A DNA stretch of 64,000 nt, from NCBI GenBank assembly GCA_013336225.1, contig JAAXUC010000003.1, forward strand, positions 9,564 through 73,563. Reading direction: 5' to 3'. The notes beneath the pieces are model-generated. The model searched no databases and was not told the origin of the DNA. It was given only the letters and a program-made list of their open reading frames with translations. The position numbers were made by a program, and so were the translations under genes. Below are positions 1 through 64,000 of this stretch, in pieces (within the stretch, counting starts at the first letter, position 1; each line of letters begins with the position of its first letter). The stretch is from Candidatus Moraniibacteriota bacterium. Its GTDB lineage: Bacteria > Patescibacteriota > Minisyncoccia > Moranbacterales > GWC2-37-73.

Positions 1-1813
1 TTTCAAGACAGTGGATGCTGCCGATGGCAATTCAGCTTTGGCCACCACGGCAGAAGTCAATGTTTATGATGATGCAGGTCTTACAAATTTAATTAAAACC
101 GCGAATGATACTTTAAGTGTCACGCATGCAGTCAATGTCGCTGGTCTGGAAGAAAACAAAACCTATTACCTCAAAATTACAGCCACCGACAGCTCTGTCG
201 AATCCAATCCCAACAGATCTGAAACTGTGCAATATTTGAGCACGGTGCCTGAGAAATATATTTTCACCACGGCTGGAGTTTTGTCTAGCATCACCAACAT
301 CAAGGAAGCCATCATTACAGGTGACAAAGCGGTCATTACCTTCAACACCAATCAAAACGCCAAATGTTTGATTGACTCTAAAGACAGTCTTTCTTCGGTG
401 TATAACAATCTGGCTGACAATCTGGAAACTGGCTTTTTCACCAATCACTCCATCACTCTCAACAATCTGATTGAAAAAACTGCCTATGATTACAAAATCA
501 CTTGTGTGGATGACGGCACTGCTAGCATCATGTCAGATGAACATCATTTCACCACTCAAGAAAAAGGATTAACTCAAGGAGAGATGGATGCTATGTCTGA
601 CAACACCGCCCCAGTGATTAGCAGTGTTTCTTTGGACAAGGTGACAGGAGAAAGTGCCACCATCACTTGGAACACGGATGAGGTGGCCAATAGTTTGGTT
701 GCCTATGAAACAGAGGGAGCTTCCTATACCTTAATGTCTGGGGATTACACAGTGAACGCAGATGTTACAAAATACAGCACAGCGCACAGTGTTATTATTA
801 ATGGAATTATTCCAGCTTCCAAATATACTTTCTCTGTAATTTCAACAGATGTTTCTGGCAATATTGCGCAGTCTGCAGAGGCTGGGTTCACCTCCAAAGA
901 GCCATCCTCGCTTTCTTCGATTAAAGTGCTTTCCAAAGCACTTGGACAAGCCACGGTTACTTGGACAACTGGACAAGCAACCTCATCTTTGGTGGAATAT
1001 GGGCTTTCCATGGCGTATGGTCAAACCAAGCAAGACAATTCCAAGGTCAAGGAGCATTCCATTTTGCTTTCAGATCTGACTCCAGGCGAAACATATCATT
1101 TCCGAGTGAAAGGAGAAGATGAACAGAAAAATGTTTTTGCTTCCTCCGACATCACTTTCCAACCAAAAGCTCCGCCAAAAATTTCAGATTTCAAAATTGA
1201 TGAAATTACGGAACATGGTGCAACTGTGAAATTCAATACTAATGTTTCAACTGATGCACTTGTTTCCTTTACCAACACTGATGATGATAAGGATGCAGGC
1301 GTGCAAGGACGACCAGATTATGTTTCCAAACATGAAATCAAGCTTGCGGGACTCACTTCTGGTGCAAGCTTCTCAGTCAAATTGAAAGTTCGCGATGAAG
1401 ATGGCAATGAAACGGAAGAAACATTTGCCAATTTCACCACCACCAAAGACGAGAATCCTCCAGTGATCGATCGCGTCAAAACTGATGCAGCCTTGACTCA
1501 AACTGACAAAGTTCAAGCCATCATCTCTTGGACCACTGATGAAATGTCCACCGGAGAAGTGATTTACAAGGAAGGCAAGACAGGAGACGAAAAGAAATTT
1601 GAAGTGAACAGTTCTCCAAGCTTCTCGCATATTGGAGTCATCACCAGTTTCAAAGCTGGAGTGGTATATTACTTCAAAGTCAAATCAATCGATCAAGCTG
1701 GCAACGTTGCCAATTCAACTGACTACGCAGTGCTCACTCCCAAGAAAAGACAAAACATCATTCAGGTCATCATTGGAAACTTCACCGACATCTTCGGTTG
1801 GGCGAAATTCTAA
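1..1813 (+). CDS. C-terminal 600 aa of a giant Ig/Fn3-like surface protein (5'-truncated by window start); paralog of the 2581-aa protein
   Basis: The ORF at 11..1813 is open to the window edge. It has repeated Ig/Fn3-like modules (…GNVANSTDYAVLTP…). Its last ~120 aa are identical, and its last ~370 nt ~95% identical, to the 3' end of the CDS 3440..11185. Confidence 0.75.
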   Translation, partial: FKTVDAADGNSALATTAEVNVYDDAGLTNLIKTANDTLSVTHAVNVAGLEENKTYYLKITATDSSVESNPNRSETVQYLSTVPEKYIFTTAGVLSSITNIKEAIITGDKAVITFNTNQNAKCLIDSKDSLSSVYNNLADNLETGFFTNHSITLNNLIEKTAYDYKITCVDDGTASIMSDEHHFTTQEKGLTQGEMDAMSDNTAPVISSVSLDKVTGESATITWNTDEVANSLVAYETEGASYTLMSGDYTVNADVTKYSTAHSVIINGIIPASKYTFSVISTDVSGNIAQSAEAGFTSKEPSSLSSIKVLSKALGQATVTWTTGQATSSLVEYGLSMAYGQTKQDNSKVKEHSILLSDLTPGETYHFRVKGEDEQKNVFASSDITFQPKAPPKISDFKIDEITEHGATVKFNTNVSTDALVSFTNTDDDKDAGVQGRPDYVSKHEIKLAGLTSGASFSVKLKVRDEDGNETEETFANFTTTKDENPPVIDRVKTDAALTQTDKVQAIISWTTDEMSTGEVIYKEGKTGDEKKFEVNSSPSFSHIGVITSFKAGVVYYFKVKSIDQAGNVANSTDYAVLTPKKRQNIIQVIIGNFTDIFGWAKF

Positions 1814-2084
1814 AATTTCGTCCAAACGAAAGGAAAGGGGTCGGGAAAACCTGGGTTTTCCCGTTGCGGAAGTTCTGAAACCGCTGGGTTTCAGGGAGCG
1901 AAGCGACTTGGATGCGGCTAAGTTTTAGAACTTAGACCAGACAAATCAAAGGGGGTCGGGGAAAAGAATTTTCCCCGTGGAAGGAAAGTTTTGAAAAACG
2001 TGGGTTTTCAAGGAGTGAAGCGACTTGGTTGCGGCAAATTCTAAAATTTCGTCCAAACGAAAGTAAGGGGGTCGGGAAAGAATT
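1808..2084. repeat. Tandem ~115-bp hairpin-rich repeat (2.3 copies) directly after the stop of giant gene 1; a related copy at 11186..11340
   Basis: The units begin ...aatttcgtccaaacgaaagg..ggggtcgggg... Each has two short GC hairpins (gggaaaacctgggttttccc, gaaaccgctgggtttc). The unit ends (cgacttggttgcggcaaattctaa / ...ggctaagttttag) mimic the gene's last codons (ttcggttgggcgaaattctaa). Confidence 0.8.
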
Positions 2085-2122
2085 AAAAAACTCACTCAAA
2101 TAAAATTGAGTGAGTTTTTATA
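2085..2122 (+). terminator. Rho-independent terminator
   Basis: aaaaaactcactcaaataaaattgagtgagttttta: a 9-bp stem followed by a T-run. Confidence 0.7.
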
Positions 2123-2213
2123 TGTGAATACTTTTTTAAAAAAATATTGTTGGATTACACGCCTTATGGTATAATTTTTATATAAGAATATATTTATTTG
2201 GTATCTGTATATT

Positions 2214-3371
2214 ATGCAAAAAATAAAAAAAATCATTGCAAAAATAAAAAACTGGCTCACCGATCATTATCACATCCTCTTTAAATCAGCGGCAGAAAAT
2301 CATCTGCGCATTCAGGAGTTGGCGAAAAATGCTGACGGAACTTATCAACTCACCGTTAAATTTGGTTCCTATTCTGAACTGAAAAATTATCAAAAGAAAA
2401 TGCGCCGACTGACAGTTTCTCTTTCTTCGGCGATGGCTATGGTCATAGTGGCATTTATTGTGGCACCCTACGTTATGAATCCGAGTCGCTCCAGCGCGGC
2501 TAATTTTTTGTGGAGTCAGAGCAGTTGGAGTGGAACAGCAGCAGCAACTAGCACCACTAATAAAACAACTTGGACAGGTTATGTTTCAAAAGATGTAAAC
2601 ATCAATGCAACTGCGGTCACCACAGCTGATCACACTGCTAACACCTTGTCGCTCACTCTACCGACAGCGGCAACCACGGGCGAAGCCAAAGTGATTGATG
2701 TAGGGCATGATTCCACTTTTGCTGCCAATCTGGCGGCCAATCCTAATGCAGGTTTTTATACAGATGCAAGTGGTAATTTGACATTAAAACGTCTTGATGG
2801 GGCAAATTGCACCAACGCAGATCAATGCGTAAGTGCCTTTTGTAGTAGTATTGGTAATGTGTGTGGACATGTTACAATTGTTTGGCTGACAACCACAACT
2901 ACAAGTGGTGCCCTTGGAGGGCGTAGTGGTGCTGATGCAATTTGTGCGGCTGACGCAGGCAGGCCAGATGCAACAAACATAAAGGCATTTTTGAGCGCCA
3001 GTCCTACTGACACGATTGCGAGCATGGCAGGCACATCTTATCCTGCCGCCACGCCGATTTTCTGGTATAAAAAAACGCCTGTGACATTTACTTTGCTAGC
3101 CAATAACTGGGCAGATATGTTAGATGGAAGCATAATAAATGCTGGTTCTGCAACAGGGTTTATTAGCTCTTATATATACTCATTTTCCACGTCGACTGGT
3201 ACTCTCGCGGGATCGATTTGTGGAACTTACAATTGTTCGTGTGGAACTGCAAGCGCTGGTAACGGTTATACTTTTAATAATGCAAATACGGACGCTTCTT
3301 GGATAGCAACTATTAAAACTAATTCTTGTGTTCAAACCAGTAGTAAGATAATGTGCATCGGCACCTTTTAA
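2214..3371 (+). CDS. Hypothetical membrane-anchored secreted protein, Thr/Ala-rich with a Cys-rich C-terminal half
   Basis: 385-aa ORF with one N-proximal TM segment (LSSAMAMVIVAFIVAPYV), then a T/A/S-rich region and many Cys (NCTNADQCVSAFCSS…GADAICAADAG). I recognise no family. Confidence 0.5.
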   Translation: MQKIKKIIAKIKNWLTDHYHILFKSAAENHLRIQELAKNADGTYQLTVKFGSYSELKNYQKKMRRLTVSLSSAMAMVIVAFIVAPYVMNPSRSSAANFLWSQSSWSGTAAATSTTNKTTWTGYVSKDVNINATAVTTADHTANTLSLTLPTAATTGEAKVIDVGHDSTFAANLAANPNAGFYTDASGNLTLKRLDGANCTNADQCVSAFCSSIGNVCGHVTIVWLTTTTTSGALGGRSGADAICAADAGRPDATNIKAFLSASPTDTIASMAGTSYPAATPIFWYKKTPVTFTLLANNWADMLDGSIINAGSATGFISSYIYSFSTSTGTLAGSICGTYNCSCGTASAGNGYTFNNANTDASWIATIKTNSCVQTSSKIMCIGTF

Positions 3372-3439
3372 TTTCAGGATAATCCAGATAGTGATGAATT
3401 TAAAGAGTAATTTCCAGTGTAATTAGGAAAAATAAAAAA

Positions 3440-6400
3440 ATGAACAAAGTAAAAATGAAAAAAATAGCAAAACAAGAATTTGACAGCGTGAAAAAAAAAC
3501 TCTTTTCACTTGGTATTATTTCCATCCTTGTTTTTTTATTGTGCGCAAATATGTCAAGCGCTGCAGTAAACAGTGCAACCTATGACAGTGCCATCAAAAG
3601 CTTTGCTGGCGTGCCGAGCCCGACATATGAAACAATGAGCTGGGTATCATCTGATGGTAGACAAGGTGACTTGCTCGCTGGAGTTAATCTTATTATTAGT
3701 GGACTATCTCCAACCACAATGACTCCCTATGGAGTTGCTGTTGATTCTATTAATAATCTATATGTTGTAGATTATGGTAATAATCGCATCCTAAAGCGTA
3801 GCGAGGATGGCACAACCTGGACAAACATAACTATCAGTGGTTTGGCTCTAAATTCCTTTAACTCTCCGTTTGCGGTTGCAACAGACTCAGTTGATAATTT
3901 ATATGTTTCTGACTCTGGCAACAATAGAATTTTAAAGCGTAGTGCGGATGGCACAACCTGGACGGAGATAACGATTAGTGGACTCACTCCAAGTACATTT
4001 AGCAATCCTAATGGTACTGCCTTAGATTCCATTGGCAATTTATATGTTTCTGATTCTGGCAACAATAGAATTTTAAAGCGCAGTGCGGATGGAACAACTT
4101 GGACAGACATAGTAATTAGTGGACTTACTCCAAGTACCTTCAGTAACCCTCGAGACGTTAAAATTGATTCTTCTGGCGTTTTGTATGTTGCTGACACAAC
4201 AAATAATCGCATTTTAAGACGTAGCGCAGACGGCACAACCTGGACAAATATAACTATCAGTGGACTTACTCCAAGTACATTTAATTTGCCTTATAGGGTT
4301 ACAGTTGATTCATCTGATAATTTGTATGTTTCTGACCTTAACAATAATAGAATCTTGAAGCGTAGCGCGGACGGCGCAACGTGGACCAAGATAACTATTA
4401 CCGAATTAACACCGGGCACATTTAGTCAGCCCGTAGGATTGGCGATTGATCGAAAAGGAGCTTTATATGTTGGTGATTATGGCAATGGGCGAGTGATAAA
4501 ACTTTATTCTGGAACCTCCATTACAATGCGAGTGCGAACTGGTAATGCAACCATGTCAAATGCGGCTGCTTGGTCAAGTTCTTGTGATGTTGCTTCAAGT
4601 GGGGCAAATATAGGAATTGAAAATCCCTGTGTGCGCAGTGGCGATCAATATGTGCAATACCAAGCAATTTTAAGTACAGACGTTGGCATAAATACACCAT
4701 CTCTCTCTAGTGTTACTATTGCAACACAAACGACGTATGCACAATCCTTTCTCAATCTGATTTCTTCACCTTTTAATACTGGAAATGCAAACAATTCAGT
4801 GCAAAAAATCACCTGGAGCGCCAGCAATGATGCGGGCAGTGACCCTGCTCAAGGCACGGTGCAGTTTCAGCTCAGAACTTCGCCTGACAATGTGACCTGG
4901 GGACAATGGTGCGGTCCAACTGCTTGCGATGCAGCTCCTGGGGGAGGAGTCAGTGATTTTTACACAGACAAAGCTGGCGCAACTGCGATCAATGTAGCTC
5001 AAAAAGATTCCAATGGGGATCAATGGATTCAATATGCCACATTTTTAAAGTCAAACGATGGAACCACCACCCCAACACTTTCTAATGTCACTATGCAATA
5101 TGCCTACAATGTACCGCCGGCAATCACGATTGATTCAAATCCTGCCAATCTGAAACAAACTTCAACTGGAACTTTTCAAGTGCCATATACCCTTAGTGAA
5201 ACATATGATGATCTTGGAGTTATTGCACACGGCACGGCAGCAGCTCCTATTAAAGCTTTGCTTTTCTATCAACCAAAAAATGATGTGACTTTAAATGGAG
5301 CAACTCCTTCTGGTCAATCCACAACTGCCGTGACAAAGATTTGGGGAGTGGGTGGAACTGACGGCAACACAGCTGCTGGAAATTACACTTTTACTGTACC
5401 TGCGGGAGTTACTAATATTCGCGACATCGAACTCGCTGGAGGCGGTGGTGGTAGTGGTGCTTGCGTAAGCAGTGTTCTTGGCGGTGATGGTGGAGCAAGT
5501 ACGCTGACTTATGCCAGCTTATCAAGAGGAGTTGCTAGTGGAGGTACGGGTTCAGGTTATGATGGTTCTGTGGATGCTTGCACTACTGGCAACGATAGTA
5601 CAGCTACGAATATTATTGGAGGAGTCAACACTGCTGGAGCTGGCGCTAATGGTAGCACCCTTGGTGGAGGAAAAGGAGGATTAATTTCTGGTGGAAGCCT
5701 CGCTGTTACTCCTGGAAGTCAAGTTAATTTGATTGTTGGGGCTGGAGGAATTGCTGCAACTGGTGGCACGGCTGGCAACATGGGTTGGATTAAAATCACC
5801 TACGATGTCACTTCTGAAGGCGCACAAACAACTGGACTTGTTTCAATCAATAATCCAAGTAATGTGCCAATTCCTAGCACTGGCTCAATGCTGATTGACA
5901 ATGAGCTCATGACTTTTGATTCAGTTGGCGCAACCGGCAATCAGCGAAACATCACCGGCCGAGCTGCAACTTTTGCAACCTCGTATTCAACTACTGCAGT
6001 TTCTCATACTACTAGTAGCCCTATCTTTTTTGCAACTTCTGCCTCAATTCAAACAATCGACACTTTGATTGAAACTGACACACCTGGAGCGCAAGCCACA
6101 ATCAATAACACTTTCATTTGGGATCCACGTGCTGATGCCACCAATAATCTCAGTGGCAATAAGCTTGATGGTGCATTGTTTAAAGTGGTGGCCAATGACG
6201 CAGATGCAAGCAATTTCAACACCATTGGGCAAAGCGCAACAACTGGCGCACAGACTATTGATCTCCAAGCTCCAACCATCACCTCCATCACCACTGATGA
6301 AGCTCACACTGCCACGGGAGCAAACATTTTGTATCTCAACAAAAATTCTGCTCAGATTCCACTGACAGTAAATTTCTCAGAAAACATCAGTTTTGATGCC

Positions 6401-9400
6401 ACTGGCGGCAAAACCATTACCCTGACTCTAAATTCAGGCACTTGCACGATTGCAGAATCTATTTTAAATAGCAATGTGGCCACTTGTCAGTATGCAATCG
6501 GCGCAGATGAAGAAACTCCGGTTGGGGAAAAATTGAAACTCGCAGCTCCATTTGTTGCTGCCAGCACTGCCATCACAGATGGTTTTGCCAATACTCTGAC
6601 CAATTTCACTCCAGCCGCCAATCTGGACGCTGCTACCAATATTGTCATTGATAATATTGCTCCAACTGCCAATGACTTGACTGACATCATCACTAAAGAC
6701 CAATTCACTTCAGCCAATCTTAATGCTCAAGATTCAGACGGTTCAGGCATCGCCAGTTACGCTTGGTCAAAAGTTTCCGGACCTGGCACTATCACTTTTG
6801 GTTCAAGCACTGCCAGTGAAACAACGATCAGTGCCAACACAGATGGGCCATATGTTTTGCAAGTTGTCATCACTGACAACTCAGGCAATGCCATCACTAA
6901 AACTCTAAACTTGATTTGGGATACAACCAATCCGGCTAACATTTCCAAACCAAATGTGCCAAGTCTGACCAATGACAACACTCCCAACATCACTTGGGAT
7001 CAATTCACTGACGCCAATGGCCTTGAAAAATATGAGGTGCAAAGAAAGACTGACACAGTGGGTGACAATTTTGCCACCATCCAAACAATCACTGATACCG
7101 CCACACTGGAAACTGCCAACCCAACCTTCACTGAAAGCACACTGGCTGATGATACATATTTCTATCAAATCATCGCCACTGACAAAGCTGGCAATGTCCA
7201 GACAAGTCCAGCTTCAGATGCCATGACGGTGGACACGATTGCTCCAACCCTTTTGTATTTCTATTCAACCTCTCCTGACTCAACCGTGCTGGACCCAACC
7301 GCTTCAGGCAACATCAATTTAGTGGCTGTCTATGACGAAGCAGTGAACACCGGAAATGTGCAGGTGAGAGTGGGACCAATGAGCGCCACAGTTAATGTCA
7401 CTTTGGATCAAGTTCTGGAAACAACCAAACTGCAAGGTAGCTTTACTATTGGTGCTCCAAGAACAGGCTATGACACCACACCTGATCCGCTTAAGATTGA
7501 ACAAATCTTGGCGCAATCAGTGAGCGATCAAGCTGGTAATGTCCAAGCTCAAACTCTGGCTACAATTGAAGACAATATGAACTTGGTAGCGCGCGGAAAT
7601 TCAATCATCATTGACACCACCCCGCCGATTCTCAACAGCTTCACCATTGAAAACAACAGTGTCACTGCTTTCAAACAACAAAACAATGCTTTCACTTTGG
7701 TGGCCAATTACAACAAAACTATTCAAGCAGGTGGCAACTTGAAAGTGAAACTCAACACTGGCTCAAGCTCACCTGAAATCACTTTGACCAACTCTGCGGC
7801 CGGCAAAAAACTGACAGCTTCCTACAGCGTCCAGGCAGATGAAAATGCCAATGACTTGAAAGTGGAAGCTGTGCTGGAACAAAATGTGCTGGATGGCAAA
7901 GGAGCTCCTGCAAACTACATTGGAAATATTTTGGATGGAACGTATGCAGCTAATGCTGGAGACCCAGTGATTAATCTTGCCGGTTTCCAAGTTGACACTG
8001 CTGCTCCGACATTGGGCGCAACGCCAATTGCGATTCAAAACAGCAATGGTAAAACCAGTGATTCAACTCCAACCATCACTTTAAGCGCCACTGATAACTT
8101 CAATCTTTCCAAAGCCATATTCTCACTCAATAGTGGAACTGCTTGGTGCGCTCCGATTTCATACGGCACTGCAATTAACACTTTTGACATCACCAGCATT
8201 GCTTGCGGGGGAAGTGCGACTAATGGCATTAAAACTGTGACTGTTAAATTTGTTGATGCGGCTGGCAATGAAAGTGCAGCTTCCGCTGCCAGTGTGGAAT
8301 TTGATGATTCCAAACCGCAACTGCAAACCATCACCACCGATACAATCACTGGAATTTATGGCCCAGGCACTGTCATCAAAATCATTGCCACTTACGATGA
8401 AGCAATTACTAGTGGAAGTCTCAGTTTGATTTTGAACAATGGAAAACAATTGAATCTGAGCACCATTGAAAATGGTAATACACTCACAGCAACCTACACA
8501 GTTGGAGATTTGCTTGAAGACACCAATAAATTGAAAGTGGCAACCATTGTTTCGCAAAGCGTTGCTGACACTTCTGAACCTGTTAATACCCAGGATTCAA
8601 CCAGTCTTGCCGGCATCACTGAGAATCTGGACACCAACAAGACAGTTGAGATTGACACCACTGCTCCAGCGGCAACAGTGACCGTTGACCGCTCCAAAGA
8701 TAACAATCAAATTCATCTTGATGCCACTGACAAAAACTCTGCCAACATGCAAGCTGAGATTTTAGTGTTGGAGTCAGAAACAGGAACTTGCAGCTTCACC
8801 AATAACTGGATTTCCTATGCTGACAATGTGGACACAACTTTGATTGAAAATACTGCCAGCTCCAGAAAAGTTTGTGCTCGCTTCAAAGATGAGTTGGGCA
8901 ATGTTTCAAATGAAATTGCAGTTATCATTCCCGAAACTCCAAGTGGAGTTCAAATCGATGACATTTCCAACAGTGAAATTCCATTTTATGGTTCCATGCT
9001 GACTTGGTCCATTCCAACCATCAAAGGAACCAACAATGGATCTGGCGATGCTTTTGCTCAATATGAAATCGCCAAATGTGGTCCAAGTGAAAGTGAAGAA
9101 TGCACTCCTGATTTTGCGCAGTTCACCAGCATCACTGACATAAGCAGGAACTACTTTGTCAGTGACAATCTCACTGCCGAAAAATTCTATTGCTATCAGA
9201 TGCGTTTCAAAGACATGCATGGAGACTATTCCAAACTTTCAAAAAACACTTGTTTCCAAGCAGGTCATGCTCCAGCAGTGACTGATTCGCAAGTTTCAAT
9301 CATTTCAGGAAATCCTGATGACATTCAGATTGGAAATGTGACCGAACAAGGTGCAACTGTCTTTTTTCAAACCAAAGATTCTAAATACAACCGCCCAATA

Positions 9401-11185
9401 GCTACCAAAGCTCAAATAGAAGTATTCACCAGTCCAACCTTGAGTGCTGACACCTTGGTGGCAACAACTCCGATTGAATCAGAATTTGCAGTGGTGCACA
9501 CCATTCATCTTTCTGGACTTACCAGTGGCACTCAATATTATCTCAAAATCACCGCCACTGATTCCTCAACCGCTGACAATGAGGGTCGAACCGGTGTTCT
9601 TGCTTATAGTGCTGATGGAATTCCAACTCTGTCTTTCTCCACTCTTGGCACTCTTAAAACCATCAGCAATATCGATGAATCAATCGTCACTGATTCCAAG
9701 GCTGTCATTACATTTGTCACCGACCAAGATGCTAAATGTTACATTGACTTTAAGGACTCGCTCAGTGCAACCTATAATGATCTCTCAGACAGTTTGGAAA
9801 AAGATTTCTATAAGAATCATTCCATCACACTGACGCAGCTTCTTTCCAAGACAGCCTATGACTACAAGATTTCTTGTATCGATAAAAATGATGTCACAGT
9901 GACAGCTGATGAACATCACTTCACAACAACTGAGAAAGGTTTAACTCAAGGTGATGTGGATGCTCAATCTGACAATACTGCTCCTGTGATCAGCAGTATT
10001 TCTCTGGACAAAGTGACAGGGGAAAGCGCCACCATCACTTGGAACACGGATGAGGCGGCGAATAGTCTTATCTTATATGAAGTTGAAGGCTCAGATTTTA
10101 CGATAGTGGCTGGCGATGCAATTGTGATTTCTGACATTAAGGAATATGCAACAACTCATTCAGTGGCCATCAATAATTTGATTCCTGCAACAAAATACAC
10201 CTTCATTTCAATGTCAACTGACACAGGCGGAAATATTGCGCAGTCTTCGCAATCATCATTCACAACCAAGCAACCATCTGGTCTTTCCTCGGTGAAAGTT
10301 GTTTCCAAAGCTCTTGGACAAGCCACAGTGACCTGGACAACAGGACAAGCGGTTTCATCCTTAGTGGAATATGGGCTAACCACGGGATATGGGGATAAAA
10401 AAGAGAGCAATACAAAAGTAAAAGAACATGAGATTACAATAACTGACCTTAAGGCTGGTGAAGAATATCATTTGCGCGTCAAAGGAACGAGTGACGCTGG
10501 TGAACTTTTTGCATCCTCCGACATTACTTTCCAGCCCAAGGCTCCTCCAAAAATTTCAGATTTCAAGATTGATGAAATTACAGAACACGGCGCAACTGTG
10601 AAATTCAACACCAATGTTCCAACTGATTCACTGATAACCTATACCGATGCTGATAAAGAAGAAAATTCAGGCTTTCAAGGAAAACCAGAAGTTGCAACCA
10701 AACATGAAATGCAACTCAAAAACATGGAAAGTGGAAGAACGTATGGAATTAAGTTGAAAGTTCGCGATGAAGAAGGCAATGAAACTGAAGAAACTTTCCA
10801 GAATTTCACCACTACTAAAGACGAGAAACCTCCAGTGATCGATCGCGTCAAAACTGATGCAGCCTTGACCCAAACTGACAAAGTTCAAGCCATCATCTCT
10901 TGGACCACTGATGAAATGTCCACCGGAGAAGTGATTTACAAAGAAGGAAAAACAGGAGACGAAAAGAAATTTGAAGTGAACAGTTCTCCAAGTTTCTCAC
11001 ACATCGGAGTCATCACCAGTTTCAAAGCTGGCGTCGTGTATTACTTCAAAGTCAAATCAATTGATCAGGCTGGCAACGTTGCCAATTCAACTGACTACGC
11101 TGTGCTTACTCCCAAGAAAAGACAAAACATCATTCAGGTCATCATTGGAAACTTCACCGACATCTTCGGTTGGGCTAAGTTTTAG
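3440..11185 (+). CDS. Giant (2581 aa) surface protein: signal/anchor, 6-bladed NHL-repeat beta-propeller, Gly-rich region, many Ig/Fn3-like domains
   Basis: Single uninterrupted ORF. The N-terminal hydrophobic segment is ISILVFLLCANMSSAA. There are six ~40-aa NHL-type repeats (…LYVSDSGNNRILKRSADGTTWT…), a Gly-rich block (GGGGGSGACVSS…) and repeated Big/Fn3-like modules. The C-terminal 600 aa is paralogous to CDS 1..1813. Confidence 0.85.
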   Translation: MNKVKMKKIAKQEFDSVKKKLFSLGIISILVFLLCANMSSAAVNSATYDSAIKSFAGVPSPTYETMSWVSSDGRQGDLLAGVNLIISGLSPTTMTPYGVAVDSINNLYVVDYGNNRILKRSEDGTTWTNITISGLALNSFNSPFAVATDSVDNLYVSDSGNNRILKRSADGTTWTEITISGLTPSTFSNPNGTALDSIGNLYVSDSGNNRILKRSADGTTWTDIVISGLTPSTFSNPRDVKIDSSGVLYVADTTNNRILRRSADGTTWTNITISGLTPSTFNLPYRVTVDSSDNLYVSDLNNNRILKRSADGATWTKITITELTPGTFSQPVGLAIDRKGALYVGDYGNGRVIKLYSGTSITMRVRTGNATMSNAAAWSSSCDVASSGANIGIENPCVRSGDQYVQYQAILSTDVGINTPSLSSVTIATQTTYAQSFLNLISSPFNTGNANNSVQKITWSASNDAGSDPAQGTVQFQLRTSPDNVTWGQWCGPTACDAAPGGGVSDFYTDKAGATAINVAQKDSNGDQWIQYATFLKSNDGTTTPTLSNVTMQYAYNVPPAITIDSNPANLKQTSTGTFQVPYTLSETYDDLGVIAHGTAAAPIKALLFYQPKNDVTLNGATPSGQSTTAVTKIWGVGGTDGNTAAGNYTFTVPAGVTNIRDIELAGGGGGSGACVSSVLGGDGGASTLTYASLSRGVASGGTGSGYDGSVDACTTGNDSTATNIIGGVNTAGAGANGSTLGGGKGGLISGGSLAVTPGSQVNLIVGAGGIAATGGTAGNMGWIKITYDVTSEGAQTTGLVSINNPSNVPIPSTGSMLIDNELMTFDSVGATGNQRNITGRAATFATSYSTTAVSHTTSSPIFFATSASIQTIDTLIETDTPGAQATINNTFIWDPRADATNNLSGNKLDGALFKVVANDADASNFNTIGQSATTGAQTIDLQAPTITSITTDEAHTATGANILYLNKNSAQIPLTVNFSENISFDATGGKTITLTLNSGTCTIAESILNSNVATCQYAIGADEETPVGEKLKLAAPFVAASTAITDGFANTLTNFTPAANLDAATNIVIDNIAPTANDLTDIITKDQFTSANLNAQDSDGSGIASYAWSKVSGPGTITFGSSTASETTISANTDGPYVLQVVITDNSGNAITKTLNLIWDTTNPANISKPNVPSLTNDNTPNITWDQFTDANGLEKYEVQRKTDTVGDNFATIQTITDTATLETANPTFTESTLADDTYFYQIIATDKAGNVQTSPASDAMTVDTIAPTLLYFYSTSPDSTVLDPTASGNINLVAVYDEAVNTGNVQVRVGPMSATVNVTLDQVLETTKLQGSFTIGAPRTGYDTTPDPLKIEQILAQSVSDQAGNVQAQTLATIEDNMNLVARGNSIIIDTTPPILNSFTIENNSVTAFKQQNNAFTLVANYNKTIQAGGNLKVKLNTGSSSPEITLTNSAAGKKLTASYSVQADENANDLKVEAVLEQNVLDGKGAPANYIGNILDGTYAANAGDPVINLAGFQVDTAAPTLGATPIAIQNSNGKTSDSTPTITLSATDNFNLSKAIFSLNSGTAWCAPISYGTAINTFDITSIACGGSATNGIKTVTVKFVDAAGNESAASAASVEFDDSKPQLQTITTDTITGIYGPGTVIKIIATYDEAITSGSLSLILNNGKQLNLSTIENGNTLTATYTVGDLLEDTNKLKVATIVSQSVADTSEPVNTQDSTSLAGITENLDTNKTVEIDTTAPAATVTVDRSKDNNQIHLDATDKNSANMQAEILVLESETGTCSFTNNWISYADNVDTTLIENTASSRKVCARFKDELGNVSNEIAVIIPETPSGVQIDDISNSEIPFYGSMLTWSIPTIKGTNNGSGDAFAQYEIAKCGPSESEECTPDFAQFTSITDISRNYFVSDNLTAEKFYCYQMRFKDMHGDYSKLSKNTCFQAGHAPAVTDSQVSIISGNPDDIQIGNVTEQGATVFFQTKDSKYNRPIATKAQIEVFTSPTLSADTLVATTPIESEFAVVHTIHLSGLTSGTQYYLKITATDSSTADNEGRTGVLAYSADGIPTLSFSTLGTLKTISNIDESIVTDSKAVITFVTDQDAKCYIDFKDSLSATYNDLSDSLEKDFYKNHSITLTQLLSKTAYDYKISCIDKNDVTVTADEHHFTTTEKGLTQGDVDAQSDNTAPVISSISLDKVTGESATITWNTDEAANSLILYEVEGSDFTIVAGDAIVISDIKEYATTHSVAINNLIPATKYTFISMSTDTGGNIAQSSQSSFTTKQPSGLSSVKVVSKALGQATVTWTTGQAVSSLVEYGLTTGYGDKKESNTKVKEHEITITDLKAGEEYHLRVKGTSDAGELFASSDITFQPKAPPKISDFKIDEITEHGATVKFNTNVPTDSLITYTDADKEENSGFQGKPEVATKHEMQLKNMESGRTYGIKLKVRDEEGNETEETFQNFTTTKDEKPPVIDRVKTDAALTQTDKVQAIISWTTDEMSTGEVIYKEGKTGDEKKFEVNSSPSFSHIGVITSFKAGVVYYFKVKSIDQAGNVANSTDYAVLTPKKRQNIIQVIIGNFTDIFGWAKF
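3725..4505 (+). repeat. Six ~120-bp direct nucleotide repeats inside the CDS, encoding the NHL blades
   Basis: Segments such as caataatagaattttaaagcgtagtgcggatggcacaacctggac recur with ~120-bp period. Confidence 0.7.
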
Positions 11186-11340
11186 AACTTAGCTCGGACA
11201 AATCAAAGGGGATCGGGGAAAAGAATTTTCCCCGTGGAAGGAAAGTTTTGAAAACCGTGGGTTTTCAAGGAGCGAAGCGACTTGGTTGCGGCAAATTCTA
11301 AAATTTCGTCCAAACGAAAGGAAAGGGGTCGGGGAAGTGC
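11186..11340. repeat. Copy (1.3 units) of the ~115-bp repeat that also follows giant gene 1
   Basis: aacttagctcggacaaatcaaaggggatcggggaaaagaattttccccgtgg…gcggcaaattctaaaatttcgtccaaacgaaaggaaaggggtcgggg; ~95% identical to 1927..2080. Confidence 0.8.
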
Positions 11341-11344
11341 AATC

Positions 11345-11375
11345 TTGCTGCAGTATTGATATTTTGTGATATAAT
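11345..11375 (+). promoter_or_regulatory. Putative sigma70-type promoter with extended -10 (tgaTATAAT) for the REC gene
   Basis: ttgctg …19 nt… tgatataat, ~35 bp upstream of ATG 11410. Confidence 0.3.
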
Positions 11376-11409
11376 GGAGTTAACGATAAAATAGTAATAA
11401 AAAAATAAT

Positions 11410-11826
11410 ATGACTGACAATAAAAAAACAGTGCTCATCGCAGAAGATGAAGATGATTTGCGAGAAATGTATACCATGGCTTTGACTGGTAAAGGTTATG
11501 AAGTTCTGCAAGCTATAAATGGTGTGGAAGCTTTGGATTGGCTCGAGAAGAGCTACACCCAAATAGATTTAATTCTTTTGGATATCGTAATGCCGGGTAT
11601 GGATGGCTTTGAAACTTTGGGAAAAATCAAGAAGCAAGAGAATTACGCTCATATCCCCGTGCTTGTTTCAACCAATCTGGACAATGACGAAGATCGTGCT
11701 CAAGCTTTAGGTATGGGCGCCAAGGATTACTTTGTCAAATCTCAACATACTCCCTCAGAATTGGTGGAAAAGGTGAATGATGTGTTGAAAATAGAGGCAG
11801 AAGAAATTGCCAGAAAACTTATATAA
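11410..11826 (+). CDS. Stand-alone response-regulator receiver (CheY-like REC) protein
   Basis: 138 aa. It has DED near the N-terminus and the conserved phospho-acceptor context LLDIVMPGMDG. There is no output domain. Confidence 0.8.
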   Translation: MTDNKKTVLIAEDEDDLREMYTMALTGKGYEVLQAINGVEALDWLEKSYTQIDLILLDIVMPGMDGFETLGKIKKQENYAHIPVLVSTNLDNDEDRAQALGMGAKDYFVKSQHTPSELVEKVNDVLKIEAEEIARKLI

Positions 11827-11828
11827 AA

Positions 11829-12004
11829 GGGTATTAATACCCCAGGGCAAGCCCTGGACCCTTTGGGCTCACGAGGCAAGACACGTCGCTCGCGAGCGAA
11901 CATGTCAAGCCTCGAGGTATTAAACCTTTTGGTATCGTCGCTCACCGCCAGCTGGCGGACGGAAATGATTGTCTGCTGACAAATCATTTCGCTCGTTTCG
12001 CTAG
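11829..12004 (+). other. GC-rich multi-hairpin intergenic element (possible structured ncRNA or stability element)
   Basis: Consecutive hairpins: gggtattaataccc, cagggcaagccctgg, gtcgctcgcgagcgaac, ccgccagctggcgg, gaaatgattgtctgctgacaaatcatttc. GC is much higher than in the flanks. Confidence 0.3.
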
Positions 12005-12034
12005 ATAATAAAAAATATCTTTAGCAGTATTTGC

Positions 12035-12066
12035 AAAAAACGTTCACAATGAACGTTTTTTGTTTT
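12035..12066 (+). terminator. Rho-independent terminator
   Basis: aaaaaacgttcacaatgaacgttttttgtttt. Confidence 0.7.
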
Positions 12067-12151
12067 ATCGATTGACTAAAAAGGCAAATAGCTGTAAAGT
12101 ATAGGATGCACGATAAGATTCTTTTAGGGCTAGAAATAGCCAAAAATTCCT

Positions 12152-13471
12152 ATGAAAAGCACGAAAAAAATTGAAAATAAAGTGGAACTGCTCGCGCCGG
12201 CTGGCAGTCCTGAGAAGCTTAAGTATGCCATCAAATATGGAGCTGATGCTGTCTATTGCGGAGTGCCGGATGTTTCAATGCGCGCCCGCGTCAACACTTT
12301 TTCAGAAAAAGACATCTTAGAGGCAGCTGAATATGTGCACAGTGTTGGCAAGAAAATTTATGTGACTTTGAATATTTATGCCCACAACTACCACTTGCCA
12401 AAAATCGAAGCGCATTTGAAATTTTTGAAAAAGGCAAATATCGACGCTGTCATCGTGGCTGATCCCGGCGTGATTGCGTTGGTCAAAAAACATTTGCCAA
12501 AAGTGGCAATCCATCTTAGTACTCAAGCGAATGTGACCAATTGGCAAGCAGCAAAATTTTGGCACGACCTGGGAATCGTGCGCATTGTGTTGGCTCGCGA
12601 AGTCACCTTGGCAGATATTTTGGAAATACGAAAGCATGTGCCCAAACTGGAATTGGAATATTTTGTGCATGGAGCAATGTGCATGAGCTATTCTGGACGC
12701 TGCATTTTGAGTAAATGGATGAGTGGCAAAAGCGCAAACTTGGGAGACTGCACGCAACCATGCAGATGGGGCTATAAAGCAATAGAAAATGTACAAAACA
12801 CAAAAGACAATAAAGGTGGATTGCAAAATGTAGGAGAATGCAAAACCATGGAAGTTGAGGAAGTTCAGAGTGGACGACCAGTTTTGCTGGAAGAGGATTC
12901 ACATGGGACATATTTTTTTAATAGTAAGGATTTGAATCTCTTGGCGCATTTGCAGGAACTTAGAAATGCGGGCGTGACGTCGTTTAAAATTGAGGGGCGC
13001 AATAAGAGCGTGTTCTATGTGGCCAACGTCTGCAGGGCCTATAGGAGCGTACTGGACGCTATTGAGGGTGAAAAAACAGCTCAAGCGATCAGTAAAATTG
13101 AAAAATTGGCAGCCAAAAACCTTGAAAAATTGGCAAATCGTGGCTACACCAAAGGATTTTTGCTGGGAAATGAACCAGAACATGGATTTGGCGGGCAACA
13201 ATCCAATGGAGAATTTCAATTTGTGGGTGAAATTTTGGCCAGTGATGGTAAGGAATTGACTGCTAAAATTCACAATGTGGTGAAGCCTGGCGACACTCTG
13301 GAAATCATCACAAAAGAAAAAAACATTGCAGTTAAGATTGGTGCCATCTATAATAAAGATAGGGAAGAAGTTGTTTCAGCTCATGGCGGACATAAGGATA
13401 TTTATTATATCAAAATTGATAAAAATAATATTGAGCCATATTCATTGTTAATGAAAATAATTAATAAATAA
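12152..13471 (+). CDS. Peptidase U32 family protein (collagenase-like; RlhA/PrtC family)
   Basis: The N-terminal VELLAPAGSPEKLKYAIKYGADAVYCG… and overall 439-aa architecture are typical of U32. Confidence 0.8.
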   Translation: MKSTKKIENKVELLAPAGSPEKLKYAIKYGADAVYCGVPDVSMRARVNTFSEKDILEAAEYVHSVGKKIYVTLNIYAHNYHLPKIEAHLKFLKKANIDAVIVADPGVIALVKKHLPKVAIHLSTQANVTNWQAAKFWHDLGIVRIVLAREVTLADILEIRKHVPKLELEYFVHGAMCMSYSGRCILSKWMSGKSANLGDCTQPCRWGYKAIENVQNTKDNKGGLQNVGECKTMEVEEVQSGRPVLLEEDSHGTYFFNSKDLNLLAHLQELRNAGVTSFKIEGRNKSVFYVANVCRAYRSVLDAIEGEKTAQAISKIEKLAAKNLEKLANRGYTKGFLLGNEPEHGFGGQQSNGEFQFVGEILASDGKELTAKIHNVVKPGDTLEIITKEKNIAVKIGAIYNKDREEVVSAHGGHKDIYYIKIDKNNIEPYSLLMKIINK

Positions 13472-13489
13472 GTAATTTTTAATAAAGTT

Positions 13490-14473
13490 ATGAATATTCA
13501 AGAAATTTATAAATTAGCAATAGAGATGGGAATTAAAGCTGATTTTCGTTCGAAAGAAAAAATTGAAAAACTTTTGAAACGTGAGCAAGAAAAATATGCT
13601 GAACTTTCTAAAACAAAGAAGGAAATTTTTGATCAAGAAAAATTGACGAATCCATATTCTGATTCCAAGATTCATTTTGCTGGCGGCGCAAAAAATATCA
13701 AGAAGATTATGGCAGGAATTGATATTGATACTTCAGAATTAATGATGGCCAGATATCTTTCAAATCACAATCCAAAGCCATTTGATTTGGTGCTAGGACA
13801 TCATCCCGAAGGAAAAGCTTTGGCTGATTTGTCAGATGTCATGCATTTGCAAGCTGATTTGCTTAGTCAATATGGCGTGCCAATCAACATTGCTGAAAGC
13901 TTGATGAAAACAAGGATTGGCGAAGTTAGTCGTGGGGTGAGCGCCTCCAATCATTTTAAGGAGGTTGATGCTGCTCGTTTGCTTGAAATGAACTTCATGA
14001 ATGTGCATACCCCTTGCGACAATTTGGTGGCGAGATTTGTGGAAGCTAAATTAAACAAAGATAAGCCTGAAACAGTGGGTGATATTTTGAAATCACTCTT
14101 GGAAATTCCTGAATACAAAGAAGGAGCCAAGCGCGGCGCTGGACCACGCTTGTTCACTGGTAGTGAGGAAAATAGTGTAGGGAGGATTGCCTTTTCGGAA
14201 ATAACTGGGGGAACCTCTGGCAGCGCAAAGATGTATGAAAAGATGTCACAAGCAGGCATTGGCACCATTATCTCCATGCATCAAAGCGAAGAACATCGTA
14301 AAGAGGCAGAGGCTGCCCATATCAACGTGGTTATCGCAGGGCACATTTCTTCAGACTCAATCGGTATGAATTTATTTCTGGATGAGCTGGAAAAGAAGGG
14401 AATTGAAATCGTGCCATGTAGTGGTCTGATAAGGGTTAGTAGAGTTAAGAAGGAAAAAGCTATCAGAAAATAA
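13490..14473 (+). CDS. Hypothetical protein, possibly NIF3 (DUF34)-like dinuclear-metal protein
   Basis: LVLGHHPEG and NFMNVHTPCDNL resemble the NIF3 HHP / HTNLD motifs. The assignment is tentative. Confidence 0.45.
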   Translation: MNIQEIYKLAIEMGIKADFRSKEKIEKLLKREQEKYAELSKTKKEIFDQEKLTNPYSDSKIHFAGGAKNIKKIMAGIDIDTSELMMARYLSNHNPKPFDLVLGHHPEGKALADLSDVMHLQADLLSQYGVPINIAESLMKTRIGEVSRGVSASNHFKEVDAARLLEMNFMNVHTPCDNLVARFVEAKLNKDKPETVGDILKSLLEIPEYKEGAKRGAGPRLFTGSEENSVGRIAFSEITGGTSGSAKMYEKMSQAGIGTIISMHQSEEHRKEAEAAHINVVIAGHISSDSIGMNLFLDELEKKGIEIVPCSGLIRVSRVKKEKAIRK

Positions 14474-14502
14474 TATTATTATTTTTACTTATTAAGCTGT
14501 AT

Positions 14503-14612
14503 AATTTCGAATTCTGAATTTCGAATTTCGAATCAAGCTTGAATGATTGAATGTTTAAAAAATTAAAACATTAAAAATTCATTCAAAATTCAAAATTGGA
14601 AATTTAAAATTA
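14503..14612. repeat. AT-rich imperfect palindromic element built from heptamer repeats (gaatttc x3 … aattcaaaattcaaaatt); family X copy 1
   Basis: Near-identical copy at 61488..61595 and a degenerate copy at 40020..40078. Confidence 0.7.
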
Positions 14613-14620
14613 ATTTACTC

Positions 14621-15889
14621 ATGATTTATAAAAAAACAACTTTAAAAAATGGTTTGCGAATTTTGACCATTCCAGTCAAGGGAACGCAAACAGCGACAGT
14701 GATGTTGATGGTTGGAGTTGGTTCTCGTTATGAATCAGAAAAACAAGCTGGCCTTTCGCATTTCATTGAGCACATGCTTTTCAAAGGCACGGTCAAACGC
14801 CCAACTGCGCAATCAATTTCTGAGGAACTTGATGCGATTGGCGGTGAGTTCAATGCTTTCACTGCTAAAGATAAAACAGCATATTATGCCAAAGTTGATT
14901 CAAAGCATATTGAAAAAGCACTTGACGTGGTGTCTGACATTTTTCTCAATTCAAAATTGGAGCAAGCAGAAATCAACAGAGAACGAGGACCAATTTTACA
15001 GGAGCTTAGCATGTATGAAGATGAACCGCGCAGAAGTGTGGGGGATGAATTTGAAAAAATGCTATATGTCGATCAGCCAATCGGGCGCGGAATTGTGGGC
15101 TACAAAAAAACCATTTCAGAATTTAAGCGCAAAGATTTCGTGGCTTATATGAAAAAACATTATAACGCCAATGAAACAGTGGTTTGCGTGGCAGGAAAAT
15201 TCAAGGAGGATGAAATTTTGTCACAAATAAAATCATATTTCCTGGCCTTTCCAACTGGCGCAAAAGCGCAAATGAAAAAAGTTGTTGAAAAACAAGCAAT
15301 TCCTGCTGTGCATCTTAAGTTTAAAAAAACAGACCAGACGCATTTCATTTTAGGCAATCGCGCCTATCATCAAGATCACAAAGATCGCTATGTCTTGGCT
15401 TTGCTTTCAATTATTCTGGGTGGAAATATGAGCAGTCGTTTGTTTATTGAAATTCGCGAACGCAGAGGTTTGGCATATTTTGTGCATACCAGTGTGGACA
15501 CCTATCAAGATTGCGGATATATCGCAACTCAAGCTGGCGTCGAGCATAACAAGATTGAGCAGGCAATCACTGCTGTTTTGGCTGAATATAAAAAAGTTAC
15601 CACTGAAAAAGTGGGGGAGAAGGAATTGCAAAAAGCCAAGGATTATGTGAAAGGGCGCGCTGTGATGGGATTGGAAGCTTCCGATGATGTGGCGATGTTT
15701 TTCATTGATCAAGAAATGCACAAAGAAAAAATCATGACCCCCAAAGAAGTTTTTGCTAAAATAGATGCAGTGACGGTGGATGACATTTTGCGCGTGGGCA
15801 AAGATGTTTTTCAAAATAGTAAATTGAATTTGGCAATCGTAGGACCACATAAAAACAATAAAAAGCTCCAAGCTCTTTTGAAGATTTAA
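14621..15889 (+). CDS. M16 family zinc metallopeptidase (insulinase-like)
   Basis: HxxEH motif (HFIEHMLFKGT), 422 aa. Confidence 0.85.
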   Translation: MIYKKTTLKNGLRILTIPVKGTQTATVMLMVGVGSRYESEKQAGLSHFIEHMLFKGTVKRPTAQSISEELDAIGGEFNAFTAKDKTAYYAKVDSKHIEKALDVVSDIFLNSKLEQAEINRERGPILQELSMYEDEPRRSVGDEFEKMLYVDQPIGRGIVGYKKTISEFKRKDFVAYMKKHYNANETVVCVAGKFKEDEILSQIKSYFLAFPTGAKAQMKKVVEKQAIPAVHLKFKKTDQTHFILGNRAYHQDHKDRYVLALLSIILGGNMSSRLFIEIRERRGLAYFVHTSVDTYQDCGYIATQAGVEHNKIEQAITAVLAEYKKVTTEKVGEKELQKAKDYVKGRAVMGLEASDDVAMFFIDQEMHKEKIMTPKEVFAKIDAVTVDDILRVGKDVFQNSKLNLAIVGPHKNNKKLQALLKI

Positions 15890-15910
15890 ATCTTAAAGGC
15901 GTCTAATATC

Positions 15911-16939
15911 ATGGAAAAACCACACATAGAAATCTCGACAGGATTTATCGTAAAGACAATTTCTATTATCCTAGGATTATGGTTTTTGTATTTGGTTCGT
16001 GATGTTGTGGCACTGTTTTTCTTGTCCATTATTTTGACTGCCACACTTGGACCAGCCATCGATTGGATGGCAAAACGCAGGATTCCAAGATCATTGGGTG
16101 TGATTGTGATTTATTTGGCGTTGATTCTGATGGTTGGTGTACTGATTTCATTTTTGATTCCACCGTTGGTGAGTCAATTTGCAAGTTTTTCACAAAATCT
16201 TCCAGCTTATAATGAATCTTTTGCCAAAACATTCAGTGGCGTTGAACAGTACGCTCTTTCCTACGGAATTGCCTTCAACAGTCATGAATTTTTTCAAAAC
16301 ATCACTGGCAATTTCTTTCAATCTTCTGGCCAGCTTTTTTCTACCACAGTTGGAGTTTTTTCATTCTTTATTTCGATCTTGGTCATTTTGGCACTCACTT
16401 TTTACATGTCAGTGAAAGAGGATGGCATGAATAAATTTTTGGTTTCAATCACACCGCTGGCGCACCGAAAATATGTTGTTTCACTTGCCAATAGAATCAA
16501 AAGCAAAATTGGGAAATGGATGGTGGGGCAGATAATTTTGATGCTGATAATATTTGTGCTTGATTTCATTGCACTTTCCATTTTCAATGTACCATATGCG
16601 CTTATCTTGGCACTGCTGGCAGGCTTACTGGAAATTGTGCCATATCTTGGTCCAATCATTTCAGCCACTTTGGCTTCGATTGTGGGTTTCTTGATTTCTC
16701 CTGCTACGGGAATTATTGTGCTTGGCGTGCTGACAATCATTCAGCAGATGGAAAGTCACATCATCGTGCCACAGGTCATGAAGAAAGCAGTCGGTCTCAA
16801 TCCGGTGGTGGTGATTTTGGTGCTGTTGATTGGAGCCCAATTGGGCGGTGTGCTGGGTGCAATTTTGGCAGTGCCAATTGCAACTTCGCTCAGTGTCTTC
16901 ATTGGAGATTTGGTTGATAAGAACGAAAGTTATGTCTGA
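15911..16939 (+). CDS. AI-2E family (PerM/UPF0118) membrane transporter
   Basis: 342 aa, ~8 predicted TM helices, with the organisation typical of the family. Confidence 0.7.
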   Translation: MEKPHIEISTGFIVKTISIILGLWFLYLVRDVVALFFLSIILTATLGPAIDWMAKRRIPRSLGVIVIYLALILMVGVLISFLIPPLVSQFASFSQNLPAYNESFAKTFSGVEQYALSYGIAFNSHEFFQNITGNFFQSSGQLFSTTVGVFSFFISILVILALTFYMSVKEDGMNKFLVSITPLAHRKYVVSLANRIKSKIGKWMVGQIILMLIIFVLDFIALSIFNVPYALILALLAGLLEIVPYLGPIISATLASIVGFLISPATGIIVLGVLTIIQQMESHIIVPQVMKKAVGLNPVVVILVLLIGAQLGGVLGAILAVPIATSLSVFIGDLVDKNESYV

Positions 16940-17867
16940 TAAATTAAATAAAAATATTTTAGCGACAGTCATTTATTATGACGGACTCAGTTATCCATTG
17001 ACTGCTTTTGAGGTGTGGAAATATTTGATTCGGACAGATTATTTCACGCCAAGAGCTGAAGCCATAAATGTGACATTGCAGGAAATATCGGAAAAACTAC
17101 AAGATAAGAATTTGAATAAATTCATCGAACATTATAACGGCTTTTATTTCTTGAAGGGTCGAAAAGATTTGGTGGAAAAAAGAATTGCCAATAATAAACT
17201 TTCGACTGGAAAAATAAAGAAACTGAGGAGTATTGTGTGGTGGCTGCGACTTTTGCCGTTCGTGAGGATGGTTGGTGTCACTGGCGGCCTTGCCATGAAA
17301 AATGCGCGAGTTTCCAGTGATTGGGATCTTTTTATTGTGCTTAAATATGGAAAAATCTGGACAGGCAGAACGATTATAACTGGAGTAGTTCATTTCCTGA
17401 AAAAGAGGCGTCATGGAAAATATATTTCTGACCGAGTTTGTCTCAATTTTTTCGTGACTGATCAGTCATTGGAAGTTATCACGAAAGATCTTTTTTCGGC
17501 CAATGAGTATATGTTTTTGTTTCCGCTCTATGGTTGGGAGTTATATACAAAATTTCAAATAAAAAATCAATGGATCAAGAACATGAAGCCGACCTATGCA
17601 TTAGGTGAACTTACCCCGCTCATGACAATAGCCGATTCAGCCGCATCTCTAAGAATCAGGAATTTCTTGGAGTTATTGCTGAAGTCTAATTGGTTGGAGG
17701 ACTCGCTTAGGAGCATTGAGAAAAAGCGCATCATGAAAAATCCTAAGACGCATCAGGATGGAAGCTTGGTTTATGCTAATGACGACGCGCTGGTTTTTTT
17801 GCCCAATCCGCATGGTCCAGCTGTTTTTGAAAAATTCAAGATAAAAATCGAAGAATTGACTGCTTGA
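16933..17867 (+). CDS. Hypothetical protein with a minimal nucleotidyltransferase-like motif
   Basis: The ATG at 16933 overlaps the upstream stop (atgtctga). GVTGGLAMKNARVSSDWDLFIVL resembles the GS…D.D Pol-beta NTase motif. The longer ORF from 16830 is probably a spurious extension. Confidence 0.45.
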
Positions 17868-17973
17868 TATTTTGCTTCACAGAAGCCAAAATAGCTGAAA
17901 AAACCTTGACTTTCTGGGTCATATTTGATAGATTTAAAAATGTAGGAGGATCGTAATCATTCAAGATATATAG

Positions 17974-18195
17974 ATGAAATCAATCACAATCATTCAACTG
18001 ATCGTTGCAATTTTGCTCACTGTTTCAATCTTGCTTCAAAACAGAGGCAGCGGACTTTCTGGTGCTTTTGGTGGGGACTTTGGCGGATACTACACTAAGA
18101 GGGGTATGGAAAAATTCCTTTTTTATCTTTCAGCAGCTTTGGGTGTGATTTTTATCGCACTCGCCATCACGACTGTGGTGATTGCAAATCGCTAG
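17974..18195 (+). CDS. secG: Preprotein translocase subunit SecG
   Basis: LLQNRGSGLSGAFGG signature, two TM segments, 73 aa. Confidence 0.75.
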   Translation: MKSITIIQLIVAILLTVSILLQNRGSGLSGAFGGDFGGYYTKRGMEKFLFYLSAALGVIFIALAITTVVIANR

Positions 18196-18354
18196 ACAGC
18201 GTGAGGCTTTCGATGATTGAGTTTTGTTATGCTCAATATTTAATAATTCATTGCTAAATTTATTAGTATCTTTTCTGACAATAATATAAAATATATTTCG
18301 CCCAGGAATTGGCGCGCTATTGGGCGCATCCTGACATTCAAAGAGAAATTCATT

Positions 18355-19974
18355 GTGACGATTTTGCTTTTGACTATCGCCGCTTCTTTGGTGGTTTGGA
18401 TCGGATCTTTCTATTTGAATGTCACAAAGGCAATCCCAGCAAACGGGGGAGAATATACAGAGGGAATTGTTGGCCAACCTTTATATATCAATCCCTTGCT
18501 CTCTCAAACCAGTGAGGCTGACAGTGACTTGGCACAGCTGATCTTCAGCGGCCTGTTTAAATATGATAAAGATGGGAACGTTGTGCCTGATTTGGCTGAC
18601 AGCTATGCTGTTTCGGATGATCAGCGCGAATATACGGTTTCTTTAAAGAAGAATTTGCTTTGGCATGATGGAGAAATTCTGAATGCAAATGATGCATTTT
18701 TCACTTTCAATATTCTGCAAGATGCTGCGTACAAAAGTCCACTGCGCCAAGGTTTGCAAGGCGTTGAAGTTAGCTTGACTGATGATTATACTATCAAGTT
18801 CTCACTTAAAAATCCCTATATTGGATTTTTAGATAATTTGACCACTGGTCTTTTGCCAAAGCATATTTGGGAAAACATCGCTCAGGAAAAATTCGCCTTG
18901 GCTGAAAGCAATTTGCATCCGATTGGTTCTGGCCCGTATTCATTTGCAAATTTTCAAAAAGATTCAGATGGAAATATTTTGACTTTGCAATTGGTTGCAA
19001 ACAAAAATTTTCATGATGGACGTCCGTATATCTCGAAAATTACATTCAATTTTTATCCCGATGATGATGCGCTCATCGCTGCTTACAATAAAAAGGAAAT
19101 CATGGGCATGGGAAGTATTCCTCCTGAAAATGTCAAAAATATAAAAAATGCAAAAAGCACCAATATTCACGAATTGGTTATTCCGAGATATTTCTCAGTG
19201 TTTTTCAATCAAACAAAAAATGTGGCTCTTGCTAATGATGTTGTGCGAAGTGCTCTTTCTCAAAGTGTTGATAAACAAGCCATCATCAATGAAGTGTTGC
19301 ATGGAAAGGGAGCTATTTTGACATCTCCAATTTTTCCTCAAATGAAGGGATATAATGGTGATGGCAGCTCAAAGACTGACGTTGAAAGTGCTAAGAAAGT
19401 TTTGGATGAAGCTGGTTGGATTCTGGATGCAGCTGAAAATGTGCGCAAAAAAGGCTCTGACAAATTGGAGTTTGAGCTCATCACCACTGATTGGCCAGAG
19501 CTCAACCAAACAGCTGAGCTTTTGAAGAAGCAGTGGGAAAAAATTGGAGCCAAGGTGGATGTGAAAGTTTTGACAGTTTCTGATTTGCAACAAAATTACA
19601 TCAAAACTCGCGAATATGACAGTCTTTTATTTGGTCAGGCCATCAGCTTTAATCCTGACTTGTATTCCTTTTGGCATTCCTCACAAAAACGTGACCCAGG
19701 GCTGAGTCTTTCACTCTTTGACAACAAAGATGCGGATGGATTGCTCGAAGATTTGCGGCAACAAACTGACCAAGCTAAGCGTATTGAAGATTATCAGAAA
19801 TTTCAAGATATTTTGACCAAGGAGAATCCGGCCATCTTTTTGTATTCAAGATTCTATTTATATCCCACTAATACTAATTTGCGCGGTGTGGAAGTGACAA
19901 ACATTAATAACCCAGCGCAGCGATTTGTGGATGTGAATAAATGGTATGTGAAAACTTCGCGAGTGATGAAATAG
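18355..19974 (+). CDS. ABC transporter substrate-binding protein, family 5 (oligopeptide/nickel type)
   Basis: 539 aa with GTG start. The SBP_bac_5-like region is …ADSYAVSDDQREYTVSLKKNLLWHDGE…. The N-terminal anchor is hydrophobic. Confidence 0.8.
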   Translation: MTILLLTIAASLVVWIGSFYLNVTKAIPANGGEYTEGIVGQPLYINPLLSQTSEADSDLAQLIFSGLFKYDKDGNVVPDLADSYAVSDDQREYTVSLKKNLLWHDGEILNANDAFFTFNILQDAAYKSPLRQGLQGVEVSLTDDYTIKFSLKNPYIGFLDNLTTGLLPKHIWENIAQEKFALAESNLHPIGSGPYSFANFQKDSDGNILTLQLVANKNFHDGRPYISKITFNFYPDDDALIAAYNKKEIMGMGSIPPENVKNIKNAKSTNIHELVIPRYFSVFFNQTKNVALANDVVRSALSQSVDKQAIINEVLHGKGAILTSPIFPQMKGYNGDGSSKTDVESAKKVLDEAGWILDAAENVRKKGSDKLEFELITTDWPELNQTAELLKKQWEKIGAKVDVKVLTVSDLQQNYIKTREYDSLLFGQAISFNPDLYSFWHSSQKRDPGLSLSLFDNKDADGLLEDLRQQTDQAKRIEDYQKFQDILTKENPAIFLYSRFYLYPTNTNLRGVEVTNINNPAQRFVDVNKWYVKTSRVMK

Positions 19975-20005
19975 ATTGTAATTTAGATATGTGCAATATA
20001 TAACT

Positions 20006-20116
20006 TTTGTTTCACCTGTTTTTTCTTGAAGCCGTAGCGAGGAGCGCGAGGTCCGAGCGAGCAGCCATAGATTTCGGCTGCGAAGCGTGCTCTCAAGAGA
20101 AAACAGGTAAAACAAA
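20006..20116. repeat. GC-rich ~110-bp palindromic intergenic element, copy A (terminal inverted repeats gtttcacctgtttt…aaaacaggtaaaac)
   Basis: Core gaagccgtagcgaggagcgcgaggtccgagcgagcagccatagatttcggctgcgaagcg. Copies at 25434..25548 (inverted) and 59278..59388. Confidence 0.8.
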
Positions 20117-20196
20117 AATAGTTTTCTTCTATTCTCGGAATTTTATATCACATATGATCTTATAAATCGATATAATCAAATAAATATTCAAACAAA

Positions 20197-20805
20197 ATGG
20201 AAATAGATTTCACCAATGTCCCCAAACATTATGCAGCACGAACTCACGAAAAAATGCAGGAAGTGTTGATGGATGAAAATGCTGATGGGCCAGCAATTCA
20301 TTACTACATGATTCGTGGGGGAGTGGATCAAAAAAACACCACCGTCTGGGAACCGGGAACAATCTCCGGCGAATATATCAAAACTTATGGTCATTATCAC
20401 GTAGGAGAATTGAGTGAAGATTATTTCATTGCCTATGGCGAAGGGGTGGCTTTGCTGCAGAAATTGGTGGAAGATGAAAACGGCAAAATGATTGCTGACC
20501 AAGTGGCAGAGTTTCGGGCAGTGGTGGTGAAAACCGGCGACAAAGTTTTTATGCCTGAAGGGTTTGGCCATTTGTTGGCCAACATTGGAAAAACATATCT
20601 TGTCACCATTGATGATAGTCCAGTTGATTTTGAAGATCGTGATCCAGCCAGTTTTCCAGGACATGCCAATTATGAACTTGTCAAAAAAATGCGAGGATTC
20701 GCTTATTATATTGTTGAGAACAATGGAGCAGTGGCACTCAAGAAAAATCCACTTTATAAATCCATTGCAAAAGAAGATTTGGGCGGTTTGTCAGTAATCG
20801 ATTAA
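20197..20805 (+). CDS. pgi: Cupin-type glucose-6-phosphate isomerase (archaeal-type cPGI)
   Basis: TYGHYHVGE…GEGVALLQ…KVFMPEGFGHLLANIG…FAYYIVENNGAVALKKNPLYK aligns with the Pyrococcus cPGI motifs (TKGHFHA…, YVPPYWAHRTVNIG, IVIEENGEVKVVDNPRWK). Confidence 0.65.
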   Translation: MEIDFTNVPKHYAARTHEKMQEVLMDENADGPAIHYYMIRGGVDQKNTTVWEPGTISGEYIKTYGHYHVGELSEDYFIAYGEGVALLQKLVEDENGKMIADQVAEFRAVVVKTGDKVFMPEGFGHLLANIGKTYLVTIDDSPVDFEDRDPASFPGHANYELVKKMRGFAYYIVENNGAVALKKNPLYKSIAKEDLGGLSVID

Positions 20806-22223
20806 TGACACATAAAAATATGTATAGCATCATTCTTTGCGGTGGGTCAGGCACGCGACTCTGGCCACTTTCTCGGAAAAATTTTCCAAAACAATTTCTT
20901 AAGCTGTATTCCAGTAATTCTTTGCTGCAAGAAACTTTTTTGCGCATGAAAAAAGTTGTCGCTCAGGAAAATATCTATTTCGTTACAAATGAAGAAAATT
21001 ATTATAATGTTTTCAATCAAATTAAAGAGGTGTATGCTGATTTTAAAGAGGATCAAATTCTAAGAGAGCCCAAAGCTCTGAACACGATGCCTGCCGTAAC
21101 GTTGGCTGTCAGTTATTTGCAAGAAAAAATTGGAATAGACAAGGCGGCGCCAATCATCATGGTGCCCGCTGATCATTACATCGGAGATGAAAAAGAATAT
21201 GTGCAAGTTGCCAAGCAGGCGCTTGCTGCTGTTGGAAATAATCTAGGAACCATTGGTGTTATGCCAACCAAGGCACACACTGGCCTGGGTTACATCAAAA
21301 AAGGTACAAAAGAAGGTGATTTTTTCGAGGTGGAAGGTTTCAAAGAAAAACCTGATGAAAAAACTGCTCAGGAATTTTTTGCTTCAGGGCAATATTTGTG
21401 GAATGCTGGCATGTATATTTTCAACACAAAAACATTCTGCGAAGAAATGCAAAAACATTCTCCAGAAATTTTTTCTTTGTTTGAAAAAGGTTTCGAGGTT
21501 TTTTTGCAGGATTATTTGAAACTGGATGCAGTTGCTATTGATTATGCCATTTCGGAAAAATCTGATCGCATGGTGACATTTGAAGGTGATTTTGACTGGA
21601 GTGATATTGGCTCCTTTGATGTTTTGGCTGAAATACTGGGAAGAAAAAATGAAAACAATTCAAGACGTATCGCAATAAACAGTGAGAATGTTTTTGCGTT
21701 ATCCACGAATAGTGACAAGTTGATTGTTGTTTCTGGCATGAAGGACGTGATTGTAATAGAAAATCATGATAGTATTTTGGTGCAAAAAATGGGAGATAGT
21801 AATGAGGGTGTAAAAAAAGTTGTTGAATATTTGAAGGAGAAAAATTATCAAGAACTTGGTGATGAAATCGTGGGATATCGCCCTTGGGGAAAATATGAAG
21901 TTTTGGTTGATGACGCTAATCATAAGGTGAAGAAAATCACTGTGTTTGCTGGTGCATCGCTTAGCTTGCAATCGCATGAGCGTCGCGCTGAGCATTGGGT
22001 GGTGGTGAAAGGTATTGCTAATGTGGTCAACGGAGAGAGTCGCTTGGTTTTACATGAAAATGAAAGCACCTATATTCCAGCTACCGCCAAGCATCAGTTG
22101 GCCAATTTTGGAAAAGAAAATCTTGAAATTATTGAAGTGCAAACGGGTGATTATTTGGAGGAGGATGACATTATTCGCTATGAAGATCAGTATGGTCGCC
22201 CTAGTGGAATGGAGGTTAAATAG
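20805..22223 (+). CDS. manC: Mannose-1-phosphate guanylyltransferase / mannose-6-phosphate isomerase (type II PMI-GMP)
   Basis: N-terminal ILCGGSGTRLWPLSRKNFPKQFL and a C-terminal cupin domain, 472 aa. Confidence 0.85.
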   Translation: MTHKNMYSIILCGGSGTRLWPLSRKNFPKQFLKLYSSNSLLQETFLRMKKVVAQENIYFVTNEENYYNVFNQIKEVYADFKEDQILREPKALNTMPAVTLAVSYLQEKIGIDKAAPIIMVPADHYIGDEKEYVQVAKQALAAVGNNLGTIGVMPTKAHTGLGYIKKGTKEGDFFEVEGFKEKPDEKTAQEFFASGQYLWNAGMYIFNTKTFCEEMQKHSPEIFSLFEKGFEVFLQDYLKLDAVAIDYAISEKSDRMVTFEGDFDWSDIGSFDVLAEILGRKNENNSRRIAINSENVFALSTNSDKLIVVSGMKDVIVIENHDSILVQKMGDSNEGVKKVVEYLKEKNYQELGDEIVGYRPWGKYEVLVDDANHKVKKITVFAGASLSLQSHERRAEHWVVVKGIANVVNGESRLVLHENESTYIPATAKHQLANFGKENLEIIEVQTGDYLEEDDIIRYEDQYGRPSGMEVK

Positions 22224-22316
22224 GGACTTGACTCATTGGTTATCTTTTTGTAGTATCAATGATCAAATAAGATAGTAATTTTACAGCTTAATATCAAATT
22301 GCAAAGGAGGTTAATC

Positions 22317-23039
22317 ATGCGTATTTTCAATGAAGAAAAATGCCATATGAAACCTGAAAGACTGGATGTTTTTGAAGAGCTAAAGAAAATCACGCTTTTT
22401 GAAGGATGTGATAAAATTGCAATACTGGATCTTTGTGGAAAAGCTAGAATAAGAACATTCAGTAAGGAAATTGTTATCTTTGATACTTACGATAATAATG
22501 AATTTCTCTATTTTGTTTTGCGGGGAAGTGTCTGCGCTGTGCACTATGCAGGTGATTGTGAGAAAGGTGATTATGCAATTTCTCGCGTCTATGGAAGTTT
22601 TGAAGGATTGAATTGTGGCTCAGTTTGGGATGATGCTTCCGAGGGGGAACTTTTCACGGCAGTTGCTGGAGGAGAAGGCGCAATCTTACTATTGATACGC
22701 AAGTGTCATCTGCTGCAATTATTGAAAAAATATCCATCTTTTTGTTTTGAATATTCCAAATATCTTCGCAAAATCGAAAAAGCATACCTGAAGCATGTGG
22801 TGCATCTGCTTTGTTATGACAATATCGAACAACGTCTGATAAGATGCTTGCGTGTCCTATCAAGAAAAAATGGTGAAAATTATGTGTATCCGCTTGGTAT
22901 TCATACTCACGAAAAATTGGCCAGAATGATTGGAAAAACTAGGGAGTCGGTGACGAGAAGCTTGGGAAAATTAAATTCCATGGGAATCCTTCGCACCAAT
23001 GAGAGACGAAGAATCATGGGCATCAATTTGCCAGATTGA
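22317..23039 (+). CDS. Crp/Fnr-family transcriptional regulator
   Basis: SD aaggagg lies upstream of ATG 22317. There is a cNMP-binding-like N-domain and a C-terminal HTH (EKLARMIGKTRESVTRSLGKLNSMGIL). Confidence 0.7.
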   Translation: MRIFNEEKCHMKPERLDVFEELKKITLFEGCDKIAILDLCGKARIRTFSKEIVIFDTYDNNEFLYFVLRGSVCAVHYAGDCEKGDYAISRVYGSFEGLNCGSVWDDASEGELFTAVAGGEGAILLLIRKCHLLQLLKKYPSFCFEYSKYLRKIEKAYLKHVVHLLCYDNIEQRLIRCLRVLSRKNGENYVYPLGIHTHEKLARMIGKTRESVTRSLGKLNSMGILRTNERRRIMGINLPD

Positions 23040-23042
23040 GTT

Positions 23043-23076
23043 GAAAAGCTTTCGAATATATCGAAAGCTTTTTTCA
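23043..23076 (+). terminator. Rho-independent terminator
   Basis: aaaagctttcgaatatatcgaaagctttttt. Confidence 0.7.
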
Positions 23077-23405
23077 ATTCGTCTGTCGTGCGCTTGACTT
23101 TCTGGCCAACTTGGTCTATACTTGATCTATATGTGAAGACTTCTTGAATGTTACCTTGTTTAAAGCTTTTTTCTTCAAAAAACAACACAAACAAGCTTTC
23201 AGCTCAGTAAAAGTGCTCTTTTTAGAGGGTTTTTGCTATTGTATTTAATATTCATGCCGAGCATCTTTTTTGGTACAATAAAACTTCTTTATATATAAAA
23301 ACTTAATTAACAAGAAATTAATAAACTTTTAATTTAAGTAAGTTTATCAACTTTTAAATTGTAATATAAACGATAAGACTTGCTTGTTTTAGTAATAAAA
23401 AAAAT

Positions 23406-25334
23406 ATGTTTAAAAAACAATCTGTCGATTTTATCGACAAAATCGTGGCTGATTTGAAAAAGCCAGTTCAAAGCGCAACTTCTTCAAAAAGTGTTGCACC
23501 TAGCGTTGCAAATGGGAAAGCGGCTCACGCACCAGCAACAAATCGCTCAGCTAATAAACCAGATGGTTCTAGCAAAAAAGCTGGGCATGCTCAAGGTGGT
23601 AAAAGGCATCCAGTGAAAAGAAGCAATTCAAACAAATCACAAGCTCCTCTTGGCAATCCGCCAAGTGAAAATTTGCGCATCACCCCGATGGGTGGAAATG
23701 AAGAAGTTGGTCGCAACATGACCATGTTTGAATATGGCGGAGACATCATCATCTTGGATATGGGAATTCAATTTCCAGAGGAAGATATGCCAGGAATTGA
23801 CTATATCATTCCTAATGCAAGTTATCTGAAAGGAAAAGAAAAGAATATTAGAGGTGTTATTTTGAGTCATGGACATCTTGATCACATTGGGGCTGCTCCG
23901 ATTCTCTTGCGAGAACTTGGTTATCCTCCAATTGTAGGACGCGATCTGACACTAGCTTTAGTGAAAAAGAAAATGGAAGACTATGACACAAATTCTGCTC
24001 AGAATTTGAAAATCATCAGAGTTAATGCAATCACTGACAAAATTCGGCTTGGAAAATTTGAAATTGAATTTTTTGATGTGGAACACTCCGTGATGGACGC
24101 AGTTGGGGTGATCATCAAAACTCCAGATGGCACCGTGATCCATCCTGGTGACTGGACCATGGACAAAAATCCAACCGATCACAGCGAAGTGACCTATGAA
24201 CATCTTGCAAATTTGCCTTCACCAAGAATCTTAATGTTGGAAAGCTTGGGCGCAACTGACACTCGTCCAACTCAAAAATCAGAAGTTGAAATGTACAAAA
24301 ATTTGGATGATTTGGTGGGGAACGCTAAAGGCATGGTGATTATTGGAACATTTTCTTCTCAAATAAAAAGAATTGGAAAAATCATTGAATATGCAGAATC
24401 GATTGGAAAAAAAGTTGCTTTGGACGGCTATTCCATGAAAATGAACATTGAAATTGCCAAGGAATTGGGATATATCAAGGCTCATAAGCAGACTTTGATT
24501 TCCGTCAATGAAATTCAAAAACACCCAAGAAACAAGGTGGTGGTGATTTGCACCGGCGCGCAAGGCGAGGGCAACGCCGTGCTCTCACGCATCGTCAATG
24601 ATGAACATCGTTTCATTCACATCATGCGAGAGGACACTATCGTGTTTTCATCCTCAGTTATTCCTGGAAATGAACGAACAATTCAACGACTTAAGGATGA
24701 TCTATATCGAAAATGTGACAACGTGATCCACAGCGACATTTTGGATGTGCACACCAGTGGTCACAGCAATGCGCATGACATTCAAGACATCATCAGGCAG
24801 ATCCGTCCTGACTTCTTCTTGCCAGTATATGCCAATCACTATTTCCTGAAGGAAGCTGCCAAGCTGGGCGAAAAAGTTGGAGTGCACAAGGAAAATATCT
24901 TCGTGTTGGATAATGGGAATCAACTTGAGGTTCATAGTGGAAAAGCTAAGGTTCTTCCGCAAAAAATCGACACGAGCTATGTCATGGTGGATGGATTAGG
25001 TATCGGTGATATTGGTGAAATTGTCCTTCGCGACCGACAACTGCTTGCCAAGGACGGAATGTTCATGATTGTGGTAATCATTGATTCCAAGACTAAAAAA
25101 ATCATCGGAACTCCACAAATCACTTCTCGAGGATTCATTTTCGTGAAAGAAAATTTTGACCTGGTGAATGCCACTAAGCGCGTGGTTGAAAAAGTGGTCA
25201 AGGAAAAAACTTCTCCAGATGTCTCAGTCAATTGGGATTATGTGAAAAACAACATTCGCGAATCAGTTGGCTCATTCTTGTTTACCAAAACAGAGCGGCG
25301 TCCAATGGTTTTGCCAGTGGTGATTGAGGTCTAA
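23406..25334 (+). CDS. rnj: Ribonuclease J (beta-CASP metallo-beta-lactamase) with a Lys/Ser/Ala-rich N-terminal extension
   Basis: ITPMGGNEEVGRNMTMFEYGGDIIILDMG…LSHGHLDHIGAAP (HxHxDH). A ~90-aa low-complexity N-terminus precedes the catalytic core. Confidence 0.85.
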   Translation: MFKKQSVDFIDKIVADLKKPVQSATSSKSVAPSVANGKAAHAPATNRSANKPDGSSKKAGHAQGGKRHPVKRSNSNKSQAPLGNPPSENLRITPMGGNEEVGRNMTMFEYGGDIIILDMGIQFPEEDMPGIDYIIPNASYLKGKEKNIRGVILSHGHLDHIGAAPILLRELGYPPIVGRDLTLALVKKKMEDYDTNSAQNLKIIRVNAITDKIRLGKFEIEFFDVEHSVMDAVGVIIKTPDGTVIHPGDWTMDKNPTDHSEVTYEHLANLPSPRILMLESLGATDTRPTQKSEVEMYKNLDDLVGNAKGMVIIGTFSSQIKRIGKIIEYAESIGKKVALDGYSMKMNIEIAKELGYIKAHKQTLISVNEIQKHPRNKVVVICTGAQGEGNAVLSRIVNDEHRFIHIMREDTIVFSSSVIPGNERTIQRLKDDLYRKCDNVIHSDILDVHTSGHSNAHDIQDIIRQIRPDFFLPVYANHYFLKEAAKLGEKVGVHKENIFVLDNGNQLEVHSGKAKVLPQKIDTSYVMVDGLGIGDIGEIVLRDRQLLAKDGMFMIVVIIDSKTKKIIGTPQITSRGFIFVKENFDLVNATKRVVEKVVKEKTSPDVSVNWDYVKNNIRESVGSFLFTKTERRPMVLPVVIEV

Positions 25335-25354
25335 AAATAGTAACATATCGTTTG

Positions 25355-25388
25355 AAAAAGATGCACTTTCGGGTGCATTTTTTTTGTT
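25355..25388 (+). terminator. Rho-independent terminator
   Basis: aaaaagatgcactttcgggtgcatttttttt. Confidence 0.7.
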
Positions 25389-25433
25389 TGTGATCATGTG
25401 TAATATAAGATCCTTGAAACAAAAGTAAACCAT

Positions 25434-25548
25434 TTTTGTTTCACCTGCTTTCTCTTGAGAGCACGCTTCGCAGCCGAAATCTATGGCTGCTCACTCGGAC
25501 CTCGCTCTCGCTCGCTATGGCTTCAAGAAAAAGCAGGTTCAACAAAAG
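25434..25548. repeat. GC-rich palindromic element, copy B (inverted orientation)
   Basis: Its reverse complement aligns with copy A/C over ~105 bp. Confidence 0.8.
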
Positions 25549-25741
25549 CGGCATATTTGCACGTGAGTGGATATTTGTGGAAACTATCTTTTGCTGATTG
25601 ATGGTGTTAATAAATTTGCCATATACGTATTTTGCATTGTGTGATATAATTTAACATAAATGGAAAGAATTTCAATAATTTTTTTCCAGTGGTTTTTGGA
25701 AAAATATATTGCATTTTTAAGAAAAACAAAAAAAACAAAAA

Positions 25742-27052
25742 ATGGCTGAACCATGCATAAAAGTTGATCAATTGAGAGTGATCTACAACAAAGGAAAGTC
25801 CAATGAAGTTCGTTCATTGGATGGTGTTAGCGTGGAAATTTATCCTGAAGAATATATTATTATCTACGGTCCATCTGGTTGTGGGAAATCAACCCTGCTC
25901 TATGGCATCTCTGGACTGCAGGCGCCAACCTTCGGCGATGTGGTTGTGCTGGGAAAAAATCTGGCCCAGATGACAAAAAGAGAAACGGTGGAATTTCATC
26001 AAACCAGTATTGGCATGGTTTTTCAAGCATTCTATTTGATTGAAACCTTGACGGTGTTGGATAATGTTTGTTTGCCGAAAGTTTTTCGCGGAGAAGATTT
26101 GAAGCCGCGTCGCGAAGCCGCCATGGAATTGTTGCGAAGATTTGGGATTGCTGAGCAAGCAGAACGATTTCCTGCTCAACTTTCTGGAGGTCAAAAACAG
26201 CGCGTTTCCATTGCTAGAGCTTTGGTGAATAATCCTGAAATAATCTTGGCTGATGAACCAGTGGGAAACTTGGATTCTGAGTCCGCGCAAAATGTGCTCG
26301 ATATTTTCAAGGAAATCAATGATGTCGACAAGAAAACTTTGATCATGGTTACGCATAATCCTGAGCATCTTGTGTATGCTGATCGCATCATTCACATGAA
26401 GGATGGGAAGAAAGTCAGTGAAGAAATTAATCACGATAAGCGTCCAAAGGAAGCCTTGATCAAAGAAGTGGCTGCAACTCCAGAGGAAATTTCCAGCGAG
26501 CTCAAATTACTCATGCGTACTTTCAAAAACTTGTCTTTGCAACAAGTTGGAGTGCTGCTCATTCCGTTTAAAGCCAAGCAACTTTTGGCGCACATCATTT
26601 CAGAATTGAATGAAGAACAAATTGGCGCTGCGGAAAATCTGTTGAAAGAGTTCTTATTCAAGAATATTGACAAGCCTGCGCTTTCCGAGAAATTGGATTT
26701 GGATTTCGACAAGGGTGGAGCTGGTTGGAATAAACTGCGTGCAATGTCTTTCACTGAGCGCACCGGCAGAATTTTGGCTCAAGCCGAGGCTCTCAATGGT
26801 GATCAAGACACTGGAGTGATTTCATTTTGTGATTATCTCGCATCCGTGTATCATCTCAAGCTCGATGATGAAGTCATGTTGCGATTCAGGGCCTTTATAA
26901 AATTGCGAGTGGAAAACAGAATTGATAGATTTGGGCTTGAGCAAAGATTGGATGCACCTAAACGACTTGGCGGCGCAGGATTATATAAGGGAAGTGCTGA
27001 GAAAGTTGTGCGTGAAATTGAGTTGGTCATGCTCTTGAAATACTCAGCATAG
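25742..27052 (+). CDS. ABC transporter ATP-binding protein (MacB/LolD-like) with a ~200-aa C-terminal extension of unknown function
   Basis: Walker A GPSGCGKST, signature LSGGQKQR, Walker B ILADEP. 436 aa. Confidence 0.8.
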   Translation: MAEPCIKVDQLRVIYNKGKSNEVRSLDGVSVEIYPEEYIIIYGPSGCGKSTLLYGISGLQAPTFGDVVVLGKNLAQMTKRETVEFHQTSIGMVFQAFYLIETLTVLDNVCLPKVFRGEDLKPRREAAMELLRRFGIAEQAERFPAQLSGGQKQRVSIARALVNNPEIILADEPVGNLDSESAQNVLDIFKEINDVDKKTLIMVTHNPEHLVYADRIIHMKDGKKVSEEINHDKRPKEALIKEVAATPEEISSELKLLMRTFKNLSLQQVGVLLIPFKAKQLLAHIISELNEEQIGAAENLLKEFLFKNIDKPALSEKLDLDFDKGGAGWNKLRAMSFTERTGRILAQAEALNGDQDTGVISFCDYLASVYHLKLDDEVMLRFRAFIKLRVENRIDRFGLEQRLDAPKRLGGAGLYKGSAEKVVREIELVMLLKYSA

Positions 27053-27102
27053 TGCAAATGATGAAAGTTGATATATAATGAAACAAGCATAAAAAACAAA
27101 AA

Positions 27103-28332
27103 ATGAAATTTATAGATTTATTTAAATTATCAACCCGCATGTTTAAAGCGAGAACTTCTCGAACGCTTTTGACTGTATTGGGTATGAGTATTGGTATTGC
27201 TGCTATTTTGTTTTTGGTTTCTTTGGGATATGGACTGCAAAAAACTTTGCTCGAAAGAATCACCACCTCTGATTCTCTTTTAACGCTGGATATTTCCGAG
27301 GCGAAGTCTGGCATTGTTTCTCTCAATACTGATATGATCAAAAAAATCCAGGAAATGTCTGGAGTGGAAGAGGTGAGTCCAGCTTTTCAAATCACCACAC
27401 AGGGGCATTTGGATGATTTGTCTGCAGATTTGGTCACCATTGGTTCTAAGCCTTCTTTTTTGAAATTAGGAGGATATAAACCAAGTAGTGGCGTGCTGCT
27501 CAGCGATGACAATCAAAATGGAATCGTGATCAGTAGCGCAGTGGGACAAGTTTTTGGGAAAACTGTGGAGGAAATGCTTGGAAAGGAAATGACTTTTTCA
27601 TTTTTCGTGCCAAGAAACGCTCCTGCTGTTGATGATGCTGGCAATACTTCGGATGCTCAACCCCAAAGTGATTTTGAGAAAATAAATTCCACGGTCACAT
27701 ATAAAATTGTGGGAGTTATTGATGGCGAGGATAATGTGGTCTATGTGAACATGTCATCGCTGGATGATTTGAAAATTGATAAATATGGACAAGTTAAGGT
27801 AAAAACTAGCTCCAATGGGGAAATGGGTATAATCAGGGATGCAATTTTGGAATATGGCTTGCTGGTTTCATCTCTATCAGACACTGTTGATCAAGCAAAT
27901 CAAATCTTTAGAGTTGTGCAGATCATTTTGATGTTGTTTGGAGTTGTTGCTTTGGTGGTTTCCGCTATTGGTATGTTCAACACCATGACCATCACCTTGC
28001 TTGAAAGAACGGAAGAAATTGGAATCATGAAATCAATTGGAGCTTCTGATTTTGGAATTTCGGTGATGTTTTTCATGGAATCTGCCATCATGGGATTCTT
28101 GGGCGGATGCGCCGGAGTTTCCATTGGTTGGTTGGGAGGATTAGGATTCAACACCATTATTAACATGGTTGCGGTGAGATTTGGCGGTCAGACAGTGAGT
28201 CTTTTCTATAGCCCTGCTTGGTTCGTGCTTTCAATTCTGGCTTTTTCTGGAGTGGTGGGATTTTTGACTGGACTTGTGCCAGCACGTCGCGCCAGCAAGA
28301 TTGATCCCTTGGACGCTCTACGATACAAATGA
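27103..28332 (+). CDS. ABC transporter permease, FtsX/MacB-type
   Basis: An N-terminal TM, a large extracytoplasmic domain, and a C-terminal FtsX-like 3-TM bundle. The last residues are …PARRASKIDPLDALRYK. Confidence 0.8.
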   Translation: MKFIDLFKLSTRMFKARTSRTLLTVLGMSIGIAAILFLVSLGYGLQKTLLERITTSDSLLTLDISEAKSGIVSLNTDMIKKIQEMSGVEEVSPAFQITTQGHLDDLSADLVTIGSKPSFLKLGGYKPSSGVLLSDDNQNGIVISSAVGQVFGKTVEEMLGKEMTFSFFVPRNAPAVDDAGNTSDAQPQSDFEKINSTVTYKIVGVIDGEDNVVYVNMSSLDDLKIDKYGQVKVKTSSNGEMGIIRDAILEYGLLVSSLSDTVDQANQIFRVVQIILMLFGVVALVVSAIGMFNTMTITLLERTEEIGIMKSIGASDFGISVMFFMESAIMGFLGGCAGVSIGWLGGLGFNTIINMVAVRFGGQTVSLFYSPAWFVLSILAFSGVVGFLTGLVPARRASKIDPLDALRYK

Positions 28333-28333
28333 A

Positions 28334-28424
28334 AATGTATTTTGTATGATGTATTTCGTATTTCGTATGAATTCAAAATGCATTTATACAAAATACTAAA
28401 TACTGGATACGATATACAAAAGAG
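28334..28424. repeat. AT-rich palindromic element of the gtatttc/atacaaa heptamer family (family Y)
   Basis: gtatttcgtatttcgtatg … catttatacaaaatactaaatactggatacgatatac. Relatives at 38338..38395 and 61838..61884, and inside miaB at 58788..58892. Confidence 0.65.
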
Positions 28425-28495
28425 CTTAATGATTGCTCTTTTTTGTTATTTGGGGATATAATATTAAAAGCATATAAATAGAACATGCAATCTTT

Positions 28496-29338
28496 ATGAA
28501 ACTTCTCTACGGAAAACCAGTTGCTGAAAAAATCTTAAGTCGCTTGAAAAGAGATATTTCTTTGTGCGACTCCAAGCCCGGCTTGGCTGTTATTTTGGTT
28601 GGCAATGATAAAGCCTCACATTTGTATGTGAATCTTAAAGAAAAAACAGCAGTTGAAATCGGGATGAATTTTTTCAGGCATGACTTGAGGGATGATGTTG
28701 CTCAGGAAGAAATTTTGCAGCTGATTGAAAAACTCAATGCGGATGAAAAAGTGCATGGCATCATTGTGCAACTTCCTTTGCCGCAAGGTTTTGACACGCA
28801 AAAAATCATCTCAAATATTGATCCAAAAAAGGATGCAGACGGATTTCATCCAACAAATACTGAGCTTTTCTTGCAAGGCAAGTTTGGCATAGCCCCGGTT
28901 TTTCCGCGCGCCATCCTGCAATTGATTGCAAGTAGCAGAGAGGATCTGAAAGACAAAAAAGCAGTAGTTGTTGCAAATTCAGATGAATTTGGCAAGATTA
29001 TGAGCGCAATGCTGAAGCGTGAAAACATCATTGCAAGCTATATTTTATCAGGCAATATCTCCTCGCAGCTCGGTCAAATTGGGGACTCAGACATCGTGGT
29101 GAGCGCTGTGGGCTCGCCAGGGCTGCTCAGGGGTGAAATGCTTAAGAATGGCTCTATCGTTATCGATGGTGGCATTGAAAAGGTGGGCGATAAGGTTTTT
29201 GGAGATGTTGATTTTGGCTCAGTTAAGGCTTTGGATGGATTTATCACGCCCGTGCCTGGTGGGGTGGGACCTGTGACAATTGCTTGTCTCTTGGAAAACG
29301 TATATTTGGCGTTTGAGGCTCAACAAAAGGAAAAGTAA
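28496..29338 (+). CDS. folD: Bifunctional methylene-THF dehydrogenase/methenyl-THF cyclohydrolase
   Basis: LAVILVGNDKASHLYVNLKEKT…, 280 aa. Confidence 0.85.
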   Translation: MKLLYGKPVAEKILSRLKRDISLCDSKPGLAVILVGNDKASHLYVNLKEKTAVEIGMNFFRHDLRDDVAQEEILQLIEKLNADEKVHGIIVQLPLPQGFDTQKIISNIDPKKDADGFHPTNTELFLQGKFGIAPVFPRAILQLIASSREDLKDKKAVVVANSDEFGKIMSAMLKRENIIASYILSGNISSQLGQIGDSDIVVSAVGSPGLLRGEMLKNGSIVIDGGIEKVGDKVFGDVDFGSVKALDGFITPVPGGVGPVTIACLLENVYLAFEAQQKEK

Positions 29339-29370
29339 TCTTGATTTTGACAAAATTTTGTGATATTATA

Positions 29371-29398
29371 AAAACAATCTTGAATGATTGTTTTTTTG
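29371..29398 (+). terminator. Rho-independent terminator
   Basis: aaaacaatcttgaatgattgttttttt. Confidence 0.65.
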
Positions 29399-29566
29399 TT
29401 TGCGTTCTTATTGAAAATCGCTCGAATACATTTTTCTTTTTGTGCGGAAAAACAATTGCAACTTTTTAATATAACACCAAGGGGACTTGTTTTAATGCAA
29501 AAAAGAAAAAGTATTCTCGCTTATATTTGTTTTGTATTTTTGTAACATTTTTTAATCCCGTAGCCT

Positions 29567-31996
29567 ATGAATAAATATATACCAAGTGAAATTGAAAAAA
29601 AATGGCAGAAAGTCTGGGAAGAGAATAATTCTTTCAAGATCGATAAGGATGACGACTCTAAAGAAAAATACTACATCTTAGACATGTTTCCATATCCATC
29701 CGGAACTGGTTTGCACATGGGTCACACGGAGAGCTATACGGCTAGCGACGTTTTTTATCGTTTTAAGAAAATGCAGGGTTATAATGTTTTGCATCCGCAA
29801 GGCTTTGATTCCTTCGGTCTTCCAGCAGAAAATTATGCCATCAAGACAGGAGTAAAGCCTGCAGAAACAACTCAGAAAAATATTCTCAATTATATTGAGC
29901 AAATGAAATCACTTGGTTTTGATTATGATTTTGATGAGAAAGTGATTACCTCTGATCCTGGTTATTACAAATGGACGCAGTGGATTTTTGGTAAATTTTT
30001 TGAAAATGGTTTGGTCTATAAAAAAACCCAAAAAACCAATTGGTGTTCATCTTGCCAAACAGTCATTGCCAATGAACAGGTGGTGGACGCTAAATGCGAG
30101 CGATGTGGAACTGAAATTGTGCAGAAGGAAGTTCCAGGTTGGTTTTTTAAGATTACGGATTTTTCTGATGAATTGATTGCTGATCTGGCAACAGTTGACT
30201 GGCCGGAATACACTAAGAAAAATCAAATAAATTGGATCGGAAAATCACAGGGTGCTCTTTTGAAATTTCAAATTAAAGGTTTGGAAAATTCAATTGAAGT
30301 TTTCACTACTCGTCCTGACACCTTGTTTGGAGCTACTTACGTAGTGCTAGCTCCTGAGCATAAATTGGTCAATGAATTGAAAGATAGAATTTCCAATTGG
30401 GATGTCATTGAAAAATATATAATTCAAACTCAAAACAAAACAGAATTAGACAGGATGGAGGCCAAGGAGAAAACCGGCGAAAAACTTGAAGGTGTTGTGG
30501 TAGTGAATCCTGCAAATGGTCAGGAGCTTCCTATTTTCATAGCTGATTATGTTTTGGCTGGCTATGGAACTGGAGCTATTATGGCAGTTCCAGCGCATGA
30601 TGAGCGTGACTTTGAATTTGCGAAAAAATATGATCTTCCAATTGTGGAGGTTATTTCAGGAGGAGATGTTGATGAGAAGGCTTACATTGAAAATGGGGAA
30701 CTGGTTAATTCTGGAAAATTTGATGGAATGTCAGTTGAAAAAGCTAAACAAGAAATCACTCAAGTTGTTGGTGGAGAAATGACGGCAACTTATCGTCTGC
30801 GTGATTGGTCTTTTTCTCGTCAGCGCTATTGGGGTTGTCCTATTCCAATTGTATATTCACCAGCAGGTGAGGCGCATTTGATTCCGGAAAAACATCTGCC
30901 TTGGAAGCTTCCTGAAGATGTTGATTTTGTTCCGACAGGGGTGGCGCCACTCTCCAAATCGGAAGAATTAAAAAAACGTGTAGAAGACATTTTTGGTCAA
31001 GGATGGACAGCTGAATATGACACCATGGATACCTTTGTGGATTCTTCTTGGTATTTCTTGCGTTATCCTGATCCACATAATGAAGAAAGTTTTTGCGGTA
31101 AAGATAGATTAAAAAAATGGATGCCGGTAGATTTATATATTGGAGGAGCTGAGCATACCTATATGCACTTGCTTTATGCTAGGTTTTTTACGAAAGCAAT
31201 GCATAAAATTGGATTGATTGATTTTGACGAACCATTTCTGAAGCTTCGTCATCAAGGCATGGTGCTAGATAAGGAAGGTAAAAAAATGTCCAAGTCCAAG
31301 GGAAATGTAATTAATCCTGATAGTATGGTGGAAAAATTCGGAGCTGATGCTGTGCGAACCTATATGCTTTTTGCTGCGCCGTTGGAAGATGAGGTGATGT
31401 GGAATGAGGATAATATTGTAGGTGTGCGCAGATTTTTGGATAAAGTTTGGTCATCTTTTCAAATGTATTATTTTGGCGGGGGAATTCTTGAAGCCGAAAA
31501 TAATGATAAACAGCTTCATATAATTATAAATAAAACTATAAAGAAGGTTACTAATGATATTGAAAATTTAAGGTTCAATACTGCCATTAGTGAGCTTATG
31601 ACTGCTCTAAATAGTGTAAAAAGTCTTGTTTTAAAAAATACTATTTCAGATGATGCAAGAATGAGTTTTATTAAAAAATATTTGATCATATTGTCTCCGT
31701 TTGCTCCACACATTACTGAGGAATTATGGGAAATGACAGGGCATAAGGAATCAATCTTTTTGCAGTCATGGCCAGAAGTAGATGAAAAATATTTGCAAGA
31801 TGATGAGATTGAAATGGTGGTGCAAGTGAATGGGCGAGTGCGCGAGCGCTTGATGGTGGCCTGCGACGTCACAGAAGATGAAATTAAGGAAACCGCCTTG
31901 GAGAATGCAAAAGTGAAAGTTTTCACCGAGGGAAAAGAAATCAAGAAAATAATTTTTGTCCCTGGAAAATTGATAAACATTGTTGTGCAATTGTAA
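29567..31996 (+). CDS. leuS: Leucyl-tRNA synthetase
   Basis: PYPSGTGLHMGHTESY (HIGH) and KMSKSKGN, 809 aa. Confidence 0.92.
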   Translation: MNKYIPSEIEKKWQKVWEENNSFKIDKDDDSKEKYYILDMFPYPSGTGLHMGHTESYTASDVFYRFKKMQGYNVLHPQGFDSFGLPAENYAIKTGVKPAETTQKNILNYIEQMKSLGFDYDFDEKVITSDPGYYKWTQWIFGKFFENGLVYKKTQKTNWCSSCQTVIANEQVVDAKCERCGTEIVQKEVPGWFFKITDFSDELIADLATVDWPEYTKKNQINWIGKSQGALLKFQIKGLENSIEVFTTRPDTLFGATYVVLAPEHKLVNELKDRISNWDVIEKYIIQTQNKTELDRMEAKEKTGEKLEGVVVVNPANGQELPIFIADYVLAGYGTGAIMAVPAHDERDFEFAKKYDLPIVEVISGGDVDEKAYIENGELVNSGKFDGMSVEKAKQEITQVVGGEMTATYRLRDWSFSRQRYWGCPIPIVYSPAGEAHLIPEKHLPWKLPEDVDFVPTGVAPLSKSEELKKRVEDIFGQGWTAEYDTMDTFVDSSWYFLRYPDPHNEESFCGKDRLKKWMPVDLYIGGAEHTYMHLLYARFFTKAMHKIGLIDFDEPFLKLRHQGMVLDKEGKKMSKSKGNVINPDSMVEKFGADAVRTYMLFAAPLEDEVMWNEDNIVGVRRFLDKVWSSFQMYYFGGGILEAENNDKQLHIIINKTIKKVTNDIENLRFNTAISELMTALNSVKSLVLKNTISDDARMSFIKKYLIILSPFAPHITEELWEMTGHKESIFLQSWPEVDEKYLQDDEIEMVVQVNGRVRERLMVACDVTEDEIKETALENAKVKVFTEGKEIKKIIFVPGKLINIVVQL

Positions 31997-32019
31997 AAAC
32001 ATTTAAAAATACAAACAAA

Positions 32020-32700
32020 ATGCAGATAGTAATCTTGGCAGCTGGTCGCGGAACTCACATGTCTGATCTGACAAATTCAGTGCCCAAGCCGATGTTGGAA
32101 ATAAATGGCAAGCCAATCTTGGCATATAAATTGGAAGCACTTCCGCCAGAAATTGATGAAGTTATTTTTGTGATTGGATATTTGGGCAATCAAATTCAAG
32201 AATATTTTGGAAATTTTTATGCTGGTAAGAAAATTTCCTATGTGGTGCAGGCAGAATTGAATGGAACTGGCGGCGCAATGCAGTTGGTGAAGGATTTGGT
32301 GGAAAATGATTTTTTGGTGATGATGGGAGATGATTTGTACATGCAAAAAGATATTGTAAATTTAATTAAACATAATCTGGCGATGCTCACTTGTGAACTT
32401 GAAAATCCCAGTCAGTTTGGAATTGTTTCAGTTGATGAATCTGGAAAATTGCTTGAAATTGCTGAAAGAAAAAATATCATCGGGTTTGGCTTGGTGAACA
32501 CTGGTTTATATAAATTAAACAAGTCATTTTTCGATTTTGCCTTGGTGCCAATTGGCAAGGGAGAATTTGGTTTACCGCAAACGCTTGCGACAATGACAGA
32601 TCAATATGATGTGATGATTGAAAAGGCTACTAATTGGTTTCCGATTGGAAATCCGACTGACCTTGAAAATGCTTCAGCAGTTATTAGTAAATTTATATAA
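32020..32700 (+). CDS. Sugar-phosphate nucleotidyltransferase (NTP_transferase family)
   Basis: ILAAGRGTHMSDLTNSVPKPML glycine-rich N-terminal motif, 226 aa. Confidence 0.7.
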   Translation: MQIVILAAGRGTHMSDLTNSVPKPMLEINGKPILAYKLEALPPEIDEVIFVIGYLGNQIQEYFGNFYAGKKISYVVQAELNGTGGAMQLVKDLVENDFLVMMGDDLYMQKDIVNLIKHNLAMLTCELENPSQFGIVSVDESGKLLEIAERKNIIGFGLVNTGLYKLNKSFFDFALVPIGKGEFGLPQTLATMTDQYDVMIEKATNWFPIGNPTDLENASAVISKFI

Positions 32701-32702
32701 AA

Positions 32703-33731
32703 ATGAAACCCAAAAAAATCGTTACAATTGGTGGAGGAACTGGGAGTTTCACACTACTTAGTGGGCTTAAAAAATACGACGTTGATATTTCAGCCATTGT
32801 TTCCATGGCTGATGATGGAGGCTCAACTGGGATTTTGCGCGATGAACTTGGCGTTCTTCCACCGGGAGACGTGCGGCAATGCTTGGTGGCACTCAGTGAT
32901 TCTTCGGAGATGCTGCGCCGCTTGATGAGTTATCGCTTCGAAGAAGGAGGCCTGGCTGGTCATAATTTCGGGAATCTTTTTTTGTCAGCACTGGAAAAAA
33001 TAAATAAGAATTTTTCCAAAGGCGTGCAGGAAGCTTCTCGCATTCTCAATGTCAAGGGAAATGTGATTCCAGTGACTGATCAAGACACGAATCTTTTCAT
33101 GGAACTTAAAAATGGCAAGAAATTGAAAGGAGAAAATGAAATCAATCACAATTTTGAAATAGAGAAAATTGGAATCAACAAGAATTATCTTTTCCCGCGT
33201 GCCAAGGCTAATAGGCAAGCCATTGAAAAAATATTGGAAGCTGATTTGATTGTGATTGGACCAGGAAATCATTATTGTTCAATCATCCCAAATTTATTGG
33301 TGGATGGCATTGCCAGTGCGATCAAGAAATCCAAGGCAATTGTGGTCTATAATTGTAATTTGGTGAATAAAAGTGGTCACACTGAAAAATTTGATCTGGA
33401 TGCATATGTGGCAGCTATCAATGAATATATTGGAAAAGATCGGATTGATTTGGTGACTTTCAATGTTCAAAAACCAACAAGCCATTTGGTGAAAAAATAT
33501 GCAAGTCAGGGTGAAGCTTTAGTGCCTTTTGATGAAGAAAAAATGACCAATAGAACGTATCGAATCTTGCGTGCCAATGTGCTCAGTGGTCAAAAAATAA
33601 AATATAGCCTGGCTGATAGGCTTGCACTTAAGCGCACTTTCATTCGTCATGACAGCGATAAATTGGCAAAACTTTTGATTATGACCTTGGAATTAGGTGA
33701 ATATGAGCATATAATAAAAGAAATCATTTAA
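32703..33731 (+). CDS. YvcK/CofD-like gluconeogenesis factor family (UPF0052)
   Basis: IGGGTGSFTLLSGLK…AIVSMADDGGSTGILRDELGVLPPGDVRQC. Confidence 0.75.
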   Translation: MKPKKIVTIGGGTGSFTLLSGLKKYDVDISAIVSMADDGGSTGILRDELGVLPPGDVRQCLVALSDSSEMLRRLMSYRFEEGGLAGHNFGNLFLSALEKINKNFSKGVQEASRILNVKGNVIPVTDQDTNLFMELKNGKKLKGENEINHNFEIEKIGINKNYLFPRAKANRQAIEKILEADLIVIGPGNHYCSIIPNLLVDGIASAIKKSKAIVVYNCNLVNKSGHTEKFDLDAYVAAINEYIGKDRIDLVTFNVQKPTSHLVKKYASQGEALVPFDEEKMTNRTYRILRANVLSGQKIKYSLADRLALKRTFIRHDSDKLAKLLIMTLELGEYEHIIKEII

Positions 33732-33741
33732 AAATAAATTT

Positions 33742-35208
33742 GTGGATGAGCAAAAACAAGAAATCATAGCAACTTCTGAGCAGAATTTGCCTGAAAAAAT
33801 GCTGACCCTTTCTGAATTTCGAAGGGAGCTTGGAATTCCATTGGTGTTGGCAAAAAAATTGATCATTTGGGGTGAAATTAATGCAGTGAAGGCAATCGAT
33901 GGCACGCTGCGAATTGCAGCGCCAGAAGTGGCAGTGGCCAGGATTGTCATTGGAACTCCACTCAAAAAGGCATATTTGTTTGTGCGCGCCCTGGGGCCAG
34001 GACTAATCACGGGAGCATCGGATGATGATCCAGGTGGAATTGGAACATATTCAGCTGTGGGTGCAAAATTCGGGATGAACATTCTGTGGATGGCTGCTTG
34101 GCTTTTGCCGATGATGCTGGCCATTCAGGAAACATGCGCGCGCATTGGGATTGTCACCAATAAGGGATTGGCTGCAGTGCTTAAGCAATATTTCAGAAGA
34201 GAAGTGGTGTTGGTGGCAGTGCTACTGTTGATGATTGCTAACATTGCCAACATTGGGGCGGATCTTGGAGCCATGGCTGCTTCACTGGAAATGGTTTCAG
34301 GTATTAATTATGCAGTTGGTGCCATCTTTTTTGCGGTAGCTATAATTTTATTGGAAATTTTTGTTAAATATCATGTCTATGTGAAAGTTTTAAAATGGCT
34401 GACTTTGTCAGTTTTTGCTTATATCATTGCTGGTTTTATGACTCATCCAAATTGGTCAGTGGTTTTTAAGAATTCTTTTATTCCTCAGATATCTTTCACA
34501 AAAGAATATATTTTTGCCATGATTGCGGTTCTTGGAACCACTATTACGCCGTATCTTTTCTTTTGGCAAGCCTCTGAAGAGGTGGAAGATGGCAAGATGA
34601 ATCATGTTATGCATAACAAGAAAGTTGTCAAAAACAGAGTTTCATTGATGCGCACTGATGTGAATGCAGGCATGATCTTGGCTAACATTGTTTTTTTCTT
34701 TATTGTGCTGACGACCGCCAATGTGTTGTTTGCCAATGGCATCACTAATATTGATTCAGCTCAAGATGCTGCACTGGCACTGCGTCCACTTGCGGGAGAT
34801 TATGCTTTTTTGCTTTTTGCTATTGGCATCATCGGAACCGGATTTTTGGCAGTGCCAATTTTAGCAGGTAGTGGAGCATATGCCTTGAGTGAACTGATGC
34901 GCTGGAATAATGGACTAGAAGAAAAATTTTCCAAAGCTAGAGGTTTCTATTTGGTGATAACCTTTTCAATCTTTGTTGGCTTGGCGATGAATTTCATGGG
35001 CATCAATCCAATCAAAGCACTTTATTGGTCAGCTTTTCTAAACGGTGTGATCGCGCTTCCACTGCTGGCGATCATCATGAAAATTGGAGGAGATAAAAAA
35101 ATTATGGGCCGAGAGACAAATCCTTTTTGGGTGAAAATTTGTGGTTGGTCGGCAGTTATTGCGACAGCAGCAGCCTTAATTGGGATGATGGTGGTAAGTT
35201 TTATATAA
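33742..35208 (+). CDS. mntH: NRAMP-family divalent metal (Mn2+/Fe2+) transporter
   Basis: GPGLITGASDDDPGGIGTYS…LPMMLAIQETCARIGIVT. Multi-pass membrane protein with a ~70-aa N-terminal cytoplasmic extension. Confidence 0.75.
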   Translation: MDEQKQEIIATSEQNLPEKMLTLSEFRRELGIPLVLAKKLIIWGEINAVKAIDGTLRIAAPEVAVARIVIGTPLKKAYLFVRALGPGLITGASDDDPGGIGTYSAVGAKFGMNILWMAAWLLPMMLAIQETCARIGIVTNKGLAAVLKQYFRREVVLVAVLLLMIANIANIGADLGAMAASLEMVSGINYAVGAIFFAVAIILLEIFVKYHVYVKVLKWLTLSVFAYIIAGFMTHPNWSVVFKNSFIPQISFTKEYIFAMIAVLGTTITPYLFFWQASEEVEDGKMNHVMHNKKVVKNRVSLMRTDVNAGMILANIVFFFIVLTTANVLFANGITNIDSAQDAALALRPLAGDYAFLLFAIGIIGTGFLAVPILAGSGAYALSELMRWNNGLEEKFSKARGFYLVITFSIFVGLAMNFMGINPIKALYWSAFLNGVIALPLLAIIMKIGGDKKIMGRETNPFWVKICGWSAVIATAAALIGMMVVSFI

Positions 35209-35211
35209 GAT

Positions 35212-35748
35212 ATGGATGAATTTGAAATAAAAATTGTAAAATATTTCAATCAACTTGGCTCAAAAAAGTTGGATGTTTTTTTTGGTTTCATAAATTCAAT
35301 CAGGTTCCTGGCTTTTTTTTGGACGATGCTGGTAATTTTAGCAGTGGCTAAACATCCGGAAATAACTAAGCCATTCCTGGAGGTTGTTGCTGTTGTGGCA
35401 ATCTTGCATTTTGGCATTACGGAAGGAATAATTAAGCATCTGCTCCTTAATTTTATCCCAAAAAGAAAACGACCATATATAGCATTTCCTGAAACAATAA
35501 AACCAATTGGAAAAAAATTCAGCGATTCATCTTTTCCTTCAAGTCACATGACAACCACTGTGGCGATGTTTTTTGTGATCACTGCTTTTTATCCATCCAT
35601 TATAATTCTGGCCGTTATGGCTATTTTGTTCATGGCATTTTCTCGCTTGTACAATGGCATGCATTATCCATCTGACATCTTGGTTGGGATTTTGCTGGGA
35701 TTATTTTATGGTTGGACAGCTTTGGAAATTTTAAGAGTTGTATTTTAA
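35212..35748 (+). CDS. PAP2-family phosphatase (membrane)
   Basis: PSSH and SRLYNGMHYPSDILVG PAP2 motifs. Confidence 0.7.
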   Translation: MDEFEIKIVKYFNQLGSKKLDVFFGFINSIRFLAFFWTMLVILAVAKHPEITKPFLEVVAVVAILHFGITEGIIKHLLLNFIPKRKRPYIAFPETIKPIGKKFSDSSFPSSHMTTTVAMFFVITAFYPSIIILAVMAILFMAFSRLYNGMHYPSDILVGILLGLFYGWTALEILRVVF

Positions 35749-35758
35749 CTAAATTTAC

Positions 35759-36403
35759 ATGAAAGTATTTATCGATTTTGATGATGTGATTTTTAATACG
35801 AAAGAATTCAGCGCTGAACTGAAAAGTTTTTTTGAATCGCAAGGAATAAGTCAGGAACTTTTCCAGAAATATTATTATGCTGCTGATGACAATAGTGCAA
35901 TAAAATTGTTTGATCCAGAGGGGTTGATTGCGCGCTTGGAAAAATATGAGAAAATTGATGCCAGCAAATTGCGCGAAAATTTTGACCAACGCATTGAGAA
36001 TCTCACTGACTTTGTGTTTCCGGACGTCGTTGATTTTTTGAATTTTGTTGGCAAAGAAAATGTATATTTAATTTCCTTTGGTTTGCCAATTTTCCAGAAT
36101 AAAAAAATTGTGGCGTGTGGCATCAATAAGTTGGTGAGTGGCTGCATTGTTACTGGCGGTTCAAAAGCCAGCGCAATTGGCAGTGTCATGGAGAAAGTTG
36201 GAATCGCTGTCAGTGAAAAAATAATTTTCATTGATGATCGCATAGAACAAGTGCAAGACATTAAGCAAGCTTTCCCAGCTGCATGCACATTCTTGCTTTG
36301 TCGCAAGGAGGGAAGATATTGCGATGAGAAAAATGAATATTGTGATTACGAAGTTCATAATCTGAAAGAAGCACAAGAGATAATTAATGAAATAAAGCAG
36401 TAA
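35759..36403 (+). CDS. HAD-superfamily hydrolase (putative)
   Basis: N-terminal motif I FIDFDDVIF and a DD motif near the C-terminus (IFIDDRIEQ). Confidence 0.5.
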   Translation: MKVFIDFDDVIFNTKEFSAELKSFFESQGISQELFQKYYYAADDNSAIKLFDPEGLIARLEKYEKIDASKLRENFDQRIENLTDFVFPDVVDFLNFVGKENVYLISFGLPIFQNKKIVACGINKLVSGCIVTGGSKASAIGSVMEKVGIAVSEKIIFIDDRIEQVQDIKQAFPAACTFLLCRKEGRYCDEKNEYCDYEVHNLKEAQEIINEIKQ

Positions 36404-36408
36404 GATAA

Positions 36409-37458
36409 ATGGATATTAAAAAACTCGAAAATTTTTTGCAAGAAAATAACTTGCCCAAGTTTCGTCTGGGGCAAATTCAAAAAGCCATCTTTACTGATGG
36501 AGCTTTCTCATTTTCTGAAATTACCACTTTATCAAAAGAACTCCGAGAAAAAATGGAAAGTCAGTTGCGGTTGCTTTCCTTTGAAACTGAAAAAGTTTTA
36601 GTGGCTAAAGATGGGCAATCCATCAAGGCACTTTTGAAATTGCATGATGGAGATTTGATTGAAACCGTTTTGATCGCTCCCAAGCCTGGCATTTGGTCTG
36701 CTTGCATCTCTTGCCAAGTTGGTTGCGCAATGGGCTGTCGGTTTTGTGCAACTGGCAAAATGGGATTTAAGCGTGACCTGACTGCTGAAGAAATCACTGA
36801 TCAAGTTTTGTTTTGGAGGCAATATCTGAAACTAAAAGCTAAAAGCGAAAAGCTAAAAGCTGAGGAAGTTTCCACCATTGTATATATGGGAATGGGGGAG
36901 CCTTTTAATAATTGGGATAATGTTTCTGAGAGTATTAAAAATCTGACAGATGAAAAATTGTTTGGTTTCGGCTCGCGCTCAATTTCTGTTTCAACTTCTG
37001 GCATTGCAAGTGGGATTGAAAGAATGGCCAATGAGTTTCCTCAGATCAATCTGGCAATTTCATTGCATTTTGCCAGTGACAAAAAACGCGATCTCTATAT
37101 GCCAGTCAATAAGAAAGACAATTTGGAATCTTTAAAAAATGCACTGAAGGGATATTTCACCATCACCAATCGCAAAGTATTTTTGGAATATATCATGCTG
37201 GATGGAATTAATGACACCGCGCTAGATGCTAAAATGCTGGCAGATTTCATTTATTCCATTGGCAGCACTCATCTTTTACATATGAATCTGATTCGCTACA
37301 ACATGACCAGCGATCCGCCAGCTGGCGGACTGCAGCCTTCTTCCAAAACCAGAACGCAAATTTTCAAGCAGGAATTAGAGAAGCATCAGGTGCATGCCAC
37401 CATTCGAAAAAGTCTCGGCGAAGAAATTAAGGCAGCCTGTGGACAGTTAGCCTCTTAG
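36409..37458 (+). CDS. rlmN: 23S rRNA (A2503-C2) / tRNA methyltransferase RlmN (radical SAM)
   Basis: GCAMGCRFCATG radical-SAM motif and the conserved distal Cys. It contains an in-frame 9-bp tandem repeat insert (36829..36864; KLKAKSEKLKAEE). Confidence 0.85.
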   Translation: MDIKKLENFLQENNLPKFRLGQIQKAIFTDGAFSFSEITTLSKELREKMESQLRLLSFETEKVLVAKDGQSIKALLKLHDGDLIETVLIAPKPGIWSACISCQVGCAMGCRFCATGKMGFKRDLTAEEITDQVLFWRQYLKLKAKSEKLKAEEVSTIVYMGMGEPFNNWDNVSESIKNLTDEKLFGFGSRSISVSTSGIASGIERMANEFPQINLAISLHFASDKKRDLYMPVNKKDNLESLKNALKGYFTITNRKVFLEYIMLDGINDTALDAKMLADFIYSIGSTHLLHMNLIRYNMTSDPPAGGLQPSSKTRTQIFKQELEKHQVHATIRKSLGEEIKAACGQLAS

Positions 37459-37473
37459 AAAAATGGATAAATT

Positions 37474-37506
37474 AAAACGGGCCATCAGTTGACGGTCCGT
37501 TTTTTT
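37474..37506. terminator. Bidirectional rho-independent terminator
   Basis: aaaacgggccatcagttgacggtccgttttttt (one G·U in the stem). Confidence 0.55.
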
Positions 37507-37528
37507 GATTGCATTTTGCTTTTACTTA

Positions 37529-37792
37529 TCATCTGTTCCATGGCGTTGGAGGTGACGAGGATCTTTCCAGTTCAATTTCTTCATTATTGGGTTTTCTTTT
37601 TTCTGGACGGTAAAGCATTCCGCAGACTTTTCGAGACCGCTGCCATCCTCCCAAGGGATTGTGGCTTGGGTAAAAAATATTGGAAGATTCCAGTTTTTTT
37701 GAGCGATTCATCTGCCTGATTAGTAGTGCGATAATGATTCCACCTGGAATTATTATCGCTGCACAGCAGTACAACACTTTAAGCAATTTCAT
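37529..37792 (-). CDS. Hypothetical small membrane protein
   Basis: SD aaggagaagg lies before the second ATG (MKLLKVLYCCAAIIIPGGIIIALLI…). It shares the terminator with rlmN. The ORF track start (37810) has no SD. Confidence 0.4.
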   Translation of the reverse strand: MKLLKVLYCCAAIIIPGGIIIALLIRQMNRSKKLESSNIFYPSHNPLGGWQRSRKVCGMLYRPEKRKPNNEEIELERSSSPPTPWNR

Positions 37793-37911
37793 GGTCCTTC
37801 TCCTTGGCATGGGATGTGCCTATTTAAGGCGAAATAGCGTGTAAATGAACAAATCTTAGTATAGCATAAAAAAATCACCATGTCAATAGTGATTTTTGTT
37901 TAAGCCAGGAA

Positions 37912-38307
37912 TCAATTTATGAATCCAAAGTGTTTTAAGGTTGGGATGATGTTTGGTGCAAGGCCTTCTTTTTCCAAATCTTCAAGTGGAATCCATTTCC
38001 ATTCGCGAATATCTTTGCCAGGAGAAACTTCTCCAATACGCTTGGCAAGATAATGCACGAGGATTACATCGATATCTCCATCCTCAGTTTTCTTAATTGT
38101 GTGCAATAAAAATGGAACAGGATTTGCAATTTCAATTTCAATCCCCATTTCTTCTTTAACTTTTTGTCTAGCAGTTTCGATTAGGCTCACTTCATAATTC
38201 TCCATTCTGCCACCGCAGAATTTCCAAAAAGTTGTATCTCCATGTTGATCAAGCAGGACTTTGTTGTTTTCAATAATTACTGGCCCTGACGCAATTATAA
38301 CTTTCAT
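37912..38307 (-). CDS. NUDIX hydrolase
   Basis: Nudix box GGRMENYEVSLIETARQKVKEEMGI, 131 aa. Confidence 0.75.
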   Translation of the reverse strand: MKVIIASGPVIIENNKVLLDQHGDTTFWKFCGGRMENYEVSLIETARQKVKEEMGIEIEIANPVPFLLHTIKKTEDGDIDVILVHYLAKRIGEVSPGKDIREWKWIPLEDLEKEGLAPNIIPTLKHFGFIN

Positions 38308-38406
38308 AATGATGAATATTAAATATTTAAGTTTAAGATGTATTTATACGAAATACAAAATACGAGATACAAAATACATTATACTTTCTTTATTTATATC
38401 ACGAAA

Positions 38407-40011
38407 CTATAAACTCTTCACCATATAGCTGTCGCGCAAACGATATCCACTCTTTTTGTAATAACCTCTCACGCCGATTCCTGAAATTACTACAATCTTC
38501 TTTAAACCAAATTCTTCTTTGGCAATTCTTTCAGCTTCAAGCAGAAGTTTTTTGCCAAAACCGATGTGCTGCGGAGAAGAATTGTCTTGCTTGTCTATCT
38601 GGGTCAATTTTCCATAGGTGTGAACTTCTCGAATGAGGGCTGCATTTTTAAGGACGGGCAAAAAATGCTCTTTGCTGTTGTTTGGAATTCGCAGACGCAG
38701 CAGTGCAAACAATTTTTTCTTATCGGGCGAAACGTATTGCAAGAATATTTCTTGGCCATCTGAGGCAGTATAATCAATGCGATCCAGGATCACTTTTTCT
38801 GCAGCAATAAAACCTCCTCCAACTTCGCGACAGCGAATGCAGGGACAGTTGGATTGGGGGATGATGATTTGGCGCAGATTTGAAATGGTTGGTCCAGCGA
38901 CAATGGATTGAGTTGGAACGTCGCGAATGAGGCGGGCGATGCGGACGTAGGGCACGATAGCTTCATTCTTTATCTTCACTACCAGCTTCTCAAAGGTCTT
39001 ATTTGTCAGTGGGACGTATTTTCCTTGTTTCCACGTCTGGTAGAGCACACTGTTTTTTAAAACGACTGTAGGGTATATTTTGAGCATGTCAGGCTGAAAT
39101 TCAGGGCCTTTAAAAAGGGCTTGAAACATCTTGAAATCGCGCGCAGGGGTTGATCCTGGCAATCCTGGCATCATGTGATAGTTGATCTTGAAACCAGCAT
39201 CCTTGAGCAGCTTGGTGGCTCGGATAGTTTCAGCGACCAGATGCCCGCGCTTGTTCAATTCGAGCACATCGTCATAGAGGCTTTGCACGCCAAGTTCAAC
39301 TCGCGTGCAGCCCAAATTCCTGAAATTAATGATTTCTTTCTCATCGATATAATCTGGACGTGTTTCCAGGGTGAGTCCAATAATTCGGTGCTCTGCAGTT
39401 TCATTTTTCTTCTGTTCAAATGCCAATTTTTCCTGCGGAGACTTGATAAACTTTGCAACTTGATGGACTTTATGAACTTTTCCGTATTCGTTTGCTGCCT
39501 GAAAACAACGGGTGATGAATTTTTTTTGATAGGCTTTTGGCAAGAATGAAAAAGTTCCACCCATTACAATGAGTTCGATTTTGTCAGTTTTGTGTCCATT
39601 GATTTCCAATGAACGCAAACGATTTTGCATTTGCAAATATGGATCAAAATGTGAGTCGATCGCGCGCATCACCGCAGGCTCATTGGAAAGATAGCTTTTG
39701 GGCATATCTTTTTCACTGGGACAATAGATGCATTCTCCTGGACATGGATATGATTTGGTGAGCACTGCCACCACGGCCACGCCAGATTGAGTTCGAATGG
39801 CGCGACTAAGTAGGATTGCCTCAAAAGCTTTATTAGAAGCAACTTTCTTTTCTTTGACGAGCATATTATAGCGATCGCGCATGTCAGCATTGGTGGGAAG
39901 TGGAAGTTTATACTGCTTTGAAAGTTTTTTCTTGAGCTTTGAAAACTCTTCCTGGGTTTTAGGAAGCTCCGCAATTGCGCTTATTATATATTTATCGTAA
40001 AGTGAGTTCAT
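38407..40011 (-). CDS. elp3: Elp3-like radical-SAM / GNAT acetyltransferase (bacterial elongator protein 3 homolog; tRNA U34 carboxymethyl-uridine synthase-like)
   Basis: Radical-SAM CxxxxCxxC (SYPCPGECIYCPS) and a C-terminal GNAT (…GFGKKLLLEAERIAKEEFGLKKIVVISGIGVRGYYKKSGY). The ORF is open to 40074, but the first 21 codons are translated from the family-X repeat, so I prefer ATG 40011. Confidence 0.75.
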   Translation of the reverse strand: MNSLYDKYIISAIAELPKTQEEFSKLKKKLSKQYKLPLPTNADMRDRYNMLVKEKKVASNKAFEAILLSRAIRTQSGVAVVAVLTKSYPCPGECIYCPSEKDMPKSYLSNEPAVMRAIDSHFDPYLQMQNRLRSLEINGHKTDKIELIVMGGTFSFLPKAYQKKFITRCFQAANEYGKVHKVHQVAKFIKSPQEKLAFEQKKNETAEHRIIGLTLETRPDYIDEKEIINFRNLGCTRVELGVQSLYDDVLELNKRGHLVAETIRATKLLKDAGFKINYHMMPGLPGSTPARDFKMFQALFKGPEFQPDMLKIYPTVVLKNSVLYQTWKQGKYVPLTNKTFEKLVVKIKNEAIVPYVRIARLIRDVPTQSIVAGPTISNLRQIIIPQSNCPCIRCREVGGGFIAAEKVILDRIDYTASDGQEIFLQYVSPDKKKLFALLRLRIPNNSKEHFLPVLKNAALIREVHTYGKLTQIDKQDNSSPQHIGFGKKLLLEAERIAKEEFGLKKIVVISGIGVRGYYKKSGYRLRDSYMVKSL

Positions 40012-40019
40012 AGTATTTT

Positions 40020-40078
40020 TGTGGGAAAATTTTGAATTTCGAATAAAATCTGAATGATTTAATATTTGAAGCATTAAT
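40020..40078. repeat. Degenerate copy of the AT-rich palindromic element, family X
   Basis: ttttgaatttcgaataaaatctgaatgatttaatatttgaagcattaatacatt resembles 14503..14560 and 61488..61550. Confidence 0.45.
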
Positions 40079-40159
40079 ACATTATAAATTTAATCAAAAT
40101 TTTTGCTTCAAGCTTATCCCTTGGGGATAAAATTAAAAATTGGAAATTAGAGTTAATTT

Positions 40160-40918
40160 ATGAATCAGAAAACTGCAAATAAAATACTGTTAGAAACTGA
40201 GCAAGGTTATGATGATATTTCACAAAAATTCTCGCAGACGAGAAAGCATTTTTGGCGCGAGCTGGAATCTATAAAAGATTTTTGCGTCGAAAATGACAAG
40301 GTGTTGGATTTTGGCTGTGGTAATGGTCGGCTGCTGGATTTGCTTGCAGAAAAAAAAATCAATTATTGGGGCGTGGATGTTTCTGAAAAGCTGGTTGAAA
40401 TCGCCAAAGATAGGCATCAAAAGGACAATGTTGTTTTTGGAAAAATCAACCCCAGTCAAACAAGTCTAGCATTTGAAGCGGGATTTTTCAATACCATTTA
40501 TAGTATTGCTGTTTTTCATCATTTTCCTTCTGAAAAATATCGCCAAGAGGTGGCAAGTGAACTTTTTGAAAAAACAAAAAGTGGAGGGCGCGTGGTGATC
40601 ACGGTTTGGTATCTTTGGCAGAAAAAATATTTCAAAAATATTTTGCAAAATTGGAAAACTAAATTTTTTGAAACATTTATTTGCATGTCCAGCTTTCGTA
40701 GTGCTGGTTCACGACACGATAGTGGAGCGAAGAACTTGGATTGGAATGATTGCATGATTTCTTTTACGGATAATGAGGGAAGAAAATTTCAGCGCTTCCA
40801 CCATGCCTTCACTAAAAGGGAGTTGAAAAAACTTTTCAAAAATGCAGGTTTTGAAATCGAGAAATGTGAAATTGTTGAAGGGAGAAATATCATGCTGGTG
40901 GGCAAGAAAAAAGAATAA
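40160..40918 (+). CDS. Trm9/ALKBH8-like class I SAM-dependent methyltransferase (putative tRNA wobble-uridine methyltransferase)
   Basis: Motif I VLDFGCGNGRLL. Blocks YSIAVFHHFPSEKYRQEVASEL, RVVITVWYLWQ and RFHHAFTKRELKKL parallel yeast Trm9 (ISIAVVHHWSTRERR…, ALIYCWALEQ, RYYHLYREGEL). It is divergent from the Elp3 gene. Confidence 0.65.
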   Translation: MNQKTANKILLETEQGYDDISQKFSQTRKHFWRELESIKDFCVENDKVLDFGCGNGRLLDLLAEKKINYWGVDVSEKLVEIAKDRHQKDNVVFGKINPSQTSLAFEAGFFNTIYSIAVFHHFPSEKYRQEVASELFEKTKSGGRVVITVWYLWQKKYFKNILQNWKTKFFETFICMSSFRSAGSRHDSGAKNLDWNDCMISFTDNEGRKFQRFHHAFTKRELKKLFKNAGFEIEKCEIVEGRNIMLVGKKKE

Positions 40919-40966
40919 GACTATTGTCTTATCCTTTTGTGTTTTTTTAACATTGTTTTCCTTTTG

Positions 40967-41284
40967 TTAAATGAGTGGTGTGGAATTTTTTCCTAGGAGT
41001 ATTGCGGCTTTGCGAATTCCGCATTGCAACTTTTCAAACAAGGTTTTTGCATGAACATTTCGCAAGGCGCGGGGAATAAAATTTCTAAGTGCTGCTCTTT
41101 GCGGTTCACGCAGGGAATCGGTACAGGCGAAATTCAAAATTTTGTGATGAACATTCCCACAGAGGCATCTCACGATCAAAGTGTGCTTGAGTCGATTGAA
41201 TGGTTCAATATGAGCGTTGTCATCCGTGAGTAAAATCTTCTGGTTGGTTTGTGGGCAAACAATGGTAATGTTTGAATTCAACAT
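40967..41284 (-). CDS. Hypothetical small Cys-containing protein
   Basis: A strong SD (aaaaaggaggtggaaaATG) lies upstream. 105 aa, MLNSNITIVCPQTNQ…, family unknown. Confidence 0.5.
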   Translation of the reverse strand: MLNSNITIVCPQTNQKILLTDDNAHIEPFNRLKHTLIVRCLCGNVHHKILNFACTDSLREPQRAALRNFIPRALRNVHAKTLFEKLQCGIRKAAILLGKNSTPLI

Positions 41285-41308
41285 TTTCCACCTCCTTTTT
41301 CATGGATA

Positions 41309-41548
41309 TTAATCATTTATTAAAACTCGCGTGACCACTTTCTGGGATATTTTTTCCAAATCTTCCTTTGTTTGGTGGGCTGGTTTTTGTGGGAATAGTT
41401 CATGTCTTTTTTGCCAGAGAGACCAGAAGAGGATCGCGGCACATAAAATGAAGAAAAAGAGAAGCAGGCTGCCAAGCATTCGCATTAGTTGACTTGTGTT
41501 TTCAAAGATCTGAATCGTGCTTAGTGCAGCTTGCGTAGTATCTTGCAT
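41309..41548 (-). CDS. Hypothetical small membrane protein
   Basis: SD aaaaggagg upstream, one TM (LLLFFFILCAAILFWSLW), 79 aa. It is co-directional with the downstream 105-aa gene. Confidence 0.5.
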   Translation of the reverse strand: MQDTTQAALSTIQIFENTSQLMRMLGSLLLFFFILCAAILFWSLWQKRHELFPQKPAHQTKEDLEKISQKVVTRVLIND

Positions 41549-41659
41549 GGTCTGTTTCCTCCTTTTGATTTTTCCTTAAATTAACAGTATACTTTGATTA
41601 AGTCAATGAATTGTTTTCGGCAAACGCGTGAGTATTGAATTAGTAAATAAAAACAATAT

Positions 41660-42472
41660 ATGACAATTTTTCAAGCAATTTTCTTGGGAGTCTTGCAGGG
41701 GTTGGGGGAATTTTTGCCAATCTCATCCACGGCACATTTGATTTTGCTGCCCTGGTTTTTTGGTTGGGATGATCCTGGCCTTTCTTTTGATGTGGCTTTG
41801 CATGTCGGAACTTTGGTTGCAGTGGTGGCATTTTTTTGGCGCGACTGGCTTACTATTTTTCAGCTTTCGCTTCAAAAAATTTCAAATTTCAAATTTCAAA
41901 TTTCAAATTCTGAGGCGTACCCGCCTCAGTTGCTCTGGCTCTTGGTTATTGCCTCGGTGCCTGGGGCAATTTTTGGATTCATGCTGGACAATAAAGCGGA
42001 GGAAGCTTTTCGTAGTCCATTGCTGGTTGCATTTACACTTAGTGTGGTTGGTCTCGTTTTGTTTTTGGTTGATAAATATGCCATACATCGCAAGGAAATT
42101 GGAGCCATCACCAAAAAGGATGCACTTTTGATTGGTTTGTCACAAGCAATTGCCATTATTCCAGGCGTGTCACGTTCTGGCGCAACCATGACAACTGGAC
42201 TTTTCTTAGGTTTGTCGCGCGAGCAAGCCGCGCGTTTTTCTTTCTTGCTTTCTACCCCGATCATTTTTGGGGCAGCGATAGTGAAAGTACCTCAGCTATT
42301 CAGGGCTGGAATTACCATGCCGCTATTGTTTGGAATCCTGGCTGCCGCCATCAGTGGCTATTTCGCCATTAAATATATGTTGAAATTTATTGCGAAAGTT
42401 GGATACGCACCTTTCTTTTACTACAGAATTGTTTTGGCTGGCTTAATTGTATTGGTGTATTTCATGAAATAA
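41660..42472 (+). CDS. uppP: Undecaprenyl-diphosphatase (BacA/UppP)
   Basis: GEFLPISSTAHLIL signature, 270 aa. It contains an in-frame heptanucleotide repeat tract (41875..41910). Confidence 0.85.
   Translation: MTIFQAIFLGVLQGLGEFLPISSTAHLILLPWFFGWDDPGLSFDVALHVGTLVAVVAFFWRDWLTIFQLSLQKISNFKFQISNSEAYPPQLLWLLVIASVPGAIFGFMLDNKAEEAFRSPLLVAFTLSVVGLVLFLVDKYAIHRKEIGAITKKDALLIGLSQAIAIIPGVSRSGATMTTGLFLGLSREQAARFSFLLSTPIIFGAAIVKVPQLFRAGITMPLLFGILAAAISGYFAIKYMLKFIAKVGYAPFFYYRIVLAGLIVLVYFMK
41875..41910 (+). repeat. Tandem 7-bp repeat (aaatttc x ~4.5) inside the uppP coding sequence
   Basis: aaaaaatttcaaatttcaaatttcaaatttcaaattc encodes KISNFKFQISN. The unit length is not a multiple of 3. Confidence 0.8.
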
Positions 42473-42487
42473 ATAAGGACGGTGATA

Positions 42488-42516
42488 TTTGACAAAAAAA
42501 GTATTTATGGTATTAT
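42488..42516 (+). promoter_or_regulatory. Putative sigma70 promoter (TTGACA–17–ATTATA) for the DUF2892/csoR-like/trxB cluster
   Basis: ttgacaaaaaaagtatttatggtattata, ~75 bp upstream of ATG 42589. Confidence 0.45.
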
Positions 42517-42588
42517 ACCCCCAGAGGGTATGTGTCAAGATTCAAGATCTAAAATCCAAATTACAAAATAAATTTTAATTTTAAAAAT

Positions 42589-42795
42589 ATGAAAAATGTT
42601 GGAATATGGGATGGCCTGATTCGTTTTATTGCAGCGTTGGCCTTTATGGCTGTGGGTAGCTTTTATGTTGACGGATATTTTCGGCTGGCACTATATGTAT
42701 TAAGCTTGGCAATGGTCGTATCTTCAACTTCCGGCTCATGCTTGGCATATAGGTTTTTAAATATTGATACTAGAGGAGAAAAGAGTAAATCCTAA
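42589..42795 (+). CDS. DUF2892 (YgaP-C-like) small inner-membrane protein
   Basis: GIWDGLIRFIAALAFMAVG… two TM segments, with the conserved Gly/Cys pattern of DUF2892. 68 aa. Confidence 0.6.
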   Translation: MKNVGIWDGLIRFIAALAFMAVGSFYVDGYFRLALYVLSLAMVVSSTSGSCLAYRFLNIDTRGEKSKS

Positions 42796-42804
42796 GATAT
42801 AAAT

Positions 42805-43059
42805 ATGGCTAAAGATTTAAAAAAAACCACGGAAAAAATTGTGAACAGAATTTCTCGCATCGAAGGTCAGATGAGAGGACTTCGTTTGATGGTGGAGGAA
42901 AAAAAGGAATGCAGTCAGATCATCAATCAAGTGCTGGCAGTCAGGGAAGCTGTGGCATCATTGGGAGCTGAGATCTTGCAGGAAAGTTTGGTTTGCAGAA
43001 TTTCCGAGAAAAAGAAACTGGATGAAAAACAAATCAGAGCACTTATTAAAATGCAGTAA
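42805..43059 (+). CDS. CsoR/RcnR/CstR-family (DUF156) metal- or thiol-sensing transcriptional repressor
   Basis: NRISRIEGQMRGLRLMVEEKKECSQIINQVLAVREAVASL…LVCRI. The two Cys are ~28 residues apart. The Y-position His of Cu-sensing CsoR is Glu here. Confidence 0.75.
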   Translation: MAKDLKKTTEKIVNRISRIEGQMRGLRLMVEEKKECSQIINQVLAVREAVASLGAEILQESLVCRISEKKKLDEKQIRALIKMQ

Positions 43060-43087
43060 CATTTTCAGATAAATTTATTATTATTAA

Positions 43088-43148
43088 ATTAACGAATTAT
43101 GAATTAACGAATTCTAAATCCGTTAATCCGTTAATGCGTTAATAAGTA
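43088..43148. repeat. AT-rich palindromic element of the (c)cgttaat repeat family
   Basis: aattaacgaatt…aatccgttaatccgttaatgcgttaat. A related tract is at 52322..52360 (gttaatgcgttaattcgttaat). Confidence 0.55.
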
Positions 43149-43150
43149 AT

Positions 43151-44074
43151 TTGGCAATTATGATTTACGATCTTGCGATTATCGGCGCTGGTCCTGCTGG
43201 ACTTTCTGCTTCAGTGTATGCTTCACGCTATGGCATTAAAAATGTTGTTATTGGTGGCGTGGCTGGGGGGCTAACCACTCAAACTCATGAAATTGGCAAT
43301 TGGCTTGGGACACAAAAAATCAAAGGCTATGAATTTGCTATGGCTTCTAGTGAGCACGTTAAAAGTTATGGCACTGAAATAATCACAACTCTTGTTGATG
43401 AAATAAGGAAAGGCGACAAAGTTTTCACTTTAATGTTGAGCGATGGAAAAAAGATAGAAGCGAAAACTGTCTTGCTTGCGATGGGGACCAAGCACAGACA
43501 TCTTGGAGTGCCTGGCGAAAAAGAATTTGCAGGCAAGGGTGTTTCATATTGCGCAACTTGCGACGGATTTTTTTATCGCGGCAAGACGGTGGCAGTGGTT
43601 GGCGGCAATGATAGCGCAGCAGGAGCAGCAGTTTTTTTGGGGGATATTGCTGAGAAGGTGTATATGATTTATCGCGGAGAAAAATTGCGCTGCGAATCTT
43701 TTTGGGGGGAAGCAATTGCCAAGAATCCCAAAATTGAAAGTGTCTTCATGACCAACATTAAAGAAATCAGGGGGAACGAAAAAGTGGAAGAGCTGCTTTT
43801 GGACGCACCATATCAAGGAAACGATGTTTTGAAAGTGGATGGAGTTTTTGCAGAAATTGGCTCAGTGCCAGTGACTGATCTCGTTAAAGGCTTAGACATT
43901 GAAATTGATCAAGAAGGATATATTAAAATTGATCCCACTGGGAGAACTGGCGAAAAAGGAATTTGGGCAGCGGGGGATATCACGAATGGCTCAGATCAAT
44001 TCAAGCAAATCGTCACTGCCGCTTCAGAGGGTGCAATTGCCGCACATAGCATTCAGAAATATTTAAAAAAATAG
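43151..44074 (+). CDS. trxB: Thioredoxin reductase
   Basis: FAD motif IIGAGPAGLSASVYASRYG, redox-active CATCDG, NADPH motif GGNDSAAGAA. Confidence 0.88.
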   Translation: MAIMIYDLAIIGAGPAGLSASVYASRYGIKNVVIGGVAGGLTTQTHEIGNWLGTQKIKGYEFAMASSEHVKSYGTEIITTLVDEIRKGDKVFTLMLSDGKKIEAKTVLLAMGTKHRHLGVPGEKEFAGKGVSYCATCDGFFYRGKTVAVVGGNDSAAGAAVFLGDIAEKVYMIYRGEKLRCESFWGEAIAKNPKIESVFMTNIKEIRGNEKVEELLLDAPYQGNDVLKVDGVFAEIGSVPVTDLVKGLDIEIDQEGYIKIDPTGRTGEKGIWAAGDITNGSDQFKQIVTAASEGAIAAHSIQKYLKK

Positions 44075-44087
44075 TTTCTAGATATTT

Positions 44088-44128
44088 TTAGAGCCCGACG
44101 AATTTTTTCGTCGGGCTCTGTTTTTTTG
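44088..44128. terminator. Bidirectional rho-independent terminator
   Basis: agagcccgacgaattttttcgtcgggctctgttttttt, between convergent genes. Confidence 0.75.
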
Positions 44129-44134
44129 CTGTTA

Positions 44135-44413
44135 TTATGAGTCTGATATTATTCCAGGAAATGCAAGTTCTGGATGTGGATTGCCTGGCCTCTGGCGTTT
44201 CCATGCTCGAACTTCTTCTGGAGTTGTTGGAAGATCTGCAAAATTATTTTTTGCAGCAATGACTTCTGCCATGTTGCGTGGACCAATTGCTTCATCAGCC
44301 TCTCTGCGGATTATCGCCGCTGATAATTGCGTTGCAATGGATGCGGACAAATGAAGTTTTTTTTCGTCATTTTTCATGATTACACCGTCCAGTGTTGTAG
44401 TTTTTTCTAACAT
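44135..44413 (-). CDS. Hypothetical protein (92 aa)
   Basis: It ends at the bidirectional terminator. It has no SD, but it is preceded by a 21-codon ORF carrying a strong SD (aaaaaggaggtggaagtaaaaATG at ~44479-). Confidence 0.4.
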   Translation of the reverse strand: MLEKTTTLDGVIMKNDEKKLHLSASIATQLSAAIIRREADEAIGPRNMAEVIAAKNNFADLPTTPEEVRAWKRQRPGNPHPELAFPGIISDS

Positions 44414-44667
44414 TTCCAGTAGTTAAAACATGATTCCCAAACATCTTCCTGTCTGATTTTTAAAGAATTTTGGTGCTTGTATTAACATTTTTACTTCCAC
44501 CTCCTTTTTGTTAGATTGTTAAATTAATAATTTCATATCTACATAGTAGTCTCCTGGCGTCTAATGTCAAATAGTAGAGGTTTCCTTGATAATGGTTTGA
44601 CAAAATCATGCAAAGTGCAAGAATAATTGCATGGAGTAGTTATTTTAATAAAAAAAGGAGGATTATT

Positions 44668-45474
44668 ATGTCTGCAGCGAGATCACTCTCAGTACATAAA
44701 AAGCCATACAAATCAGATTTTCTATGTGAAGTTCTGGTTGTAATTTTTGGCGGACGTCGATCTGTCTCTGAAAACGAAGGCTATTTTTCTTTGCATGTCT
44801 TTGCTGAGCAAAATAAATGGTCCAAAAGGAGGTGCTCTGAAATCATGGAATATCTCTTGAAACGTAAATTTTTCAGAGTATCTGGTGAAAGATTGATTGT
44901 TGCTCAAGCAAAACTGCAATCACTAAATGAACATAGAAAAAATGTTGCTGATTTTAAATCAGAGAGGGTTGAATTAAAAATTTCCAAGGCACGCAAAATT
45001 GATAAGAAGAAAGCAAAATCCCTTGCTGCCAAAGTTGTTTTCGATGAGAATGTTGCGATGATTCTCGTGACCATATTTGGAGAAGACCTCAAGGCTGGCT
45101 TTTCTAATGCCTCAATGCAAACTTGGACTTTTGACCTTATGTGCAGCTTTTGGCATCATGTTAAATGCTGTGTCAATCAACACAGTAGGCAGCCAACGCA
45201 AAAGCAAGTATCTAATTTTATTGAAAAAATGAAAAAAGTTGGACTTATTGAGGAACGAGTTGAGAATCAGAAAACATTTGTCTGTTTGACGCAAAAAGGA
45301 GCTGTTTATTGTGGCTTACAAGCTGATGATTGTAAGGTAAATAAACTCAGTAAACATGATAAATTCTCGAGACAACTTGATATTATCAAGGGTGATGTTT
45401 GTAGTGGTGTGAATGGCTTGCGTTCTTTGAAAAAACAAGTTAAGCGCCTATCTGAATGTGGTGTGCTTGATTAA
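44668..45474 (+). CDS. Hypothetical protein with an internally duplicated winged-helix-like domain
   Basis: SD aaaaaggagg lies before ATG 44668. The internal repeat is VLVVIFGG…/ILVTIFGE…. A putative wHTH is KQVSNFIEKMKKVGLIEERVENQKTFVCLTQKG. Confidence 0.5.
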   Translation: MSAARSLSVHKKPYKSDFLCEVLVVIFGGRRSVSENEGYFSLHVFAEQNKWSKRRCSEIMEYLLKRKFFRVSGERLIVAQAKLQSLNEHRKNVADFKSERVELKISKARKIDKKKAKSLAAKVVFDENVAMILVTIFGEDLKAGFSNASMQTWTFDLMCSFWHHVKCCVNQHSRQPTQKQVSNFIEKMKKVGLIEERVENQKTFVCLTQKGAVYCGLQADDCKVNKLSKHDKFSRQLDIIKGDVCSGVNGLRSLKKQVKRLSECGVLD

Positions 45475-45502
45475 TGCAATAAAGTTGTGAGACATCCCTA
45501 TA

Positions 45503-45568
45503 GCCCCGAAAAGAAGTAATTTCTTTCGGGGCTTTTGATAACAAAAAATCCCCAGAGGGATTTTTTGT
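45503..45568. terminator. Two adjacent rho-independent terminator hairpins (bidirectional)
   Basis: agccccgaaaagaagtaatttctttcggggctttt and aaaaaatccccagagggatttttt. Confidence 0.7.
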
Positions 45569-45576
45569 TATGAATG

Positions 45577-45650
45577 TGGGCTTATCAAGATTCGAACTTG
45601 AGACCTCGTCATTATCAGTGACGCGCTCTAACCAGCTGAGCTATAAGCCC
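45577..45650 (-). tRNA. tRNA-Ile (anticodon GAU)
   Basis: The reverse complement folds as a cloverleaf: GGGCTTA-TA-GCTCAGCTGGTTAGAGC-G-CGTCA-CTGATAA-TGACG-AGGTC-TCAAGTTCGAATCTTGA-TAAGCCC-A. CCA is not encoded. Confidence 0.85.
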
Positions 45651-45666
45651 ATATTTTTACTTAATA

Positions 45667-45739
45667 TGGATCTTGTGGACCGGACAGGACTTGAACCCGC
45701 TACCTCCTCAGTGCAAGTGAGGCGCTCTACCAGGTGAGC
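45667..45739 (-). tRNA. tRNA-Ala (anticodon UGC)
   Basis: GGGCCGG…CCTCA-CTTGCAC-TGAGG…CCGGTCC-A. It has the G3:U70 alanine identity pair. Confidence 0.85.
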
Positions 45740-45760
45740 TACCGGCCCATATTATGCTTT

Positions 45761-45839
45761 GGATTTGAACCTGCACCTCCTCAGTGTAAGAGATTGAGAA
45801 TAAGCGAGCAATCTCCACTCTGGTGAGCTACTGGCCCAT
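45761..45839 (-). pseudogene. tRNA-like remnant (Ala-tRNA paralog lacking a 3' acceptor strand, with a ~19-nt insertion)
   Basis: GGGCCAGTAGCTCACCAGAGTGGAGA[TTGCTCGCTTATTCTCAAT]CTCTTACACTGAGGAGGTGCAGGTTCAAATCC aligns with the adjacent tRNA-Ala. It has no complementary 3' acceptor. Confidence 0.3.
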
Positions 45840-46049
45840 AATATTGCAAAAATGGACAACTAGAACTATTATACAGGAAAGATTTATTTTGTCTATACCT
45901 GAAAAAATACCGCAGGTAAGCATCATTTGATTGAATCATGATTTTTGTGTCCATCATTGACAAAAAAGGCTTGATGGTGTATGTTTAATTCATAAAGAAG
46001 CCCCCAGGGCTTTTTAAAAAACCCAAATTTTCATAACAATAAACAACAT

Positions 46050-46235
46050 ATGAATAAAGTTATACAGTTTTTCCTTGAGGCTAAGGCAGAAATGCTGAAA
46101 GTTAATTGGCCCACCAGGAAACAAACTGCAAATTACACCTTGTTGGTGGTTGCTGTTAGCATCGTTGTGGCAGGTTTTCTCGGAGGATTAGACTGGGTCT
46201 TTAGCTACATTTTGAAAACATTTATTATCAAATAG
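46050..46235 (+). CDS. secE: Preprotein translocase subunit SecE
   Basis: 61 aa with a single C-terminal TM. Canonical secE-nusG-rplK-rplA context. Confidence 0.8.
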   Translation: MNKVIQFFLEAKAEMLKVNWPTRKQTANYTLLVVAVSIVVAGFLGGLDWVFSYILKTFIIK

Positions 46236-46265
46236 ATTTAAACTTAAACTAAACTAATATATATT

Positions 46266-46811
46266 ATGGCAAAGCAGACACAACATCATGGGCGAGCTTG
46301 GTATGTGATTCACACATATTCTGGTTATGAAGACAATGTTACTCGAAATTTGAAGCAGCGTATTGAATCAATGGATATGCAAGACCTCATCTTTGATGTA
46401 ATGGTGCCAAAGGAAAACAAGATTAAAATCAAGAACGGAAAAAGAACTGTGATTGAGGAAAGAATCTATCCTGGATATGTACTTGTGAATATGGTGGTGA
46501 CGGACGCCTCATGGTATGTGGTGCGAAACACTCCTAATGTAACTGGTTTCATTGGTCTGGGAACAACACCAACTCCAGTTGATCCAAAAGAAATTGAAAT
46601 GCTTAAGAAGAGAATGGGAGTTTCTGAGCCGAAATATAAAATCGATCTTAAGAATGGCGACGCTGTTAAAATCAATGAAGGACCATTTAAAGACTTTGAT
46701 GGAAAGGTTCAAGAGTTTGATGAAGAGAAAGGTAAAGTAAAAGTGTTGGTAACAATTTTTGGAAGAGAAACGCCTGTCGAACTGGATTTCTTGCAAATCA
46801 CTAAGATATAA
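46266..46811 (+). CDS. nusG: Transcription termination/antitermination factor NusG
   Basis: NGN domain (WYVIHTYSGYE) and a C-terminal KOW (GDAVKINEGPFKDFDGKVQEFDEEKGKVKV). Confidence 0.9.
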   Translation: MAKQTQHHGRAWYVIHTYSGYEDNVTRNLKQRIESMDMQDLIFDVMVPKENKIKIKNGKRTVIEERIYPGYVLVNMVVTDASWYVVRNTPNVTGFIGLGTTPTPVDPKEIEMLKKRMGVSEPKYKIDLKNGDAVKINEGPFKDFDGKVQEFDEEKGKVKVLVTIFGRETPVELDFLQITKI

Positions 46812-46838
46812 TAATAAGTAACCTAACGAATAAATAAT

Positions 46839-47267
46839 ATGGCAAAGAAAATTAAAGTAGTTATTAAATTGCAAATCATCGGTGGAAAAGCTAATCCAGC
46901 TCCTCCAGTAGGGCCAGTTTTGGGTCAACACGGGGTGGCCATTCAGGAATTCTGCGTGCGTTTCAATGATCAAACTCGTGACAAGATGGGAGAAGTTGTG
47001 CCATGTGAAATCACTGTCTATGAAGATCGAACATTTGACTTCATCATGAAGACTGCTCCAGCCGCTGAACTTTTGAAGAAAGCTGCAGGTGCTGAAAAAG
47101 GTGCTGCAAATCCTCTTAAGGACAAAGTTGGAAGCGTTGTGACCAAAGCTCAATTGGAAGAAATTGCCAAGACCAAGATGGTTGATTTGAACGCTAATGA
47201 TGTTGAGGGAGCAATGAAGATCGTGGCTGGAACTGCACGTTCAATGGGAATCAAGATTGAAAACTAA
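46839..47267 (+). CDS. rplK: 50S ribosomal protein L11
   Basis: [33 protein letters not shown]. Confidence 0.92.
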
Positions 47268-47269
47268 AG

Positions 47270-47393
47270 CGAAAAAATCCAAAATCCAAATTACAAATGT
47301 CAAATAAAGTTCCAATGACTTAATGACAAAATTTAGATTTAGGATTTCGGATTTTATTTGACATTGAGATTTTAGATTTGAGATTTATTATTT
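47270..47393. repeat. AT-rich palindromic element (aaaatccaaattacaaa heptamer family) in the L11–L1 spacer
   Basis: aaaatccaaaatccaaattacaaatgtcaaataaa … tttatttgacattgagattttagatttgagattt. The motif aaaatccaaattacaaa recurs at 42556. Confidence 0.55.
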
Positions 47394-47453
47394 TTAATAT
47401 GTGGGAGAATTCAGTAATTTATTACGTAATTCGTTTAACCACAGAATAATTCT

Positions 47454-48131
47454 ATGTTTAGAGGAAAAAAGTACAAGGCAGTTGCCGAAAAAATCGAAAA
47501 GAATAAATTGTACACAATCGAAGAAGCTTTTGCATTGGTGAAAGAAACCAAGACTGCAAAATTTGACGAAGCTGTTGAGGTTCACATCCGATTGGCTGTT
47601 GACCCAAAGAAAGGTGACCAACAAGTTCGCGCTGCTGTTGTCCTTCCACATGGAATCGGCAAGGCTGCCAGAATTGCTGTAATCACTTCAACCAAAGCAA
47701 CTGAAGCCAAAGAGGCTGGTGCTGACTTCGTTGGAGCTGAAGATTTGATTGAAAAAATCAAACTTGGAAAAATGGAAGAAGTCGATGTGATCGTTGCAAG
47801 TCCGGAAATGATGCCGAAACTTGCAGTTGTTGCCAAAATCCTTGGACCCCGTGGGCTTATGCCTTCTCCAAAGACTGAAACAGTGACTGACAAGATCAAG
47901 GAGGCTGTGGAAATGCTTAAAAAAGGAAAGCTTAGTTTCAAGAATGATAACACTGGAAACGTTCACCAAGTGATTGGAAAAGTTTCTTTCGATGCTAAAA
48001 AACTTGAAGAAAACTATGCAACTTTTGCAGACGCAGTTCAAAAGGCTCGTCCAGCTGGAATCAAAGGAAAATATGTGATGTCAATTTCCATCTGCTCAAC
48101 CATGGGACCTGGAATCAAGATCGCATTGTAG
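47454..48131 (+). CDS. rplA: 50S ribosomal protein L1
   Basis: 225 aa, typical L1 sequence (…VHIRLAVDPKKGDQQVRAAVVLPHG…). Confidence 0.92.
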   Translation: MFRGKKYKAVAEKIEKNKLYTIEEAFALVKETKTAKFDEAVEVHIRLAVDPKKGDQQVRAAVVLPHGIGKAARIAVITSTKATEAKEAGADFVGAEDLIEKIKLGKMEEVDVIVASPEMMPKLAVVAKILGPRGLMPSPKTETVTDKIKEAVEMLKKGKLSFKNDNTGNVHQVIGKVSFDAKKLEENYATFADAVQKARPAGIKGKYVMSISICSTMGPGIKIAL

Positions 48132-48147
48132 TTTTTAGAAAATCTTT

Positions 48148-48180
48148 AAAAAAGACGCTTCACAAGAAGCGTCTTTTTTG
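48148..48180 (+). terminator. Rho-independent terminator after rplA
   Basis: aaaaagacgcttcacaagaagcgtctttttt. Confidence 0.75.
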
Positions 48181-48310
48181 TGGTCTAATATTTACCCTGT
48201 TAAATTGCTCCGCACCCAGCTTTGCTGGGATTTAGCTGGGTGAACTTTGACGTGATGAATATTGATGAGTATAATAAAGGGACAATGATAATCTTTAAAT
48301 TTGCATAAAT

Positions 48311-48811
48311 ATGACAGAAAAACAAAATCGAATGAGAGAGGGATATTTTGGTTGGGATGAAACTTTTATGCAGATGTGTCGTGTGATTTCAAATCGCTCA
48401 AAAGATCCAACTACGCAAGTTGGCGCTTGTATTGTGAATGATAAAAATATAATTCTGGGGATGGGCTATAATGGATTTCCTCGTGGCTGTAAGGATGCTG
48501 ATTTGACGTGGAACAGGGATGGCAGTTTGTGCGAAACAAAGTATGCATATGTGGTTCATGCTGAAATGAACGCGATATTAAATGCGAATGGACCAACTGA
48601 AGGAGCAAGGTTGTATTGCAAAATGTTTCCTTGTAATGAATGTGCAAAAGTTATTATCCAAGCTGGAATTAAGGAAGTTATTTTCGAAAGCGATGAATAT
48701 AGAAGTAATAGCAATGATGTTAAAGTGGCCGCACATAAAATGCTTGATTTGGCTGGCGTTGTTTGCAAACAATATGTTCCAAAGAATGAACTAATTTTTA
48801 AGGAAAATTAA
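48311..48811 (+). CDS. dCMP deaminase (cytidine/deoxycytidylate deaminase family)
   Basis: Zinc motifs HAEMNAIL and PCNECAKVI, 166 aa. Confidence 0.8.
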   Translation: MTEKQNRMREGYFGWDETFMQMCRVISNRSKDPTTQVGACIVNDKNIILGMGYNGFPRGCKDADLTWNRDGSLCETKYAYVVHAEMNAILNANGPTEGARLYCKMFPCNECAKVIIQAGIKEVIFESDEYRSNSNDVKVAAHKMLDLAGVVCKQYVPKNELIFKEN

Positions 48812-48815
48812 AAAC

Positions 48816-49370
48816 ATGGCAAAATTAATCTTGGGAATCACGGGTGAGATGGGAAGCGGGAAAGGCACGATTGCAAAACATGCCTCACTTGAGCACAAGG
48901 CAAGCACAAGGCGCTTTTCAACAATTTTAAGAGATTTGCTTGATCGTGTCTATGTTGAGCAAACCAGAGAAAACATTTCAACCATTTCAACGATCTTGCG
49001 CAAAAATTTCAGTGAAGATATTTTGGCTAAGGCGATGTATCATGACACGGAAAATGACACGCACAAGATTGTGATTGTAGATGGTGTTCGTCGTTTAGCT
49101 GACATTGCCTATTTGCGAGAACTGCCACATTTCAAGCTTGTGTATATTGAAGCCAGTATGGAAAATCGCTATGAGCGCATCGTGAAAAGAGCTGAAAACA
49201 CTGATGATGCTGCCAAAACTTTTGAACAATTCAAAAAAGATCATGAGCTTGAAACCGAACTTCAAATTAGGGATTTGAAAAATTATTCCAATTATGTTGT
49301 GAATAATGACGGCACCTATGCAGATTTGTATGACCAAGTGAACAAAATAATTGCTGAGAATATCGCGTAA
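48816..49370 (+). CDS. P-loop nucleotide/nucleoside kinase (dNMP kinase-like)
   Basis: Walker A GITGEMGSGKGT and VIVDGVRR. It lies between the dCMP deaminase and thyA. Confidence 0.5.
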   Translation: MAKLILGITGEMGSGKGTIAKHASLEHKASTRRFSTILRDLLDRVYVEQTRENISTISTILRKNFSEDILAKAMYHDTENDTHKIVIVDGVRRLADIAYLRELPHFKLVYIEASMENRYERIVKRAENTDDAAKTFEQFKKDHELETELQIRDLKNYSNYVVNNDGTYADLYDQVNKIIAENIA

Positions 49371-49395
49371 TATATTTTCTTAATTTTCAATACAT

Positions 49396-50307
49396 ATGAA
49401 GCAGTATTTGGATTTATTGCAACACATTTTGGATAATGGAGTTCAAAAAAGTGACCGCACTGGAGTGGGCACCAAGAGCGTTTTTGGATATCAGATGCGC
49501 TTTGATTTGCAAAAAGGTTTTCCACTTTTGACAACCAAAAAAGTTTTCCTGAAAGGAATCATTCATGAACTCATTTGGTTTTTGAAGGGGGATTCGAACA
49601 TTAAATATTTGGTTGATAATGATGTGCACATTTGGAATGACTGGCCATTTCAGGCATATCTGGAAAAAAACGATTTGGCTGAAAAATTTCCAAAATATTC
49701 AGATGAATGGAAAGCGGAAATGAAAAACTATGTTGAAAAGATCAAAACCAATGAAGCTTTTGCGAAAGCATGGGGAGAACTTGGACCAGTCTATGGTGTG
49801 CAATGGAGACACTGGAGAACAACTGATGGCAAAGAAATTGACCAAGTTGCTCAAATCATTGAGATGATCAAAAAAAATCCAGATTCGCGTCGTATCATTT
49901 TGTCAGCTTGGAACGTGGGGGATATCGACAAAATGGCGCTGCCGCCATGTCATCTGCTTTTTCAATTCAATGTGGCCAATGGGAAACTTTCTTGCCAGCT
50001 CTATCAACGAAGCGCAGACACCTTGCTTGGAGTTCCGTTTAACATTGCTTCCTATGCGCTGCTGACCATGATGATTGCGCAAGCTTGCGGACTGGAGGCT
50101 GGAGAATTTGTGCACACCTTGGGCGACGCACATATTTATAATTTTCATTTTGACCAAGTGGCTGAGCAGCTTTCTCGCGACACACGCGAGCTGCCAACGA
50201 TGAAAATAAATCCCGAAGTGAAAGATATTTTTGATTTTAAATATGAAGATTTTGTTTTGGAGAATTATGATCCGCATCCGGCCATCAAGGCGCCAATTGC
50301 AGTTTAG
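49396..50307 (+). CDS. thyA: Thymidylate synthase
   Basis: [15 protein letters not shown]…DRTGVGT…, catalytic PPCH, 303 aa. Confidence 0.92.
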
Positions 50308-50329
50308 CAGTAAATTAATTAAATTCAGG

Positions 50330-50405
50330 TTGTGTCATTCCCTTGAAAAAGGGAATCTAGGCCCGCATTAGAACCTGGATTCCCGCCTCCGCGGGAATGA
50401 CAAAG
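50330..50405. other. GC-rich inverted-repeat/hairpin cluster in the thyA–folA spacer
   Basis: tgtcattccc…gggaatgaca outer inverted repeat, enclosing the perfect hairpin attcccgcctccgcgggaat. Confidence 0.3.
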
Positions 50406-50441
50406 TGGGATTTATTTATTTGAAATTTTTAAAAATAAATC

Positions 50442-50927
50442 ATGAACAATCCAAAAATCAGTATCATTTGTGCGATTGCAGAAAATAGAGCCATTGGAAA
50501 AAACAATGACCTGCTTTGGCATATCAAGGAAGATTTCAAATTTTTCAAAGAAAAAACGACTGGACATGTTATTGTGATGGGGCAAAAAACTTTTGAATCA
50601 ATTGGAAAACCTCTGCCAAATCGCACGACCATTGTGCTCTCCAATGATCCGACATTCAATGTTGAAGGCGTCATTGTGGCTCGCACATTTGATGAAGTTT
50701 TTGTCAAAGCGCGCGAAATTGAAAAAGAAGAAGTTTTCATTTGCGGCGGCGGTAGTGTCTATGCGCAGACGATCGGCATGGCTGATAAATTATATCTGAC
50801 AGTGGTGAAAGGTGATTTTGATGCAGATGTCTTTTTTCCGGAATATGGAGAGTTCACAAAAGTTGTCAGTGAAAGAAAAAGTTCAGATGAAAATTTCAAA
50901 TATTCATTTTTAGAATTAGAAAGATAG
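50442..50927 (+). CDS. folA: Dihydrofolate reductase
   Basis: ISIICAIAENRAIGKNNDLLWHIKEDFKFFKEKTTGHVIVMGQKTFESIG. Confidence 0.88.
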   Translation: MNNPKISIICAIAENRAIGKNNDLLWHIKEDFKFFKEKTTGHVIVMGQKTFESIGKPLPNRTTIVLSNDPTFNVEGVIVARTFDEVFVKAREIEKEEVFICGGGSVYAQTIGMADKLYLTVVKGDFDADVFFPEYGEFTKVVSERKSSDENFKYSFLELER

Positions 50928-50929
50928 AT

Positions 50930-51526
50930 ATGGAAAAAGGAAAATTTATTGCGATTTATGGAATTAATGGAATTGGGAAAACTACCCAGGTTGAATTGCT
51001 GGTGGAATATTTGAAAAAACAAGGCAAGAATGCTTCACGCTTGAAATATCCGGTGTATGACTTGGAACCAGAAGGACCTTTTATTTATTCCTATTTGCGC
51101 GATGTTGAATTTCGCAAAAATAATGAGCTTTCAACGCATAAATTGCAAAAGAAATATGCGGAAAATCGCATGCGTTATGAACCAATTTTGCGAGAGCGCT
51201 TGAAAAATGGGGAATGGATTGTGGCTGAGGATTATACGGGCACAGGAATTTCTTGGGGGCTGACTTGGGGTGGAAAACTTGAATATGTTGAGGATATTAA
51301 CGAGGATTTGCTGAAGCCAGATTTGGAGATTCTCATGAACGGACCAAGATTCTTGAGTGCGATAGAAAAAGATCATCGCAATGAAATGGATAGTGAACGG
51401 ATTGAGATTTGCAAGAATTTTCACTTCTTGCTCTCAGATCGTTATGGTTGGACAAAGGTGAATGCAAAACAGAAGATTGCAAAAGTGCAAGAAGATATCA
51501 TCAAGGAGATTGAAAAGATAATGTAA
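50930..51526 (+). CDS. tmk: Thymidylate kinase-like P-loop kinase
   Basis: GKFIAIYGINGIGKTTQ P-loop. Downstream EDYTGTG…KPDLEILMNG parallel the DRY/PDL blocks of Tmk. The assignment is tentative. Confidence 0.5.
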   Translation: MEKGKFIAIYGINGIGKTTQVELLVEYLKKQGKNASRLKYPVYDLEPEGPFIYSYLRDVEFRKNNELSTHKLQKKYAENRMRYEPILRERLKNGEWIVAEDYTGTGISWGLTWGGKLEYVEDINEDLLKPDLEILMNGPRFLSAIEKDHRNEMDSERIEICKNFHFLLSDRYGWTKVNAKQKIAKVQEDIIKEIEKIM

Positions 51527-51528
51527 AT

Positions 51529-51960
51529 GTGATTATGAAAATTCAAATTAAAAAACTTCATCCTGATGCGAAAATTCCAAAGTTCGCACTTGCCGGTGAC
51601 GTCGGAATGGATTTATATTCCGTGGCTGATATTATCATTAAGCCAGGTGAGCGAGCTTCATGTCCAACTGGAATTGCGATCAAAATTCCCAGTGGTTATG
51701 CTGCGCTGATTTGGGATAAGAGTGGCCCATCGCACAAAGCTGGAATTAAGACACTTGGCGGAGTTATTGATAGTAATTATGTTGGAGAGTGGCTTGTTGG
51801 CCTTGTTAATTTGGGGCAAGACGCTTATGCTATAGAAAGTGGTCAAAAGATTGCACAGGTATTGATTCAAAAAATTGAACAGCCTGAAATTGAAGAAGTG
51901 GAAGAATTGGAGCAGACAAATCGTGGTAATGGTGGATTTGGTAGTACGGGGATAAAATAA
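51529..51960 (+). CDS. dut: dUTP diphosphatase
   Basis: KIPKFALAGDVGMDLYS … motifs of trimeric dUTPase, 143 aa. Confidence 0.85.
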   Translation: MIMKIQIKKLHPDAKIPKFALAGDVGMDLYSVADIIIKPGERASCPTGIAIKIPSGYAALIWDKSGPSHKAGIKTLGGVIDSNYVGEWLVGLVNLGQDAYAIESGQKIAQVLIQKIEQPEIEEVEELEQTNRGNGGFGSTGIK

Positions 51961-51979
51961 AACATTATTTTTTGTCATT

Positions 51980-52309
51980 ATGGATTTTAACGAATATCAA
52001 AAAGAAACACGCAAAACTGCCATTTATCCAGGGCTTGGAAGTAATTTTTCTTTTCCGATGATTGGATTGGCTGGAGAAACAGGTGAAGTGGCTGAAAAGA
52101 TCAAGAAAATTATTAGAGATAAAAATGGGGTTGTTGATGAGGAGGCTCGCCGAGAAGTTGAAAAAGAATTGGGTGACGTGCTTTGGTATTTGGCGCAGCT
52201 GGCCACAGAATTAGATATAGCCTTGGAGGATGTGGTTTCTCGTAATTTGGAAAAAATTGTCAGCAGGAAAGAGCGCGACATGATTCATGGAGATGGAGAT
52301 AATCGCTAG
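51980..52309 (+). CDS. MazG-like nucleotide pyrophosphohydrolase
   Basis: GLAGETGEVAEKIKK…ELGDVLWYLAQLA EExxE/D motifs. Confidence 0.7.
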   Translation: MDFNEYQKETRKTAIYPGLGSNFSFPMIGLAGETGEVAEKIKKIIRDKNGVVDEEARREVEKELGDVLWYLAQLATELDIALEDVVSRNLEKIVSRKERDMIHGDGDNR

Positions 52310-52374
52310 TATGAAATTTGAGCGTTAACAACAATTTGTTAATGCGTTAATTCGTTAATAGTTTAATAAAAAAT

Positions 52375-53862
52375 ATGGCAACTAAATATATTCCAGTTAT
52401 CGGTATGGAAGTTCATGTGGAGCTCAAAACTCATTCTAAGATGTTTTGCAATTCCAAGAATGGACTTGGCCATGAAAAACAACCCAACATTCATATTTGT
52501 CCAGTTTGCACCGCGCAGCCTGGAACTTTGCCAGTGCCAAATGCTCAGGCCATTGAATTTGTGCAGTTGGCTGGCTTGGCTCTGAATTGTGAGCTCAATT
52601 TAAAATCAAAATTTGATCGTAAGAACTATTTTTATCCTGATCTGCCGAAAGGTTATCAGATTTCGCAATTCGACCAGCCTCTTTGCGGATTGGGTCATAT
52701 GGACATTTTGACCGCCGATGGGGTAGAAAAGCACATTGGAGTGACTCGCATTCATCTTGAGGAGGACACAGGCAAGCTTATTCATCCAGGGGGCGTCGAT
52801 TATACTCTAGTGGACTATAATCGCGCTGGAGTGCCCCTTATGGAGCTTGTGACGGAACCTGACATTGAAAATGGGGAGCAAGCTCGGATATTTTGCACCC
52901 GCCTTCAGCAAATTTGCCGCTATTTGGGCATTTCTGACGCTGACATGGAAAAGGGCAACATGCGCTGCGAGGTTAATTTGTCACTTCATAAGGAAGGAGA
53001 GCCAAAATTGAGCGGAACCAAAGTTGAAGTGAAAAACATCAATTCTTTCAGGTTTGTGGAAAAAGCGATCAATTATGAAATTGAGCGTCAGACTGAAGCT
53101 TTGGAAAATGGGGAGAAAATCATTCAAGAAACTCGTGGTTGGGATAGTGTGAAAAATGTGACTGTGTCGCAGCGCAAAAAAGAATCAGCGCATGATTATC
53201 GCTATTTCCCAGAACCAGACATTCCACCAATGGAATTCACCAAAGAATATGTTGATCAATTGAGACACAAACTTCCGGAGCTTCCTGCTGCCAAGGAGGA
53301 AAGATTTACCAAGGAATATGGTTTGAATGTTGCTGACATTTTGGTGCTGACTGCCGAAGTTGATTTGGCGCAGTATTTTGAAAATGTGATCAGTGAGGTC
53401 AAGGAAAAAATGTCTGCACATGAAATTGCTGCTAGTGAAGAAAAGGTGATCAAATTGGCCGTGAACTATATCATCTCAGAAGTGCGCAAGCATTTGGCTG
53501 AAAACAATCATGACATTCGCGACATCAAAATTTCAGCTGAAAACTATGCTGAGTTCATTGGCATTGTGGCTGACGGGAAAATAAATTCCTCAGCGGCGCA
53601 AGTTGTGCTCAAGGAAATGTATCACACTGGTGGCGACCCATCGCAAATCATTGAAGAAAAAAATCTTGGACAGATGGATGATTCTGTGCAATTGGAAGAA
53701 GTCGTCAATAAAGTTCTGGGTGCCAATCAACAATCAGTTGATGATTTCAAGGCTGGCAAAGACAATGCTCTCAAATTCTTAATGGGGCAAGTCATGAAGG
53801 AATCTGGCGGCAAAGCCAATCCGCAAGTGGTGATGGAATTATTGAAAAAAAAATTAGTTTAA
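52375..53862 (+). CDS. gatB: Asp/Glu-tRNA amidotransferase subunit B
   Basis: YIPVIGMEVHVELKTHSKMFC… and a C-terminal GatB/YqeY domain, 495 aa. No gatA/gatC is adjacent. Confidence 0.9.
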   Translation: MATKYIPVIGMEVHVELKTHSKMFCNSKNGLGHEKQPNIHICPVCTAQPGTLPVPNAQAIEFVQLAGLALNCELNLKSKFDRKNYFYPDLPKGYQISQFDQPLCGLGHMDILTADGVEKHIGVTRIHLEEDTGKLIHPGGVDYTLVDYNRAGVPLMELVTEPDIENGEQARIFCTRLQQICRYLGISDADMEKGNMRCEVNLSLHKEGEPKLSGTKVEVKNINSFRFVEKAINYEIERQTEALENGEKIIQETRGWDSVKNVTVSQRKKESAHDYRYFPEPDIPPMEFTKEYVDQLRHKLPELPAAKEERFTKEYGLNVADILVLTAEVDLAQYFENVISEVKEKMSAHEIAASEEKVIKLAVNYIISEVRKHLAENNHDIRDIKISAENYAEFIGIVADGKINSSAAQVVLKEMYHTGGDPSQIIEEKNLGQMDDSVQLEEVVNKVLGANQQSVDDFKAGKDNALKFLMGQVMKESGGKANPQVVMELLKKKLV

Positions 53863-53892
53863 ATATAATATAATTCGTTTAATCAAAAAAAT

Positions 53893-54354
53893 ATGCCAAT
53901 AGAAGATTATATGTATGGCAAGGTTTCACCGGTGAAGAATAAGAAAGGTGAGAATGATATCTCAAAAGATGAGGCCAAAAAGGCTACCGGAGCACTGCAT
54001 AAAGAAATTATCAGCAAGGAAAGAATTGCTTCAAAATCGTTCAGGATTGAGCCTGTAACTGAGCATCATCAAAAATTTTTGGACAAAAATTTCGAAGATG
54101 CCTTAACTCAGCTCGCAAAAGATTTTGAGAAAATAAAAGAAGCAAAAAGAGATCTTGATATAAATGATGAAGAAAAAAAGTTAAGAGCTCTCACTTATGA
54201 TATGAGTGTCAGGAGTTTTGAAGAACGCTTAGTGAATCTGCAACTAATGAATAAGGAAAATGGCAATCAATTCTCGGAGGGACTCTCTAATGTTGCAGAG
54301 GGATTTAAGGATCTTATGGAAGAGACTGAATCAGACATTGAGATGCGAGCATAA
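53893..54354 (+). CDS. Hypothetical protein (charged, coiled-coil-like)
   Basis: 153-aa ORF ending at a bidirectional terminator. No family recognised. Confidence 0.45.
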   Translation: MPIEDYMYGKVSPVKNKKGENDISKDEAKKATGALHKEIISKERIASKSFRIEPVTEHHQKFLDKNFEDALTQLAKDFEKIKEAKRDLDINDEEKKLRALTYDMSVRSFEERLVNLQLMNKENGNQFSEGLSNVAEGFKDLMEETESDIEMRA

Positions 54355-54373
54355 GCGTATTTTATTGCAAAGT

Positions 54374-54406
54374 AAAAAGGCGTACCATGATTGGTGCGCC
54401 TTTTAT
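54374..54406. terminator. Bidirectional terminator hairpin
   Basis: aaaaaggcgtaccatgattggtgcgcctttt. Confidence 0.6.
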
Positions 54407-54771
54407 TGTAATTTAAATTCTTTTGAAAGTATCCTGCCACCAGCTTGCATGTAAAATGTTACATGGGTGGCATTAATTAAAGGTACGTCGCTTTTGATTG
54501 GAATCACCAATAAATGTCTCTCATTTGCTGCCATTATTTTTTCAAAAAATGAACATTTTGCGTTGATTAGCATGGTTGCAATTCCTGCTTCAAGAATTGT
54601 GCCACTGTTGTTGGTGAATTTCAGCACAACTCCATGTATCAATGAAATTGCATTTGCTGCGGGGTGCAGTTCAATTGAAATACTTTGTTCTCCCTTGGAA
54701 TCGACATCTATGCTAACATTTTGGCATTTTCCAATAGTGCTCGCAAAGAATGCTGCCGCTGAGCTTCCCAT
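54403..54771 (-). CDS. Hypothetical protein (122 aa)
   Basis: SD aaaaaggagg lies 8 nt before the ATG. The gene ends at the terminator. Confidence 0.55.
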   Translation of the reverse strand: MGSSAAAFFASTIGKCQNVSIDVDSKGEQSISIELHPAANAISLIHGVVLKFTNNSGTILEAGIATMLINAKCSFFEKIMAANERHLLVIPIKSDVPLINATHVTFYMQAGGRILSKEFKLQ

Positions 54772-55136
54772 GTTAGTCGCCTCCTTTTTGAAAGAACCGT
54801 ATTTTTATGCTGACTTATATTTGTAGCAATTATAGCTGTTTTTGTCAATAAAACGTTGAAATTGAGGAGTGCATAACTTTGCTTGAGCCATTTTGCGGCC
54901 AGGTGTATAATATATTTAATGGGTAAAAAAATACAAGGAAAATTTGAATATTCATCTCAAAAGAATGTGATTTAGAAATCGCCAGTAATGGTGATTTTTT
55001 TTTATTGACTTTCAAAATCTGGGATTTTGTCTAGGCAATAATATCCGAAGGATGAAGGAAAAAATGGTTCTTTCAAAAAAAAGAAGTCAAATCAAATGTA
55101 CCGAATACTGTGATATTCGGGAAGGGGAGGCTTGTC

Positions 55137-55370
55137 ATGAGAATAGAAATGAGCACAAAAAGGGAATTCTTGCTTTGCGCTAGTTGTTCGAAGTTGTATT
55201 TTTCCATTCAATGTGGCTCCGATTGCTTAACTTGCAAAGTCAAAGCACCTTGCTTAGAAGAGATGAATAGTGACAATAGAAGGTTGTTTGGGCATTGCCA
55301 GGAATGTTTTGAAAGGATGCGCATTCATGGGCATCAGCAAAAATTCGTGGCTCGTTCGATGGCTGCCTAG
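55137..55370 (+). CDS. Small Cys-rich (zinc-ribbon-like) protein
   Basis: SD aggggagg upstream. CASC…CGSDCLTC…CQEC. 77 aa. Similar layout to CDS 56962..57195. Confidence 0.45.
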   Translation: MRIEMSTKREFLLCASCSKLYFSIQCGSDCLTCKVKAPCLEEMNSDNRRLFGHCQECFERMRIHGHQQKFVARSMAA

Positions 55371-55387
55371 AAAAAATGAGCTGACAT

Positions 55388-55416
55388 GAAACATGTCAGC
55401 TCTAATTTTTTTTGAA
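55388..55416. terminator. Bidirectional terminator
   Basis: gagctgacatgaaacatgtcagctc followed by a T-run. Confidence 0.65.
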
Positions 55417-55417
55417 A

Positions 55418-56359
55418 TCATTTTTTCAAAAATTTTGCAACTTCGTTTTCAATCCCCGAATAATTCTCAATCCAAATAATTTCTTTGTTTCGCTTGAGCC
55501 AGGTCATTTGACGCTTGGCATAGTGAATGATGTCGAAATATAGCTTCTCACGCATTTCCTTTTCCGAAATTTGATCTTGCAAAAAGCGTGAAACCCAGCG
55601 ATATTCCAAGCCGATGCGTTCCATCCATTGCCAAGTCGTGCCATTTTCGTGAAGGCTTTGAACTTCAGTAATCATGCCTTCATCGAAACGCTCATCAAGG
55701 CGTTTTTGAATTTTTTCGTTCAATTCTTTTCGTTCAATTTTTATTCCAATTTGCAAGAAGTTATATTCCTTATTTGATGCTCCATGCTCCATGCTCCATG
55801 TCTTGTGATTGGGCACCTTGCCAATTGCTTTGCAAATTTCAATTGCGCGCACGAGACGCACTTTGTTTTTGCTGTCGATATTATTGGCGCGCTCTGGGTC
55901 AAGTTTTTGCAATTGTAAAAAAAGCTCTTCCAGACTTTGTTTTTCAAGAATTTCTCGTAGTTCAGGATCGGGTGCAACTTCTGGAATGCTGACATTTTTG
56001 ACTACTGCATCAATCCAAAATCCTGTGCCGCCGCAAATGATTGGAACTTTTCCTTTGCCAAGAATTTCAACAATGGCTTTTTCGGCTAATGTTTTGAAGT
56101 GCGAAACATTGAAATCCTCCATCGGATCAGCCACATCAATCAAATGATGAGGAATTTTTTCTGATAAAAATACCTCACGCTTCATGCTCCATATTCCAGG
56201 AACCTTGCCCGTCCCAATGTTCATTTTGCGATAAACTTGTCGGCTATCGGCAGAAATAATTTCACCATTGAATTTCTTGGCAAGTTCAAGAGCCGCACTG
56301 GATTTTCCAGAGGATGTTGGTCCCATGACAACTATTATTTTTGATACTTGTTTTTGCAT
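55418..56359 (-). CDS. miaA: tRNA dimethylallyltransferase
   Basis: IIVVMGPTSSGKSSAALELAKKFNGEIISADSRQVYRKMNIGTGK. The ORF is open to 56638, but the N-terminal 93 aa are low-complexity and overlap the REC gene, so I prefer the start MQKQVSK. Confidence 0.8.
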   Translation of the reverse strand: MQKQVSKIIVVMGPTSSGKSSAALELAKKFNGEIISADSRQVYRKMNIGTGKVPGIWSMKREVFLSEKIPHHLIDVADPMEDFNVSHFKTLAEKAIVEILGKGKVPIICGGTGFWIDAVVKNVSIPEVAPDPELREILEKQSLEELFLQLQKLDPERANNIDSKNKVRLVRAIEICKAIGKVPNHKTWSMEHGASNKEYNFLQIGIKIERKELNEKIQKRLDERFDEGMITEVQSLHENGTTWQWMERIGLEYRWVSRFLQDQISEKEMREKLYFDIIHYAKRQMTWLKRNKEIIWIENYSGIENEVAKFLKK

Positions 56360-56450
56360 TACTTTGGAGTATACTATAAAAAAGGTAAAAAAAGCAATAA
56401 GTATGAGTAGTTCTTTATGTATCAAAAATAAAACAGGAGGTTGGTGCGCA

Positions 56451-56837
56451 ATGAAAAAAATATTAGTGGTTGATGATGAAGAAAATATTAGATTTATCAT
56501 GAGCTTGCTTTTAAGCAAAACGCAACTTTTCACGGTTTTATTGGCGAAAAATGGCAATGAGGCATTAGAGATTATAGATGAAAACAAGGACATTCGTTGT
56601 GTAATTTCGGATATTATGATGCCTGAAATGGGTGGCATTCAACTGTATCAACATTTGAAATGTCACAATGTGGACATCCCATTCATATTTATGAGTGGCT
56701 ATAATGAATCAGGGGATGCTGAAATTATCAATGAAAATAATTTGATTTTTTTTACAAAACCGTTTTCATTTAATAACATCCTTAAGGAGGTGGAAAAATT
56801 GATTTTTGAGCAGGATGTTGAAGTAGTTTTGGTTTGA
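56451..56837 (+). CDS. Stand-alone REC (CheY-like) receiver protein
   Basis: SD aggagg upstream. VVDDEEN…ISDIMMPEMGG. 128 aa. Confidence 0.75.
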   Translation: MKKILVVDDEENIRFIMSLLLSKTQLFTVLLAKNGNEALEIIDENKDIRCVISDIMMPEMGGIQLYQHLKCHNVDIPFIFMSGYNESGDAEIINENNLIFFTKPFSFNNILKEVEKLIFEQDVEVVLV

Positions 56838-56961
56838 TTGTAGATTTTTTTTAAGCGTTTTTCCAAATGAAAAAACGCTTTTTTTATGCTTGCTTTCTTG
56901 TTTTTTTGTAGTATACTGCGCTAATTGGATATATTGGTTCTTTAAAAAAAAGGGGGGTGCT

Positions 56962-57195
56962 ATGGGCGAGATTAATTATGGGATTATCGGAAATATTTGC
57001 AAAGAGTGTTCTAAGGCCAAGGCCTCCATGGATAGAATTTATTCAAAGAAAGCTCTTAATGAGGTTTTGAATGAAGCATTGGAGCTTGCTTGCAGACAGC
57101 ATGATAGTGGCGAATTATGTGATTGTCCCTTTAATCAAACGAAAAAAGTGCTGGAATTTCTTGGCAATCAATGCGCTTTTTGTGATAACAAATAA
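56962..57195 (+). CDS. Small Cys-rich (zinc-ribbon-like) protein, possible paralog of CDS 55137..55370
   Basis: SD aaggggggtg upstream. CKECSK…CDCPF…CAFC. 77 aa. Confidence 0.45.
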   Translation: MGEINYGIIGNICKECSKAKASMDRIYSKKALNEVLNEALELACRQHDSGELCDCPFNQTKKVLEFLGNQCAFCDNK

Positions 57196-57404
57196 GCTCT
57201 CATCTACAATGAGGTGTTGCCTTATATTAAAAAAGAAAATCCACTCAAGGAAAAGGAGGGCAAGAAAGATCGCATAGCTGCAAAAGTTACAGGTAATCCA
57301 GGCAGGAAAGTTGTATATTTGTCTGAAATTATATCAAAAACATGATTAATGATTTGATTTCACTAATAACTCAAAAATAGTTTTCCAAAAAGGGGTGTAA
57401 TGCT

Positions 57405-57782
57405 ATGAGTCTTGGCCATGATATGGTATTAATTGCTGATGATGATGAAAATCAGCGGCGTGCGCTTGGTAAAATTCTGAGCAGATCTGGCTATGTTGTG
57501 TCTTTAGTCGCTAATGGTGAGGATGCCTTGAGAATCTTTGAAGAAAAAGATTGCATGTTCGATCTTATTATTACCGATTTTTGCATGCCAATAGAAGGTG
57601 ATGGGCTCAAACTCCTTCACAACATCAGAAAGCTTTCTGATGTGCCGATGGTTTTGGTTACCGGTTCTTCTGTTGGAGAAGTGGAATATGAAAAATTGCA
57701 AAGTTTTTTTAATGATCTTGCTGCGAAGCCCGTAAGTTCAGAAAGACTTGTTGCAATAGTGAATGAGCTTATCGTTAGATGA
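57405..57782 (+). CDS. Stand-alone REC (CheY-like) receiver protein
   Basis: IADDDENQRR…ITDFCMPIEGDG. 125 aa. Confidence 0.75.
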   Translation: MSLGHDMVLIADDDENQRRALGKILSRSGYVVSLVANGEDALRIFEEKDCMFDLIITDFCMPIEGDGLKLLHNIRKLSDVPMVLVTGSSVGEVEYEKLQSFFNDLAAKPVSSERLVAIVNELIVR

Positions 57783-57786
57783 TGCA

Positions 57787-57820
57787 AAGAGGTGACTTTA
57801 TTAAAGTCACCTCTTTTTTT
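57787..57820. terminator. Bidirectional terminator
   Basis: aagaggtgactttattaaagtcacctcttttttt. Confidence 0.75.
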
Positions 57821-57823
57821 AAT

Positions 57824-59239
57824 CTAATTTAGTTTAGCCTCCAGATTCCAAATATTGGCCTTGGTGATTTGAACTTTGATTATTTTGCCGAGCAGATCTT
57901 TTTTCTTTGACTCAACTTTCACATTCTTTTGTGTCCTAGTCTTTCCAAAGTAGGAACCATTTTTTTCTTTTTCAATAATCACTTCCATTTTTTTTCCAAC
58001 ATATTTTTTATTATTAGTGAAGGCTGTTTTTTTGAGAATTTCATTGAGAAAATTTTCACGTCTGAATTTTTCAGCTTGGGAAACATCATCTTTTAAGCCC
58101 CAAGCCACTGTTTCTGGGCGAGGAGAAAATTGTCCAAAAAAGACCATGTCATATTTTGTTTTTTCCATCACTGTGGCAGACTGGAGAAATTGCTTCTTTG
58201 TTTCACCTGGAAAACCTACGATAATATCAGAAGAAATTGAAAATAAAGCAGCTGGTTTATGTTTCTTGAAAGCAGATTTTATTTTCCTGATTCTTGCCAG
58301 GTAATGTTTTTGGGTGTATTTGCGATTCATTCTGCGCAAAATTTCATCATCTCCAGCTTGCACAGGAAGGTGAATCCATTCGCAAACTTTTTTGAGCTTA
58401 GCAATGTTTTCAATGAGTTCATCACTCATATCCTTGGGGTGTGAGGAGACAAATTGAATCCAAAATTTTCCAGGAATGGCATTGATTTTTTTGAGTAATT
58501 CAGTGAATGTTAATGCTTTTGCTCCATGTTTCATGCTCCATGTTCCATGATAAGAATTTACATTTTGTCCGAGCAATGTAATGCTTTTGTATCCTCTCGC
58601 AATCAGATCTTTAACTTCTGTGATGATTTCTTCAGCAGGCCGAGAAACTTCACGTCCCCGGGCATTCGGCACTACACAATATGAACAGAAATTGTTGCAT
58701 CCAGTCATGATTGGAACGTAGGCGGAGAATGCGCTTTGATATTTTGGGTTTATTGATAAGTAATCTATTTTTTCTTTACTTAGGATATTTTTCGTATTTC
58801 GTATTTCGTATTTCATCCCTAGGATAAGCTTGGGGCAAATATTTTGTATTTTTGAATTCATATGAGATACGTCATACAAGATACAAGATACGGATTCAGG
58901 AAAGTTTTTGATTTCACAAAAAAGATCAACCTTAGTTTTCATGCGTTTTTGCACATCGGCTCGATTGGCCAGGCAGCCTGTCATAATGATAGCTTTTAGC
59001 TTCTGGCTTTTAGCTTTTAGCTCAGCTTTGCGCAAATTGTTGATCATGCTGTAGGCGCGATTTTCTGCGGTTTGTTTGATACCGCAAGTATTGAAAATGA
59101 CCAAGTCAGCATCCTGGATTTTTTCAGTTAAAGAAAAACCTTGCTCTTCCAAGAAAGTTGCGATGCGCTCACTGTCAGAAACATTCATTTGGCAGCCGAA
59201 AGTTTTGATGAAATATTTCATAAATCTGCAATGATTCAA
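57824..59239 (-). CDS. miaB: tRNA-i6A37 methylthiotransferase (MiaB-type radical-SAM MTTase)
   Basis: MTTase N-domain (IKTFGCQMNVSDSE), radical-SAM CNNFCSYCVVP, and a TRAM C-terminus. It contains two in-frame repeat insertions (58788..58892 and 58990..59027). Confidence 0.85.
   Translation of the reverse strand: MNHCRFMKYFIKTFGCQMNVSDSERIATFLEEQGFSLTEKIQDADLVIFNTCGIKQTAENRAYSMINNLRKAELKAKSQKLKAIIMTGCLANRADVQKRMKTKVDLFCEIKNFPESVSCILYDVSHMNSKIQNICPKLILGMKYEIRNTKNILSKEKIDYLSINPKYQSAFSAYVPIMTGCNNFCSYCVVPNARGREVSRPAEEIITEVKDLIARGYKSITLLGQNVNSYHGTWSMKHGAKALTFTELLKKINAIPGKFWIQFVSSHPKDMSDELIENIAKLKKVCEWIHLPVQAGDDEILRRMNRKYTQKHYLARIRKIKSAFKKHKPAALFSISSDIIVGFPGETKKQFLQSATVMEKTKYDMVFFGQFSPRPETVAWGLKDDVSQAEKFRRENFLNEILKKTAFTNNKKYVGKKMEVIIEKEKNGSYFGKTRTQKNVKVESKKKDLLGKIIKVQITKANIWNLEAKLN
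58788..58892. repeat. Family-Y AT-rich palindromic element inserted in-frame inside miaB
   Basis: ttcgtatttcgtatttcgtatttca … gagatacgtcatacaagatacaagatacgg. It encodes ~35 extra aa (…GMKYEIRNTKNILSKEKIDYLS…) in the linker before the radical-SAM core. Confidence 0.7.
58990..59027. repeat. 9-bp tandem repeat (gctaaaagc family) in-frame in miaB; the same repeat occurs in rlmN at 36829..36864
   Basis: agcttttagcttctggcttttagcttttagctcagc (minus strand: ELKAKSQKLKA). rlmN has aaactaaaagctaaaagcgaaaagctaaaagc (KLKAKSEKLKA). Confidence 0.7.
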
Positions 59240-59277
59240 TAAATGATATTATACAGGGAATCTGCGCAATATATAGG

Positions 59278-59388
59278 TTTTTGCTTCACCTACTTTTTCT
59301 TGAAGCCGTAGCGAGCGACAGTGAGGTCCGAGTGAGTAGCTATGAATTTCGGCTGCGAATGTGCTCTCAAGAGAAAGCAGGTGAAGCA
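59278..59388. repeat. GC-rich palindromic element, copy C
   Basis: ttgcttcacctac…gcaggtgaagcaa termini. The core is ~90% identical to copy A. Confidence 0.8.
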
Positions 59389-59480
59389 AGAATGTCCTTC
59401 TTTTATTTCTGGAACTTTGTATTGCGTATAATCTGGTATAAGTAAGGGCGACTCAAATTAGAGTCGCCCAGTATAGCTAT

Positions 59481-59666
59481 TTAATTAAAAACAGCCATTC
59501 GTATTGTTGTAATTTCATGAGGGTGAAACCTGCCCTTTACGAGTAGGTTATGCAAAACTTCTGGCGTGATGTCCTTTGTGTCTGCTGGTATTGCAGACAT
59601 GGCTGTGACAACATCATGACAAGGAAATTTTTTGCTAAGTTTTTCCCTAAGCTCGTTTCTGTCCAT
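59481..59666 (-). CDS. Hypothetical small protein (61 aa)
   Basis: SD gggagg lies 8 nt upstream of the ATG. Between thrS and miaB on the same strand. Confidence 0.45.
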   Translation of the reverse strand: MDRNELREKLSKKFPCHDVVTAMSAIPADTKDITPEVLHNLLVKGRFHPHEITTIRMAVFN

Positions 59667-59726
59667 GATTAATTCCTCCCGAGATTTGATTTTACACTTG
59701 AAATTAAATTAAAACAAAAGAACTGA

Positions 59727-61487
59727 TTAATGCTTATCTTTAACTTTTTTTACCACATTTTGTATGAAATTGTCAAGGGAAAGTGTCTCTTGCTCTCTGA
59801 CTGACCGTGTTCGAATGGCCACGGTTTTGTCAGCAACTTCTTTTTCTCCCATCACGATGATATATGGAGTTTTCATTTTCTCAGCCAGAGAAATTCTTTT
59901 TCCAAGAGATTCTGCCTGATCATACATTTCAATTCTGATGTCATTTTCAAGTAATGCTTTCTTCACTTCCTCAGCATAATCAGCAAATTTTTCAGAGATT
60001 GGCAAAATTGCAACTTGCACCGGTGAAAGCCAGAGCGGGAAAGCGCCAGCAAAATGTTCAATCAAAAGCATCATAAATCTTTCATATGATCCCAGGATTG
60101 CGCGATGCACCATGACTGGTGAGGATTTTGTGCCTTCATTGTTGGTGTATTCCAAATCAAATCTTTTGGGGGTTGCAAAATCAAGTTGCACTGTTGGGAT
60201 TTGAATTTCTTTGCCGAGAGAATCTTTAAACATGAAATCCAATTTCGGGCCATAAAGAGCTGCTTCTCCTTCATGATTGATGGCATTTAATCCCATTTCA
60301 TCTGAAATTTCTTGTAGCATCTGCTCGCAAAGATCCCAATCTGAAGCTTCGCCAATATATTTTTCAGGATGCTCATAGTCGCGCACTGAAAGGTAAACAC
60401 TGTGATTGTCCCACATTCCAAGCGAGGTGTAGAAATTTTGAATAATTTCCACCATATTTTTCACTTCTTGCTTGACTTGGTCGACTGTGCAAAAAGAGTG
60501 TCCATCTTCCACTGTAATGGCAATCACGCGTTGCAAACCTCCGATTTCTCCTGGCTTTTCATCGCGATATTGTTTTTCACTTTCCATATAGCGGATAGGG
60601 AGGTCGCGATATGAACGCGCTTTGGACGCAAAAATCTGAGTTTGATGCGGGCATTGTACCGGCTTCATGACATAGTTTTGCTTGTAATGTGAGGTGACCT
60701 GGAAAAGTTCTTCGCCAAATTTTTGAGCATGTCCTGATTTTTCATAGAGATCAATCTTGGCCAAATGTGGAGTGGAAACTTTTTGGAAACCATAACCGCG
60801 ACAAACTTTTTCAATATGCTTTTGCAATTCATCCTTGATGATTGTTCCATTGGGTGTGAAAAGGGGAAGCCCTGGTCCAACCAAATCTGAAAAACAAAAT
60901 AGATCCAATTCTTTGCCGAGTTTGCGGTGATCTCTCTTGGCCGCTTCCTCAACTAAATGAAAATAGTTTTTAAGTTCATCTTTGTTTTCAAAAACCACTC
61001 CATAGATTCTTTGCAATTGTTGTTTTTCAGCATCTGCTTTCCAATATGCTCCGGAAATTTTAGTGAGGGCAAAAGCGCGCTGATCAATTTTCCCAGCAGA
61101 TTCAAGGTGTGGGCCAGAGCAAAGATCCACAAAGTTTCCAGATTTATAGACAGTGACAGTCTCATTGCCAGCTTTGTGCAGGTCATCGATGAGTTCAAGT
61201 TTTAGAGTTTGTTTAAGCTGTTTGAATTTTTCAATCGCTTCAACAACTGTTATTTCAGCTTTTTCAAATTCACGATTCTCTTTGATGATTGCTTTCATTT
61301 TTTCTTCCAGCAAGGGAAGATCTTCAGGGATCAGGGTGCGTGGCAAATCAAAATCATAGTAGAATCCATTTTCAATGGCCGGTCCGATTCCGAATTTGGC
61401 TTCCGGAAACATTTCCAAAACCGCAGCAGCCAGGACGTGAGCAGTGGAGTGTCTTAAAAGTTCTAATTTGTTTATTTCTGGTTTCAT
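59727..61487 (-). CDS. thrS: Threonyl-tRNA synthetase (lacking the N-terminal TGS domain)
   Basis: N2 editing-domain motif LRHSTAHVLAAAVLEMFPEAKFGIGPAIENGFYYDF, class II core, anticodon-binding C-terminus. The ORF is open to 61523, but the first 12 codons derive from the family-X repeat, so I prefer the start MKPEINK. Confidence 0.88.
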   Translation of the reverse strand: MKPEINKLELLRHSTAHVLAAAVLEMFPEAKFGIGPAIENGFYYDFDLPRTLIPEDLPLLEEKMKAIIKENREFEKAEITVVEAIEKFKQLKQTLKLELIDDLHKAGNETVTVYKSGNFVDLCSGPHLESAGKIDQRAFALTKISGAYWKADAEKQQLQRIYGVVFENKDELKNYFHLVEEAAKRDHRKLGKELDLFCFSDLVGPGLPLFTPNGTIIKDELQKHIEKVCRGYGFQKVSTPHLAKIDLYEKSGHAQKFGEELFQVTSHYKQNYVMKPVQCPHQTQIFASKARSYRDLPIRYMESEKQYRDEKPGEIGGLQRVIAITVEDGHSFCTVDQVKQEVKNMVEIIQNFYTSLGMWDNHSVYLSVRDYEHPEKYIGEASDWDLCEQMLQEISDEMGLNAINHEGEAALYGPKLDFMFKDSLGKEIQIPTVQLDFATPKRFDLEYTNNEGTKSSPVMVHRAILGSYERFMMLLIEHFAGAFPLWLSPVQVAILPISEKFADYAEEVKKALLENDIRIEMYDQAESLGKRISLAEKMKTPYIIVMGEKEVADKTVAIRTRSVREQETLSLDNFIQNVVKKVKDKH

Positions 61488-61595
61488 AAAATTTCGAATT
61501 TCGAATTTCGAATTTTGAATCAAATCTGAATGATTGAATGTTTAAAAATTTAAACATTGGAAATTCATTCGAAATTCAAAATTGGAAATTAAAAA
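61488..61595. repeat. AT-rich palindromic element, family X copy 2
   Basis: aaatttcgaatttcgaatttcgaattttgaatcaaatctgaatgattgaatgtttaaaaatttaaacattggaaattcattcgaaattcaaaattggaaatt; ~90% identical to 14503..14612. Confidence 0.7.
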
Positions 61596-61837
61596 TTATT
61601 AAATAAAAAAAGTACCATCAAATAAGAGAATAGGAAAATTATAAACTTTCCACATCGAGACTCTTGATTTACACCAAGGGTGGTTCCACTCGATTTCCCG
61701 TATTATTTGGGCACTTTGTGCGCTTATTTGTAAGCAGCTTAAACAGAGATTTTTTGCGAGTTGGTAATTCGCATCTCATTTCATTGTGTCTATAGTATAC
61801 AAAATATTATATAAAAAGCAAGTTTTTAAAATTGAAT

Positions 61838-61884
61838 TTTTTCGTATTCATACAAAATACAAAATACAAAATACGGGATACGCG
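61838..61884. repeat. Family-Y heptamer tract (atacaaa x3, atacggg, atacgcg)
   Basis: ttcgtattcatacaaaatacaaaatacaaaatacgggatacgcg, directly 3' of the dnaE stop. Confidence 0.6.
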
Positions 61885-61885
61885 A

Positions 61886-64000
61886 TTAAGCTAGTTCTGC
61901 ATTTCCGCCTTGGACGAGTTTTTTTATTTCTGTCAGCACATCTGGATGATGCTCAATTGAAAATGGCGTCTCAAGTTTATTGGCTTGATGATGCAGGAAA
62001 ACTTTGCAGGAACCAATCGTGCAAGTATTGAAAAATTTGGAAAGATTGTGAATGATTTCCGGGGTGGCATTTGGAGGAAGGGTGACAATTAGTCTATTAA
62101 ATTGATTTGAATTTTGATTATTGGTTTCTGATGCATGATGACTTTCGGCAATTACGCCACTGCCGCCTTGTTGATTGTGATCATCATTATTTTCATCACT
62201 ATCATCTTTCACCCCGTAAGTTTTCTTGGTTGCTTCCACGCGCAAATAGTTTTCAATTTCACCGCGGTTAAGTTCTTTGGCTTCATCAACAATGAGTTTG
62301 TAGACACCATCTTTGTCAGACAATCTGCCTTCAGCAATGATCATGCGTTCTTCTTCCCAAACACTGCCCATGCGCTCAAGAACTTTTGGAAAAACCAAAA
62401 CTTCAATTTTTCCTTTAGTGTCTTCAAGCATCACAAAAAGCATGGTTTCTTGCCGCTTGGTGAGAATTTTTTGAATTTTTTGAATTACTCCGCCAACGGC
62501 AATTTTTTGTCCAACCAATTCGGGAGTCAATTTGTCCAATGAAACTGCAACCTTGTCGATATATGCTTGATATTCTTTCACTGGATGTCCGCTGACATAG
62601 AGTCCAAGCAGTTCTTTTTCCCATTGCAATTGTTGTCTTTTGGAAGCAGGATCAACTTCAAGCAGCGGCACTTGCGGCGTTTCTAAAATGGCTTCGCCAA
62701 ATAGGCTGACCTGATTGGAGTTTTTGGATTTCTGCACACTCTTGGTGAACATTAAAATTTGTTCCATGCTTTGCACAATTTGATTTCTTTCGCCAAGCTC
62801 ATCAAGTGCGCCAACCTTTGCCAAGGCATCGATGGATTTTTTGTTGAGATCTTTCGTTTCAACTCTTTCCAAAAAGTCTCCCAGTGATTTGAATTTTCCA
62901 CCGCGCTTTCGCTCGGCCACGATTTCATGGGCAATCACGTGACCCACATTTTTGATTGCATTAAATCCGAAGCGAATATTTTCGCTTCCATCCGCATTTT
63001 CAATCACAGCAAAATCCTCAAAACTTTCATTCACGTTTGGTGCCAAAACTTTGATTCCCATGTCATGGCATTCAGCAGCTTCAATGGCGATGCGATCAAT
63101 GTTGTCCTGATCAGACGTTTGCAAGGCAGCCATAAATGCGGCAGGGTAGTGAGCTTTGAGATAGGCTGTTTGATATCCAATGATTGCATAGCAAGCGGCA
63201 TGCGAGCGATTGAAACCATAGCCAGCAAAAGGTTCAATGAAAGAGAAAACCTTTTCGGCAATTTCCTTGGTGCTGCCATTGGCAACACAGCCTTCCACAA
63301 ATTTAATTTTTTGTTCCTTAATCAATTCAAAAATTTTCTTACCCATCGCTTTGCGCAGCACATCAGCTTCGCCCATAGTGAAGCCTGCCAAATCACGAGC
63401 GATCTGCATCACTTGTTCTTGATACACAGCCACGCCGTACGTGTTTTTCAAAATCGGCTCCAATTTAGGATGAACATATTTAATTCTGCGTCCGTGTTTG
63501 CCGGAAATAAAATCAGGAATCCAATCCATTGGTCCTGGACGATAGAGTGCCACCATCGCAATGATGTCTTCAATGATGGTTGGTTTAAGCAATTTCAAAT
63601 AGCGTTTCATGCCGGAACTTTCAAATTGGAAAACTCCAGTGGTGCGTGCTTGTTGAAAAAGTTCATAGGTTTTGGCATCATCAATTGGGATGGTGTCAAT
63701 GTCAATATCAACTCCCTTGGTTGCTTTGACAATGCGCAAAGTGTTTTGAATGATGGTGAGATTTTTCAGTCCTAAAAAGTCCATCTTGAGTAGTCCAATT
63801 TTTTCCACATAAGAAGATTTGGTGGAGCAGGAATATTGCGTCACTGTTCCTTCGCGCGAACCAGTGATGTTTTGAATGGGGGAATAATAGGTGACAGGTT
63901 CCTTAGTGATCACTACGCCGCAGGCATGCATGCCAGCATGACGAACCACGCCTTCTAGGCGCATAGCACTGTCAATGAGTTTTCGTGCATCAGTACTTCC
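61886..64000 (-). CDS. dnaE: DNA polymerase III alpha subunit (C-terminal ~700 aa; gene continues beyond the window end)
   Basis: …GYGFNRSHAACYAIIGYQTAYLKAHYPAAFMAALQT…, with fingers/thumb and an OB-fold region. The ORF is open at the window edge. Confidence 0.9.
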   Translation of the reverse strand, partial: GSTDARKLIDSAMRLEGVVRHAGMHACGVVITKEPVTYYSPIQNITGSREGTVTQYSCSTKSSYVEKIGLLKMDFLGLKNLTIIQNTLRIVKATKGVDIDIDTIPIDDAKTYELFQQARTTGVFQFESSGMKRYLKLLKPTIIEDIIAMVALYRPGPMDWIPDFISGKHGRRIKYVHPKLEPILKNTYGVAVYQEQVMQIARDLAGFTMGEADVLRKAMGKKIFELIKEQKIKFVEGCVANGSTKEIAEKVFSFIEPFAGYGFNRSHAACYAIIGYQTAYLKAHYPAAFMAALQTSDQDNIDRIAIEAAECHDMGIKVLAPNVNESFEDFAVIENADGSENIRFGFNAIKNVGHVIAHEIVAERKRGGKFKSLGDFLERVETKDLNKKSIDALAKVGALDELGERNQIVQSMEQILMFTKSVQKSKNSNQVSLFGEAILETPQVPLLEVDPASKRQQLQWEKELLGLYVSGHPVKEYQAYIDKVAVSLDKLTPELVGQKIAVGGVIQKIQKILTKRQETMLFVMLEDTKGKIEVLVFPKVLERMGSVWEEERMIIAEGRLSDKDGVYKLIVDEAKELNRGEIENYLRVEATKKTYGVKDDSDENNDDHNQQGGSGVIAESHHASETNNQNSNQFNRLIVTLPPNATPEIIHNLSKFFNTCTIGSCKVFLHHQANKLETPFSIEHHPDVLTEIKKLVQGGNAELA

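Follow-up and report, generated by a model that had tools for sequence, protein, structure and literature searches.

A hairpin repeat with a 7-nt period lodged in frame in miaB of a Candidatus Moranbacteria bacterium: an old element apparently retained at the nucleic acid level

Introduction

The closest described counterparts of the element presented here are the RPEs of Rickettsia, palindromes of ~100-150 bp that occur both between genes and in frame within unrelated housekeeping genes, where the encoded peptide fits the fold of the host protein (PMC10969869). Periodicity of 7 nt is typical of a second group, the heptanucleotide repeats, represented by the cyanobacterial STRR and by the TAACTGA repeats of Beggiatoaceae, Cyanobacteria and Bacteroidetes; these are mostly intergenic and often placed at start or stop codons, while a minority lies in ORFs, at the periphery of the protein (PMC4679880). 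Bacterial MITEs and REP/REPIN sequences (e.g. QMITE1/2 of Coxiella, ERIC and Correia) are short non-autonomous inverted repeats, often located at the 3' ends of genes and sometimes extending over ORFs, which can serve as insertion hotspots (PMC5896051; PMC10969869). REP/REPIN are defined as GC-rich extragenic palindromes of 20-40 bp whose head is GTAG or CGTC and whose mobilisation depends on a RAYT transposase (PMC3733652). Finally, PARCELs are coding repeats with dyad symmetry at the DNA level that move within and between genomes (PMC2996958).

Here we analyse a 64-kb stretch of DNA (referred to as the window) from a member of Candidatus Moranbacteria, in which a palindromic repeat resides within the coding sequence of miaB. 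Palindromic repeats that interrupt housekeeping genes in frame have so far been regarded as peculiar to Rickettsia, and are now seen in the Candidate Phyla Radiation (CPR). No report of comparable elements in CPR/Patescibacteria was found in the open-access literature, which is not proof of their absence.

Results and Discussion

The in-frame element of miaB

The miaB gene (57824-59221, minus strand, stop codon included) encodes, from an ATG at 59221, a protein of 465 aa that is a 100% match to a deposited Moranbacteria MiaB (P0001). This start agrees with P0001 and with the N-termini of orthologs; the 471 aa given in an initial sequence-only reading of the window had been counted from an upstream TTG. 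The gene is intact, i.e. one uninterrupted ORF encodes the UPF0004 (aa 2-99), Radical_SAM (169-348) and TRAM (405-464) domains (Pfam), with all six cluster cysteines conserved and C46, C83, C175, C179 and C182 invariant in the ortholog alignment. That reading had also spoken of essential genes as insertion sites; miaB is not generally regarded as one.

The reading had recognised an AT-rich palindromic repeat in frame within this gene, and the sequence, with its full set of MiaB domains, bears this out. As delimited by sequence, covariance model and ortholog alignments, the element spans 105 bp (58787-58891, minus strand; GC 0.30), is compatible with translation in frame, and encodes MiaB residues ~110-145 (SVSCILYDVSHMNSKIQNICPKLILGMKYEIRNTKN). 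The domain coordinates place it, as had been proposed, after the MTTase N-domain and before the radical-SAM core. Its structure on the coding strand is (GTATNNN)x4, ATAT, GAATTC, AAAA and (ATACNNN)x5. On the plus strand, TRF detects (GTATTTC)x3.6 at 58790-58814 (100% matches) and (ATACAAG)x2.6 at 58874-58891.

The left arm (58860-58891, minus strand) reads, in coding orientation, GTATCTT GTATCTT GTATGAC GTATCTC ATAT and encodes VSCILYDVSH; it is modelled, with moderate confidence, as extending a helix (residues 104-120). The non-repeated centre (58850-58859; TTTTGAATTC on the plus strand) contains the GAATTC palindrome, which is common to the full-length intergenic copy described below and to most orthologous copies. 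The right arm (58787-58849, minus strand), encoding KIQN...MKYEIRNTKN, comprises five ATAC-type units, one of them degenerate (ATAT), and is split by a nested 24-nt insert (58815-58838, boundaries uncertain by ~1 nt). This insert is private to the genome studied: it is unique in the window (queried as 58816-58839) and missing from all eight orthologous copies. It holds CCTAGG and AAGCTT, forms a small hairpin of its own, and adds the residues CPKLILGM (codons at 58814-58837). The ~35 extra residues originally counted comprise ~27 contributed by the element common to relatives and 8 from the private insert. A match resembling an intrinsic terminator on the plus strand (58817-58835), antisense to miaB, also derives from the insert; no promoter was found inside the element.

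The arms are inverted, and folding of a 111-nt segment yields a long hairpin with interruptions (z = -3.0 for RNA of the mRNA strand and -4.1 for the plus strand), in-register pairing amounting to 78.8% of cells, compared with at most 55.6% when the partners were slid. At the protein level, the linker that joins the N-domain to the radical-SAM core is longer than in the solved MiaB of B. uniformis. The AlphaFold2 model (mean pLDDT 85.9, pTM 0.85) is confident except for residues 123-150 (pLDDT <50), and its core superposes on solved MiaB 7mjv with a TM of 0.82-0.87. Residues 123-150 are thus predicted to form a disordered surface loop, and the enzyme fold is predicted to be unaffected.

Dispersed copies of the same family

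The miaB segment and several intergenic sequences of the window represent one dispersed palindromic family, and their likeness is not due to chance. A pattern search (GTATTTYGTATTTYGTAT, up to three mismatches) gave 24 matches where 0.33 were expected, and the four sites named in the sequence-only reading account for 18 of these. The full-length intergenic copy (28330-28428, plus strand) has a GAATTC centre between five GTAT and five ATAC units; the TGA stop codon (28330-28332) of a gene for an FtsX-type permease marks its beginning, its first GTAT unit lies at 28337, and the copy is situated upstream of folD. A covariance model built from the orthologous miaB copies finds it at full length (63.1 bits, E = 2e-11) and matches the window's own miaB copy (58786-58891, minus strand) with 43.9 bits, i.e. 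the intergenic copy fits the ortholog consensus better. Aligned locally with 28325-28430, the miaB copy scores z = 11.4 against dinucleotide shuffles, over a stretch that takes in the non-repeated core TTTTGAATTCATA; the corresponding values are 7.2 for 61830-61890 and 6.2 for 38330-38400. The latter two sites carry one-armed copies: at 38346-38384, flanked by a radical-SAM gene and a NUDIX gene that are both encoded on the minus strand, a single GTAT precedes six ATAC units on the plus strand, and at 61850-61881, adjoining the dnaE stop codon, a single GTAT precedes five. The 64 kb thus hold two full and two half copies, with diverged spacers, and the covariance model detected no further full-length copy in 1.34 Mb of related loci.

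Several other searches of the window and of metagenomic sequences were set aside. A metagenome scan with the family core GAATTCATAYGARATAC returned 120 loci, all chance matches and none with periodic arms. A 49-aa element-like peptide query matched only ORFs of 35-86 aa without Pfam domains, which is uninformative on other host genes; the 12 ORFs inspected cover direct (ATACAAA)n arrays on assorted contigs. Spurious small ORFs are also called over intergenic arrays. Rfam 15 recognised two tRNAs only in the whole window, and in the interval 58700-59000 gave no significant match even with the E-value limit relaxed to 10. A T-box-like sequence upstream of thrS (GGGTGGTTCC) lies on the wrong strand and has no Rfam match.

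Orthologous copies and the age of the element

At least eight other Moranbacteria genomes carry the element in miaB with the same junctions, frame and orientation; MiaB identity among the nine element-bearing genomes is ~71%, and the 5+5 unit layout is kept in all of them as well as in the full-length intergenic copy. Gene neighbourhoods were compared on the contigs that were long enough (L204, L207 and L210): thrS is situated upstream of miaB in L207 and L210, a response regulator gene and miaA downstream in all three, and gatB beyond miaA in L204 and L207, as in the window. Since at least eight other genomes share site, junctions and frame, the miaB copy is, judged from these alignments, old and not a recent insertion. 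An assembly artefact was rejected because eight independent assemblies show the same architecture.

Within MiaB the element is lineage-specific, and on this point the ortholog alignment confirms what had been suspected: it is missing from other Moranbacteria MiaB proteins, e.g. those of L003 (427 aa) and L012 (417 aa), and also from L009. These element-free orthologs are too diverged from the miaB of the window for an empty-site comparison, and the closest ortholog (P0002; 81% identity, 434 aa) contains a shortened remnant of the element, not an empty site. Among close relatives no pair of empty and filled sites was found, so neither a target-site duplication nor an insertion event could be shown. 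Other lineages have unrelated hairpin repeats, or nothing, in the same MiaB loop; different element types alternate along the ortholog tree, and nested inserts are found repeatedly.

Such a distribution is what might be expected of an active selfish element, i.e. of mobile hairpin repeats that strike the miaB loop repeatedly, the identity of the tetramers reflecting the youth of the insertions and not selection. Essentially this view was taken in the sequence-only reading. The different repeat families found in this loop across lineages, interleaved on the MiaB tree, are in accord with it, as are the small hairpins nested inside arrays and the closeness of the intergenic copy to the ortholog consensus, but nine genomes with the same junctions, frame, orientation and 5+5 layout are not. 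Spacers differ among the orthologs and between the two full copies of this genome, which also counts against recent insertion, because young copies of a single master should not differ so. Moreover, no transposase, RAYT or other mobilising enzyme gave a Pfam match among the ~50 window ORFs scanned, and the flanks of related loci contain no extra copies. We therefore regard continuing selfish activity as unlikely, and the earlier description of an active family of proliferating elements does not fit a miaB copy that appears old, the copy number counted in the window and the lack of a transposase there.

Conservation independent of codon position

Pairwise identity within the element amounts to 0.64 at the amino acid level and to 0.77, 0.84 and 0.77 at codon positions 1, 2 and 3, values to be read as retention of the periodic tetramers, since periodic sequence aligns well in any register. 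The rest of miaB gives 0.71 for amino acids and 0.75, 0.84 and 0.48 for the three positions, and the best window of the same size elsewhere in the gene reaches 0.55 at position 3. When the columns are separated, the tetramers show 0.92, 0.94 and 0.96 at positions 1, 2 and 3, compared with 0.48, 0.68 and 0.57 for the spacers; 79 of the 90 tetramers in the nine copies are intact. Tyrosine is encoded by TAT in 8/8 cases in the left arm and by TAC in 8/9 cases in the right arm (gene-wide ratio 83:58). A second repeat family occupying the same MiaB site has a position-3 identity of 0.81 inside the repeat and 0.45 outside.

The finding that tetramers are 92-96% identical at all codon positions, as against 48% at third positions elsewhere, argues that the constraint is on the nucleic acid and not on the peptide. 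It was previously assumed that the element is merely tolerated as long as the frame is preserved. This is disfavoured, because a passively decaying insert would not show conservation of its GTAT/ATAC tetramers whatever the codon position, far above that of synonymous sites elsewhere in miaB. An appearance of purifying selection could also arise if other copies continually overwrote this one, or if site-specific re-insertion took place repeatedly.

Adaptation of the protein itself, with the loop as a lineage-specific MiaB module (e.g. a docking or regulatory segment), would account for the recurrence of the peptide ILYxVSxxNSKIQNTKYKIQNTKN in many orthologs and for the helix modelled at residues 104-120. 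It is at odds with equal conservation at the three codon positions combined with an amino acid identity lower than that of the rest of the protein, and with a Tyr codon choice that depends on the arm. The low pLDDT of residues 123-150, the sister lineages lacking the segment or bearing unrelated peptides, and the presence of the same DNA between genes point in the same direction, and this already disfavoured explanation seems very improbable.

No base-pair covariation was observed in the hairpin. The tetramer pairs are invariant, most of the spacer sequence is unpaired, and the covariation score is no higher than that of slid controls; the hairpin is therefore unproven as the selected structure. 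A strand asymmetry in wobble pairs (the antisense strand would pair better, 33 versus 11 cells) was put down to composition, since the C and A frequencies look independent.

Other in-frame heptamer arrays

Two further in-frame heptamer arrays are present in miaB, both on the minus strand and both at indel hotspots of the orthologs. The second array of the gene (58514-58549), composed of CATGNNN units and encoding GTWSMKHGAKA, follows the conserved NVNSY, and its unit is also found in miaA; the third (58990-59029), composed of AGCTAAA units and encoding KAELKAKSQKLKA, shares its unit with rlmN. In-frame heptamer arrays of rlmN, miaA and uppP are likewise placed at insertions relative to solved homologues. 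In 1.36 Mb of loci, 52 arrays have a period of 7, compared with no more than 5 for any other period from 4 to 13; 36 of the 52 are inside long ORFs, and the 52 arrays represent 36 different heptamer units. A preference for units built around 4-nt palindromes (15/36, 12 expected, p = 0.12) was dropped.

These data bear on a further alternative, in which replication slippage, perhaps with template switching between the arms, generated the miaB arrays de novo as a local microsatellite in a permissive linker and the likeness of the intergenic copies is convergent. In many prokaryotes the long simple repeats met most often are heptanucleotide tandem repeats, for which polymerase slippage has been given as the cause (Mrazek 2007 via PMC4679880). 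The variety of heptamer units is consistent with such an origin, as are the lead of period 7 in random metagenome contigs and the orthologous arrays at the third hotspot, in which single changes are spread through the array (e.g. TGGAGCA and TGGAGCG). The element itself behaves otherwise: its copies have a non-repeated centre and flanks in common, nine genomes and the intergenic copy all retain its 5+5 layout, and within its arrays the tetramers are constant but the spacers vary, the opposite of what homogenisation by slippage predicts. A purely local origin of the element is accordingly improbable.

Proposed explanation and its implications

The explanation that we favour, and consider reasonably probable as a whole, is that of a dispersed hairpin repeat that lodged in frame in an ancestor, was inherited vertically and has been retained for a property of the nucleic acid. 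The repeat has a GAATTC centre, preceded by five GTAT tetramers and followed by five ATAC tetramers, with a spacing of 7 nt. It probably originated by insertion of a non-autonomous hairpin element, units being gained or lost by slippage, and a copy would have entered the MiaB linker in the ancestor of a Moranbacteria clade and been transmitted vertically since. The ribosome would read through it as a stop-free stretch of ~36 residues, of which the first third probably extends a helix and the remainder would form a disordered surface loop. The host would demand only a length that is a multiple of three and no stop codon, while the tetramers would be conserved and the 3-nt spacers drift. As to the molecular function of the tetramer array, we can only speculate that the likeliest properties are (a) a hairpin or cruciform of short 4-bp helices, or (b) recognition sites, periodically spaced, for an oligomeric protein that binds DNA or RNA. 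The MiaB site would act as a permissive landing pad, accepting unrelated hairpin repeats, nested small hairpins, or nothing.

A broader generalisation can be put forward only tentatively. In CPR (Parcubacteria/Moranbacteria) there may exist a class of periodic-core hairpins, with cores of 4-5 nt every 7 nt and inverted arms, functioning as nucleic acid signals under purifying selection even in coding sequence, i.e. as putative binding platforms or as processing or structural hairpins. Permissive loops of RNA-modification and other housekeeping enzymes would then be shared landing pads for dual-coded signals.

Several unrelated hairpin families use the same protein loops in CPR, and the conservation of synonymous positions across species is unlike that of tolerated junk and points to a DNA or RNA signal overlapping the coding sequence. 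For genome annotation this means that CPR proteins carry repeat-derived loops and that intergenic arrays give rise to spurious predictions of small ORFs. The results are also relevant to the reason for which prokaryotic tandem repeats favour a period of 7 nt, and suggest a way in which streamlined genomes might accommodate regulatory or structural elements where intergenic space is scarce.

Comparison with known systems

The ring-shaped RNA-binding proteins TRAP and HutP bind (G/U)AG and UAG repeats, respectively. Their target arrays resemble the element in having a short conserved core, fixed spacing and non-conserved spacers, an analogy that may be instructive for mechanism and does not imply membership. 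The miaB array differs in that it faces its own reverse complement and lies inside coding sequence, and no protein that binds it was identified here. PARCELs share with the element the combination of a coding repeat with dyad-symmetric DNA, but they are 25-residue tandem domains of surface proteins and not single hairpin inserts in the loops of housekeeping enzymes.

The five GTAT units facing five ATAC units recall the inverted repeats of MITEs, except that here whole arms are inverted and not the termini alone. Neither a target-site duplication nor a related insertion sequence or RAYT-type transposase was found in the 64-kb window. With its 105 bp, GC of 0.30, GTAT-periodic arms, position inside a gene and no Y1/RAYT-type match in the window, the AT-rich, heptamer-periodic element lies outside the definition of REP/REPIN, whose stem is GC-rich and 20-40 bp long.

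Affinity to STRR and TAACTGA repeats is seen in the 7-nt period, which dominates these loci, and in the intergenic copies adjacent to stop codons. As in LSSR/STRR, 7-nt units are arranged head to tail in three or more copies (3.6 at 58790-58814), but the units are not homogeneous within an array, the spacers differing between units and between genomes, and they are GTATTTC / ATACAAG and relatives, not TAACTGA. Whereas STRR and TAACTGA repeats are direct arrays of one identical unit, the element has two inverted arrays, free 3-nt spacers and a unique centre, and the arrays described here occur in internal loops of conserved enzymes, 36/52 being inside long ORFs.

The comparison with Rickettsia RPEs made in the sequence-only reading was apt. 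Like an RPE, the element is a palindrome of appropriate length (105 bp, with inverted arms) that occurs in frame in miaB and also between genes, and it is predicted to form a disordered surface segment without disrupting the fold of its host protein. This likeness is one of description, not of sequence score, and the host is Candidatus Moranbacteria (CPR), not Rickettsia. The arms, in contrast to those of RPEs, consist of tetramers repeated every 7 nt. The miaB copy is also distinguished by conservation at synonymous positions across species, of which we know no report for RPEs, and several unrelated hairpin families compete here for the same MiaB loop.

The element within miaB and the insert it encodes

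The window belongs to a metagenome-assembled genome of Candidatus Moranbacteria (CPR/Parcubacteria), and its miaB gene (57824-59221, minus strand) specifies a protein 100% identical to the deposited Moranbacteria MiaB P0001, with UPF0004 (residues 2-99), Radical_SAM (169-348) and TRAM (405-464) domains. Translation from the true start, ATG at 59221, gives 465 aa; the 471 aa of the sequence-only reading counted an upstream TTG as the start. That reading had also placed an AT-rich palindromic repeat in frame inside miaB, on which the sequence, TRF arrays, hairpin fold and single miaB frame all agree. The element occupies 58787-58891 on the minus (coding) strand. Its left arm, GTATCTT GTATCTT GTATGAC GTATCTC ATAT, is followed by a centre of GAATTC and then AAAA, and by a right arm composed of ATAC AAA ATAT, a 24-nt insert, and GAA ATAC GAA ATAC GAA ATAC GAAAAAT. 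Heptamers repeat without mismatch at 58790-58814 and 58874-58891 according to TRF, and the segment folds on both strands as a long interrupted hairpin (z = -3.0 and -4.1).

The nested 24-nt insert (~58815-58838) occurs once in the window, is missing from 8/8 orthologous copies and encodes CPKLILGM, eight extra residues that the query alone shows when 120 orthologs are aligned. On the plus strand (antisense to miaB) the insert resembles a terminator, 58817-58835 forming a 7-bp hairpin ahead of a T-rich run. Comparable small inserts are nested within arrays of other MiaB orthologs (P0020, TLNAPHSDAGGQ; P0022, LPCRQTG; P0100).

The same alignment revealed three indel hotspots (query residues 68-76, 113-148 and 231-233), all coinciding with heptamer arrays in the query DNA. 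It delimits the insertion at 113-148, a hotspot that is empty in some Moranbacteria (loci L003, 427 aa, and L012, 417 aa) and at which many Moranbacteria orthologs share the peptide ILYxVSxxNSKIQNTKYKIQNTKN. The nearest ortholog, P0002 (81% identity, 434 aa), keeps GAATTC and two ATAC units and is therefore a shortened derivative, not an empty site. Elsewhere, the miaB frame of locus L014 (3043-5538) spans 831 aa and the ortholog P0062 has 563 aa; either could reflect a fusion, read-through or an unusually large insert in MiaB.

An AlphaFold2 model of MiaB (input alignment of 78 sequences; mean pLDDT 85.9, pTM 0.85) places a helix at residues 104-120, leaves residues 123-150 without secondary structure (pLDDT <50) and, against experimental MiaB structures (7mjv and related entries), scores TM 0.82-0.87. 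The cluster cysteines C46, C83, C175, C179 and C182 are invariant. Taken together, these features point to an intact enzyme with the insert as a surface loop, the outcome for which structure prediction had been proposed as a check.

Relationship to the intergenic copies

The degenerate 18-mer GTATTTYGTATTTYGTAT (<=3 mismatches) has 24 matches against 0.33 expected, 18 of them at miaB and the three intergenic sites assigned to the family by the sequence-only reading (28334-28424, 38338-38395 and 61838-61884). In local alignments evaluated with dinucleotide shuffles, the miaB copy matched 28325-28430 with z = 11.4, including the non-repeated centre TTTTGAATTCATA, 61830-61890 with z = 7.2 and 38330-38400 with z = 6.2. 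A covariance model trained on nine orthologous miaB copies recovered the whole of 28330-28428 (63.1 bits, E = 2e-11), above the window's own interrupted miaB copy (43.9 bits). By these comparisons, the likeness is beyond chance and the sites form one family. The original observation is confirmed and its interpretation partly supported. Of the three intergenic sites, 28330-28428 is full length, and 38346-38384 and 61850-61881 have one arm only.

Conservation of the element as nucleic acid

We compared the DNA of eight orthologous loci (L001 and L204-L210), giving nine genes with the window. Gene order near miaB in the longer contigs is as in the window, with thrS upstream (L207, L210), a response regulator and miaA downstream, and gatB in L204 and L207. 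Junctions, frame and the layout of 5+5 tetramers (GTAT in the left arm, ATAC in the right, with 3-nt spacers) are identical in all copies. For pairs of genes, amino-acid identity within the element is 0.64, and identity at codon positions 1/2/3 is 0.77/0.84/0.77; the rest of miaB gives 0.71 and 0.75/0.84/0.48, and no more than 0.55 at third positions in any other segment of the same size. Tetramer columns reach 0.92/0.94/0.96 and spacer columns 0.48/0.68/0.57; 79/90 tetramers are intact. Tyrosine is encoded by TAT in the left arm (8/8) and TAC in the right (8/9), gene-wide usage being mixed (83:58). A second, unrelated family (AAATT cores, peptide FENWIIENxLKIENxKLKI) occupies the same miaB site in eight other genomes, with third-position identity of 0.81 inside and 0.45 outside.

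The main new result is that the element appears to evolve as nucleic acid, not as protein, since a protein-level function would leave third positions free. Purifying selection on the tetramers themselves is the simplest reading, because the periodic cores of a neutral insert in a disordered loop would decay as fast as synonymous sites do. Tetramer identity might also be explained by continual overwriting from other copies or by repeated site-specific re-insertion, but the spacers differ from ortholog to ortholog, as they do between the two full copies of this genome, which argues against either process.

As to what is selected, 78.8% of cells pair when the tetramers are in register (<=55.6% with slid partners). 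Nevertheless, a selected hairpin is not demonstrated, because the tetramer pairs are invariant, most spacers are unpaired and base-pair covariation among the orthologous miaB copies does not exceed slid controls. The antisense strand would form more wobble pairs (33 cells vs 11) and folds better (-28.6 vs -20.3 kcal/mol), advantages that look compositional. No Rfam family was matched by the element. Arrays bound by oligomeric RNA-binding proteins (TRAP, HutP) combine a conserved short core, fixed spacing and free spacers, a pattern that the element resembles by analogy.

The miaB linker and heptamer arrays at large

In five further loci (L013, L015, L022, L028 and L010, each at ~10300-10500) the miaB linker carries GC-richer long hairpin repeats in frame (-28 to -52 kcal/mol), encoding VIASVVKQS..., VIPSKVEGS...DSSTPPPSGG, CHSERS...DSSTPLCSAQNDN and YPELVLGS...ILKQVQND. 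These appear to belong to widespread repeat families, which are frequently annotated by mistake as small ORFs. Since unrelated hairpins share the linker, element types are intermixed across an approximate MiaB tree and nested small inserts turn up repeatedly, the loop is probably a shared landing pad.

A census of tandem arrays (>=14 net matched positions, periods 4 to 13) in the window and 80 related miaB loci (1.36 Mb) yielded 52 arrays of period 7, with 36 different units, and <=5 of every other period; 36/52 lie wholly within long ORFs. Period 7 is also preferred in random metagenome contigs, at about one-third the density, and the heptanucleotide-repeat literature agrees with this preference (PMC4679880). 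One such contig, L192, has four heptamer arrays (within 5564-5753 and 11915-12094), including TCAGTAA arrays at 11915-11944 and 12068-12094, a rotation of the TAACTGA repeat of Beggiatoaceae and cyanobacteria.

The in-frame arrays of rlmN, miaA and uppP all lie at insertions relative to solved homologues. That of rlmN (36832-36861, plus strand, CTAAAAG x4.3) encodes LKLKAKSEKLKA, an 11-residue insertion vs solved Cfr/RlmN, and shares an AGCTAAA-type unit with miaB 58990-59029. Two CATGGAG-type arrays of miaA (55778-55804 and 56171-56197, minus strand) encode KTWSMEHGA and GIWSMKREV at insertions vs solved MiaA and share their unit with miaB 58514-58549; miaA of other genomes (L007, L082, L002, L006, L025) has ATAC-type or other heptamer arrays in matching places. 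The perfect (AAATTTC)x4.7 array of uppP (41877-41909, plus strand) encodes ISNFKFQISN in a loop of undecaprenyl-diphosphatase, a 5-residue insertion vs E. coli UppP.

Heptamer-armed hairpins also fill intercistronic spacers. Those at 14503-14611 and 61490-61597 form a second hairpin family (AATTTCG-type units, centre AATGTTTAAAAATTTAAACATT, ATTCAAA/AAATT units), each directly preceding a start codon (that of an M16 peptidase gene and of thrS, respectively), and resemble the AAATT-core element that other genomes carry in frame within miaB. A further hairpin (47270-47390; AAAATCC vs GGATTTT/AGATTT units) occupies the rplK-rplA spacer from directly after the rplK stop. The sole clear period-8 case, paired arrays of AATTAACG x3.5 then AATCCGTT x3.4 at 43087-43143, lies between genes for a CsoR-type repressor and a thioredoxin-reductase-like protein. 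Longer tandem repeats are a 141-nt repeat (3896-4400) within the ORF of a predicted 2581-aa surface protein with NHL, PKD and Fn3 repeats (3440-11185), and a 115-nt repeat (1796-2084) at the 3' end of an Fn3/Ig-domain ORF (2-1813), extending into the next spacer.

Mechanism and comparison with known systems

The miaB segment belongs to a dispersed hairpin family. It keeps the reading frame, is compatible with translation, falls in a loop predicted to be disordered, is shared by orthology among nine genomes and has cores conserved at the nucleotide level. Its origin may lie in the insertion of a non-autonomous hairpin element, after which slippage would change array length, the survivors being stop-free and multiples of three. 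Among close relatives neither an empty site nor a target duplication was found, the closest ortholog (P0002) being a remnant, and the window ORFs include no mobilising enzyme. As a candidate MITE, the repeat showed no target duplications, and the 64-kb window revealed no parent element.

We found no description of such elements from CPR bacteria in the searchable literature. The repeat resembles Rickettsia palindromic elements in that a protein loop accommodates a palindromic insert without loss of frame (PMC10969869), but phylum and architecture differ, so it falls outside that family. Synonymous-site conservation and the hotspot behaviour of the loop give it added interest. The 7-nt period is shared with STRR/LSSR and TAACTGA repeats, from which the element differs in forming an inverted pair, whose cores are conserved and whose spacers are free, and in residing inside conserved enzymes.
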